From contig NC_083227.1 in assembly GCF_032191835.1 (NCBI RefSeq), positions 23,188,001-23,252,000 on the forward strand: DNA of 64,000 bases. The letters are read 5' to 3'. The notes under the pieces are model-generated. The model worked only from the letters and a program-made list of their open reading frames with translations. It was not told the origin of the DNA and made no database searches. Both the position numbers and the translations under genes were made by a program. The stretch is from Heteronotia binoei (Eukaryota). This document shows, piece after piece, positions 1 through 64,000 of the stretch (positions within the stretch are counted from its first letter, which is position 1; each line of letters opens with the position of its first letter).

Positions 1-1404
1 CTACAAAGCGACAGCTAAAGAGGTTCCTCGGCCTAGTGGGGTATTACAGCCAGTTCATACCCCACTATGCCACCCGAGCTACCTTGTTGATGAACACGCT
101 ACACAAGTGAAGCCTAAACCAGATTGAATGGACCCCCGGACGCCTCGAGGCATTCTGCTGACTTCGGTGGGCGCTCTCAGATACCACCAACTCCACGCTC
201 CCGATTTTGATCAACTCTTCTGAGTTTATATGGATGCCTCCAAGATGGGGCTCAGGGCCGTCCTGGCCCAGGTGGTGAACAACCAAGTCACCATCATGTT
301 CTTAAGCCAGAAACTGAGCCCAGCAGATCAAAAATACTCCACGGTAGAGCAGGAGGCTCTAGCCATCAAATGGGCCGTAGCGGTGTTGCAGTATTAAATG
401 ACCAACAACCCGTTCTACTTCGTGACCAATCATGCCCCCTTGTAATGGCTGCATTGCATGAAGGACCATAACCAGTGAGTCCTTCGATGGTACTTTTCTC
501 TTTTGCCTTTTAGGTTTACCATCCGCCACCAGGCCAGCAAGTGGTATCTCCACGCCGACTGTCTCTCCAGGCTCTACAAGGATGAAGTCAACCCCAAGGG
601 GACTCCCAAGGAGAGGGGATGTCTGGGGCCCAGGCCCCTGTCCTCTCTCCAGGGTCTCCTGGGCAGGAGGTCCGATTCCTCTGCGACTAACAAGAGTTAA
701 ACCCCATCCAGCGTCAGCTGGGGAGATGCAACTTCCAGTGTCATGCCCCCCCCTGCATACTGCGGGTTTAGCACCCTGGCTGATGAAGGAAGAGTGTTCA
801 CCTGTATCCAACAGGGATTGGCTGAAGGCGAGGGAGGAGGTGGTGTTGATGGGGATTTCGCTGACAAGCAGGGAGGTGCTGTCGGGGAGGAAGAGCCCAC
901 GGCTTACTCCAGGAACGTTACACAGAGAGAAGGAGGGGTAACAGGAGTAAGACCCGGGAGGAGCCAGGCAAGGAAAAAGGGTGAAGCTAACCCCCTTGCC
1001 GGCCTTCATTCTGAGGCAGAGTCCAGCTCGGCAGTGGATCCCCAGACCTGGTTCCGGCTGCCTAAGCCAGAATTCGAGCTCAGCTTCTCGGATGGCTGGC
1101 AGGGCTCAGGGGACGAGCAGCATTTGTTGGGCAGCCTCCCAATGACGCTTTTGCTGGCTGGACTCTGGGGGCCCAGCCATGCCTGTACGGGGACCTCGCA
1201 ATGTTGCATGTGCTGACAAGACTCCAGAGGCCCAGCCGCTCCTGCGCAGGGGACACCCTACATCGCACGTGCCAGCCGGACTCTGGGTGCCCAGCCACAC
1301 CTGTGTGGAGGCCTCCCTATGTCATGCGCTGTTGGGACTCCGTGGGGCAGTTTTACAGGTGAGTTGTTCCCATCCCTTTTCTTTCTCTCTTTCTTCACTA
1401 CACC
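1..1404 (+). mobile_element. Gmr1-like Ty3/Gypsy remnant, 3' part (RT end, RNase H, PPT, LTR); copy A
   Basis: Decayed RT/RNase H text (LSQKLSPADQKYSTVEQEALAIKWAV; HADCLSRL). Polypurine tract AAGGAGAGGGGA at 608-619, then TG-starting LTR-like sequence at 620. Paralogous to 40011-41295. The LTR end is approximate, and a second TGTCA start at 738 may be a nested LTR. Confidence 0.8.
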
Positions 1405-1496
1405 ATGCTGCTCTTGTGATTGAGTAGTGTGTTAGAATTTGATTTTCTTTCTGGGATGGCTATATATTTATGGCTATATACCATACCTCAAAAAAT

Positions 1497-1610
1497 ATAT
1501 TGGTGATGTCAGAGGTGTGGCCTAGTATGCAAATGACGGTGATGTCAGAGGTGTGGCCTCACATACTAATGTACTAATGAGTTCCTGCTGGGCTTTTTCT
1601 ACAAAAAAGC
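1497..1610. mobile_element. Short interspersed repeat containing an octamer motif (probable non-autonomous element)
   Basis: The core GGTGATGTCAGAGGTGTGGCCTA..ATGCAAAT..GAGTTCCTGCTGGGCTTTTTCTAC recurs inverted at about 36530-36592 and 38365-38455 and directly at about 41393-41500. Confidence 0.6.
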
Positions 1611-1734
1611 CGTGGATGGATGGACGGACGGACAGACAGACAGAAAGACATGACCAGTTTGCTTTTCAAGGTGGAAACCTTCCATTATTGGTAGGAGTTG
1701 GACTATGTGAAAAAAAGATCCTCCTTCACGCAGC

Positions 1735-2018
1735 AAAAGAAGAAGAAGAAGATATTGGATTTATGTCCCGCCCTATACTCTGAATCTCATAGTCTCAGAG
1801 CGGTCACAATTTCCTTTACTTTCTCCCCCCACAACAGACACCCTGTGAGGTGGGTGGGGCTGGAGAGCTCTCACAGAAGCTTCGCTTTCAAGGACAACTC
1901 CTACGAGAGCTATGGCCGACCCAAAGCCATTCCAGCAGATGCAAGTGGAGGAGTGGGGAATCAAACCCGGTTCTCCCAGATAAAAGTCCGCACACTTAAC
2001 CACTACACCAAACTAGCT
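1735..2018 (-). mobile_element. tRNA-derived SINE with L2-like tail
   Basis: The minus strand starts AGCTAGTTTGGTGTAGTGGTTAAG (A box) and GGTTTGATTCC (B box), and ends GGGCGGGACATAAATCCAATATC(TTC)n. Paralog at 41643-41926. Confidence 0.8.
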
Positions 2019-2132
2019 AAGATGCTCCAGCAGATGGATGCTCAAGTTGGGTTCTGGTTCTGGGGTAAGGCCTCTGCTGTTGCCAGTGTGGTTGTCATGG
2101 CAGAGAAAGGGAAAGCAAGGACCACCAGGTCT

Positions 2133-2312
2133 TAATGTTCCCTGAAAGATGAGTTAACATGAACTAGCTCACAGTTGTTTGGCTTCCGGCTCACATATTT
2201 TTGTCTTATGGCCCCAGAGAAAAGTAATTTATGAAGTAGCTCACCACTTTAATGCACGTGGCTCACAAAGCAGAATTTTTGCTCACAGGACTCCACAGCT
2301 TACAGGGAGTAC
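2133..2312. mobile_element. hAT-type MITE (CAGTGTTCCC-like TIR family), decayed
   Basis: Inverted homolog of the 3460-3650 MITE. Paralog at about 42045-42197 keeps the CAGTGTTCCC end. Confidence 0.7.
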
Positions 2313-2952
2313 CCTTAATTCAGTCCCATTTGCCTGGTCACAGCTTCAAGCTTGAACCTTACGTTACTGTTAATGGAGAAATCTAAAAATGAATTGGATA
2401 AATTAAAAACAGAAATCACTGATTTGGTCACAGCTCCAGCCACGCTAATATTTCCTGAAGTTTCTTCTTCCTGGAAAGTTTGGGCACACTCACATGATGA
2501 ACTCACATGACCCTTCATAGTGGTGAGTTCTTGTAAATATGTTTTTCCATCTCAGCACCTGGCTTCAAACCCCAAGAGAGAGTCTTGGATGGTGGGTATT
2601 CTGTCCCTTCCATCCAAATCGTGGTGATTTATTCTGATTCTTAGCAAAGCTCCAGGGATTTCTCTGAAGTTCACTTGGAAACTAGCAAGGTAAACCTTGG
2701 AACCAAGAGCAAGAGGATGTAATGTCTTGCAACAGGCCTGGGAAGCCTGGTGCATAAAAGCTTTTTGTCTCAATGAGTTCAGGGGGTGAGATCTCTGGGG
2801 TTGGGGGGACTGTGTCCCTGTGAAGCTATCAGTCTGATTCAGCCTGGGCTGGACTGCTCAAGTGACTGCAGCTGTGATCTTGCCAGGGGCTCCTGCAGCT
2901 TCTTCAGGCAGTCTTTGAGAGAAGGTTACTGGGACAGGAAAGCTGCAAGAAG

Positions 2953-3182
2953 ATGGAGAGTATGATCTTGCCTCTCCTTCTGCTGCAGCTGCTTCTTACA
3001 GCTTGAGTGGTGGGGGGTGGCAAATGCCCATTTATTGTGACAATGGATGAGATCGAGCCCTTTAATTACTTCCGAACAGGAGACTATCTTGTTGCTGGAC
3101 TTGTCACTTCAATATGTACTAGCATGATCTCATTACAAACCTTCCGGGAGCCTCCCTTTTCTCCTTCCTTTTTAAATAAGAG
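2953..3182 (+). CDS. Vmn2r: V2R-A exon 1 (signal peptide, TGA at codon 18, GC donor)
   Basis: Reads MESMILPLLLLQLLLTA*VVGGGKC...YFRTGDYLVAGLV. Ends AAG AG|GCAAGT in phase 2, matching exon 2. Confidence 0.85.
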
Positions 3183-3459
3183 GCAAGTCAGCCCTTGGTG
3201 AACTTTTTAATCATATATGATGGTGGGACAGGGTTTTGCTGTATTTCTTACTAACAAATGCCACTTTGCTTCTATCTCCTGCATGTGATGTGACTAAAAT
3301 ATTGCTAAGTGTTTTTTCACTGCTAAGAATCTGGGAGTAAAGCATTTTATAATGTACTCTCAAATTGAAGAAGAAAGACATGGATTTGATCAGATCACTA
3401 CCGTGGCTCTTTGAATGTCCAAATGGAGACAGAGAGGCTCCAGTGGGGTGGTTTGTAAG

Positions 3460-3650
3460 CAATGTTCACTCTAAGCTGCAGAGTCCTGTGAGCAAAAGTT
3501 CTGCTTTGTGAGCTACTGGCACTCAAGTTGTGAGCTACTGCATAAATTAGTGTGCTCTGTGGTCGTCCTTGAGTTAAGAGAAAAATGTTTGAGCTGGAGG
3601 CTAAAAATCTGTGAGATAGCTCACACTAGCTCAGCTTAGAGGAAACACTG
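3460..3650. mobile_element. hAT MITE, 191 bp, in V2R intron 1
   Basis: 19-bp imperfect TIRs CAATGTTCACTCTAAGCTG / CAGCTTAGAGGAAACACTG. 8-bp TSD TTTGTAAG at 3452-3459 and 3651-3658. Confidence 0.9.
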
Positions 3651-4008
3651 TTTGTAAGCCTCAAACAGAAACAGATTACCTGAATACTGTCTTTCCATAA
3701 TGACTGGAAGGAGGATTAAAGCCCACTCCTATGTAGGTTTAGGGAAGTGTAAACTCTTGAAATCAGGGGGACTTGCATATTTTATTTAAAAAAAAAGTAT
3801 TAAAATCAGATTGCCAGTGATTATCTGACAGGACATCTTTCATGTCAAATTTCAGCTCCTGTTTCACTGACTAGTCACATCTAATAAACCTAACTGTAAA
3901 CCAGTCAAAGCTGCACCAGTCGTAGAAAGAAGTAGCTACATTTCCACAGGTGCCTTGGCACTGGAATACTGCCCCAAAAGATCCTGTGTGAAATGCCATC
4001 AAGGTGCT

Positions 4009-4220
4009 GGGACTGTGGCTCAATGGAAGAGCCTCTGCTCTGCATATAGAAGGGCCCAGTTTCAATCCCTGGCCTCTCCAGTTATAAAGGACCAGATAGT
4101 GGGTGATGTGAAAGGCCTCAGCCTGAGATCCTGGAGAGCCACTGCCAGTCTGGGTAGACAGTTCTGACTTTGATGGAGCAGAGGTCAGAGTCAGTCAAAA
4201 GCAGCTTCATGTGTTTTCAT
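4009..4220 (+). mobile_element. tRNA-derived SINE (second family)
   Basis: Head GGGACTGTGGCTCAATGG and B-box-like GTTTCAATCCC. The body is shared with 34240-34452 (minus) and 43872-44083. Confidence 0.8.
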
Positions 4221-4384
4221 GCATGTTCACTTTCTTGGCTGCCACAAACTCACCCAGATGTCAAACAGAACAAATCTCTGTATTATCATCACTACAAACC
4301 ACCACAACTGCTTCTGCCCATATCAGGTAAGGCATCAGCAACACATCCCTAAACAATATGACACGTGTATATATTTCCTGGCAG

Positions 4385-4673
4385 AAAACGAGGTCTGATT
4401 TGGCACCGCCTTGCCTTCTCATTGGCCATTCAGGAGATTAACCAGAGTCCCAAACTCTTACCAAATAATACCACCCTCGGCTACACCGTCTATGAGAAAA
4501 AATTTCATCCCAGGGTGACGAATGATGCTTTGATAGACCTGCTATCTGCCCAGGAGACTATTCCAAACTACAAATGCGGCAGAAAGAATAATCTCTTGGC
4601 TGTTCTTGAAGGATCTGAATGTGACGTCTCCACTGATGTTTCAACACTCTTGAGTACCTACAAAGTTCCTCAG
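4385..4673 (+). CDS. Vmn2r: V2R-A exon 2
   Basis: Acceptor ttcctggcag|, reads HRLAFSLAIQEINQSPKLLPNNTTLGY...YKVPQ, donor |gtatga. 289 nt. Confidence 0.92.
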
Positions 4674-5744
4674 GTATGAACAGAGAATGGGGCCAGTGTC
4701 TCTGAAGACAACCGATAGACTTTGAAATGTTTCTGACATAGATGAAAACCAGCTTTTAGGAAAGTTGGGAGGGGTCTGAGAAAGGATTCAGGTCCTCTGT
4801 TGGTTCATCTGCATCCCTCCTTACAAAGGTTTTACATGGTTTTGAAACAGTCTTTGTTGACTTGGGGGAGAAGCAGGTACACAGCAAAGAAACTCTCTTC
4901 AAAAAGGGAATGTCTTTCTTAGATGGCTTATATGCATCTTCTTTCAGAAGTGGAAAATTTCTGGAATAGGCAGCCAGGCACAGTGATTGAAAGGCCTACC
5001 TGGAGGTCTCCCCCTGCATCAGTCAGTGGGTCAAGGACTGGATGCCCAAATGGAGACAAAGTGGGCTATGGAAATCTAGGAATATAGGAGTATGGGAATC
5101 TAGGAATATTGACAGCTAGAGCCTCATTAAAGGAAAAAAGTTTAAAGATTAAAATTATTTTGTGAGGGAGAAATTTCTCTATCAATATCATTTGCATTCC
5201 CCATCCCCCCAGAAGTTGGTTTTCCCTCCTAAGGATGTTTTTTCCAGGATACCTTCCCAATGCCTTGGTGAGGGTTACGGACCTCGGGGTGTTGTGACTC
5301 AAAGTCATCCTTAGGGCAGAACTGAAAAGGCCACTAGAATGTGTGAGATTTCCATCAGAAAATTTCTGGGCCAGAAACAATCCCTGCCGTACAAGGGTTT
5401 CCTTATATCATCATTAAGTTATATGAGGCATTTTGTTATTTACTGACATTAATGGAGTAATTAGATAACATCTTAAGGACCACCGACAGATAGACCAAAT
5501 TAAGAGATTAATAGGAACTGAATTACCCGCTGAAGAAGTTGTGAACTGCCTGTTTTTTGAATAGCACCATAATGTTATATTTTATGGATCTTTTTCCTTT
5601 AAAAAAATATTTTAGTATATCATCTTTTTCTAGTCATTTGTTAGCTGCCCTGAGTCCATTCGTGAAAACGTCGGGATATAAATCTAAAGTAAATTAAAAA
5701 GTAGGTGATGAAATCAAAGGTGTCCTTTTTTTTTTTTGCATTAG

Positions 5745-6578
5745 GTCAGTCATGATGTTGATTTGGCAGTTCTTAAGGATAAAACTCGGTTTCCTTTCTT
5801 CTACCAAATGGCCCGAAAGGAAGAAGCCCAATACCTGGGAATTGTCAAACTGCTCTTGCATTTCCGATGGACGTGGGTCGGTCTCCTTACTTCAGGCAGT
5901 GAGAGTGGGGAAAAATTCAAGAGCATCTTAACACCTCTCATGCTCAAGAGCGGCATCTGTGTTGCCTTTGCAGACGGCATCTCAGAACATGGTGTTGTTT
6001 CCAGGACCAGGTCAGAAGAAAGAATGCAACACTTTATTTCATTCCTCATTCAAGGCCAAGTAAATGTATTTGTTTTCTACGGAGATGTTAAATACATAGT
6101 AAACTTTGAAGTAGCCATACACATGGTTGAACATAAAATGAATGTCAATTTTCATACAGTTTGGATCACAACGCTTTTGTTGCACTCCCTCTTAAGCTTG
6201 GGCTGTCTTTCTTCTCCTCTTGCATTATCCATGCATGGATCTCTCTCTGTCATGATCCAAGCAAACAAAAGGAGGATATATCATTATTTACAAGTCTGTA
6301 ACCCTCTAGTTCAGGAGTTCGTGGAGAAAGCATATGATTCCTTCTACTCAAAGCCCATTCTGACTGTGAGAGGCCACCTGAGATGCAGAGAGAAAGAAAG
6401 GCTGGAGGACAGGGGCTGGAAGGTCCTGAAAGAATACCTGCCTCCCAGAGCCAGCAATATTTACACCTCAATCCATGCGGTGGCACAGGCCTTATATGCT
6501 GCTTACTCATCCAGGTCTGAGAGAAGGAAAAAGACTGGTGGAGAAAGACAAGAACATGAACCCATACAGCCTTGGCAG
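5745..6578 (+). CDS. Vmn2r: V2R-A exon 3 (Venus flytrap domain)
   Basis: Acceptor after a T tract, reads LKDKTRFPFFYQM...GIVKLLLHFRWTWVGL...IHAVAQAL...IQPWQ, donor |gtatcc. 834 nt, open. Confidence 0.93.
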
Positions 6579-6630
6579 GTATCCCTTTTCTGTCAATTAA
6601 GAATAATAATTGGAAGTTCTTCTTTGAAAG

Positions 6631-7985
6631 TAAGTAAGTAAAGTAAGTAAAGTAAAATTTTATTTATATCCCGCCCTCCCCCGCCAAGCAGGCTCAGGGC
6701 GGCTAACAACAGCAAAACAACAATACATTTAACAAAACATTAAATTAACCCCAAACCGATTAATACATTAGTTAAAACAGTTACTAAGTCTAAAAACATT
6801 AGGTTAGATCTGACAGTACCGTTATTAATCGACGCTATGCCTGTCAGTTTGTGAATGATGGCGGATCTCCAGACTGGACCATTTTGATGTTTCTTTGTGG
6901 ACTTGGTCAGCCGTTCATGAATGCCTGTTTGAAAAGGGTGGTCTTGCAGGCCCTGCGGAACTGATCAAGGTTCCGCAGGGCCCGCACCTCCTCTGGGAGT
7001 TGATTCCACAAGGAAGGGGCCGCGGTAGAGAAGGCCCGTGCATAGGTAGTCCGAAGTTTAACTTCTTTTGGCCCAGGGGTGGTCAATCTGTTTTTACCTA
7101 CTGACCTCAGTGCTCTCTGGGGCTCATACGGGGAGAGACGGTCCCTCAGGTAGGTCGGTCCTCGGCCATATAGGGCTTTAAAGGTAATCACCAGCACTTT
7201 GTACTGGACCCGGTATACAATCGGCAGCCAGTGCAGTTCGCGCAGCCCCGGCCGTATATGCTCCCATCTTGAGAGGCCAAGCAGCAGCCTGGCTGCCGCG
7301 TTCTGCACTAGCTGCAATCTCCGGGTCTGGCACAGAGGCAGCCCCATGTAGAGGGCGTTACAGTAGTCCAATCTTGAGGTGACCGTCGCATGGATCACCG
7401 TTGCTAGGTCCCGGCGCTCTAGGAAGGGGGCCAACTGCCTCGCCCGCTTCAGATGAAAGAATGCTGACTTGGCAGTGGCTGTTATCTGGGCCTCCATTGA
7501 TAATGAAGGCTCCAGTAAAACACCCAAGCTCTTTACCCGCTGCGCCGCCGTCAGCGGCGCACCGTCAAAAGTCGGGAGAGATATTTCCCTCCCCAGAGCG
7601 CCACAACCCACACAGAGAACCTCTGTCTTCGCTGGGTTCAGCTTCAGCCCACTCAGCCTAAGCCATGTTGCAACAGCCTGTAGGGCCTGATCCAGGCTCC
7701 CCGGGGCAGAGGCGGGCCGGCCGTCCATTAGCAGATAGAGCTGGGTGTCATCTGCATATTGATGGCAACCCAGCCCAAACCTCCGGACAAACTGGGCAAG
7801 AGGGCGCATATAGATGTTAAATAACATCGGGGAGAGAACTGCTCCCTGGGGCACCCCACAATCTAGTGTGCGCCTCTGGGATTGTTCACCCCCAATTGCC
7901 ACCCTTTGTCCCCGACCCATGAGGAAGGAGGAAAGCCATTGTAAGGCCAACCCCCTAACCCCTATGTCGGCGAGGCGGATGATTG
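6631..7985 (-). mobile_element. L2-clade LINE, 5'-truncated, copy-A specific
   Basis: ORF 6907-7950 has RT motifs (GVPQGAVLSP, YADDTQLY, RLDYCNALY). Simple-repeat tail at about 6631-6660. The empty site ctttgaaag|gatgattgtgg is at 46462-46481. Confidence 0.9.
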
Positions 7986-8356
7986 GATGATTGTGGATGT
8001 ACAGTGCAGTGGTAGAAGGACAGTTTATTGGATAGTCTCAGGCAGAGCTAAAAGGAGCTAAAAGGAGCATCAGGTATGTGTGTTTAGGAGAAATCTTGGG
8101 GTATTCAAACACTGTCAAGGTCTGATGATATTCCCCAGACATCAATCTATCCAATACAACACTCGCCATATTCTTGTAACCACATCTAATTGATATAGCA
8201 ACATTCTAAAAGAGCAACATTATTCATCTTTTGTTACTGGTGTGTAGATGAAGCTAAGAGAGAGCAACCTGCTTAATATCACATGAACAAAAAGCATGTG
8301 AACCAAATGTTTGAAGAACCCCCACTCCTGCTTTTTGTCATAGATCTCAACCAGTT

Positions 8357-11168
8357 AAGAACATAAGAACATAAGAGAAGCTATGTTAGATCAGGCCAAT
8401 GGCCCATCCAGTCCAACACTGTGTCACACAGTGGCCAAAAAAAATTATATATATATATATATACACATACACACTGTGGCCACACTAATAGCCACTGATG
8501 GACCTCTGCTCCATATTTTTATCTAACCCCCTCTTGAAGGTGGCTATGCTTGTGGCTGCCACCACCTCCTGTGGCAGTGAATTCCGCATGTTAATCCCTC
8601 TTTGGGTGAAGAAGTACTTCCTTTTATCCATTTTAACCTGTCTGCTCAGGAATTTCATCGAATGCCAACGAGTTCTTGTATTGTGAGAAAGGGAGAAAAG
8701 TACTTTTTTCTCTACTTTCTCCATCCCAAGCATTATCTTGTAAAGCTCTATCATGTCACCCCTCAGTTGACGTTTCTCCAAGCTAAAGAGCCCCAAGTGT
8801 TTCAACCTTTCTTCATAGGGAAAGTGCTCCAGCCCTTTAATCATTCTAGTTGCCCTTTTCTGGACTTTCTCCAGTGCTATAATATTCTTTTTGAGGTGCG
8901 GCGATCAGAACTGCACACAGTACTCCAAATGAGACCGCACCATCGATATATACAGAGGTATTATGATACTGGCTGATTTGTTTTCAATTCCCTTCCTAAT
9001 AATTCCCAGCATGGCATTGGCCTTTTTTATTGCAAATGCACACTGTCTTGACATTTTCAGTGAGTTATCTACCACGACCCCAAGATCTCTCTCTTGGTCA
9101 GTCTCTGCCAGTTCACACCCCATCAACTTGTATTTATAGCTGGGATTCTTGGCCCCAATGTGCATGACTTTGTGTAGCATCGATCCAAAAACAATACCAG
9201 TTTTAGATCCACAAAAGGACCTGTCCTTTTACTCCATGACTCTCGAGCTATCTAAGGAGACTTTGATGAGGAACTTTATCAAAAGCTTTCTGGAAGTCAA
9301 GGTAAACAACATCTATCGGGTCTCCTTCATCCACATGTTTGTTCACCCCCTCAAAGAAATGTAACAGGTTAGTGAGGCAAGATCTTCCCTTACAGAACCC
9401 ATGCTGAGTCTTCCTCAATAACCCGTGTTCATCAATGTGCCTACTCATTCTGTCCTTGATAATGGTTTCTACCAACTTTCCCAGTATTGAAGTCAGACTG
9501 ACTGGCCTGTAATTTCCCAGATCTTCTCTGGAACCCTTTTTAAAGATGGGGGTGACATTTGCTACCTTCCAGTCCTCAGGAACGGAGGCAGATTTCAATG
9601 AAAAATTACAGATTTTTGTTAGAAGATCCACAAGTTCAACTTTCAGTTCTTTCAGAACTCTCGGATGTATGCCATCCGGACCCGGTGACTTATTATTTTT
9701 TAATTCGTCTATCAGTTGTAGGAGCTCTTCTTTTGTCACTTCAATCTGACTCAGGTCTTTCAACACCCCTTCCAAAATTAGTGGTTCTGGGGCGGGCAAA
9801 AAGTTTTCATCTTCCACAGTGAAGACGGAGGCAAAAAATGCATCCAGCTTCTCAGCCATTTCCCTATCCTCCTTCAGTAATCCTTTTACCCCATGGTCAT
9901 ACAAGGGCCCCACTGCCTCCCTGGCTGGTTTCCTGCTTCTAATATATTTGAAGAAATTTTTATTGTTGGTCTTTATGTTTTTTGCAATATGCTCCTCATA
10001 GTCCCTTTTTGCCTGCCTGATCACAGTCTTGCATTTGATTTGCCACAGCCTGTGTTCCCTTTTATTAATCTCACTTGGACTGGTTTTCCACCGCTTAAAG
10101 GAGTCCTTCTTACCTTTTTCAGCTTCCATTACTTTATTTGTTACCCATGAAGGCCTTTTCTTATGCCTGTTTGTGCCTTTCCTAACTTGTGGTATGTATT
10201 TTATCTGAGCTTCTAGGATTATAGTTTTAAATAGTCTCCAAGCTTCCCCAAGGGTTTTGACCGTATTTACCTTTCCTTTCAGTTTCCTCCTCACATGCCT
10301 CCTCATCTCAGAGAATTTACCCCTTTTAAAGTTAAACGTGGTTGTGACGGTCTTTTTGGGCAACTCCCTATTTATACAAACGGTGAAATCAATAACATTA
10401 TGGTCACTTCTTCCAAGTGTCGCAATCACTTTTACATCTCTCACCAAGTCTTGGGCATTACTTAGGACCAAATCCAGGCTCACCCCACCCCTGGTAGGTT
10501 CTTAGACCATCTGCTCCATAGCACAGTCATTGAGAGCATCAAGAAACTCAATCTCTTTCTCTCGACCAGAACGCATATTGACCCAATCAATCTGCGGGTA
10601 AAAATCACCTATTATGACACAGTTTTTACGTTTAGCCGCTATCTTTAAACCTTCTATCATATTATAATTGTTCTCTCTCTTTTGATTTGGTGGGCGATAA
10701 CAAACTCCCATAGTTAAATTTCCTTTTGGGCCCTCTATTTCAACCCAAAGCTTTTCTAAAAGGGAATCTAATTCTCTGACCTCAGTCTTACTGGACCGTA
10801 TATCCTCTCTGACATACAGAGCCACCCCACCTCCAACCCTTCCCTCCCTATCCTTCCGATATAACTTATATCCAGGAATCACCGTGTCCCACTAATTCTC
10901 CTCATTCCACCAAGTTTCTGAAATTCCCACAATGTCTATGTTTTCTCCCAACACTAAACATTGCAATTCACCAATTTTACTTCGAACACTTCTAGCATTT
11001 GCATTAAAAATATCTATAATTTCCCAGGCAAGCTAGGCCCGCCGCCTTCCTCCTGCCGCCTCGAGACTCTGGCAGACAGTCCATACTGTTAGTCACCATC
11101 ACAGTGGACAACTCTGATCCGTTACCCGGTAGAAAAATAGCAACCAACCCTTCAATAGCAGCCAACCC
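8357..11168 (-). mobile_element. CR1 LINE (endonuclease and RT, disrupted), copy-A specific
   Basis: Endonuclease fragment 10502-10882 and RT 9248-10483 (SPGPDGIHPRVLKEL, YLDFQKAFDKVPH). CR1 tail (TTCTTATG)n. The empty site caaccagttgaagagg is near 46825-46840. Confidence 0.92.
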
Positions 11169-11515
11169 TTGAAGAGGGTGAAGCATGGATCGGGGCAAAT
11201 CCCAGAATTGTTTGTCTAGGTCATAGACTTCTCAGAATATGAGATACTGTCACATCTTGACAGAGATAAATGTCCAACATCATTCAGACCATGCATTCAT
11301 GCCTCCTGCATTCTTGAGAACTGGTTATAATGTAAGGGCTGGAAGAGAATGGTCAAAGGGGTAATGATCATGCAGTCCAAGTAAATACAAAGTGGGACTT
11401 CTGGGATCAGAGAAAGATTTCATTCATGTGGGTAGGTTTAATCTTTGAACAATAAAGAAAGGCCCTATGAACTACTGATCTAGCATATATGATGACCAGT
11501 TCTGGGGAGATGATG

Positions 11516-12418
11516 TATCAACAGAAGTATAGTGTCCAGATCATGTGAAGAAATGGTATTTCTTTACTCAACTCTGGTAAGACCTCAGCTGGAGTATTGT
11601 GTTCATTTTTGAGCACCACATTTTAAGAAGGATATCTCGGCTTGGCTTCGCGAACGAAGATTTAAGAAAGGTGCAGTAGTCCACGTCTGCTGCAGGCTCG
11701 CTGGTGGCTGACAAGCCCAATGCAGGATAGGCAGGTCCGGCCACAGTGGCTGCAGGGAAAAGTCTGATTTGGGGTTGGTGCTGTAGCAGTGTGATTCGTC
11801 CTCAATTTCCTTTGTCCTCAAGACCAGCTATGTGTGCGTTCTCAAAGGAAGAGACAGCCTGGTGGATGGTATGCCTCCATGCTTTGCGATCTGAGGCTAG
11901 GTCAGACCACTGGTGATGGTTGATGCAAGAAGAAGGATATAGACAAGCTGGAAAGGTTCCAGAGGAGGGCAACAAAGATGGTGAGGGGTCAAGAGACCAA
12001 GTCCTATGAGGAAAGGTTGAAGGAGCTGGGCATGTTTAGCCTGGAGAGGAGGGGGCTGAGAGGTGATATGATCACCATCTTCAAGTCCTTGAAGGGCTGT
12101 CATCTAGAGAATGGTGTGGAATTGTTTTCTGTGGCCCCAAAAGGTAGGACCAGAACCAATGGATTGAAATTAAATCAAAAGAGTTTCCGGCTCAGCATTA
12201 GGAAAAATTTCCTGACTGTTAGAGTGATTCCTCAGTGGAACAGGCTTCCTCGGGAGGTGGTGGGCTCTCCTTCCTTAGAAGTTTTGCAGAGGCAAGATGG
12301 CCATCTGACAGCAATGTGGATCCTGTGAATTTAGGGGGAGTTTTATGGGAGTTTCCTGCATTGTGCAGGGGGTTGGACTAGATGACCCTGGATGTCCCTT
12401 CCAACTCTGTTATTCTAT
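11516..12418 (+). mobile_element. CR1 3' fragment in intron 3 (shared by both copies)
   Basis: ORF 11978-12328 (YEERLKELGMFSLERR...WNRLPREVV) and an ATTCTAT tail. Paralog at 47172-47776. Confidence 0.85.
11636..11929 (-). mobile_element. RTE LINE 3' fragment nested in CR1, copy-A specific
   Basis: Reverse complement of the 3' end of the RTE at about 29977-30268. 11-bp TSD AAGAAGGATAT at 11625-11635 and 11930-11940. A single copy of that motif is at the empty site (47284-47294). Confidence 0.93.
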
Positions 12419-12506
12419 GTACTGAGAGACCCATATCTTCTCTTGCTCTTTTAATGGTATTGGTAGGCATCCCGGGCACATAGTTTTTCAGACGCCTTAG
12501 CTGGAT

Positions 12507-13124
12507 TGTTAGCCAAATAGCCCTCAAGAGAGGTGTTGGGGATTTTATTAGGTGGGCAAAAATTGTACAAGAGTGATAACCTCTGTATATCAGAGTCAGT
12601 CCTCCTTAGCAGCCTATTAAAACAACAAGTTGGGTTTTTAACTAAAAATAGAATGTATTAGCATAAAAGAAAATACAAATTCTCATCATACATACAGATC
12701 TAGGAAAAATAGGTAGGAAAATGATAGGGACTTTTGCATTAGCAGAAACTGTTGTGATTAACAGGTAATACTAGTTCCTGTCTGTGACAAGAAAAGGGAG
12801 ATTCCTCAGCGAAGACGAGATAAGGGAAGGGGAGCAAGAGAGGACCATCATCACCTGCAATAAGGGACCCATTCTGATCAGGATTGGGGGTGGCTCCAGC
12901 AGCAAGGTAGGAGTCAGTCAGAGACACACCTGGATGGCCAGAAAGCTGGCCTTATATAGCCAATTTCATACCTTTAGGCAAGGTCTCGTGATGAGATTTG
13001 CCTACTAGGTCATAGTTCCCAGGAACCTGAACAAAAGAATTTTCTAGAGAATTATGGTCCATGGAGTGTGAGTCATATTTAAACAAAAGAAATTAGAGTG
13101 ATCAATTTAGGGTCAAATATTCAT
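12507..13124. mobile_element. LTR-like repeat
   Basis: Starts TGTTAG. The paralog 47865-48499 runs TGTTAG...TGTAACA, and a diverged relative starts at 32806. No TSD was confirmed. Confidence 0.5.
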
Positions 13125-13676
13125 GGGTGATAGGATGTAGCTGATGACAGACGATCTTTCCAACCACATTCTATTGAGCGGGAGGTTCTTCTTGATGAAT
13201 GACAGGAAGATTCCCTTGTCTTGAGACACACATTGCAACAGTTCTTTGTTGACAGCTATGTGCATTTCCAAAGCATATGCGAGACTCGGGAATGTGGTGT
13301 GTGAGGAAGAAACCTTCTCTACATGGTGGTTTGGAGGATATTATGTTGTCTTCTTGAAACATCTCAGGAATGTGGCTTCTCTCAGGGCTGCTTCTGGCTC
13401 TGTCTTCTTGGAGACAGAGTTGCAGTTGCTGATCAGCAGGGCTGGGCAGCTAGTAGATGAAGCATAATCCCAGGTTGATTTTACAACCATAGACTATCCA
13501 CAATATATCAGCAGCAGGCAGGGAGCATGTTAAGGCTCGGCCTGACTAAATGCTGTATAGCCTGTGAGGGCTAAGTGTCCATAGCTGATCTGGCATAAAT
13601 GACAGCTGGTTACAGCCCATAACAGTTCAGAGTGGTTGGAGAGGGGGCCCAGGGCCAACAGCAGTGACATACTTTA

Positions 13677-14253
13677 TGTCATGGGTGAGAGCAATGGTGA
13701 CAACTATGCAGGGGCCCTGCCCAAGTTTACAGGAGACCCTGCAGCTGGCCCCTCTGATGTTCCATGCCATGATCCAAGACAGCATTCCCCACACAGCTGG
13801 CCCCTCTGATGCTCCCTGCCATCATCCAAGAGGCACAGCTGCAAGTGGAAACCCCACCTGTCTCGCCCCCACAGGTAGCTCAGCTGTGGGAGTGACTCCT
13901 CTGAGATTTGGAGACCTGCGAGAGGGACACAAGCCTGCAGGGAAGGTGGTCGCTGAGTCCTGAATACTAACAGGAGCCCTATTGCTTGCTAATTGAAGGA
14001 TCACAGGAGGCTCATATAGCCCTTGCTTGGGACTAGGCTCTCCCTGGAAGCAACAAGTCGCATCTGTTATGACTAGCATCCACCCCGGCTCTTCTGTTCC
14101 TGGTTGATCTTTCTGGCTTTTTGATTCTTGGCCCCCAACAACCTTGCTCTTCACCCTCTGACTCGGCTACCTGGCTCAGCTTTGGTTAGAACTCCCTGGC
14201 TCAGCTCTGGACTGGACTTGGACTTTGCTCCTGACTGCACCCGACCTGTGATA
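13677..14253. mobile_element. Solo LTR (Gypsy-like), shared by both copies
   Basis: Bounded TGTCA...TGTGATA here and TGTCA...TGTGACA in the paralog at 49088-49665. Contains short CTGGAC-type repeats like the LTR at 62825. No clean TSD. Confidence 0.6.
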
Positions 14254-15625
14254 CTTCATCAGTGTGGCATGTGTTTTATCTAAGGTCTCAGAAGGCTGAT
14301 GGCTCCTGAATGCAGCTGGGAAGTGATATGGTGGTGATAGGGGAACAGTAATGGAAAGTTCTGTTTACATGGGGGAAAGAAGTCAGGGACGTACAGGTAT
14401 GCCTCCTATTATTCTATGAAATTTTGGTGGAGTGTGAGCCTGGCATCTCAGCTGGCCCTGAGGAAGAGCCCCAAGAACTGTGGCACTCTGACCTCCTTTG
14501 AGAAATGAGCTCTATGGTACTCTGGAAGGTTACAGAATGTAACATTGATCCATAGTCACATCCTCAATGTCATTTTGTACCAACTGGATTCTCTGAGTTG
14601 AACTCAGTTACATTAGTGTGGCTAGAAGATGCCTGGAGTACATTCATGCACAGCAGTCCAGAGGAAACTTTTATCTGTTTAAAAAATTACAACACCCTCA
14701 TATCTCTTCTGAATCCTGGCACTAAACACAGCAGTCTGATTAAGAAGATTTTCAATGGTGCATGAGATAAAAACACACTCAAGTAAACTATTTTCAGAGG
14801 GTTGCTGTGCTGGTCTGTAGGAGAACAGCCCAGAGTGGGGTAGAAGGATTCAAGGTTCTCTAGTCCTAGTTGTATAGGATGAAAGGGAACTTGGACTCTC
14901 AAACACTGAGGCCCCGCCCACCTCCAAATCTTTTTGATGTCAAGGGAGTTGCTAGACTTGAGTCCACCAAATTGAAAACAATGCCAAGACCACAGGTTTA
15001 GAAATGCAGTTATTGAAGAACTCAGCCATTTAAAACAAAACAAAACAAAAGTTTTAAACACAGAGAGCATTAAGACAAACACAGCCAATTTGGATTTCCA
15101 TTCATTTGGGAAACAGATTTGTTCTCGATTCTTCTTAGTCATTTCTCATACAAAAGGGGATTTTAATCACCCAGTGTGAGGACTACAAAATAGATATGAT
15201 GATCAGAGGAACACTGTAGATGATCCAGAGTCACCAGTGGTGGATATCTTGTATTAACCATCACCCATAATGAGTAAGAATATCCCTGTAGATTTGGGGG
15301 TGGAGTGTGGCCCTGGACCATTCAATGAAGAGTCTGTACAGATGAGTGCTTAATGCATTGGGCTGGGATTTGGGGGGTGGAGGTTTGAGTCTTCCGTCTA
15401 CTGAAGAATTTTTGTCTAGTGACTCCCGCTTAGCCTAACATATCTCAGTCATTGGGAGATGGAGACAGTCATGCTATCATGAATAATTTTTCATTCTTTG
15501 CTGAGAGAAAATGATGGCATAAACATCTAAATGTATAAAACCGACAACTAAGAGGAAAACCACAGCCGTAACGAGCTTGTAGAAAAGCTGTCCTCTAAAT
15601 GCTGCTGTTCTCTCTGTGTTTCTAG

Positions 15626-15853
15626 CTTCATCCTTTCCTGAGACACTTCCAGTTACACAACACTTCCATGGGTGGAATGGATTTTAGTGAAAATGGGGAC
15701 CTGGAAGCCAACTTAGACCTTGTGAACATGGTCATCTTGCACAACTTTTCCATCTTGAGCATAAAAGTTGGGAGTATAGAAAGACAGGCCTCTGGGGAGA
15801 TGAAGCTGACCATTGATCAGGATGCTATTGTGTGGCCCATCTGGTATAGGCAG
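15626..15853 (+). CDS. Vmn2r: V2R-A exon 4
   Basis: Acceptor tttctag|, reads LHPFLRHFQLHNTSMGGMDFSENGDL...DAIVWPIWYRQ, donor |gtgtgg. 228 nt. Confidence 0.92.
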
Positions 15854-16128
15854 GTGTGGAAATTCATTAATTTCTTTCTATTTTTAATAAGGATGTGTCA
15901 GGTATAAAGATTTGTTTAGTACTATACATGAAACCTCCATGAACGTCGAATGAGCCTTTCATTTTAAATAGTAGTTATCCAGGTGGCTAACAATATGCAC
16001 ATGAAATGTAACTTTTAATTACATCAGTATTTTATAAAGACACACACACACACACACACATATATATTATATTGCCAAATGAATCAGTTCTCATTTCCCT
16101 AGATAATGCTCCTTGTCCTTATACATAG

Positions 16129-16255
16129 ATGCTGCCTGATTCCAGGTGTACCAAAAGCTGCCTCCCTGGATATGTGAAGGTGGAGCTGGAAGGAAGGCCC
16201 ATTTGCTGCTATAACTGTGCTCTGTGTGGAGAAGGGACCATCTCCACTCAGGAAG
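16129..16255 (+). CDS. Vmn2r: V2R-A exon 5 (Cys-rich domain; absent from the ORF track)
   Basis: Acceptor atacatag|, reads [42 protein letters not shown](D), donor |gtgggt. 127 nt, phase 1. Confidence 0.92.
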
Positions 16256-16929
16256 GTGGGTGATGAAAGAAACGGACACCCCTTTGGGTATGCAGCAAAG
16301 AATCAGTTTGTTATTTTCTAAGCGGGCTACAACTTTTTGGACTAGTCTTTCTTTTCCAGTTTTCGAAGGGAGAGACTACTGAGTAAATGGAGGTGAGTGT
16401 GGAGAAAAGTTCAGCACCATCAACTTTTGTTGCTTTGAGTGGCATTTATGATTGTTAGGGCGATGCCATACACTGCGGTCCTTTGTGTGCAGGGTCAGTC
16501 CTGTCAGATAAATCAGGCTTGTATGCATACATTTCCCCCAAATCCTCTAGTATCCTAGGAATCCCTTGAGAGGCATGCAGGTGTTCCTTGGTACACCTGT
16601 TGATGTCACACAGGTTGTAGCTGAGTAGTTTTGAGCCATGTATTATTTCACTGGATTGGTGTGAGGATATAGTGGGGTAATTTCATGAATTACCAACTGA
16701 AAGGTGGCATCCACATGCAATACTCAAGTCACGGTTTTTGTCCTTGGCTTAGCTTTAGCTCTGCATTTGTACTGGAAAACTCAACCTTCTACTGAAGCTG
16801 AGGTCCATCTGGCAACAATACTTTGACAGCAGCTCTCCCATATCTGAGGCAGCTATGCTTTGATAACCAAGGGATCCCTTGGTGCGGTAATATCAAGGAT
16901 GAACCAGGAACGCTGCCTTGTAGTGCTTT

Positions 16930-17420
16930 TCATCTACCAATGAGCCTTTGTTCTTTCCAAATCATTCCATGAAACCAGAGGTTTGAGTCAATCCCATCTT
17001 TGTCTTCTGTGGCTCTTGAATATAATTCTGTTTGAAGCAGAAACAGCTCTGGCCACCCTAACCGATGATCCTGACTGGGTGAGTGATATGGGGTGCACAT
17101 CCCTCTTGATCTTTCAGGTCTTCAATGCCATTAACCACAACATTCTTTTGGGGACATTGGCTGTTTCTAAAAATGTGGGAACACACACATTGCTTGGTCC
17201 TTCTTCTTCACTGACCAATTCTGGAAGCTAGTGCTGGCAGGGAGACTGCTGTTTGGCCCCACTGCTTTCAAGCTATGGGGTCCCACCAGGATTCAGCTTG
17301 TTGGGGAAAGGGGGAGAATGGTATGTCTGCTCATGATGAGGAAGTCCGTGGTTTCTAGTTTGCATTTTTATAATCTAACGAAAGCCAGGTTAGGTTTCCT
17401 TGATCTGATGCTCATTCTCC
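16930..17420 (+). mobile_element. Old L2-like RT relic
   Basis: Reads ETALATLTDD...LLIFQVFNAINHNILL, resembling LINE RT. It lies in a ~880-bp segment (about 16722-17598) missing from copy B. Confidence 0.5.
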
Positions 17421-18005
17421 ACATCGCAATGACAACTGTGGAGGGCCAATTTCCAAGTTATGCAGGATCCAATTTAATTAATGAGTGCAGGATGAGGCAC
17501 GATGGACTTCAGCTTTCTCCCCTGGGCAGTCATCTCAACCAAAAACAGCCATTCCATGGTTTTTATTGAAAATTAGCCTCTGCAGCACTTGGGAAATAAG
17601 CCATAGGCAGCTGAATTGAATATGTGACATTTTGAAATGCCACATTTAGTTTGAGATTTCATTGGTGGTGGAAGGAAAAGAGGTTTCATGGTGTACCAAG
17701 TGATACCAGATAGAAAAGAAGAAGAAAACACATTTTGAGGAATAGGAAACCAAGGCCTATTGGATTTAACAGGATATTTCATTTCCTAAGCAATAGCAAA
17801 TTTTCAGGATAATTAGACACATAATGGGTGATCACATACTGGCACTTTGGACTGACTCAGAGATGGCTCTGAAATCAAACCAAAAATCTTTGCACACACA
17901 AACATCTGCTGCCCATACCTGTTCTGTATTCTCCCTGGTCTTCGCAGGTTGGATCAAAAAGCTACCACTTCCAAAATGGTAGCAAATTTCTTATCTAACA
18001 GCCAG

Positions 18006-18452
18006 TTTATTTATTTATTTATTTATATTGGGATTTATACCCCGCCCTTCGCACCGAAGTGTCTCAGGGCGGCTTACAACATGATAATACAAATACTACA
18101 ATTTAAAACACTTACAAGTAAAATTAAAACCATAAATTAATAAAAGCAAGATAGATAAAAACCGGCGGTCTACAGATGCATTTTGTTCCATCCAAAAGAT
18201 TTCCTTGTCAGTCAGTATTATAGGCCTGCCGGAAGAGGGCTGTCTTACAGGCCCTGCGGAACTGCCCTAGGTCCCGCAGGGCCCGCACCTCCTCCGGCAG
18301 CTGGTTCCACCAATAAGGTGCCGTTACTGAGAAGGCCCAATCCCTGGTGGATTTTAGACGGGCCTCCTTTGGCCCGGGGACTATCAACAGGTTTTGTGAA
18401 CCCGAGCGTAGTACTCTCTGGGGAACGTGTGGGGAAAGACGGTCCCTAAGTT
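18006..18452 (-). mobile_element. L2-clade LINE 3' fragment, copy-A specific
   Basis: (TTTA)n tail and AFSVTAPYWWNQLPEEVRALRDLGQFRRACKT. The empty site is at about 57215-57230. Confidence 0.85.
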
Positions 18453-18599
18453 GTGCAGTCGGTATCTGGAAGTGGTAGAGCGTGTGGGGAAAGACGGTCC
18501 CTAAGTTGTGCAGTCGGTATCTGGAAGTGGTAGAGCGGATGCAAGATGACTTGTCTGTGTGAAAATGCCAAGCTGCTTCCACCTCCCCCCACCTTAAAA

Positions 18600-21500
18600 A
18601 CTGTTGGGAAGCAGATCATAGCCCTTTTCTAATATTGTTAAAAGAAGAATGTAAAAAAATTAGATGGAGATTGAACATGCAGTTACTATAAAAGGAGCAA
18701 TTTGTTCTGGATGCAGAAAAAGAACTCATTTTTTTGAGGTGAATAAGCAAGAGGAAACATCCCCATGTACCATTTGGAATGTGAGCAAGTCATATTTTAG
18801 GGGAATAGCAATTAAATAGAATGCAAGACAAAATAAGATGAAGAGACAAAAAAGTGATGGAATTAATCTCGACTCTTAAAAATAAGGAAGATGGTTTGAA
18901 AAGAAATCCCTCAAGTAAGACATTGAAGTCTGAGATAAAATTGTTGCAGCATCACTTGAATGTACTACATCTTGATGAGGTGGTGAAAAATATTAGATAT
19001 GCAAGACAAAAATATTTTGAGTGGGCAAATAAGTCCAGGAGATGGTTGTCTTATAAAATAAGAAAAAAGGAGAATAATTTTATATATTCATTATGAGATA
19101 AGAAGGGTGAAAAAAGATTTCAAAAGAAAGAAATCAAAGAGATAGTAAGAGACGTTTATAGAGCTGTACCAAAAAACAGAGATTAAGAAAAAAGATCAGA
19201 TTGAATATTTGCAATCACAATGATTGCCAAAATTAAGTGATGAGCAAAGGAAGATATTGAATGATCCAATAACGATACCAGAAATAAAAGAAGCCATGAC
19301 AAATATGAAAAAAGGGAAGGCTCCAGGCCCAGATGACATTCCTTTGGAATATTATATTACATTTGAAGATTGTCTCCTATTTCCATTCAAAAGATTGTTA
19401 CTACATATCTGAAACTTTGCTGAAATACCAGGAACTTGGAAAGAGGCAAATATTACTTTAATACCAAAAGGAGAGACGAACTTAAACGAAATAAAAAATT
19501 ATAGGCTGATCTCACTGTTAAACAAGAATTATAAGATCTTTGTTGCAATTCTTTCAAGAAGAATGAAAAGAATCTTACATCATATTATTCATAGTGACCA
19601 ATCAGGTTTTTTTTTTTACCTCAGAGACAAATTAGAAATGACATTAGAACAATCTTAAATGTGCTGAAATATTGTGAAGTACACAACAAAAAGAAATTTG
19701 CCCTAAATTTTCTTGATGCTGAGAATGCGTTTGATAATCTAGATTGACAGTTTTTATTTGAAGTATTGAAAGAGATGGAATTTGGGGAGAAGTTTGGAGA
19801 TATAGTGCAAGCGATCTATTCTAATCAAAAAGCCAGGATAATTGTTAATGGAGAAATAACAGATTGTATTGAACTATGGAAAGGGACTAGACAGGGTTGC
19901 CTTCTGTCACCACTATTATTTATATTGCATTTGAAAGTTTTAAATATTGCAGTTTGAGAGAACAAGGATATCCAAGCTCTTAGAGTGAAAGGGGAGGAAT
20001 TTAAAGTACCATTCGCTGATGACCAAGTTTTTATACTGGAGGAACCGATAGAGTCTATCATAGCTTTAAAAGAAGAATTAAATAAGTTTGGGAAAGCCGC
20101 AGGCATGAAAGTTAATTTTGGGAAAACAAAAATGATAGTTAAAAATATACCTACCCAAATGCTAACGGAATTGGAAGGGAAATCCAACTTCCTAATTGTG
20201 AAAAAAGTACGGCATTAAGTTTTAAAACAACATTAAAATGATACAGTGATTTAAATCAGCAATATCTACAACCATTCCAGTTAATAATTTAATAATTTAA
20301 CAGCAGCAATGATGTTCCTGGCGCTATTCCGTCCATTGGCATAGTGGCAGAGTCACTAGATAGAATCATTTTGATGGATTGATCGACCATCCTTTGTCAG
20401 CAGTCCGCAAAGGCCTGCTTAAAAAGGATGGTCTTGCAGGCCCTGCGGAATTGGTCAAGACCCCGCAGGGCCCGCACCTCTTCCGGGAGCTGGTTCCACA
20501 GGCACGGAGCTGCAACAGTGAAGGCCCGTGCGCGGGTGTTCTGCAGTTTCGCCTGCTTTGGCCCAATACAGCTCATTAAAATGAAGAATCATGTAAGCAA
20601 CATCCAAGCAGCCCATCCTCAAGGTCATGGGCAAAGGTGATCAAGTTGGCTGAGTTGAGATGAGAATTGATTTCCATGCTAGATAGGGATGGAAGCAATA
20701 GCCATATAACTATTCCTGACATCATGTGCAGGACCATCTTTGAGGGAAACTATAGTAAGCTCTTGAAAGATTTGATTACCGTAGATGGGGAAGCTTACAG
20801 CTTTCATTTATGGGTAGGATTGCAGCCCTGAAAATGGCAATACTTCCCAAAATTACGTTTCTGTTTCAAGTAATACCTATACAATTAAAAAAATCTTTTT
20901 TTCAGTCAATTAATAAAGTTACGAGTAAGTTTATTTGGCAGGGTAAGAAGGCCTGGATTAAATATAAACTCTTGCAAGATGTTAGAGAGAGAGGAGGACT
21001 AGCATTACTAAATTGATAGCTTTATTACCGAGCTTGCATCTTGTTATGGATTAAAGATTGGATTAAACTAGGAAACAAGAGATTTGAAAACAGGCTGGTA
21101 TGCGTTTGGTATGAAATTAGTGGACCTAAATATTTTCAAAATAATTTACTAAGAAAATCTGTATTAACGGTGTGGGGGAAAGTGCGGAGGATGTTATATA
21201 ATAAAATACCAAACTGGGTAGCCCCATTAGAAGCTTGCATGCAATCCAATTTATCAAAAAAAGAGACATTTATAAGATATAAAGAAGTGCTGGATAAAGA
21301 AGGAACACTGAAATCAAGCAGTGAATTAAGAGCTCAAAATATTATCTTAGACTGGTGGCCAATGACACAGCTGAAGTCAAGATTTAAATTGGTTTTTATG
21401 TTCAAGATCATTTATTTGATAAGTTGCTATTAGAGAATGATGAAAAATTGATAAGTAAGGTTTATAAATATCTCCTCCAAATAGAAATGCAAGATGAAGA

Positions 21501-22150
21501 AGTTAAGGATGTGATGGTTAAATGGGCAAGGAATATAGGGTACAATATTAATTTAGAGCAATGGACACTGATCAGGAAAACTAATATAAAAATTACGAGG
21601 TCAATGGCATTCAAAGAAAATGTGTACAAAATGATATATCGTTGGCATATGACACCAAATATAATTGCTAAAATGTATCCAGGTATATCCAACAAATGTT
21701 GGAAGTGTGAAAATCATACTGGCACTTACTTTCATGTCTGGTGGTCCTGCAAAAAGATGAAAGAGTTTTGGATAGCAGTGCATGAACTACTACAAAAAAT
21801 ATTTAAAATAGCTATTCTGTTCAAGCCAGAGCTTTTTAAATTAAACCTATTACCCTGTAAAGTTGAATTGGAATCTATTTTATGAATGGATATGTAAATA
21901 TAAATAATGGTTTAGTTAAGAGAATTTTGCCAGTTAAGAAACATTTTTGCATAAATTGTATAATTTGAAATGGGGGGTAAAACGAGTGATAAGTAATATA
22001 GAAATCACAAATTGTATGAAACAGATGTATTATTAGGTAATAGTTGTTACCGTACTCTCCATCCTTTTTAATGGTTGTTGATGTGTGCTGTGTGGATGTT
22101 TAAGTTATGTTATGTGGTGTATTGAATAAACTTTTAAAAGTAAAAAAACA
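18600..22150 (+). mobile_element. L1/Tx1-clade LINE relic in intron 5
   Basis: Fragmented ORF2 (KAPGPDD, GTRQGCLLSPLLF, FADD, CWKC...FHVWWSC), with AATAAA and an A-rich end near 22125-22150. Paralog at about 57330-61415. Confidence 0.85.
20217..20726 (-). mobile_element. L2-clade 3' fragment plus unassigned DNA inserted in the L1 relic, copy-A specific
   Basis: About 20390-20560 matches the 6920-7070 L2 sequence in the same orientation. The L1 sequence is contiguous at about 59700-59760 in copy B. Confidence 0.75.
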
Positions 22151-22329
22151 ACAACAGCTGTTGTACCATCAAATGTTGTACCAACAAATTTGTTGTACCA
22201 TCTTGATCTTGTTGTGGTTTAATAATCTCATTCAGCTGTGAGCTATCTCCAGCAGTAATGCAGAGAACAAAACCCTTAATTAATCATTTGGTTATTTTTA
22301 TCTGATTAAGGGACTGGTATTTTTGTGTA

Positions 22330-23640
22330 CTTGAAACTTGCTATTTTATTTTAAATAGTTGTATTAGGTTTTTAGGTAGAATAGGTTTAAGGGTATAGGG
22401 AAAGGGGAAAAAAAGAAATAAATAAATTAATATTGTTATAGCATTTCTACTTATACATTATTCATTTCATATTCTCTACATTCATTATCAATCATCTTAT
22501 AATATTTTTCTGCATTTTCATCTTGTTGTTGTTCAGTCGCACAGTCGAGTCCAACTGTTTGCTACCCCATGGATAAAGTCACGCCAGGCCCTCCTGTCTT
22601 CCACCAAGATTTCTCACATTTCATCTTACAATTCATCAACCATTAACATCTTGGGAATCTCCTACTAAGAAAAGAATATATTTTTATACAGCAATATTGA
22701 TCACACATCATATTTTTTTATGTTATTTGTGGAGTTTATGTAATATACTGTAACCAGTTATGAAATGGTTCCCATGTTTTCTTTGTTTCATAAGGATTAG
22801 CATCTTTCCGCCTGGCTGATATCCATGTCTGCAAGCTCTAGTAGTTTAGCTATCAACTCTTCATTTGTCGATATTTCCTATGATTTCCAATATTTGGTGA
22901 AAATTATTCTGGCTGCAGTCACTGCTTGTAACAAAAAGACCTTGGATTGTCTGGAATAATCCTCTGGTAACATATTTAGGAAAAAGAGCTCTGGTTTAAA
23001 TCTGATTTGTACCTTCAAATTTTTTTGTAACAGTTCATGTATCATCTTCCAATAGGTCTTTGCTGTATCACAAAACCACCAGACATGAGAGAAAGTGCCT
23101 GTTGCAGTCTTACATTTCCAACACTTATTTGACATGTTCTGATAAATTTTTGCAGATTTGTCTGGAGTTAGATACCATCTATAAAACATTTTGTAAATAT
23201 TCTCTTTTAAGTCCATTGATCTAGTCATTTTTATATTACATATCCACACCTTCTCCCCGGATTCCAGGTTTATATTATGTGCCAAATTTTGAGTACATTT
23301 AACCATACAGCCTTTTTTATACTCTCATGTTGCATCTTTAGGTTCAAAAGAAAGTTATATATCTTTGTTATTAGTTTGCCTTATGATTCAGACATTATCT
23401 TATCAAAAAGAGATTTTATTTTAGCAAAACCTATCACTTCATCCTTTGCATATCTAGATTTTATTTGAAGCTTTGTCCACCAATCTAGTATTATATCTTG
23501 TTGAGTTAATTCATCATCCATCTTTAGGTCATCTACATCTACATCTGAAAGGAGGGACTCATATATCAATATCTTTTGAAAATCCAATAAATATGGTTGA
23601 GTGAATGTTTCTCTAGGAGAGACACATTTGGGTATCTCTT
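22330..23640 (-). mobile_element. Second L1 relic (3' end), antisense
   Basis: ORF 22878-23306 (MFYRWYLTP...CWKCKTATGTFSHVWWFC). Paralog at about 61570-62824. Confidence 0.8.
22523..22604 (-). mobile_element. BovB / Sauria-SINE 3' tail fragment
   Basis: Minus strand reads GGTGGAAGACAGGAGGGCCTGGCGTGAC...CCATGGGGT...GACTGTGCGACTGAACAACAACAA. Paralog at 61782-61863. Confidence 0.75.
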
Positions 23641-23872
23641 TATATATTTGGGGTTTTAGCCAACTCCAGATAATAAATAAAGAACTTCCTATTTCATGAT
23701 TTTATTTTTATAGCTTTCTAGTTTTGTGCCCAAAGGACAGAAAGCCCCCCGCCAACACACACACAAAAATCATCACCCCAATGCATAGGCTTTATGAAAT
23801 ATAAAGGAGTACAGACTGACATGGAAATGAATGAGATATCCATGATGCTAAAGTCAGTGTCTTTCTTTCCAG

Positions 23873-24783
23873 ATGCAGATCATTGCACCAAGTGCCCAGA
23901 AGATCAGTATCCCAATCTGGACCACACTCAATGCATTCCCAAAGATATAATTTTCCTTTCTTATGAGGAAACTTTGGGGATTATTCTCATTGTTTTGATC
24001 CTGTTCTTCTCCATGGTCACACTTCTAATTCTTGGAATCTTCATTAAATATATTGATACTCCAATAGTCAAAGCCAACAACCGAGACCTCACCTACATTC
24101 TTCTCATCTCACTCCTGATTTCCTTTCTGTCCTCCCTTCTGTTCATTGGTCAGCCAGGGAGGGTGACCTGCCTTCTCCGACAAACTACCTTCAGCACCAT
24201 CTTCTCCATTGCTGTCTCTTCCGTGTTGGCTAAAACAATCACTGTGGTGGTGGCCTTCATGGCCTCCAAGCCAGGAAGCAGGATGAGGAAATGGCTGGGG
24301 AAGAATCTGGCAAATTCTATTGTCATTGTCTGTTCAAGTGTTCAAATGGGCCTCTGCCTCATCTGGCTGAGTATCTCTCCCCCCTTCCCAGAGTTTGACC
24401 TGCACTCCCATAGTGGACAGATGATATTGCAATGCAATGAAGAGTCAGTGGCCCTGTTTTATGGTGCCCTGGGCTACATGGGCTTTCTGGCTGCCATCTC
24501 CTTCACAGTGGCTTTCCTGGCCAGAAAGCTTCCAGGGACTTTCAATGAAGCCAAGCTGATCACTTTCAGCATGCTTGTCTTCTGCAGTGTGTGGGTGTCG
24601 TTTGTGCCCACCTACCTGAGCACCAAGGGGAAATACATGGTAGTCGTGCAGGTCTTCTGCATCTTGGCCTCCAGTGCTGGTTTGCTGGGATGCATCTTCC
24701 TTCCCAAATGCTACATCATTATAGTGAGACCTGATCTGAATACTAAGGAACATCTAATGGCAAAAACGGAATCTAATTCTTAG
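23873..24783 (+). CDS. Vmn2r: V2R-A exon 6 (end of Cys-rich domain and 7TM)
   Basis: Acceptor ctttccag|, reads (D)[14 protein letters not shown]...[13 protein letters not shown]...[18 protein letters not shown]...PKCYII, stop TAG. Fully open. Confidence 0.95.
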
Positions 24784-26219
24784 CAGATTGCTTTTATCTT
24801 TTGCATTGCTGTGTTCAACATGTCAGCAACATACTTGTATTGAGAGTATATCACAGAGAGATGTCTTATTCTTTCACATACTTCATGAGAGATACTGTAG
24901 GACTACATAGTGAGATTGATATGCACAGTTTAATGACTTGTTGTTCTTTAGTTTGAATATTTGCATTTCATTGGTTGCCAACTTGTGTTTGGGTATTCTT
25001 GGAGGTTTCAGTGCTCTTTGTGGGGATAGCGGAATTTCAGGACATATACCAGCAGGGATATGAAGCCCCATCCTAAAATTCCATACCCAAATCTAAGCTC
25101 TTCCAGTTCCTCCCCAGCTACACCAACTCCTCCCACTAAAATTCAGTTTTTAATATTCTTTTATCTTCACAATAATGGGATTGGATGATTTCCCCATTGT
25201 TGGTGTGCCTGCCTATGAAGCATTGTAACGAAGCCCCACACATTGCTTGGTTTTAAGCGAGGTATTTTACTTTGGCATCAAAGTAGAACTTGTCAGCATA
25301 AGCTCAAAATGACTAAGTTGATCAGCCTTCTGACCATTTTTATTCATCCCCAAACAAGCAGACAAACCCCCTCTTATCTAATTCTAATGCTCCACCTCCT
25401 GCTTTCATTCCAGTAATTTCTTGTAGTTTTCCACTGCTCTGTCCCTCTGCTTATCAGCAATAAGCTCCTTCTCTGCGGGGCCCCTGTTATCTTGGATTCA
25501 CACCCTTAGCCTGTCTGGTTTTAACAGTTTAGCAGAAGCTCCTTTGAGGGGCCTCTTAAATGTCACTCTAAATGTTGCATCAGACATTCTCTTTTGAAGG
25601 CACAACCATATTTTCAATTATTATTATTATTGAGGTATTCATTAATTATTCAGGGGTCCCTCTTCAGCATATCTCCAAGAGAAGGGGGTAGAAACTTTAA
25701 AAAAAATGAAAGTAGGAAGTTCAGAAAAGCTGTTCCATAATATATAGATACAAAGATATTCTAGTGCTTATTTATAGAAGACCCACCTCAGAGGCTAAAA
25801 TGACTGCTGTGGGGATAGGATAAAAAAGAAAAAAGGCTGCCACAAGGACCTGAAAATCTGAATTTTTCCAAGCACAAAGCAGGTGTTCAGGTTCTGTAGT
25901 GATCTTTTCCAAAACTTCAGAGCCAAGCATGCTGCAGAAAGACTGGAGAAAATCCAGTGGAAAGAAGTGCACAAAGGTACCACAACACAGCAGAGAAAAA
26001 GGTAGACCCCTCCAACCACCCCCCCTTGAGTCCAAAAAGCATTGGACTAGAGGTAAATAACTTTAGTGGAACACACCTCAACCTAAAAAACAAACAAACC
26101 AACTTCAGGCTTCTCCATTTCTGTAGAAATTTGGTGCCTCCCTCTGTTCTCACTACATTGTAAATATGTGTTCCTATTTATTTATTGATGTGATTTAAAA
26201 TGGGGGTGGGGGTGGGCTC

Positions 26220-29200
26220 CCTCGGGTATCCTGCCCTCTCAGGGAAAGTGTATGCGCAATACATCGCCTCTCCTTTCCCGGTGTAGTGAACGCCGCGTGG
26301 TCACTGTCTGGCTATGCCTGGCAGATGGTCACTGCAATGGCCTCTCCTGCATTACCGCATCCATGGCAACACCTTCTCGCTGCCCCCCCCCGTTTCTCAC
26401 AGAGTTTGCCACGTCATGGTGCGACCAAATGTCCGGCTGTATAACCGAATGGGCAGGCTGGGCTCACCAAACTCGCCAGCCAAGAGAAGGAAAACTCTAA
26501 CATCAAACCCGGGCAGATAGAGCTCGTTAATGTAACACCTATCACCTGGAGGACTCGCTGCCGGCGTCCCAGCTTACTGGGCCATGGCAGATGACCCCAA
26601 GGTGAAAGGGTGGAGCCACTACCGCGCACACTGTGCTTCACCTAAAAATTCACCTGAAGGGCATATCCACATCCACAACCCACAACACACCAAGTCCTGC
26701 AGCGATGGGCAAGGGGCGAAACGGCAGGTGGAAGATGCCACTGGAAGCCGCAATCCCGATCCTGCATTTGGGCGGTTCAGAGTATTGGTCGCCTGATGCT
26801 GACCCGGAGACAAAAGCATTTTTCGGCAGCACCCTGAACGACCAAGCAGCCTTATCTAGGGAAAGCACTGCTTGCTCTGCATGGAGAGGGGCCTAAAAAG
26901 GTGGCCTAAACAAAGCTCATCTCCTCCCCCCCCCAGTTGGCTAGCCGCGGTCAACGGCTTCCTTACTTATGGTCAAAAAATAACAACAAAGAAAAGGCAT
27001 GCACCTGCCTCACAAAGTGTGCAAAGACTAAAGCTTGCGTGTTGGAACATCAGAAACATGCTTGACACAGTAGACAGTGGTTGCCCTGAACGACGCTCTG
27101 CTCTAGTTGCCCACAAACTTCTCAGGTTGAATATTGACATAGCAGCTCTCAGTGAGGTCCGTTTCCCTGAGGAAGGTTGTCTTCAAGAACACAGTGCTGG
27201 CTATACCCTCTACTGGTCGGGTAAGTCAAAGGCTGAGAGCCGCCTTTCTGGCGTGGGCTTCATGGTCAGGAACTCCATTGCCTCCAAACTCGAAAACCTG
27301 CCAACAGGCCACTCAGATCGCATCATGTCAATGCGCCTCCCACTTCAAAACAAGCAGCATGCAACACTCTTCGGTGTGTATGCCCCAACCCTTCAAGCAG
27401 ATCATGCAGAAAAGAACAAGTTCTATCCTGATCTACGCAACCTCATACGGAAGACCCCTACAGAGGACAAGGTGATCATCCTTGGCGACTTTAATGCCAG
27501 AGTAGGTAAAGACTCGGAAGCCTGGAAAGGAGTACTTGGCAAACACGGCATTGGCAACTGCAATGATAACGGGCGCCTCCTGCTAGAATTCTGCACAGAG
27601 CACCAGCTCACCATCACCAACACTATCTTTCAGCAGAAGAACAGTCTGAAGACAACCTGGATGCACCCACGGTCCAAGCACTGGCACCTTATTGACTACA
27701 TTCTGGTGCTCCAGAGAGACCTTCGAGATGTCTTACACACCCGAGTAATGCCTAGTGCGGAATGTCATACGGATCATCGTCTTGTACGCTGCAATCTCCG
27801 TCTTCACTTTAAACCCACACCCAGGAGAGGAGGTATCCCTCGGAGGAAGCTTCAGGTTGGCAGCCTTCAGTCAGCCGAAGTTAAAGCTGCCTTCCAGGCA
27901 AAACTCCAGTCAAGAATTGAGCACCCCAGTTGCTGCACAGACCCTTCTCCAGAAGCACTCTGGGAACACCTAAAGCTACCATCCTGTTGATCTCTGAAGA
28001 AGTCCTTGGGTTCTCCACAAGGAAGAACAAGGACTGGTTCGACAAGAACAATCAAGAGATCCAAGAATTACTAGCGAAAAAGAGATCTGCCTACCAAGCA
28101 CATCTTGCTCAGCCCTCCTGTCCCGGGAAAAAAGCAATCTTTCAAGCTGCATGTAGCAACCTCCAGCGCAAGCTTCGAGACATTCAGAATGAGTGGTGGA
28201 CCAAGCTTGCAGAGAGAACCCAGCTGTGTGCAGACACTGGTGATTCAAGAGGGTTCTACGAAGCCCTGAAGGCAGTATATGGTCCATCATATCAGGCTCT
28301 GAGTCCCTTGCGTAGTGCAGACGGCCAAGTGCTCCTCACAGACAAGGCATCCATACTGAACCGGTGGTTGGAGTATTTTCAGGTTCTCTTCAGTGCCAAC
28401 CGCGTAGTTCAAGATTCAGCAATCCACCTCACCCCACTTCAACCAGTGAAAACAGAGTTGGATGAGATCCCGACCCTAGAAGAGACTTTTAAAGCCATCA
28501 AGCAACTGAAAAGTGGCAAGGCAGCGGGAGTTGATGGAATCCCACCAGAGATCTGGAAGCATGGGGGCACAGTACTACATAGCACACTTCACAAAGTACT
28601 TGTCACCTGCTGGGAACAAGGCAAACTACCACAGGACTTTCGCAATGCAATCATCATCACCCTACACAAGAACAAAGGGGAAAAGTCAGACTGCTCCAAC
28701 TACCGGGGGATAACCCTGCTCTCCATCGCAGGCAAAATCCTTGCCAGAATACTCCTGAACAGACTGGTGCCCACCATTGCAGAAGAACTCCTCCCAGAGA
28801 GCCAATGTGGCTTCAGAGCTAACAGGAGCACCACCGACATGGTATTTGTTCTCAGACAGCTCCAAGAGAAATGCAGGGAACAGAACAAGGGTCTATATGT
28901 GACTTTTGTCGACCTTACCAAAGCTTTCGATACTGTTAGCAGGAAAGGTCTGTGGCAAATCTTGGAACATTTAGGATGCCTCCCAAGGTTCCTCAGCATG
29001 ATCATCCAGCTACATGAAGACCAGCGAGGCCAAGTCAGACACTGCAACAACCTCTCGGAGCCCTTCCCAATAGGCACAGGTGAAAAGCAAGGCTGCGTTC
29101 TCGCGCCAACTCTCTTTACGATCTTCTTTAGCATGATGCTTGAAAGAGCCGCAGTAGATCTAGATGATGACGATGGTGTCTACATCCGCTATTGCACTGA

Positions 29201-30277
29201 TGGAGGCCTGTTCAACCTGAGGCGACTGAAGGCTCACTCCAAAACAATAGAAAAACTCATCCGAGAGCTACTGTTTGCTCATGATGCTGCACTCATCTCC
29301 CACTCGGTATCAACTCTGCAGCATATGATGTTCTGCTTCGCAGAGGCTGCCAAGCTATTCGGCCTAGAAGTTAGTCTGAAGAAGACAGAAGTTCTCCACC
29401 AGCCTGCACCTCAGAAAGATTATCATCCTCCCTGCATCACTGTGGGTGAATCAGTTCTGAAGACAGTCCAGCAGTTCAGCTACCTGGGGTGCATCATCTC
29501 CTCAGACGCCAAGATCGACAAGGAGATTGACAACAGGCTGGCAAAGGCAAACCGTGCATATGGCCGACTGCACAAAAGAGTGTGGAGCAACAAGCATCTG
29601 AAAAGAGGCACAAAGATCAATGTTTACAAAGCGGTTGTGATGACAACCCTCATCTACAGCTCCGAATCGTGGGTTTTATACCGTCATCACCTGCGATTCC
29701 TTGAGCGCTTTCATCAGCGCTGCCTTCGCACCATCCTCATTATCCACTGGAGTGACTTTGTGACCAACACTAAAGTCCTCAAGCGGGCAGAGGTTACAAG
29801 CATCGAGGCACTGCTGTTGAAGACGCAGCTGTGCTGGGCAGGGCATATTTCTAGGATGGAAAACCACCGCCTTCCCAAGATTGCTCTGTATGGCGAACTT
29901 TCCACTGGCCATCGAAATAGAGGGGCACCAAAGAAGAGGTACAAGGACTCCTTGAAGAAATCCCTTGGTAACTGTCGCATCAACCATCACCAGTGGTCTG
30001 ACCTATTCTCAGATCGCAAAGCATGGAGGCACACCATCCACCAGGCTGTCTCTTCCTTTGAGAACGCACACATAGCTGGTCTTGAGGACAAAAGGAGATT
30101 GAGGAAGAATCGCACTGCTACAGCACCAACCCCAAATCAGACTTTTCCCTGCAGCCACTGTGGCCGGATCTGCCTGTCCCGCATTGGTGTTGTCAGCCAC
30201 CAGCGAGCCTGCAGCAGACGTGGACTACTGCACCCTTCTTAAATCTGCGTTCGCGAAGTCAAGCCGAGAGAGAGAGA
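26220..30277 (+). mobile_element. Near full-length RTE-clade LINE (not BovB)
   Basis: Long 5' UTR, APE endonuclease 26872-27990 (WNIR, LSEVR, GDFNARVG, HLIDY) and RT 27930-30242 ending in a CxxC...HxxxC finger. (GA)n tail. One frameshift near 27975. The 5' edge is approximate and no TSD was found. Confidence 0.93.
26365..26456 (+). ncRNA. Candidate HDV-like self-cleaving ribozyme (degenerate) in the RTE 5' UTR
   Basis: Folded by eye. P1 GGCAAC/GTTTGCC, P2 CTGCCC/GGGCAG, P3-L3 CCG-TTTCTCA-CAG, and J4/2 CGAA immediately before P2'. Several imperfections. Confidence 0.45.
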
Positions 30278-30409
30278 TAAGCAGGGCTGTTGGCCCTGCA
30301 AGTCATTTCCATTTTTACCTCGCTATGCTGAATCACTGAATAAAGAGCTGAATTCACTATCTCCTGGGCGTCCTCATGCTTCGAACCCAGTACCTTTTAG
30401 AAGGGCTGG

Positions 30410-31033
30410 AGAAGAATGCCTAAAGGGCGAAATGACCATGCAGCAGTTCAAGTAAAATACAGAGTGGAACTTTCAGAATCCAAGAAAGATTTCATCTAAG
30501 TGGGCAGGTTTAAACTTTGGAAGGATAGGGAAGTGCCCTATAAACTACTGATTTAGTATTTATGATGACCAGATTTGGGGAGATAATATATATTGAGAGC
30601 CATACCTTCTCTTGCTCTTCTAATGGTATTGGTAGGCATCCTGCCATGCAGTTTTTAAGCCTCCTTACTTGCATTGACAAACTACACCAATGTCATATGG
30701 GTATCATCTAAGGCAGGGGTGTCAAATTTTCAACCTCCAGGCCAGAACAGTCCTGCTCAGGGCTTTAATCGGGCCTGGATCTGAGCTTTCTCAGCAATGC
30801 TGCAGAGAACTTAAAAAAACTTAATAAAGATTTATCATTTTTATTTAATTTTCAAGCTTGTTTAACAGGTGCACATTTTGGCTTCTCTCTCTAATTCAAA
30901 ATCTGTATTTTTAAAAATGTTGTCTTTGTCTTCTGTGATTATTTTTACCTGATTAAGGGAATAGTGATTTTGTGTTCTTGAAACTTGTTACTAATTCTGA
31001 GCCCAAAGACAGACAGGGCAGGAAATGCCATAA

Positions 31034-31111
<78 letters not shown>

Positions 31112-32097
31112 CTGGCCCTAAAGGAGTACACATGATTGTGGATATGAATGAGACATACATGATACTGAAGTTACTCTTTTCCTTTCCAGATGCAGATCAT
31201 TGCACTGAGTGCCCAGAGGATCAGCATCCCAACCTGGACCACACTTTGTGCATTCCCAAATATATCATTTTCCTTCCTTATGAGGAGACTTTGGGGATTA
31301 TCCTCATTGTTTTGGTCCTGTTCTTCTTCATAGTCACACTTCTAATTCTAGGAATCTTCATTAAATATACTGACACGCCGATAGTCAAAGCCAACAACCG
31401 AGACCTCACCTACATTCTTCTCATCTCACTTCTGCTTTCCTTTCTGTCCTCTCTTCTGTTCATCAGCCAGCCAAGGAAGGTGACCTGCCTTCTCCGACAA
31501 CCACCTTTAGCACCATCTTCTCCATTGGTGTCTCTTCTGTGTTGGCTAAAATGATCACTGTGGTGGTGGCCTTCGTGGCCACCAAGCCAGGAAACAGGAT
31601 GAGGAAATGGCTGGGGATGAGTCTGGCAAACTCTATCATCATTCTCTGTCCAGTGTTCAAATGAGCCTCTGCTTCATCTGGCTAGGTACCTCTCCCCCTT
31701 CCCAGAGTTTGACCTGCACTCCCATAGTGGACAGATGATATTGCAATGCAACGAATGGTTTGTGGCCCTTTTTTATGGTGCCCTGGGCTACATGGGCTTC
31801 CTGGATGCCATCTCCTTCACAGTAGCTTTCCTGGCCCGAAAACTTCCCGGGGCCTTCAATGAAGTCAAGCTGATCACCTTCAGCATGCTGGTCTTCTGCA
31901 GTGTTTGGGTGTCCTTTGTGCCCACCTACTTGAGCACCAAGGGGAAATACATGGTAGCTGTCCAGGTCTTCTCCATCTTGGCCTCCAGTGCTGGCTTGCT
32001 GGGTTGCATCTTCCTTCCCAAATGCTACATCATTATAGTGAGACCTGATTTGAATACCAAGAAACATCTAATGGCAAAAACAGAATCTAATTCTTAG
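30410..32097 (+). pseudogene. Vmn2r: Remnant of an older V2R paralog: intron-3 and intron-5 pieces plus a frameshifted exon 6 (31190-32097)
   Basis: Exon 6 homolog with an intact acceptor and three 1-bp deletions (near 31501, 31650 and 31695). 30410-30660 matches intron 3 of copy A and 30930-31000 matches intron 5. No exons 4-5 were seen. Confidence 0.88.
31039..31107. repeat. (AAT)n microsatellite
   Basis: About 23 perfect AAT units. Confidence 0.97.
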
Positions 32098-32299
32098 TAG
32101 ATTACTTTTATCTTTGCATTGCTGTGTCCAACATGTCAGCAATATACTTGTGTTGAGAGTAAATCAGTGAGAAACGTCTTATTCTTTCACGTACTTCATG
32201 AGAGCTACATAACAAGATTGATATGCATATTTTAATGACTTATTGTTCTTTAGTGTCAAGGTTAAAAACTTCCTTCCTTTTGATCCATCAGAAGTCCAT

Positions 32300-32470
32300 G
32301 TGTTTATTTATTTATTTAGTTAACTTATATTCCACCCTTTCCCATAACGGGCTCAGAGCGGATCACAACATAAATTAGACAATAAAAACCAACAAGTCAA
32401 ATTTAAATCAATACAATAAAATCAATACAATACAATAGCATGATAAAGCTAAATACGGTGCATCACCGGC
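32300..32470 (-). mobile_element. L2-type 3' tail fragment
   Basis: (TTTA)n followed by CCACCCTTCCC...GGGCTCAGAGCGG. Absent from the homologous 3' flank of copy A (about 24950). Confidence 0.6.
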
Positions 32471-32805
32471 GGAAAGGGCAGATTTCACAAAGAGCAGCTT
32501 CTTTATCTATGCTAGATCTCTTTGTCTCACTCTGGTTCAGTGAAGGTATGGTTTGAATATTTGTATTTCTTTTGGTTGTCACCTTGTGTTTGGGAAATTC
32601 ATGGAGGTTTCAGTGCTGTTTGTGGAGACAGAGGAATTTCAGGAGATATATCAGCAGGGCTGTGATGCCCTGTCCTGAAATTCCATACCCAGGTCTAAGT
32701 TTTTTCAGTTCCTTCCCAGTTCCACCTACGCCTCCCACTAATACCCAAATTTGTCTTCCTTACAAGAATGGGATTGGTCAGTTTCCCCACTATTGGTGTG
32801 GCTGC

Positions 32806-33230
32806 TGTTAGCTAAATTGCCCTCCAAAGAGGTATGGGGGAATTATTTAGGTGGGCAAAGATGGCAAAATATACAGGGCTGATAACCTGTGTATACAGGA
32901 GTCAGCCCACCCAGGAGCCCTCTTAAATAACAAGGAGATTGGTTTGGTGTACTAAAAATAGGTATTTATGGGGAAAATGATTCAAGCACATAAGAAAACT
33001 CAAATTGTCAACATTCACACAGAACTAGGAAGATAGGTAGGAAAATAGGTATGAAAAAGTGAAAGAGACATATGATGGGAGACATACAAGGTGATACTAT
33101 ACCTCTTGGTGACAAACAAAGGACTATCCTCTAGTGAAGACTATAAGGGAGGGGGGAACAAGAGACGACCAGCATCATTTGCAATAATGGGTACACTGGA
33201 AGTCCTGTGGGAGCAAGAGACGACCAACAT
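32806..33230. mobile_element. LTR-like repeat related to 12507 and 47865
   Basis: TGTTAGCTAAATTGCCCTCCAAAGAGG...TAGGTGGGCAAA...GATAACCTGTGTATAC aligns by eye to 12507-12720. The end is approximate. Confidence 0.5.
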
Positions 33231-33269
33231 CACTTGTCCATTGGAAGCACTGTGTCTGGGTCAGAAGGG

Positions 33270-34195
33270 GACGGGAAGTGGGATCAGGCTCCCACCCTTT
33301 GATGGCTCCCAATTGATGCCATCAACAGAGGTGAAGAGCCTGGGGGTGTTCCTGGATGCCTCTTTATCTATGGAGGCACAAGTCACTGCCACTACGAGGG
33401 CCACCTTTTTCCATCTGAAGCAGGCCTGGCAGTTGGTTCATTACCTTACCTCCCATGATCTAGTCACATTGATTCATGCAATGGTCACCTCCAGATGATA
33501 CTATTGTAACTCGCTCTACTTGGGGCTCCCCTTGATCTTGCTACGGAAACTCCAGCGGGTGCAGAACACAGCAGCCTGGTTGTTGGCACCGAGACCTACG
33601 CGGGCATGGATGCCTCCTGTGCTGCGCAAACTGCACTGCCTACCTTTCGAATACTGGATCTGGTTCAAGGTGTTGGTCCTTACCTTTAAGGCCCTTTACG
33701 GCCAGGGGCCTGCATATCTTCGGGACCGCCTCTCCCCTTATGAACTCCCCCCGGGCTCTGAGGTCTGCTGCTCAACATCTTCTTGTAGTTCCTGGTCCTA
33801 AGGATGCCTGGCTGCCTTCAATGAGGACCAAAGCCTTTTCGGACCGGGCTTCTACCTGGTGGAATGAGCTCCCACGGGAGATCTGGGACCTGAAGGACTT
33901 ATCAAGGTTTCACAGAGCCTGTAAGACGGATCACTTGCACCAGGCTTTTAATTAATCCAGTGGGCGTCCTCTGAAAGTCATCACTTCCCCCAGAAATTCA
34001 CTGTTATGGTGTGATGTTATGCTACTAGCCATCAGCTGCATGCTGTTACTGCTTATGTCTGTAAGATTGTTTATTGTGCTGCTCCTGTTTTGTAATGCTA
34101 TTTTTATGGTATTGTTTTAACTGTGTTGTGAGCTGCCCTGAGCCCACTTGCGGGATAGGACAGGGTAGAGATCTAAAAATTTAATTAAATTAAAT
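33270..34195 (+). mobile_element. L2-clade LINE 3' fragment, decayed
   Basis: Reads VKSLGVFLDASLSMEAQV, LQRVQNTAAWLL and WWNELPREI, with an L2-type tail near 34135-34195. Confidence 0.85.
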
Positions 34196-34239
34196 ATTGA
34201 TCAGGAATTGGGGGTGGCTCTGACAGCAAGGTAGAGATA

Positions 34240-34452
34240 TGAACATATGAAGCTGCCTTCTACTGAATCAGACCCTCGGTCCATCGAAGTCAGTATTGTC
34301 TACTCAGACTGGCAGCAGCACTCCAGGGTCTCAAGCTGCGATTTTTCACACCAATTTGCCTGGACCTTTTTTTTTTGGAGATGCCGGGGATTGAACCTGG
34401 GACCTTCTGCTTACCAAGCAGATGCTCTATCACTGAACCACCATCCCTCCCC
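34240..34452 (-). mobile_element. tRNA-derived SINE (family of 4009)
   Basis: Minus strand has GGTTCAGTGATAGAGC and the B box GGTTCAATCCC, with the shared body. Confidence 0.8.
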
Positions 34453-36597
34453 TGTCGGATACCATCAGCCAAACCTTGCTGGCCAAAAATCTGGCCTTCT
34501 TATAGCTAAATTCATATCTTGAGGCAGGATCATGTGATGGTCAACATCTACCCAGAAATGGCTCCTGGAAATAATCAAAAGAATTTGATGGGCATTGATG
34601 ATTTGCTTAGTGCAAACCATATTCTGAACAAAAGAACTAGAGTGGTCAATCTAGTGCTGAATTGTTCACTATTGTAACACCTTGGGTAAAACAATGGAAG
34701 GGGGACATGGGGCTGTTGACAGTCATCTTCAATGATGCTCTATTGTGGAAGAAGCTTGTCTTGATGAGTGTCAAGAAGATTCTTTTTTGGTGCAAAGACA
34801 TTACAACAGCTTATTGTTGACTGTCTGCCTCTGTATCTGCATATCCAAAGCATTGGATGGTCTCTGGAATGTGATATGTGATGGAGACATCTCCTCTGCA
34901 TTGCAGTTTGCAGGAGAGAGTGTTGGGTATTTTTGGGACATCTCAGGAACACGGCTTTTCTCGGGGCTGCTTCTGGTGCTGTCTTCTCAATGACAGGGAT
35001 GCAGTTTCTATTCTGCAGGCTGAGCAGCTGGTCTGTGAAGAACAGACTGGTGTCCTCTTAGCATGACAGGCATGTTTACACAATAACAGGCGTTTTTTGT
35101 TCAGAATTTTTCCCTCATAATAGTGACAAACTCCTATGAGTTCATGAAAATCTTTCCCAATCCATTTTAGATTTTCAAGAGAGACATGAATGGGGCAATG
35201 GATCCCATGAAGAAATGCCTTCTTTCCTGGGACATTAGCAAGCAGGAAAACCTCCCTGTGTGATTTTTTTCTCTGGGCTGGAAAGAAAGCAGTCAGTGTG
35301 TAAGAACCTTCCACACTCACCTTCTTCCAAGTGCTAATTGAGCTAGCAGGAAAGACAACGGGATGGTTAAACATCCCTCTTCCCCCCCCCCTCCCTTCCT
35401 TCTCCAAGCAGGCAGGTTTCTGTGTGGGGGTATCAAATGCCAGAGAGTCTTTAGGAAGACAGGTCACTGGAGACAAGAAAAGCTCCCTTGACCTGGGCAG
35501 CCTGGGTCAAGGGGCAGTGCTGGATTGAGCCTGCCTTGGCAGGGAGGGCGGGATATAATGCGAAAAATAAATTAAAAAAAATAAACCCTGTGGAGGCCCC
35601 TAGGCAGTCAAAATCTTGGGGCCTCCCTGCAAATTATCTCAGAGTTGGAGCACCCGCCCCACTGCCTGTGGCCCCCACTGCAGCCTGCAGGCACCATCTC
35701 ATAAGGCCCTTTGATGAAGCTGTGGGGGAAAGGCAAAGAGAGGCAAACTTGGTGACAACACCAGCAGCAGCTGCACCAGGCAAGTCAGGTAAAGAGCGGC
35801 TCAGTTGTTGGCTGCGCATGTAGGCTGGGTGGGCTCCGAGTGGGGAAAACTGGGGGAGAGAAGCTGGCCAGGGACCCCTAAGGGCATGGGGGCCCATAGG
35901 CCAGTGCCTACTTGGTCTAATTGTTAATTGGGGAAAGAGATTTGATAACATTCCTTTCAACAGGAAGAGAAGGTCTCTTGTGGCTAAGCTTGCCAACCCC
36001 TAGGTCCTGGCGGGAGATCTCCTAGTTTTGCTGGCTCCTCCCCGCCACTATCCAGCTGCCAATGCGTGTGGGGGAGTCCTGCCCTAACTACCACCATGTG
36101 CCTTTATATCTTGGCAGGCTTAGAAGAAACCTGCAAACTGCCTGTGTGTGTGTGTGACTTTAAATCCTGTGGGTAGTACTTGGATGGGAGACCCAGAGGA
36201 AAGCTGAATGGGCAAGGCAAGTAGTCAGGGTCACATGTGTCTTCTCAGTGTGTGTGAAGCATGTGAGAAAGCAAGAGAAGGCAGCACAGTCCCTCAACTT
36301 GTTTTGCATTTGTTGCAAAAGTCGTTTACATAGTAAAAGGGACAATAAAGAGTTAACTAGAACCTGCTCCAGATGCAGCATCTGGATAGCAGGAATTGGT
36401 AGCACTTGCAATTTGTTTTTAATTAATTGGTCTTAGTGACTACTGTATACATTTTCATTCTTGTTCATTGCCTAGAACCTGGCACCAGCTGGGATGAGGT
36501 AATTCATGAAAACAACCACAACAAACAAAAATGTAGAAAAAGGCCAGCAGGAACTCATTTGCATATTAGGCCACACCCCCTGACATCACAATTGTTT

Positions 36598-36692
36598 TAG
36601 AACATAAGACCATAAGAGAAGCCATGTTAGATCAGGCCAATGGCCCATCCAGTCCAACACTCTGTGTCACACAGTGGCCAAAAAAATTTATA

Positions 36693-36771
<79 letters not shown>

Positions 36772-38352
36772 TGTGGCTAATAGCCACTGATGCACCGTCT
36801 GCTCCATATTTTTATCTAAGCCCCTCTAAAAGGTGGCTATGCTTGTGGCCGCCAGCACCTCCTGTGGCAGTGAATTCCACATGTTAATCACGCTTTGGGT
36901 GAAGAAGTACTTCCTTTTATCCGTTTTAACCTGTCTGCTCATCAATTTCATCAAATGCCCATGAGTTCTTGTATTGTGAGAAAGGGGAAAAAGTACTTCT
37001 TTCTCTACTTTCTCCATCCCATGCATTATCTTGTAAACCTCTATCATGTCAACCCGCAGTCGACGTTTCTCCAAGCTAAAGAGCACCAAACGTTTCAACC
37101 TTTCTTCATAGAGAAAGTGTTCCAGCCCTTTAATCATTCTAGTTGCCCTTTTCTGGACTTTCTCCAATGCTATAATATCCTTTTTGAGGTGCGGCGACCA
37201 GAACTGCACACAGTACTACAAATGAGACCACACCATCGATTTATACAGGGGCATTATGATACTGGCTGATTTGTTTTCAATTCCCTTCCTAATAATTCCC
37301 AGCATGGCATTGGCCTTTTTTACTGCAAACGCACACTGTCTTGACATTTTCAGTGAGTTATCTACCATGACCCCAAGATCTCTCTCTTGGTCAGTATCTG
37401 CCAGTTCACACCCCATCAACTTGTATTTGTAGCTGGGATTCTTGGCCCCAATGTGCATTACTTTGCACTTGGCCACATTGAACTGCATCTGCCACGTTGA
37501 CGCCCACTCACCCAGCCTCAACAGATCCCTTTGGAGTTCCTCACAATCCTCTTGGGTTCTCACCACCCTGAACAACTTAGTGTCATCCACAAACTTGTCC
37601 ACTTCAATGCTCACTCCCAACTCTAAATCATTTATGAACAAGTTAAAGAGCATGGGACCCAGTACCGAGCCCTGCGGCACCCCACTGCTTACCGTCCTTT
37701 ACTGCGAAGACTGCCCATTTATACTCACTCTCTGCTTCCTATTACTCAGCCAGTTTTTGATCCACAAGAGGACCTGTCCTTTTACTCCATGACTCTCAAG
37801 CTTTCTAAGGAGCCTTTGATGAGGAACTTTATCAAAAGCTTTCTGGAAGTCAAGGTAAACAACATCTACTGAGTCTCCTTTGTCCACATGTTTGTTCACC
37901 CCCTCAAAGAAATGTAACAGGTTAGTGAGGCAAGATCTTCCCTTACAGAACCCATGCTGAGTGTTCCTCAATAACCCATGTTCATCAATATGCCTACTCA
38001 TTCTGTCCTTGATAATGGTTTCTACCAACTTTACCGGTATTGAAGTCAGACGGACTGGCCTGTAATTTCCCGGATCTCCTCTGGAACCCTTTTTAAAGAT
38101 GGGGGTGACATTTGCTACCTTCCATTCCTCAGGAACGGAGGCAGATTTCGGTGGGGTAGGATGGGATATAAATCAAATCAAATAAAATGAAAATGAAATG
38201 AAATGAAAGATTACAGATTTTTGTTAGAAGATCCACAAGTTCAACTTGGAGTTCTTTCAGAACTCTTGGATGTATGCCATCTGGACCCAGTGACTCATTA
38301 GTTTTTAATTCGTCTATCAGTTGTAGGACCTCCTCTTTTGTCACCTCAATCT
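36598..38352 (-). mobile_element. CR1 LINE, 5'-truncated (same subfamily as 8357)
   Basis: RT fragments (PQGSVLGPMLFNLFINDL, FVDDTKL) and a CR1 tail. Compound (TG)(TA)(CA) microsatellite at about 36693-36771. Confidence 0.92.
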
Positions 38353-38489
38353 GACAATAGGAATAGGAAAAGCCCAGCAGGAACTCATTTCCATATTAGG
38401 CCAAACCCAACACCAAGCCAGCCGGAACTATGTTCCTATGCGTTTCTGCTAAAAAATGCCATCACGATTTATGATGATGATGATTATAA

Positions 38490-41295
38490 GAAGGAGGAGT
38501 ATGGGAAGAGTCGAATGACAGCCCCCGGGATAATCTTCTGTTCCTCCCAGTGGCTGTCATTCTGGGGACTGTCATTCCTGTCCCAAAGCTGCCCGAGTGG
38601 CAGGATAAGATGATGCGGGACTGGATGAAGCAGCAGCAGAAGGCCCAGGTGGGCCTCATCCGGAACATGGCCAAAGCATGGGCCGACGCCCACCCCAAGA
38701 CCCAGCCCACCCTTGCAGTGCATCTTCCAGCCCTGCTACTAGGTAAGTTGATGCCGGAGGATGACATTGAGGTGTATTTAGAGACCTTCGAGTGTATGGC
38801 GGAGATGGCACTGTGGCCAAAGGAGAAGTGGACATGCATTCTCAGACCCTATCTCACGGGAGGGTCTCAGATGGCCATGCACACAGTACCACGGGTCCAG
38901 CTGAAGGACTACAACTAGTGAAAGCCACCATCCTAGACTGGCTTGAAATTACTGATGAAACCTTTCACCAAAAGTTCCGAGCCCAGCGGTGGAAACTGGA
39001 GGACCAGCACCGCCTCCTGGCCACAGAACTAGGCGAATTTGCCGCCCTTTGGCTCAACCCCAAGAACTCGGTCATCTCAGAAGCTGTCGAGAAATTGGTG
39101 GCAGAACAGATGCTCCAGATACTTCTGAACGAGGTCCGCGTATGGGTCATGAGCAACCAGCTGCCTCCCTGAAGGATTTGGTCACGCTTATGGAGAATTA
39201 TGCCGCGGCCAACCCAGGAGGGCGGCCTTTGGAGATCCTGAGAAGAGACAACAGTGCCTACAGGGGCCTTGTGGTGGCCGGCCAACATGGCCCCACCCAA
39301 AGATGCCCCGCCTCCAGGGTCATATGGGGGAAGGGCATGGTGGCCTTCCCCTCAGCTGGCCAAGGACAGCAATGGGAAGAATGGAGGGAAAGCCCCCACG
39401 GCTCCACCGGCATCCGGACTTCCCCCAACCCTGGACCCTTGCTACACTTGTGGCCAAATGGGCCACTAGCAGCATGACTGCCCCACCATGAAGTGTGACC
39501 TCAGCTACGAGTTAGCCCTCCTGATCATGTCCATCCAGGGTATGGCCCCGCCACTCCTGATGCATGTCATGATTTCAGGGCAGTCTGTGATGGCCCTTCT
39601 CAACTCGGGGAGCACCATCTCAATGGTACGGGGGGATCTCTTGCCAAACCTTGTGATGGTCCGGCAATGGACGCGGGTAGCAGGAGCTGCCACACATCCC
39701 TGGCTTATCAGGGGACCCAGGTAACTCGGTACCAAACCCCCTCTCGTCATTTAAACTGGAACCATAGACTCCCAGGCCTTTACGGCCGCTTATATAGATA
39801 ATATCATCATCTTCAGCCCCGATTGGGATATGCACCTGCAGCACCTGCAGGCTGTCCTGACAGCCCTCCACCGGGCCAGCCTGCAGGCCAATCCCGGCAA
39901 GAGTTTCCTCTGCTTCCAGGTACTGAAATACCTGGGGTTTGTGGTAGGGAGAAGGTTGCTACCACCACAACCCCCAAAATTCCTAAGAGTCCTGCAGTAC
40001 CCCCAGATGGCTACAAAGCGACAGCTAAAGAGGTTCCTAGGCCTAGTGGGATATTACAGCCTGTTCATATCCCACTATGCCACCCGAGCTACCTTTTTGA
40101 CGAACACGCTACACAAGCGAAGCCTGAACCAGTTTGAATGGATCCCCGCATACCTTGAGGCATTCCGCTGACTTCAGTGGGCGCTCTCAGACACCACCAA
40201 ACTCCATGGTCCTGATTTTGATCAACTCTTCTGAGTCCATATGGATGCCTCCGATATGGGGCTCAGGGCCGTCCTGGCCCAGGTGGTGAACAACCAAGAG
40301 GTCACCATAATGTTCTTAAGCCAGAAACTGAACCCAGCAGAGCAAAAATACTCCACGGTAGAGCAGGAGGCTCTGGCCATCAAATGTGCCGTGGGGGTGT
40401 TGCAGTACTAAATGACAAACAACCCGTTCTACTTCGTGACCAATCATGACCCTTGTAATGGCTGCATCGCATGAAGGACCATAACCAGTGAGTCCTTAGA
40501 TGGTACTTTTCTCTTTTGCCTTTTAGGTTCACCATCCGCCACCAGGACGGCAAGTGGTGCCTCCACGCCGACTGTCTCTCCAGGCTCTACGAAGATGAAG
40601 GCAACCCCGAGGGGACTCCCAAGGAGAGGGGATGTCTGGGGCCCAGGCCCCTGTCCTCTCTCCAGGGTCTCCTGGGCAGGAGGTCCGATTCCTCTGCGAC
40701 TATCAAGAGTTAAACCCCATCCAGCATTAGCTGGGGAGATGCAACTTCCAGTGTCACGACCCCTCTGGATACTGCGGGTTCAGCACCTTGCCTGATGAAG
40801 GAAGAGTGTTCACCTGTGTCCAACAGGGATTGGCTGAAGGTAAGGGAGGTGGTGGTGGGGATGGGGATTTCTCTGACAAGCAGGGAGGTGCTGCCGGGGA
40901 GAAAGAGCCCACGGCTTACTCCAGAAACGTTACACAGAGAGAAGGAGGGGTAACAGGAGTAATACCTGGGAGAAGCCAGGCAAGGAAAAAGGGTGAAGCT
41001 AACCCCCTCGCCAGCCTTCATTCTGAGGCAGAGTCCAGCTCGGCAGTGGATCCCCACACCTGGTTCCGGCTGCCTAAGCCAGAATTTGAGCTCAGCTTCT
41101 TGGATGGCTGGAAGAGCTCAGGGGATGAGCAGCATTTGTTGGGCAGCCTCCCAATGACGCTTTTGCTGGCTGGACTCTGGGCCCCAGCCATGCCTGTGTG
41201 GAGGCCTCCCCATGTTGCATGCGCTGACAGGACACCGTGGGGCAGTTTTACAGGTGAGTTGTTCCCATCCCTTTTCTTTCTTTCTTTTTTCACTA
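38490..41295 (+). mobile_element. Gmr1-like LTR retrotransposon remnant with SCAN-type gag; copy B
   Basis: Gag (EDDIEVYLETFE), SCAN-like segment (ETFHQKFRAQRW...WLNPK...EKLVAEQMLQIL), zinc knuckle 39440-39481 and protease LLNSGSTISMV. An internal deletion precedes RT (AYIDNIIIF). RNase H is followed by a PPT at 40621-40632 and an LTR from 40633. No 5' LTR was seen. Confidence 0.82.
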
Positions 41296-41642
41296 CACCA
41301 TGCTGCTCTTGTGATTGAGTGGGCTGGAATTTCATTTTCTTTCTGGGATGGCTATATATTTATGGCTATATAGCACACCTCAAAAAATATATTGGTGATG
41401 TCAGAGGTGTGGCCTAGCATGCAAATGGTGGTGATGTCAGAGGTGTGGCCTCACATACTAACGTACGAATGAGTTCCTGCTGGCTTTTTTCTACAATAAG
41501 CCCTTGATGGATGGATGGACGGACAGATAGATAGACAGACAGATAGACAGACAGACATGACCAGTTTGCTCTTCAAGGTGGAAACCTTCCATTATTGGTA
41601 GGAGTTGGAGTATGTGAAAAAAAGGATCCTCCTTCACCCAGC

Positions 41643-41926
41643 AAAAGAAGAAGAAGAAGATATTGGATTTATGTCCTGCCCTATACTCTGAATCTCAGAG
41701 TCTCAGAGCAGTCACAATCTCCTTTACTTTCTCCCCGCACAACAGACACCCTGTGAGGTGGGTGGGGCTGGAGAGCTGTCACAGAAGCTTCGCTTTCAAG
41801 GACAACTCCTACGAGAGCTATGGCTGACCCAAAGCCATTCCAGCAGATGCAAGTGGAGGAGTGGGGAATCAAACCCAGTTCTCCCAGAGAAGAGTCCGCA
41901 CACTTAACCACTACACCAAACTAGCT
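41643..41926 (-). mobile_element. tRNA-derived SINE (paralog of 1735-2018)
   Basis: Same A and B boxes and the same tail. Confidence 0.8.
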
Positions 41927-42848
41927 AAGATGCTCCAGCAGATGGATGCTCAAGTTGGGTTCTGGTTCTGGGGTAAGGCCTCTGCTGTTGCCAGTGTGGT
42001 TGTCATGGCAGAGAATGGGAAAGCAGGGATCACCAGGTCTTAATCAGTGTTCCCTGAAAGATGAGTTAGTGTGAACTAGCTCACAGTTTTTTAGCCCCAG
42101 AGAAAAGTAATTTATGAAGTAGCTCACCACTTTAATGCACGTGGCTCACAAAGTAGAATTTTTGCTCACAGGACTCCACAGCTTACAGGGAGTACTCTTA
42201 ATTCAGTCCCATTTGCCTGGTCACAGCTTCAAGCTTGAGCCTTACGTTACTGTTAATGGAGAAATCTAAAAATGAATTGGATACATTAAAAACAGAAATC
42301 ACTGATTTGGTCACAGCTCCAGCCCCGCTAATATTTCCTGAAGGATCTTCTTCCTGGAAAATTTGGGCACACTCACATGATGAACTCACATGACCCTTCA
42401 TAGTGGTGAGTTCTTGCAAATCTGTTTTTCCATCTCAGCACCTGGCTTCAAACCCCAAGAGAGAGTCTTGGATGGTGGGTACTCTTTCCCTTCTAATTAT
42501 CCAAATCGTGGTGATTTATTCTGTTTCTTAGCAGAGCTCCAGGGATTTCTCTGAAGTTCACTTGGAAACTAGCAAGGTAAACATTGGAACCAAGAGCAAG
42601 AGGATGTAATGTCTTGCAACAGGCCTGGGAAGCCTGGTGCATAAAAGCTTTTTGTCTCAATGAGTTCAGGGGGTGAGATCTCTGGGGTTGGGGGGACTGT
42701 GTCCCTGTGAAGCTATCAAACTGATTAAGTCTGGGCAGGACTTCTCAAGTGACTGCAGCTGTGATCTTGCCAGGGGCTCCTGCAGCTTCTTCAGGCAGTC
42801 TTTGAGAGAAGGTTACTGGGACAGGAAAGCTGCAAGAAGATAGAGAGT

Positions 42849-43069
42849 ATGATCTTGCCTCTCCTTCTGCTGCAGCTGCTTCTTACAGCTTGAGTGGTGG
42901 GGGGTGGCAAATGCCCATTCATTGTGACAATGGATGAGATCGAGCCCTTTCATTACTTCCGAACAGGAGACTACCTTGTTGCTGGACTTGTCACTGCAAT
43001 ATGTACTAGCATGATCTCATTACAAACCTTCCGGGAACCTCCCTTTTCTCTTTCCTTTTTAAATAAGAG
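42849..43069 (+). CDS. Vmn2r: V2R-B exon 1 (TGA at 42891, GC donor)
   Basis: Reads MILPLLLLQLLLTA*VVGGGKC... and ends AG|GCAAGT. Confidence 0.85.
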
Positions 43070-43346
43070 GCAAGTCAGCCCTTGGTGAACTTTTTAATCA
43101 TATATGATGGTGGGACAGGGTTTTGCTGTATTTCTTACTAACAAATGCCACTTTGCTTCTATCTCCTGCATGTGATGCGACTAAAATATTGCTAAGTGTT
43201 TTTTCACTGCCAAGAATCTGGGAGTAAAGCATTTTATAATGCACTCTCAAATTGAAGAAGAAAGACATGGATTTGATCAGATCACTACCGTGGCTCTTTG
43301 AATGTCCAAATGGAGACAGAGAGCCTTCAGTGGGGTGGTTTGTAAG

Positions 43347-43518
43347 CAATGTTCACTCTAAGCTGCAGAGTCTTGTGAGCAAAAGTTCTGCTTTGTGAGC
43401 TACTGCATAAATTAGTGTACTCTGCGGTCATCCTGCTTGAGTTAAGAGAAAAATGTGTGAACTGGAGGCTAAAAATCTGTGAGATAGCTCACATTAGCTC
43501 AGCTTAGAGGAAACACTG
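43347..43518. mobile_element. hAT MITE (paralog of 3460-3650)
   Basis: Same TIRs and TSD TTTGTAAG at 43339-43346 and 43519-43526. Confidence 0.88.
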
Positions 43519-43871
43519 TTTGTAAGCCTCAAACAGAAACAGATTACCTCAATACTGTCTTTCCATAATGACTGGTATGAGGATTAAAGCCCACTCTTAT
43601 GTAGGTTTAGGGAAGTGTAAACTCTTGAAATCAGGGGGACTTGCATATTTTATAAAAAAAGGATAAGATCAGGTTGCCAGTGATTATCTGACAGGACATC
43701 TTTCATGTCAAATTTCAGCTTCCCTTTAACTGACTAGTCACATCTCATAAACCTAACTGTAAACCAATCAAAGCTGCCCCAGTCGTAGAAAGAAGTAGCT
43801 GCATTTCCACAGGTGCCGTGACACTGGAATACTGCCCCAAAAGATCCTGTGTGATATGCCATGAAGGTGCT

Positions 43872-44083
43872 GGGACTGTGGCTCAGAGGAAAAACCTCTG
43901 CTCTGCATATAGAAGGGCCCAGGTTCAATCCCTGGCCTCTCCAGTTATAAAGGACCATACAGTGGGTGATGAGAAAGGCCTCAACCTGAGATCCTGGAGA
44001 GCCACTGCCAGTCTGGGTAGACAGTTCTGACTTTGATGGAGCAGAGGTCAGAGTCAGTCAAAAGCAGCTTCATGTGTTTTCAT
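43872..44083 (+). mobile_element. tRNA-derived SINE (paralog of 4009-4220)
   Basis: B box GGTTCAATCCC and the shared body. Confidence 0.8.
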
Positions 44084-44247
44084 GCATGTTCACCTTCTTG
44101 GCTGCCACAAACTCACCCAGATGACAAACAGAACAAATCTCTGTATTATCATCACTACAAACCACCACAACTGCTTCTGCCCATATCAGGTAAGGCATCA
44201 GCAACACATCCCTAAACAATATGACACGTGTATATATTTCCTGGCAG

Positions 44248-44536
44248 GGAACGAGGTCTGATCTGGCACCGCCTTGCCTTCTCATTGGCCATTCAGGAGA
44301 TTAACCAGAGTCCCAAGCTCTTACCAAATAATACCACGCTTGGCTACACCGTCTATGAGAAAAATTTTCATCCCAGGGTGACTTATGATGCTTTGATAGA
44401 CCTGCTATCTGCCCAGGATACTATTCCAAACTACAAATGCGGCAGGAAGAATAATCTCTTGGCTGTTCTTGAAGGATCTGAATGTGACGTCTCCACTGAT
44501 GTTTCAACACTATTGAGTACCTACAAAGTTCCTCAG
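44248..44536 (+). CDS. Vmn2r: V2R-B exon 2
   Basis: 289 nt, open, AG/GT bounded. Confidence 0.92.
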
Positions 44537-45584
44537 GTATGAACAGAGAATGGGGCCAGTGAAGACAACCGATAGACTTTGAAATGTTTCTGACATAGAT
44601 GAAAACCAGCTTTTAGGAGAGTTGGGAGGGGTCTGAGAAAGGATTCAGGTCTTCTGTTGGTTCATCTGCATCCCTCCTTACAAAGGTTTTACACGGTTTT
44701 GAAACAGTCTTTGTTGACTTGGGGGAGAAGCAGGTACACAGCAAAGAAACTCTCTGCAAAAAGGGAATGTCTTTCTTAGATGGCTTATATGCATCTTCTT
44801 TCAGAAGTGGAAAACTTCTGGAATAGGCAACCAGGCACAGTGATTGAAAGGCCTATCTGGAGGCCTCCCCCTGCATCAGTCAGTGGGTCAAGGACTGGAT
44901 GCCCAAATGGAGACAAAGTGGGCTATGGAAATCTAGGAATACTGGAGTATGGAAATCTAGGAATATTGACAGCTAGAGCCTTATTAAAGGAAAAAAGTTA
45001 TTTTGTGAGGGAGAAATTTCTATAGCAATATCATTTGCATTCCCCATCCAACCAAAAGTTGGTTTTCCCCCCTAAGGATGTTTTTTCCAGGATACCTTCC
45101 CAATGACTTGGTGAGGGTTAAAGACCTTGGGTGTTGTGAGTCAAGGTCATCCTTAGGGCAAAACTGAAAATGCCACTAGAATGTGTGAGATTTCCATCAG
45201 AAGATTTCTGGGCCAAAAACAATCCCTGCTGTTCAAGGGTTTCCTTATATCATCATTAAGTTATATGAGGAATTTTGTTATTTACTGACATTAATGGAGT
45301 AATTAGATAACATCTTAAGGACCACCGACAGATAGAATTTTATAGGAACTGAATTACCCGCTGAAGAAGTTGTGAACTGCCTGTTTATTGAATAGCACCA
45401 TAATGTTATATTTTACGGGTTTTTTGCCTTTAAAAAATATTTTAGTATGTAAGCTTTTTCTAGTCATTTGTTAGCTGCCCTGAATCCATTTGTGAAAACG
45501 TCGGGATATAAATCTAAAGTAAATTAAAAAAAAATTAAAAGTAGGTGATGAAATCAAAGGTGTCCTTTTTTTTTTTTGCATTAG

Positions 45585-46418
45585 ATCAGTCATGATGTTG
45601 ATTTGGCAGTTCTTAAGGATAAAACTCTGTTTCCTTTCTTCTACCAAATGGCACGAAAGGAAGAAGCCCAATACCTAGGAATTGTCAAACTGCTCTTGCA
45701 TTTCCGATGGACGTGGGTTGGTCTCCTTACTTCAGGCAGTGAGAGTGGGGAAAAATTCAAGAGCATCTTAACACCTCTCATGCTCAAGAGCGGCATCTGT
45801 GTCGCCTTTGCAGAGGGCATCTCAGAACATGGTGTTGTTTCCACCACCTGGTCAGAAGAAAGAATACAACACTTTATTTCATTCCTCATTCAAGGCCAAG
45901 TAAAAGTATTTGTTTTCTATGGAGATGTTAAATACATAGTAAGCTTTGAAGTAGTCATACACATGGTTGAACATAAAATGAATGTCAAATTTCATATAGT
46001 TTGGATCACAACGCATTTGTTGCACTCCCTCTTAAGCTTGGGCTGTCTTTCTTCTCCTCTTGCATTATCCATGCATGGATCTCTCTCTGTCATGATCCAA
46101 GCAAAGAAAAGGAGGATATATCATTATTTACAAGTCTGTAACCCTCTAGTTCAGGAGTTCATGGAGAAAGCATATGATTCCTTCTACTCAAAGCCCATTC
46201 TGACTGTGAGAGGCCACCTGAGATGCAGAGAGAAAGAAAGGCTGGAGGACAGGGGCTGGAAGGTCCTGAAAGAATACCTGCCTCCCAGAGCCAGCAATAT
46301 TTACACCTCAATCCATGCGGTGGCACAGGCCTTATATGCTGCTTACTCATCTAGGTCTGAGAGAAGGAAAAGGGCTGGTGGAGAAAGACAAGAACATGAA
46401 CCCATACAGCCTTGGCAG
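45585..46418 (+). CDS. Vmn2r: V2R-B exon 3
   Basis: 834 nt, open, AG/GT bounded. Confidence 0.93.
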
Positions 46419-47171
46419 GTACCCCTATTCTGTCAATTAAGAATAATAATTGGAAGTTTTTCTTTGAAAGGATGATTGTGGATGTACAGTGCAGTGGTAG
46501 AAGGACAGTTTATTGGACAGTCTCAGGCAGAGCTAAAAGGAGCATCAGGTATGTGTGTTTAGTAGAAATCTTGGGGTATTCAACCACTGTCAAGGTCTGA
46601 TGATATTCCCCAGACATCAATCTATCCAACACAACACTTGCCATATTCTCGTAACCACATCTAATTGATATAGCAACATTCTAAAAGAACAACATTGTTC
46701 ATCATTTGTTACTGGTGTGTAGATGAAGCTAAGAGAGAGCAACCTGCTTAATATCACATGAACAAAAAGCATATGAACCAAATGTTTGAAGAACCCCAAC
46801 TCCTGCTTTTAGTCATAGATTTCAACCAGTTGAAGAGGGTGAAGCATGAATCGGGGCAAATCCCAGAATTGTTTGTCTAGGTCATAGACTTCTCAGAATA
46901 TGAGATACTGTCACATCTTGACAGAGATAAATGTCCAACATCATTCAGACCATGCATTCATGCCTCCTGCATTCTTGAGAACTGGTTATAATGTAAGGGC
47001 TGGAAGGGATGGTCAAAGGGGTAATGATCATGCAGTCCAAGTAAATAGAGTGGGACTTCTGGGATCAGAGAAAGATTTCATTCATGTAGGTTGGTTTAAT
47101 CTTTGGAACAATAAAGAAAGGCCCTATGAACTACTAATCTAGCATATATGATGACCAGTTTTGGGGAGATG

Positions 47172-47776
47172 ATGTATCAACAGAAGTATAGTGTCCAGAT
47201 CATGTGAAGAGATGGTATTTCTTTACTCTACTCTGGTAAGACCTCAGCTGGAGTATTGTGTTCAGTTTTGAGCACCACATTTTAAGAAGGATATAGACAA
47301 GCTGGAACGGGTCCAGAGGAGGGCAACAAAGATGGTGAGGGGTCTGGAGACCAAGTCCTATGAGGAAAGGTTAAAGGAGCTGGGCATGTTTAGCCTAGAG
47401 AGGAGGCGGCTGAGAGGTGATATGATCACCATCTTCAAGTCCTTGAAGGGCTGTCATCTAGAGAATGGTGTGGAATTGTTTTCTGTGGCCCCAGAAGGTA
47501 GGACCAGAACCAATGGGTTGAAATTAAATCAAAAGAGTTTCCAGCTCAGCATTAGGAAGAATTTCCTGACTGTTAGAGTGATTCCTGAGTGGAACAGGCT
47601 TCCTCGGGAGGTGGTGGGCTCTCCTTCCTTAGAGGTTTTGCAGAGGCGAGATGGCCATCTTACAGCAATGAGTTACAGCAATGTGAATTTAGGGGGAGGT
47701 ATTTGTGAGTTTCCTGCATTGTGCAGGGGGTTGGACTAGATGACCCTGGAGGTCCCTTCCAACTCTATGATTCTAT
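47172..47776 (+). mobile_element. CR1 3' fragment (paralog of 11516-12418, without the RTE insert)
   Basis: ORF 47332-47739 and an ATGATTCTAT tail. Confidence 0.85.
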
Positions 47777-47864
47777 ATACTGAGAGAGCCATATCTTCTC
47801 TTGCTCTTTTAATGGTATTGGTAGGCATCCCGGGCACATAGTTTTTCAGACCTCTTTGGTGGAT

Positions 47865-48499
47865 TGTTAGCCAAATTGCCCTCAAGAGAGGTGTGGGGGA
47901 TTTAATTAGGTGAGGAAAAATTGTACAAGAGTGATAACCTCTGTATACCAGAGTCAGTCCTCCTTAGGAGCCCATTAAAATAATGTTGGGTTTTTAACTA
48001 AAAATAGAATGTATTAGAAAAAAAGCATAAAAGAAAATACAAATTCTCATCATACATACAGATCTAGGAAAAATAGGTAGGAAAATGATAGGGACTTTTG
48101 CATTAGCAGGAACTGTTGTGATTAACAAGTAATACTAGTACCTGTCTGTGACAAGAAAAGGGAGATTCCTCAGCGAAGACGAGATAAGGGAAGGGGAGCA
48201 AGAGAGGACCATCATCACCTGCAATAAGGGACCCATTCTGATCAGGATTGGGGGTGGCTCCAGCAGCAAGGTAGGAGTCAGTCAGAGTCACACCTGGATG
48301 GCCAAAAAGCTGGCCTTATATAGCCAATTTCATACCTTTAGGCAATGTCTCGTGATGAGGTTTGCCAATCAGGTAATAGTTCCCAGGAACCTGAACAAAA
48401 GAATTTTCTAGACAATTATGGTCCATGGCGTGTGAGTCAGATTTTAAACAAAAGAAATTAGAGTGATCAATTTAGGGTCAAATATTCACTCTTGTAACA
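47865..48499. mobile_element. LTR-like repeat (paralog of 12507)
   Basis: Bounded TGTTAG...TGTAACA. Confidence 0.5.
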
Positions 48500-49087
48500 C
48501 CTTCGGTAGGAACAATGGGGAGACAAAAGAGAGGAGATGGGTGATAGGATGTAGCTGATGACAGACGATCTTTCCAACCACATTCTATTTAGCGGGAGGT
48601 TCTTCTTGATGAGTGGCAGGAAGATTCCCTTGTCTAGAGACACACATTGCAACAGTTCTTTGTTGACAGCTATGTGCATTTCCAAAGCATATGCAAGACT
48701 CGGGAATGTGGTGTGTGAGGAAGAAATCTTCTCTACATGGTGGTTTGGAGGATATTATGTTGTCTTCTTGAAACATCTCAGGAATGTGGCTTCTCTCAGC
48801 CTGCTTCTGACTCTGTCTTCTTGGAGACAGAGGTGCAGTTGCTGATCAGCAGGGCTGAGCAGCTAGTAGATGAAGCATAATCCCAGGTTGATTTTATAGG
48901 CATAGACTATCCACAATATAGCAGCAGCAGGCAGGGAGCATGTTAAGGCTCGGCCTGACTAAATGCTGTATAGCCTGTGAGGGCTAAGTGTCCATAGCTG
49001 ATCTGGCATAAATGACAGCTGGTTACAGCCCATAACAGTTCAGAGTGGTTGGAGAGGGGGCCCAGGGCCAACAGCAGTGACATACTT

Positions 49088-49665
49088 TGTCATGTGTGAC
49101 AGCAATGGTGACAACTATGCAGGGGCCCTGCCCAAGTTTACAGGAGACCCTGCAGCTGGCCCCTCTGATGCTGCAGGAGCTGATAGCTCCCTGCCATCAT
49201 CTAAGACAGCATTCCCCACACCTGACCCAACACCAGTAGAAGAGGCACAGCTGCAAGTGGAAACCCCACCAGTCTCACCCCCACAGGTAGCTCAGCTGTG
49301 GGAGTGACTCCACTGAGATTTGGAGACCTGCGAGAGGGACACAAGCCTGCAGGGAAGGTGGTCGCTGAGCCCTGAATACTAACAGGAGCCCTATTGCTTG
49401 CTAACTGAAGGATCACAGGAGGCTCATATAGCCCTTGCTTGGGACTAGGCTCTCCCTGGAAGCAACAAGTCGCATCTGTTATGACTAGCATCCACCCCAG
49501 CTCTTCTGTTCCTGGTTGAACTTTCTGGCTTTTTGACTCTTGGCCCCCAACAACCTTGCTCTTCACCCTCTGACTCGGCTACCTGGCTCGGCTTTGGTTA
49601 GAACTCCCTGGCTCAGCTCTGGACTGGACTTGGACTTTGCTCCTGACTGCACCCGACCTGTGACA
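49088..49665. mobile_element. Solo LTR (paralog of 13677-14253)
   Basis: Bounded TGTCA...TGACA. Confidence 0.6.
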
Positions 49666-49740
49666 CTTCATCAGTGTGGCATGTGTTTTGTCTAAGAAGG
49701 CTGATGGCTCCTGAATGCAGCTGGCAAGTGATATGGTGGT

Positions 49741-52700
49741 TGTAATGTACCAGTCTTGGAGACGCGAGTAAGGCAACATAGTTTATTGCATGGTACAAAA
49801 CACGAGGTAAGAGAGAGAGCACGCGGGCCGGGTCCCGCATATATACACACCGGAACTATTCTTCCTGCTGGCCAGTCCAATGCTGGCCAGCCATATTTCC
49901 CGCCACTCGCTGTGATTGGCGGATGTTCCGCGCCCATCGCGGAGGCACCTGGTTGTCACAGTTGCCTCCGCGGCTTCTGCGGACTAACGCTCTTTCGATG
50001 GTGCGATATAACGAAATGGTTGCGAGCGCCATACATTATACCCCTCCCCCTTTAGTTAGTAACATAATCCTGGAGGTAGGCGGGAGGCCGGCGCTCTCGA
50101 GTTGAACGCCGTGGGGTGGCTTGCGGAGTCGTGGTCGCTTCGGCCCCCGGAGTCTCCTCGGGAGCCGGGGCATCAGTGGGTTGCGGGCCGAGTTCGGGGG
50201 TTTGGGTTGCCTCTGCAGGGGGAGGCAGCGTTGTGGATGGCGGCAGGGTTGTAGGTGGTCCCTCGGGTCTGGCCGCTTCCCTTGCTTCCGTGGGTGCCTC
50301 AGGTAGGGTCCGGCGGCGCATCTGGTCGATGTGCCGGCGTAGGATCTGGCCACCCTCCGTGGATACTTCGTAGTGGCGGGAACCCACGACCCGTAGCACC
50401 CGCCCTGCCAACCACTCGGGTCCTGTCGCGTAGTTGCGGGCGAACACTGGGTCCCCGGCAAAGAACCCCCTAGCTGCCTCGTGGGCCTCTGGGGATCCTC
50501 GTATGTCAGAGGCTCGGTCGGGGTGTAGCCTGTCCAGCCTTGTGGTGAGCTTGCGCCCCATGAGGAGTTCTGCTGGACTGACCCCCGTGACAGGGTTTGG
50601 GATGACCCTGTTGTCAAAGAGGAAGGCGGCTAGCCTATGGTCCCAATCGCCCTGCACGATCCTGCCCAGGGCCTCTTTGGTGGTGCGGACCATCCGCTCA
50701 GCCTGGCCGTTGGTGGCTGGGTGAAAGGGGGCCGACCTGATGTGCCTTATGAGGTACCTCTGGAGAAATGCCTGGAACTCTCCCGAGGTGAAGGCGGCCC
50801 CGTTGTCAGAGACCAGGGTGTCGGAGATGCCGTGGGTGCACAGGACCCGGCGCAGGGCTCGGATGGCGGCTGCTGAGGAGGTGGACGCCACAGGGAGGAC
50901 CTCCAGCCATTTTGTGTAGGCGTCCACGATTATTAGGAATATCTGCCCCTGGAACGGCCCCGCGAACTCTATGTGGAGCCTGGACCATGGTTTCCTTGTG
51001 GTTTCCCACCGTGTGGCCGGGGCGCTGGGTGGTTCCGGCCGCGATTCCTGGCACGCACTGCATCTCCGGACCCAGTCCTCTATTTCCCCGTCCATTCCCG
51101 GCCACCACACATAGCTCCTGGCTAGGGCCTTCATCCTCACTATGCCCGGGTGTGTTTCATGTAGCGATTCAAGGACCCTTTTCTGAAGGGGAGGAGGAAC
51201 CACCACCCGGCTCCCCCATAGCAGGCACCCCTTGTGGGCCGCGAGTTCCTCCCACCTCATTTTGTACGGCTTGAACTCCACCCCCATGTCCCTTTCTGGC
51301 CACCCCCTCACCACCTAGTCGAGCACCCTTGCTAGGGTTTTGTCTTTCCCTGTGGCCTTTGCCACTTCGGCAGCGTGGATGGGCTGGTCAGGGATTGCCT
51401 CTACTGACATCACCTGGTGTGCTGGGGCCGGGTCGGGTCCCGTGTCGGTAAGCGACTGAGTGCATCGGCGTGGCCCATCGCCTTGCCCGCCCTGTGTACC
51501 AATGTGTAGGTGTATGAGTTTAGGAATTGGTTCCATCTCAGCACCCTTTGGGACAGGATTTGGGGGGTTTGGCGGTCTGGGGCCAGCAGACCCAAGAGCG
51601 GCTTGTGGTCGGTCGCTATCGTGAACTTGCGACCGTACAAATAATCGTTAAATTTGTGAACCCCCGCTACAATCGCCAGGGCTTCCTTGTCTATTTGAGC
51701 GTAATTACGCTCCGCTGACGTTAAGGTGCGGGAATAGTAAGCGACCGGTACCTCCCGGCCATCCGATAGTTGGTGCCCCAGAACAGTGCGTACGGCGATG
51801 CATCGCATGCCAGGATGACCGGAAGGTGCTCGTCGAAGTGGTGGAGCACCGCGTTAGAGACCAGGACGTCCTTCACTGTCTGGAACGCAGCGGCTTGCTT
51901 CTTCCCCCACACCCAAGGAGCTTTTTTGTCCAGTAACCGGTGTAGGGGTTCCGCAATGGCCGCTTTGTGGGGTATGAAAGTGTGGTAAAAGTTGAGCACC
52001 CCCAGGAAGCTCTGTAGCTCCGCTTTACACGTGGGGGCCGGGGCTTGGACGATGGCCCTGGTTTTCTCCTCGGTCGGGTGGATTCCCTCTGCGTCCACGG
52101 CGAATCCTAGGAACTCCACCCGTGGCACCCCCAGCAAACACTTCTCCCTCTTCACCTTTAGTCCAGCGGTTTGAAAACGACGGAGCACCTCCCTGAGACG
52201 GTTGCTGAACTCCTCAGGGTCCGGGGCGGCGATTAAAACGTCGTCGGAAAAGGGCTGGACTCCAGGGATCCCTTTGAGGAGAGCGTCCATTATACTCTGG
52301 AAGATCCCCGGAGCCACGCTGACCCCAAACTGTAGCCGGTTCACCCTAAATGCCCCCCTATGGGTCACAATCGTCTGTGCCTCCGCTGTTTTGGTGTCCA
52401 CTGGAAGCTGCTGGTAGGCTTGTGCCAAGTCCAGCTTCCCAAAAATCTTGGACCCCGCGAGAGCGGCCAGGACATGGCTGACTACCTGGGTAGGGGTTAT
52501 CCTGGAGCGCCTTGTTGATTGTGCACTTGTAGTCGGCACATATCCGCACGTCCCCATTCGGTTTGACCGGAGTCACTATGGGGGTTTCCCACGTGGCGTA
52601 ATCGACCGGCTCTAGGACCCCTTGTGCTACTAGGCGGTCCAACTCAGCCTCGACTTTGGGTTTTAGGGCGAAGGGGACCCTCCTTGCCTTCAGCCGGATC

Positions 52701-54448
52701 GGTCTGACCGTTGGGTCGAGCGGTAGGGAGATGGCCGGGCCCTTGTAGCTGCCCAGCGACCCGTCAAAAACCTCTGGGAACTCTCTGCACACCTCCCCGA
52801 ACCCACCGGCTGTGACCGTTTGCGCCACCTCTACTCTGATTCCTAAGGGACCGAACCATGTGAGGCCCAGCAGGGTGGTCAGCGGTCGCTTGACTACCAG
52901 AATATCTAGCGGGCCCCTGAAGGACCCTCGCTCCACGTGTACCCTTGCCCACCCCGCGATTTGAACCGGGTTTTTCTGGAAGTCCCGCAGTACAAAATCG
53001 GCCGGCCGCAGCTGTCCCCTGTAGCCGGGGTATAACTTCCTCAGGGGCTCCTCCGCAATTATGGAGATGGAGGAGCCCGAGTCCACCTCCATGAGGCAAG
53101 GGGCCCCCTCTATGCGGACCGACACCTTAATCTTGTTGGGGGTGGTTAGGGGCAGGTTCAGTACCTGTAACGTGGTGGAGGCCGTGGAGTGGGACTCGGC
53201 AGCCTCGTGGTGTGTGGTTGGCCGCGGGCGGTGGGACTTGGCTCGGCAAGCCCGCGCTATGTGACCGGTCTTCTCGCAGCTCCTGCAGTCCCAGGTCCTA
53301 TACTGGCAGTCCCGACGGTCGTGGGGGTCGCCGCAGCTGGCGCATCTCGCTCTTTCGTTGTTGCGTTGGTTCAATCTTTCGTTCGTTCGGGGCCGTTGTG
53401 GGGCTCGGGAGGCTGGTCCTGAAGGCCGGTGCAGCTGGAGTGCTTCTCCCTCGTCCTGGTGGTGGGGGTCCAGCTCCTCGTGGTGGACGGCTTCTGACTT
53501 GGCCCTGGGGAACGTCCGGGTGGTGCGTTCGAAGGCCACGGCCTCGCTGAAGGTGCCCTGAAGGGTGAGCTCTTCCTTTGCAAAGAGCTTTTGCTGGAGC
53601 CTCTCGTCGCGGAGGCCCCAGGCGAACTGATCGGCCAGGGTCTCTTCCAAATTCGGGAAGTTGCAGCTTCCGGCGATCTGGCGCAGGGCGGCCAGGTAGT
53701 CCGCGGCTGATTCTCCCTGGGCCTGGTCCCTCTTGTGGAAGAGGAACCGGCGGGCCACCCGCGATGGCTGCGGCAGGAAATGGCCCGTGAGGAGGCGGAC
53801 GACCTCCGCGTACGTTTTCTCTGTGAGGCGAGCGGGTGCCGAGAGACCCTTTGCGATCTCAAAGGTGGCGGCCCCGCAGACGCTCAGGAGAACGTCCCGC
53901 TTCATGCTGTCCTCGGTTACTCGATTCGCCCTCAGGTAGCAATCGACTCATTCCGAATAGGACTCCCATCCCTCGGGATTCGTGTGGTCGAAAGCTTCAA
54001 TGTGACCGGTGTTCCCGCTGGGGCTGGCCATGGCGGCGGTCGTTGCGAAGTAGCGATTCAGCGATGAAGCGATGGGACGACGAGTTGCCCATGAGTCTCC
54101 TTCGTAGCCCGTTTGTCCGCAGGGCTAGGATCCCATCCTCGTCGCCACTGTAATGTACCAGTCTTGGAGACGCGAGTAAGGCAACATAGTTTATTGCATG
54201 GTACAAAACACGAGGTAAGAGAGAGAGCACGCGGGCCGGGTCCCGCATATATACACACCGGAACTATTCTTCCTGCTGGCCAGTCCAATGCTGGCCAGCC
54301 ATATTTCCCGCCACTCGCTGTGATTGGCGGATGTTCCGCGCCCATCGCGGAGGCACCTGGTTGTCACAGTTGCCTCCGTGGCTTCCGCGGACTAACGCTC
54401 TTTCGATGGTGCGATATAACGAAATGGTTGCGAGCGCCATACATTACA
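49741..54448 (-). mobile_element. Full-length Ty3/Gypsy element (Mag-like), 4708 bp, copy-B specific
   Basis: 300-bp LTRs at 49741-50040 and 54149-54448 with 3 differences. 5-bp TSD GTGGT. PPT next to the 3' LTR. gag-PR-RT-RH-IN from ATG 54031 to 50052 with two stops and three frameshifts. The empty site is at about 14332-14337. Confidence 0.96.
54130..54147 (-). promoter_or_regulatory. Primer-binding site complementary to the tRNA-Ser(GCU) 3' end
   Basis: Minus strand TGGCGACGAGGATGGGAT lies 1 nt inside the 5' LTR. It is complementary to the vertebrate tRNA-Ser(GCU) end ATCCCATCCTCGTCGCCA (recalled sequence). Confidence 0.85.
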
Positions 54449-55741
54449 GTGGTGATAGGGGAACAGTAATGGAAAGTTCTGTTTATATGGGGGAAAGAGG
54501 TCAGGGATGTACAGGTATGCCTCATATTATTCTATGAAATTTTGGTGGAGTGTGAGCCTGGCATCTCAGCTGGCCCTGAGGAAGAGCCCCAAGAACTGTG
54601 CCACTCTGACCTCCTTTGAGAAATGAGCTCTATGGTACTCTGGAAGGTTACAGAATGTAACATTGATCCATAGTCACATCCTCAATGTCATTTTGTACCA
54701 ACTGGATTCTCTGAGTTGAACTCAAGCGAAGATCCAAAGAGAGTTACATTAGTGTGGTTAGAAGATGCCTGGAGTACATTCATGCACAGCAGTCCAGAGG
54801 AAACTTTTATCTGTTTAAAACATTGCAACGCCCTCATATCTCTTCTGTATCATGACACTAAACACAGCAGTCTGATTAAGAAGATTTGCAATGGTGCATG
54901 AGAGAAAAACACACTCAAGTAAACTATTTTCAGAGGGTTGCTGTGCTGGTCTGTAGGAGAACAGCCCAGAGTGGGGTAGAAGGATTCAAGGTTCTCTAGT
55001 CCTAGTTGTATAGGATGAAAGGGAGCTTGGACTCAAACACTGAGGCCCCCCTCCAAATCTTTTTGGTGTCAAAGGAGTTGCTAGACTTGAGTCCACCAAA
55101 TTGAAAACAATGCCAAGACCACAGGTTTAGAAATCCGCTTATTGAAGAACTCAGCCAATGAAAACAAAACAAAAGTTTTAAACACAGAGAGCATTAAGAC
55201 AAACACAGCCAATCCATTCATTTCGGAAACAGATTTGTGCTCGATTCTTCTTAGTCATTTCTCATACAAAAGGGGATTTTAATCACCCAGTGTGAGGACT
55301 ACAAAATAGATATGATGATCAGAGGAACACTATAGATGATCCAGAGTCACAAGTGGTGGATATCTTGTATTAAGCATCACCCATAATGAGTAAGAATATC
55401 CCTGTAGATTTGGGGGTGGAGTGTGGCCCTGGACCATTCAATGAAGAGTCTGTACAGATGAGTGCTTAATGCATTGGGCTGGGATTTGGGGGGTGGAGGT
55501 TTGAGTCTTCCGTCTACTGAAGAATTTTTGTCTAGTGACTCCCGCTTAGCCTAACATATCTCAGTCATTGGGAGATAGAGATAGTCATGCTATCATGAAT
55601 AATTTTTCATTCTTTGCTGAGAGAAAATGATGGCATAAACATCTAGATGTATAAAACTGACAACTACGAGGAAAACCACAGCCGTAACGAGCTTGTACAA
55701 AAGCTGTCCTCTAAATGTTGCTGTGCTCTCTGTGTTTCTAG

Positions 55742-55969
55742 CTTCATCCTTTCCTGAGACACTTCCAGTTACACAACACTTCCATGGGTGGAATTGATTT
55801 TAGTGAAAAAGGGGACCTGGAAGCCAACTTAGACCTTGTGAACATGATCATCTTCCCCAACACTTCCATCTTGAGTATAAAAGTTGGGAGTATAGAAAGA
55901 CAGGCCTCTGGAGAGATGAAGCTGACCATTGATCAGGATGCTATTGTGTGGCCCACCTGGTATAGGCAG
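55742..55969 (+). CDS. Vmn2r: V2R-B exon 4
   Basis: 228 nt, open, AG/GT bounded. Confidence 0.92.
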
Positions 55970-56228
55970 GTGTGGAAATTCATTAATTTCTTTCTATTTT
56001 TAATAAGGATGTGTAAGGTATAAAGATTTGTTTAGTACTATACATGAAACCTCCATGAAAGTCGAATGAGCCTTTCATTTTAAATAGTAGTTATCAAGGT
56101 GGCTAACAATATGCACATGAAATGTAACATTTAATTACATCAATATTTTATAAAGACATATATATATTATATTGCCAAATGAATCAGTTCTCATTTCCCT
56201 AGATAATGCTCCTTGTCCTTATACATAG

Positions 56229-56355
56229 ATGCTGCCTGATTCCAGGTGTACTAAAAGCTGCCTCCCTGGATATGTGAAGGTGGAGCTGGAAGGAAGGCCC
56301 ATTTGCTGCTATAACTGTGCTGTGTGTGGAGAAGGGACCATCTCCACTCAGGAAG
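56229..56355 (+). CDS. Vmn2r: V2R-B exon 5
   Basis: 127 nt, all cysteines retained, AG/GT bounded. Confidence 0.92.
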
Positions 56356-57329
56356 GTGGGTGATGAAAGAAACGGACACCCCTTTGGGTATGGAGCAAAG
56401 AATCAGTTTGTTATTTTCTAAGCGTGCTACAACTTTTTGGACTAGTCTTTCTTTTCCAGTTTTCGAAGGGAGAGACTACTGAGTAAATGGAGGTGAGTGT
56501 GGAGAAAAGTTCAGCACCATCAACTTTTGTTGCTTTGAGTGGCATTTATGATTGTTAGGGCGATGCCATACACTGCGGTCCTTTGTGTGCAGGGTCAGTC
56601 CTGTCAGATAAATCAGGCTTGTATGCATACATTTCCCCCAAATCCTCTAGTATCCTAGGAATCCCTTGAGAGGCATGCAGGTGTTCCCTGGTACACCTGT
56701 TGATGTCACACAGGTTGTAGCTGAGTAGTTTTGAGCCATGTATTATTTCACTGGATTGGTGTGAGGATATAGTGGGATAATTTCATGAATTACCAACTGA
56801 AAGGTGGCATCCACATGCAATAGCCATAGGCAGCTGAATTGAATGTGTGACATTTTGAAATGCCACATCTAGTTTGAGATTTCATTGGTGGTGGAAGCAA
56901 AACAGGTTTCATGGTGTACCACGTGGTACCAGATAGAAAAGAAGAATAAAACACATTTTGAGGAATAGGCCTATTGTATCTAGCAGGATATTTCATTTCC
57001 TAAGCAATAGCAGATTTTCAGGATAATTAGACACATAATGGGTGATTACATACTGGCACTTTGGACTGACTCAGAGATGTCTCTGAAATCGAACCCCAAA
57101 TCCTTGCACACCCAAACATCTGCTGCCCATACCTGTCCTATATTCACCCTGGTCTTCGCATGTTGAATCAAAAAGCTACCACTTCCAAAATGGTAGCAAA
57201 TTTCTCAGCTGACAGCCAGTTGCCCAGTCGGCATCTGAAAGTGGTAGAGTGGATGCGAGGTGACTTGACTGTGTGAAAATGCCAAGCTGCTTCCACCTCC
57301 CCCCCCCCCCTAAAAACTGTTTGGAGGCA

Positions 57330-60300
57330 GATCATAGCCCTCTTCTAATATTGTTAAAAGAAGAAAGCAAAAAAATTAGATGGAGATTGAACATGCAGTT
57401 ACTATAAAAGGAGCAATTTGTTCAGGATGCAGAAAAAGATCTCAATTTTTTTTGAGGTGAATAAGCAAGAGGAAACATCCCCATGTACCATTTGGAATGC
57501 GAGCAAGTCATATTTTAGGGGAATAGCAATTAAAGCGAATGCAAGACAAAATAAGATGAAGAGACAAAAAAGTGATGGAATTAATCTTGACTCTTAAAAA
57601 TAAGGAAGATGGTTTGAAAAAAGATCCCTCAAGTAGTCTGAGATAAAATTGTTGCAACATCACTTGAATGTACTACATCTTGATGAGGTGATATAAAATA
57701 TTAGATATGCAAGACAAAACTATTTTGAGTGGGCAAATAAGTCCAGGAGATGGTTGTCTTATAAAATAAGAAAAAAGAAGGGGAATCATTTTATATATTC
57801 ATTATGAGAAAAGAAGGGTGAAAAAAGATTTCAAAAGAAAAAATCAAAGAGATAGTAAGAGACTTTTATAGAGAGCTGTACCAAAAAACAGAGATTAAGA
57901 AAAAAGATCAGATTGAATATTTGCAATCACAATGATTGCCAAAATTAAGTGATGAGCAAAGGAAGATATTGAATGATCCAATATCGATACAAGAAATAAA
58001 AGAACCCATGACAAATATGAAAAAGGGAAGGCTCCAGGCCCAGATGACATTCCTTTGGAATATTATATTACATTTGAAGATTGTCTCTGTGACGGAAAGC
58101 AATGGGTTAACCCTAAACTGAAGACGCACAGGGCCTGCGTCAGGTGACCTGAGGGTGGGGGCAAAGTGCTGAGAGCTCTCAGGGAGGGAAAAAGTTAGTT
58201 GAGTGAGAGAAACTGCTGAGGCAGGAGTTCAGTCAGTTGATGTCTGACAGAGTGGAGGCCTGTCAGAGAAGTCTGTCAGTGGTGAAGTCTGACAGAGACT
58301 GAAAGGGTCAGTTCGGGCCTGGTAGAGGCTGAGAGGACAGCTGATCCTGTGAAGAAGCTGGAGACTGGGAAGTCTTCCAGAGACTGCCAGCTTGACCAAA
58401 CCAGCCAAGAGGGCTGTGTGTGTGTGAGTCAGTTAAGACCGGAATGGTCACAGACACCAGGAAACTACTCTAAAGATCTAGTGAGGAGGTTGAGGGAGTG
58501 GATGTGGGTCTGAGATACCAAGAAGGGCTGAGAGGAGAGACTCCAGTTGAGGGGTGAGACTAGACACATCGATCCCAAGAGGCCAGACCTTGGCTAGAGG
58601 TGGAGAGTGAGTTGAAGGGAAACTGTGAACCGTGTAACTGTGAAAGATCCAAGAAAGAAAAAGTGATTGTAAGCTTGAAACAACTGAACAACATATAAGC
58701 CTGTGTAAATATCTCCCATATCCCCAGTTTAAGACTTTTTGTTACAATAAATCTGTGGTTTAAGTTAAAGTTCTCATGAGCCTATATATTTTGGGTAAAG
58801 AATAAACAAAGCTGCTATGGTCCCATCAAAAGAAACAAGTAAAAATACCCCGAAGAGACTAAAATATAGAGAACCAGTGAGGCCTTGAGGCGGGCGCTGC
58901 TATAGTCTCCTATTTCCATTCAAAAGATTGTTACTACATATCTGAAACTTTGCTGAAATACCAGGAACTTGGAAAGAGGCAAATATTACTTTAATACCGA
59001 AAGGAGAGACGAACTTAAAGGAAATAAAAAATTATGGGCTGATCTCACTGTTAAACAAGAATTATAAGATCTTTGTTGCAATTCATTCAAGAAGAATGAA
59101 AAGAATCTTACCTCATATTATTCATAGTGACCAATCAGGTTTTTTACCTCAGAGACAAATTAGAAATGACATCAGAACAATCTTAAATGTGCTGAAATAT
59201 TGTGCAGTATACAATACGAGAAGGCGTTTGATAATCTAGATTGACAGTTTTTATTTGAAGTATTGAAAGAGATGGAATTTTTGGAGACGTTTGGAGATAT
59301 AGTGCAAGCGATCTATTCTAATCAAAAAGCCAGGATAATTGTTAATGGAGAAATAACAGATTGTATTGAACTATGGAAAGGGACTAGACAGGGTTGCCCT
59401 CTGTCACCACTATTATTTATATTGCATTTGAAAGTTTTAAATATTGCAATTTGAGAGAACAAGGATATCCAAGGTCTTAGAGTAAAAGGGGAGGAATTTA
59501 AAGTACCATTCGCTGATGACCAAGTTTTTATACTGGAGGAACCGATAGAGTCAATCATAGCTTTAAAAGAAGAATTAAATAAGTTTGGGAAGGCCGCAGG
59601 CATGAAAGTTAATTTTGGAAAAACAAAAATGATAGTTAAAAATATACCTACCCAAATGCTAATGGAATTAGAAAAGAAATCCAACTTCCTAATTGTGAAA
59701 AAAGTACGGTATTGGGGGTACAGCTATCAAATAAGTGCAGTACCATGTTTGAGGACAACTATACTAAGCTCTTGAAAGATTTGATTAGATGGGGAAGCTT
59801 ACAGCTTTCATTTATGGGTAGGATTGCAGCCCTGAAAATGGCAATACTTCCCAAAATGATGTTTCTGTTTCAAGCAATACCTATACAATTTAAAAAATCT
59901 TTTATTCAGTCACTTAATAAAGTTACGAGTAAGTTTATTTGGCAGGGTCAGAAGGCCCGGATTAAATATAAACTCTTGCATGATGCTAGAGAGAGAGAAG
60001 GACTAGCATTAATAAACTGGGAGCTTTATTACAGAGCTTGCATCTGTAATAAAGATTACTACATCTGGATTAAAGATTGCATTACATCTTGCATCTGGAT
60101 TAAAGATTGCATTAAACTAGAAAATAAGAGATTATTAGCTCTTGAGGGGCATGATTTAAAAACAGGATGGTATGCTTTTTGTATGAAATTAGTGGACATA
60201 AATATTTTCAAAATAATTTAATAAGAAAATCTCTATTAACGGTGTGGGGGAAAGTGCGGAGGATGTTATATAATAAAATACCAAACCGGGTAGCCCCATT

Positions 60301-61415
60301 AGAAGCTTGCATGCAACCCAATTTATCAAAAAAAGAGACATTTATAAGATATAAAGAAGTGCTGGATAAAGAAGGAACACTGAAATCAAGCAGTGAATTA
60401 AGAGCTTAAAATATTATTTTAGACTGGTGGCCAATGACACAGCTGAAGTCAAGATATAATAATTATTAGATAATTTGTTTATATGTTCAAGATTGTTTAT
60501 TTGATAAGTCGCTATTAGAAAATGATGAAAAAATGATAAGTAAGGTAATATCTCCTCCAAATAGAAATACAAGAAGTTAAGGATGTGATGGTTAAATGGG
60601 CAAGGAATATAGGGTACAATATTAATTTAGAGCAATGGACACAAATCAGGAAAACTAATATAAAAATTACGAGGTCAGTGGCATTCATAGAAAATGTGTA
60701 CAAAATGATATATCGTTGGCATATGACACCAAATATAATTGCTAAAAATTGGATATCCAGGTATATCCAACAAATGTTGGAAGTGTGAAAATAATACTGG
60801 CACTAACTTTCATGTCTGGTGGTCCTGCAAAAAGATGAAAGAGTTTTGGATAGCAGTGCATGAACTACTACAAAAAATAATTAAAATAGCTATTCCGTTC
60901 AAGCCAGAGTTTTTTCTTTATTAAACCTATTACCCTGTAAAATGGAAAAGTATTTGAAATATATGATTTTACATATAGTTACTGCAGCAAGAATCTTATT
61001 GGCACAGTACTGGAAAAAAAAGGGAATTATTGTTAATGGATGAACTGATTATGAAAATAATGTAGATTTTAGAGATGGATACTTTGTCTAACATGTTAAG
61101 ACCAGTAGGGGAGAAACAAGAGAAGTTGAATTGGAATCTATTTTATGAATGGATATGTAAATATAAATAATGGTTTAGTTAAGAGAATTTTGCCAATTAA
61201 GAAACATTTTTGTATAAATCGTATAATTTGAAATGGGGGGTAAAACGAGTGATAAGTAATATAGAAATCACAATTTGTTTGAAACAGATGCATTATTAGT
61301 TAATAGTTGTTACCGTACTCTCCATCCTTTTTAATGGTTGTTGATGTGTGCTGTGTGGATGTTTCAGTTATGTTATGTGGTGTATTGAATAAACTTTTAA
61401 AAGTAAAAAAAAAAA
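57330..61415 (+). mobile_element. L1/Tx1-clade relic (paralog of 18600-22150)
   Basis: Fragmented ORF2 (GTRQGCPLSPLLF, CWKC...FHVWWSC) and an A-rich tail. Confidence 0.85.
58088..58904 (+). mobile_element. Solo LTR, 817 bp, copy-B specific
   Basis: Ends TGTGAC...GCTATA. 5-bp TSD GTCTC at 58083-58087 and 58905-58909. AATAAA near 58746 suggests the + orientation. The empty site gattgtctcctattt is near 19368. Confidence 0.9.
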
Positions 61416-61569
61416 CAGCTGTTGTACCATCAAATGTTGTACCAACAAATTTGTTGTACCATCTTGATCTTGTTGTGGTTTAATAATTTCATTCAGCTGT
61501 GAGCTATCTCCAGCAGTAATGCAGAGAACAAAACCCTTAATTAATCAATTGGTTATTTTTATCTGATTA

Positions 61570-62824
61570 AGGGACTGGTATTTTTGTGTACTTGAAACTT
61601 GCTATTTTACTTTAAATAGTTTTATTAGGTTTTTAGATAGAATAGGTTTAAGGGTATAGGGGAAGAGAAAAAAAGAAAGAAAAAATTAATATTGTTATAG
61701 CATTTCTACTTATACATTATTCATTTCATATTCTCTACATTCATTATCAATCATCTTATAATATTTTTCTGCATTTTCATCTTGTTGTTGTTCAGTCGCA
61801 CAGTCGAGTCCAACTGTTTGCTACCCCATGGATAATGTCACGCCAGGCCCTCCTGTCTTCCACCAAGTCTTCTCACATTTCATCTAATAATTCATAAACC
61901 ATTAACATCTCGGGAATCTCCTACTAAGACAAGAATATATTTTTATACGGCAATATTGATCACACATTATATTTTTTATTTTATTTGGGGAGTTTATGTA
62001 ATATACTGTAACCAGTTATAAAATGGTTCCTATGTTTTCTTTGTTTCATAAGGATTAGCATCTTTCAGCCTGGCTGATATCCATGTCTGCAAGCTCTAGT
62101 AGTTTAGCTATCAACTCTTCATTTGTCGATATTTCCTATGATTTCCAATATTTGGTGAAAATTATTCTGGCTGCAGTCACTGCTTGTAACAAAAACACCT
62201 TGGACTGTCTGGAATAATCCTCTGGTAACATATTTAGGAAAAAGAGCTCTGGTTTAAATCTGATTTGTACCTTCAAATTTTTTTGTAACAGTTCATGTAT
62301 CATCTTCCAATAGGTCTTTGCTCTATCGCACAACCACCAGACATGATAGAAAGTTCCTGTTGCAGACTTACATTTCCAACACTTATTTGCCATGTTCTAA
62401 TAAATTTTTGCAGATTTGTCTGGAGTTAGATACCATCTATAAAACATTTTGTAAATATTCTCTTTTAAGTGCATTGATCTAGTCATTTTTATATTACATA
62501 TCCACACCTTCTCCCAGGATTCCAGGTTTATATTATGTCCCAAATTTTGAGCCCATTTAACCATACAGTCTTTTTTATACTCTCATGTTGCATCTTTAGG
62601 TTCAAAAGAAAGTTATATATCTTTGTTATTAGTTTGTCTTATGGTTCAGACATTATCTTATCAAAAAGAGATTTTATTTTAGCAAAACCTATCACTTTAT
62701 CCTTTGCATATCTAGATTTATTTGAAGCTTTGTCCACCAATCTAGTGTTATATCTTGTTGAGTTAATTCGTCATCCGTCTTTAGGTCATTTACATCTGAA
62801 AGAAGGGACTCATATATCAATATC
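61570..62824 (-). mobile_element. L1 relic, antisense, with a BovB-tail fragment at 61782-61863 (paralog of 22330-23573)
   Basis: ORF 62136-62393 (CWKCKSATGTFYHVWWLC). Confidence 0.8.
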
Positions 62825-64000
62825 TGTCACGAGCTGGGGCCAGGCCAGGCGAAGTCCAGGGGCAGTCCAAGGTCTGTAACCGGTGAGCAAGAGTGTCCAA
62901 GGTGCCAAAGCCAAATCGTTGTCCAGGTATCGTAGGTCAGAGGTTCAGAAGCCGTAGTCAGGGGGTCCAGAAGTCAAGCCAAGGTCAGGAGGTCCAAAGT
63001 CAAAAGCCGAAGTGGATGCTAGGACGTCAGGTAGATGACTAGTTGCTTCCACAAAGCCTCCTCCCAAAGCCTACAGCTATATAGCCCTCTGCTGGCTGTT
63101 GCCCATTTGGGCTAATTGCTGGCTCAGAGAGGCAGCCAGGATCCTGTTGCAACTCAAGCATCCTTGCTCTTAGAAGGGCCAGAATCCTCTCAAAACTCAG
63201 GGCTCAGGGAGCGTCTTGCTTGTGAGCGTGCCGCCCTCCTCCGATCCCTGAGGTCCTGACGGAGGCGGTCACGCACACGCGCCACCCGAGAGGGCGAGGC
63301 AGGGGGGCTGGGATCTTCTCCAGCAGGAGGCAGGGGCACTGGTGCAGGTGGCAGGGGCACAGTTTCTGCTGCAGGCTCAACTTCCTCTACAGGGTCCCCA
63401 GCACCCATGACACTATCCCCCCCCCCAGGGCCCCCCTCCGTCGAGGGGCCTGGGAGGTCGGGGTGGTCGTTGTGGAACCGTTGCACCAAGTCTGGGGCAT
63501 GAAGATTGTCCACGGGCTCCCAAGACCGGTCTTCTGGGCCGTATCCCTCCCAGTCCACAAGGTACTGGAGGCCTCCACGATGGTACCGGGAGTCCAGGAT
63601 CTGGCGCACCTCGTATTCTTCTTCATCATCCGCCAACACTGGTGGTGGTGGCGGTGGAGAAGGAGGCCGAGCTGGGTCAGGGCGTGCAGCTGGAACAAGG
63701 AGGGAGCGATGGAACACGGGGTGAATGCGGAGGTGGGGTGGCAACTGGAGCCTGAAGGCGACGGGGTTTATTTGTTCTAAGACAGGGTAGGGTCCAATGA
63801 ACCGCGCATCCAGCTTGTGAGACCGACCAGGCCGGCACAGGTAGCGAGTTGAGAGCCACACCTGATCCCCCGGCTGGATTGGGGGGCCTTCCTGCCTCTT
63901 CCGGTCCGCAGCTAGTTTATAGGCTTCCTTGGCCCGCTGTAGCTGCTCTCGAAGCAAGTCTTGGCTGGCGCGGAGTTCTTGCAGGTAGGCCTCAACGGCG
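62825..64000 (-). mobile_element. Chromodomain-bearing Ty3/Gypsy element, 3' end (runs out of the window), copy-B specific
   Basis: Integrase GPY/F module ([22 protein letters not shown]) and chromodomain ([11 protein letters not shown]...[17 protein letters not shown]). G-rich PPT at about 63413-63426. 3' LTR at 62825-63412 (TG...CA). The empty site tcaatatc|ttttg is at about 23566-23578. Confidence 0.92.

Follow-up and report, generated by a model that had tools for sequence, protein, structure and literature searches.

Two tandem vomeronasal type-2 receptor (V2R) paralogues lie within the analysed window, a 64,000-nt stretch of Heteronotia binoei DNA, and both carry the same premature TGA in exon 1. 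This raises the question of whether the two genes have been dead since before their duplication, have been silenced recently, or are still functional because the stop is somehow bypassed. A first-pass annotation of the window had considered three possibilities, namely tissue-specific readthrough, re-initiation at a downstream ATG, and a very recent stop.

The window has the composition of vertebrate DNA, with 45% GC and a CpG observed/expected ratio of 0.35. Comparison of the window with itself yielded a tandem duplication with a period of ∼40 kb and one V2R gene per unit: positions 1-23574, carrying copy A, are colinear with positions 40011-62825, carrying copy B, and the breaks in colinearity correspond to copy-specific transposon insertions. 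In long ORFs, Pfam domains were identified at 5763-6641 and 45603-46475 (ANF_receptor) and at 23794-24783 (7tm_3). Gene models were refined using tblastn with gecko V2R proteins and inspection of the exon junctions. Database searches were run for each exon separately, as was the codon analysis, from which the two split codons were omitted.

Copy A is comprised of six exons on the forward strand with the total length of 2619 nt. Exon 1 (2953-3182) encodes the signal peptide and the first strand of the ligand-binding domain, as follows from the alignment with homologues. Exon 2 (4385-4673) encodes the N-terminal part of ANF_receptor, and exon 3 (5745-6578), its core; the latter exon is 834 nt long, as it is in Gekko kuhli and Paroedura picta. 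Exon 4 (15626-15853) is followed by exon 5 (16129-16255), which encodes the NCD3G cysteine-rich domain, and by exon 6 (23873-24783), which encodes the complete 7tm_3 domain and ends with TAG at 24781-24783. In copy B, also on the forward strand, exons 1-5 (1708 nt in total) occupy positions 42840-43069, 44248-44536, 45585-46418, 55742-55969, and 56229-56355, the last of these again encoding NCD3G. Each of them aligns with copy A as one ungapped block, and the splice dinucleotides are identical. Exon 6 of copy B is outside the window, past the retroelement insertion in intron 5 at 62826.

The exons of both copies retain the features of the family. Exons 2 and 3 match PF01094 (E 4e-07; 1.7e-13 / 1.8e-14, respectively), and exon 5 matches PF07562 (E 6e-14 / 9e-14), with every aligned cysteine of this exon retained in the alignment with the homologues from G. 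kuhli and P. picta. In copy A, exon 6 covers positions 1-251 of 251 in PF00003 (E 3e-81). The proteins nearest to exon 3 come from G. kuhli (58-59% identity), Sphaerodactylus townsendi (55%), and P. picta (53%); the best P. picta match is named "vomeronasal type-2 receptor 26-like", and the G. kuhli proteins are unnamed. Neither the representative search nor the word search yielded a homologue with more than 59% identity to exon 3. Exon lengths are equal to those in G. kuhli for exons 3-6 and to those in P. picta for exons 3-5. By sequence, A and B are thus V2R (class C GPCR) genes and, formally, pseudogenes: in neither copy are the signal peptide and the frame uninterrupted, as the TGA falls at codon 15 counted from the conserved ATG.

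The window also contains other elements. Between copy A and a relic 7TM exon described below, two overlapping ORFs with endonuclease and reverse-transcriptase (RT) domains mark a non-LTR retrotransposon (26872-30242, forward strand). RT-bearing insertions are found in intron 3 of copy A (6630-11163). Intron 3 of copy B contains a B-specific LTR-type retroelement with RT, RNase H, and integrase (49740-54449, reverse strand), and its intron 5, a B-specific Ty3/gypsy-type element with a chromodomain integrase (62826-64000, reverse strand). The sole Rfam match in the window lies in intergenic sequence of unit A and resembles tRNA-Thr(GGT) (34376-34448, reverse strand; 45.5 bits with the Rfam tRNA model, also found by ARAGORN); it may be a SINE head, a tRNA gene, or a pseudogene.

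The two stop codons, at 3004-3006 in copy A and at 42891-42893 in copy B, are both in frame, in agreement with the first-pass annotation. In copy A the TGA is in frame with two ATGs, at 2953 and 2962, being codon 18 or 15, respectively. Conservation singles out the second ATG (2962 in A, 42849 in B) as the start, while the first one adds three residues; hence, the change of ATG to ATA at 42840-42842 costs copy B only an extra, non-conserved start. The TGA, in the context UGA GUG, precedes the likely site of signal-peptide cleavage, placed by eye, by about six codons. Thirty-seven nucleotides past the stop there is another in-frame ATG (3043-3045, ACAATGG, with A at -3 and G at +4), whose Met is found in three of the five homologues considered below; the product starting there would lack the signal peptide. 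The annotated ACAATGG and UGA-G contexts are indeed present in the sequence, and the TGA at 3004-3006 is the sole internal stop in the 2619 nt of copy A, with neither another stop nor a frameshift in the 1708 nt of copy B, as had been claimed.

We compared these exons with five homologous loci, three from G. kuhli (L001, L003, and L004) and two from P. picta (L002 and L005). Exon 1 is open in all five and encodes a signal peptide colinear with that of A and B. At the position of the TGA, the four alignable homologues have TGC, TGC, TAC, and GGC (residues C/C/Y/G), and the surrounding codons are conserved (ACA GCY before, GTG GGG shortly after). Since the homologues have an open exon 1 with these sense codons at the site, the comparison indicates that the shared stop is derived. 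The same codons contradict the origin suggested by the first-pass annotation, that is, CpG decay of CGA to TGA. As regards the homologues themselves, the gene prediction at L001 starts at an internal Met (MDEVESF) despite the open upstream signal peptide. The same locus contains a 7TM exon at 19978-20874 (forward strand) and a second one, ∼4.3 kb downstream and tail to tail with it, at 25224-26129 (reverse strand).

The second unusual feature shared by the copies is a GC donor of intron 1, GAG/GCAAGT, at 3183-3188 in copy A and 43070-43075 in copy B. All five homologues have GT at this site, and so the switch from GT to GC is lineage-specific and older than the split of A and B. A GC donor need not be a defect, because about 1% of human introns use such donors (PMC3167603; PMC2490688). 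Like typical working donors of GC-AG introns, the A/B donor matches the consensus perfectly at all other positions; it differs from them in being a lineage-specific switch.

If both copies had been dead since before the duplication, they should have accumulated further lesions. To derive the neutral expectation, the A-to-B substitution matrix, including the CpG context, was estimated from 15.2 kb of aligned non-exon sequence. This alignment has 4.2% mismatches and 66 indel events, plus kilobase-sized transposon insertions, and thus the introns are as rich in indels and insertions as had been stated. The 66 events correspond to 637 substitutions; 55 of them are frameshifting, including 36 that do not result from tandem slippage. 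Given the 54 substitutions in exons 1-5, one would expect 2.6 new stops and 3.1-5.6 indels in these exons, with further 1.3-2.0 lesions in exon 6 of copy A. This makes 7.0-10.2 lesions in total, while none was observed beyond the shared TGA (P from 9e-4 to 4e-5). Such a simulation of disabling mutations had been suggested by the first-pass annotation, and its outcome supports the claim that the frames remained under constraint after duplication, the support coming chiefly from the missing lesions rather than from dN/dS. The unconstrained share of the time since duplication is at most 29-43%. With 7-10 lesions expected and none seen, the model is incompatible with A and B having both been dead already when they began to diverge.

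Dead V2R sequence at this locus does gather lesions, as evidenced by the frameshifts and stops in a lone duplicate of the 7TM exon, which we call exon 6' (31190-32100, part of a longer stretch at 31119-32254). Exon 6' is what remains of a lost V2R gene or of a duplicated exon; it differs from exon 6 of copy A by 8.8% and has three 1-nt deletions and internal stops. Its ratio of synonymous to nonsynonymous differences indicates that exon 6' was probably constrained for most of its history, prior to decay. For this reason we rejected it as a pure neutral control.

The substitutions themselves are less telling. In exons 1-5, A and B differ at 54 of 1708 sites. The Nei-Gojobori method assigns these to 33.5 nonsynonymous and 19.5 synonymous differences, plus one synonymous change in the codon split between exons 1 and 2 (AG/A in A, AG/G in B, both Arg). 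There are 4 nonsynonymous and 8 synonymous differences in exon 2, and 8 and 10, respectively, in exons 1 and 2 combined. Hence, the earlier hand counts, 33:20 overall and 4:8 in exon 2, are reproduced. Synonymous divergence of exon 1 is ordinary (3/54 sites). Under the neutral model, the expected share of nonsynonymous or nonsense changes is 0.734, while the observed share is 33.5/54 (0.62; one-sided P 0.03-0.06). The ratio is therefore shifted below neutrality in the direction that had been claimed, but only marginally. The first-pass annotation had advised a codon-model analysis with orthologues; a pairwise GY94 (F3x4) comparison of A and B yielded omega of 0.58 (LRT against omega=1, p=0.077). 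In exons 3-5 the A-B omega is 0.92, compared to 0.48-0.54 for the same exons among A, G. kuhli, and P. picta. Taken alone, dN/dS is equivocal.

On the long branch to the other geckos omega is 0.48-0.54, equal to omega between those geckos, and therefore there was no long relaxed period. Amino-acid differences between A and B are found in 14 of 155 columns (9.0%) in which the outgroups differ and in 10 of 241 columns (4.1%) in which they agree, and are spread over both copies. Both copies also have radical changes at conserved positions (W>R, L>H, H>P, R>L). The intermediate omega between A and B, approaching 0.9 in exons 3-5, together with these radical changes, fits recent relaxation.

An apparent deficit of exonic substitutions relative to the introns (54 observed, 73.7 expected, P=0.007; for Nd, P=0.004) was down-weighted, because mismatch clusters inflate the intron mean, and the background class of 2.6-3.1% equals the exon divergence. 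These clusters form a class of non-exon sites with 17-36% local divergence and make up about 2.5-10% of columns. In exons, six A/B differences occur in adjacent or nearly adjacent pairs (4385/4386, 4520/4521, 6004/6005, 6532/6534, 15739/15741, 15746/15747). Both the paired differences and the mismatch clusters point to multinucleotide mutation or to micro-conversion from other paralogues.

In order to see how the stop could be tolerated, we considered the possible ways of bypassing it. The context of the TGA, UGA GUG, is not a readthrough-permissive one. UGAGUG belongs to the strong termination contexts, with readthrough in mammalian cells near or below detection; most contexts fail in less than 0.2% of cases, and only those of the UGAC type approach 3% (Cridge et al., PMC5829715). 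No stable structure was found after the stop, as the 116 nt fold no better than shuffled sequences (z = -0.85). A scan of the whole window, including the 3' flank of copy A, at Rfam gathering thresholds detected no SECIS element, and selenocysteine decoding of the TGA was rejected, as it would have to proceed without a SECIS in the window. The sole complement to the stop region is an intronic 15-nt match (87%) located 510 nt downstream, inside a 22-nt insertion that is found only in A and is absent from B. An editing duplex is thus unlikely, its only complement being A-specific and not retained in B. Moreover, G is the least favoured 5' neighbour of an adenosine edited by ADAR. Frameshifting or slippage through the G6 run was also rejected, as neither of the other two frames has a start and both run into stops. 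Re-initiation at the ATG at 3043 is mechanistically plausible and would follow an upstream ORF of 14-17 codons. On the other hand, GPCR biogenesis requires the signal peptide to translocate the extracellular domain of ∼550 residues.

Overall, no bypass mechanism finds sequence support. As for the proposals of the first-pass annotation, readthrough is at odds with the strong UGAGUG terminator (PMC5829715) and the unstructured downstream region, and re-initiation at 3043, with a product devoid of a signal peptide. The very recent stop provides the best fit of the three, but requires gene conversion between the copies, because A and B share the stop.

The TGA resides in a near-identical stretch of 176 nt (2857-3032) with a single A/B difference (at 2955), which sets the largest possible recent conversion tract. 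The A/B differences nearest to the TGA are 49 nt upstream and 27 nt downstream of it, and the 150 nt of exon 1 following the stretch contain six differences. As a conversion tract, the stretch is suggestive only and not an outlier: stretches of at least this length with such low divergence cover 11.5% of the aligned positions, and, in terms of divergence, the best 400-nt window around exon 1 ranks at the 5th percentile. Two- and three-state HMMs over 17 kb separated a class with 2.6% divergence, one with 5.6%, and mismatch clusters, with no freshly homogenised class below 1% divergence. In young human duplicates, the mean non-allelic conversion tract is 250 bp long, and conversion affects a site about ten times as often as point mutation does (bioRxiv 10.1101/135152). 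The putative conversion is therefore compatible with the data and plausible from the published rates. If the tract were the 176-nt stretch, its coalescence would be at roughly one seventh of the locus average, and about one further lesion would be expected. The longest runs free of A/B differences flank exons 4-5 (16325-16588, 263 nt, and 15258-15461, 203 nt). Against the 2.6% background these runs are not significant, and as conversion tracts or conserved intronic elements they make only weak candidates.

We assign a probability of about one half to a young nonsense mutation shared via short-tract gene conversion, with both the conversion and the recency being deduced indirectly. The paralogues would have been under selection for most of the time since their divergence, and the silencing would be recent. 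In one copy, a single third-position change would have created the TGA from a Cys-type codon (TGC/TGY) of the C-terminal signal-peptide segment, and a short non-allelic conversion tract (up to ∼176 nt, 2857-3032) would have copied the TGA to the neighbour. The time elapsed since then would have been too short for more stops, frameshifts, or splice losses. Ordinary processes would suffice to account for all the observations. This scenario needs two ordered events, the mutation and then the conversion in the spreading direction. An old, tolerated stop fits the data equally well.

Functional pseudo-pseudogenes, with all bypass routes considered together, are unlikely in our view, though the least so among the alternatives. 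Marginally below we place a stop that is older than the duplication and is tolerated via neuron-specific UGA decoding or bypass, the V2R having been kept functional in two paralogues. Readthrough proper is rather improbable. In this case the stop would be older than the duplication, and vomeronasal neurons would insert Cys, Trp, or Arg at the TGA often enough to yield full-length receptor; as the residue belongs to the cleaved signal peptide, its identity would not matter, which agrees with the variability of this position in the homologues and its location before the likely cleavage site. We know of no vertebrate precedent for such receptor readthrough. Its advantages are that no conversion event is required and that ORF integrity in both copies, far above the neutral expectation, is accounted for; in Drosophila, moreover, readthrough of premature stops is neuron-enriched, with Ir75a as the precedent (PMC7244557). 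Yet UGAGUG is a strong terminator (PMC5829715), no stable structure follows the stop (z = -0.85), omega of ∼0.9 in exons 3-5 is above the family baseline, and the Ir75a effect itself strongly depends on the +4 base (PMC5829715). The remaining bypass routes, that is, re-initiation at 3043, an alternative 5' exon spliced in past the stop, a change of UGA to UGG through A-to-I editing, or selenocysteine, are together distinctly improbable. They could equally explain the ORF integrity above the neutral expectation, and the upstream ORF is short, the ATG at 3043 has A at -3 and G at +4, and its Met is present in three of five homologues. In addition, stops close to the start often evade mRNA decay. 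Against these routes, the product from 3043 would have no signal peptide for its large extracellular domain, no Rfam SECIS is found in the window, the editing complement is 15 nt long and A-only with a 5' G disfavoured by ADAR, and the candidate internal acceptors are behind two competing AGs.

The stop could also be an artefact, if short-read polishing copied the allele between the copies, or a polymorphism, if the assembly represents a segregating null haplotype, so that at least one intact copy exists in the species. We consider this unlikely, but somewhat less so than readthrough proper. Segregating null alleles are common in chemoreceptor families, intact ORFs would be explained by no unusual mechanism, and no near-identical stretch of exon 1 is longer than the one around the TGA (2857-3032), within which reads cannot be told apart by copy. 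Against an artefact, the copies are otherwise assembled as distinct, with differences on either side of the stop (49 nt upstream, 27 nt downstream). Finally, the TGA could have disabled the gene before the duplication, both copies drifting neutrally ever since and escaping lesions by luck. This account of the common lesion is the most parsimonious one; the GC donor that both copies have at intron 1 might represent another inherited defect, and omega of ∼0.9 in exons 3-5 is as expected, omega=1 not being rejected at the 5% level. Still, the probability of seeing no stop or indel is 9e-4 to 4e-5, even if the count of indels is restricted to non-tandem frameshifting ones. Nonsynonymous and synonymous differences in exons 1-2 number 8 and 10, respectively, and A/B differences are about twice as frequent in family-variable as in family-conserved columns (9.0% vs. 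4.1%). A long-dead pair is thus strongly disfavoured and the least probable of all readings. Returning to the young shared mutation, A and B are most likely very young V2R pseudogenes, ordinary for squamate vomeronasal receptor clusters, in which V2R transcripts with stops are a common finding (PMC3590772).

Chemoreceptor repertoires are sorted into "intact" genes and "pseudogenes" on the basis of single stops, and the A/B pair directly tests this practice. It either shows the speed at which conversion can carry a null allele from one tandem paralogue to another or provides a candidate for stop bypass in vertebrate sensory neurons. If the old, tolerated stop were true, this would be the first vertebrate chemoreceptor "pseudo-pseudogene".

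Among known systems, the closest to that possibility is Ir75a of Drosophila sechellia, also a chemosensory receptor with a single premature stop in a frame that is otherwise intact and seemingly constrained (Prieto-Godino et al. 2016, as described in PMC7244557 and PMC5829715). Ir75a is expressed in sensory neurons, a cell type with elevated readthrough in flies (PMC7244557). In Ir75a, readthrough was shown experimentally and depends on the +4 base, whereas A and B are known from sequence alone and have the strong terminator UGAGUG (PMC5829715). Further differences from Ir75a are that A and B are vertebrate genes, the stop is in the signal peptide and in two paralogues, and constraint is deduced only from the missing lesions. 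A and B also resemble squamate V2R pseudogenes, being class C genes with six exons in a TE-rich tandem array and having a stop but no large indels; in the corn snake, 39 V2R contigs of the vomeronasal transcriptome bear such stops (PMC3590772). What sets A and B apart from these is that they have the same stop at 3-4% divergence and are lesion-free beyond the neutral expectation. Unlike in known cases of interlocus gene conversion, the stretch is no statistical outlier, and demonstrating a tract would take more than two sequences and a close outgroup. As in those cases, the copies are ∼40 kb apart and 96-97% identical, the mutation is in a short near-identical stretch, and both the lengths of published conversion tracts (mean 250 bp) and the conversion rates agree with such an event (bioRxiv 10.1101/135152).
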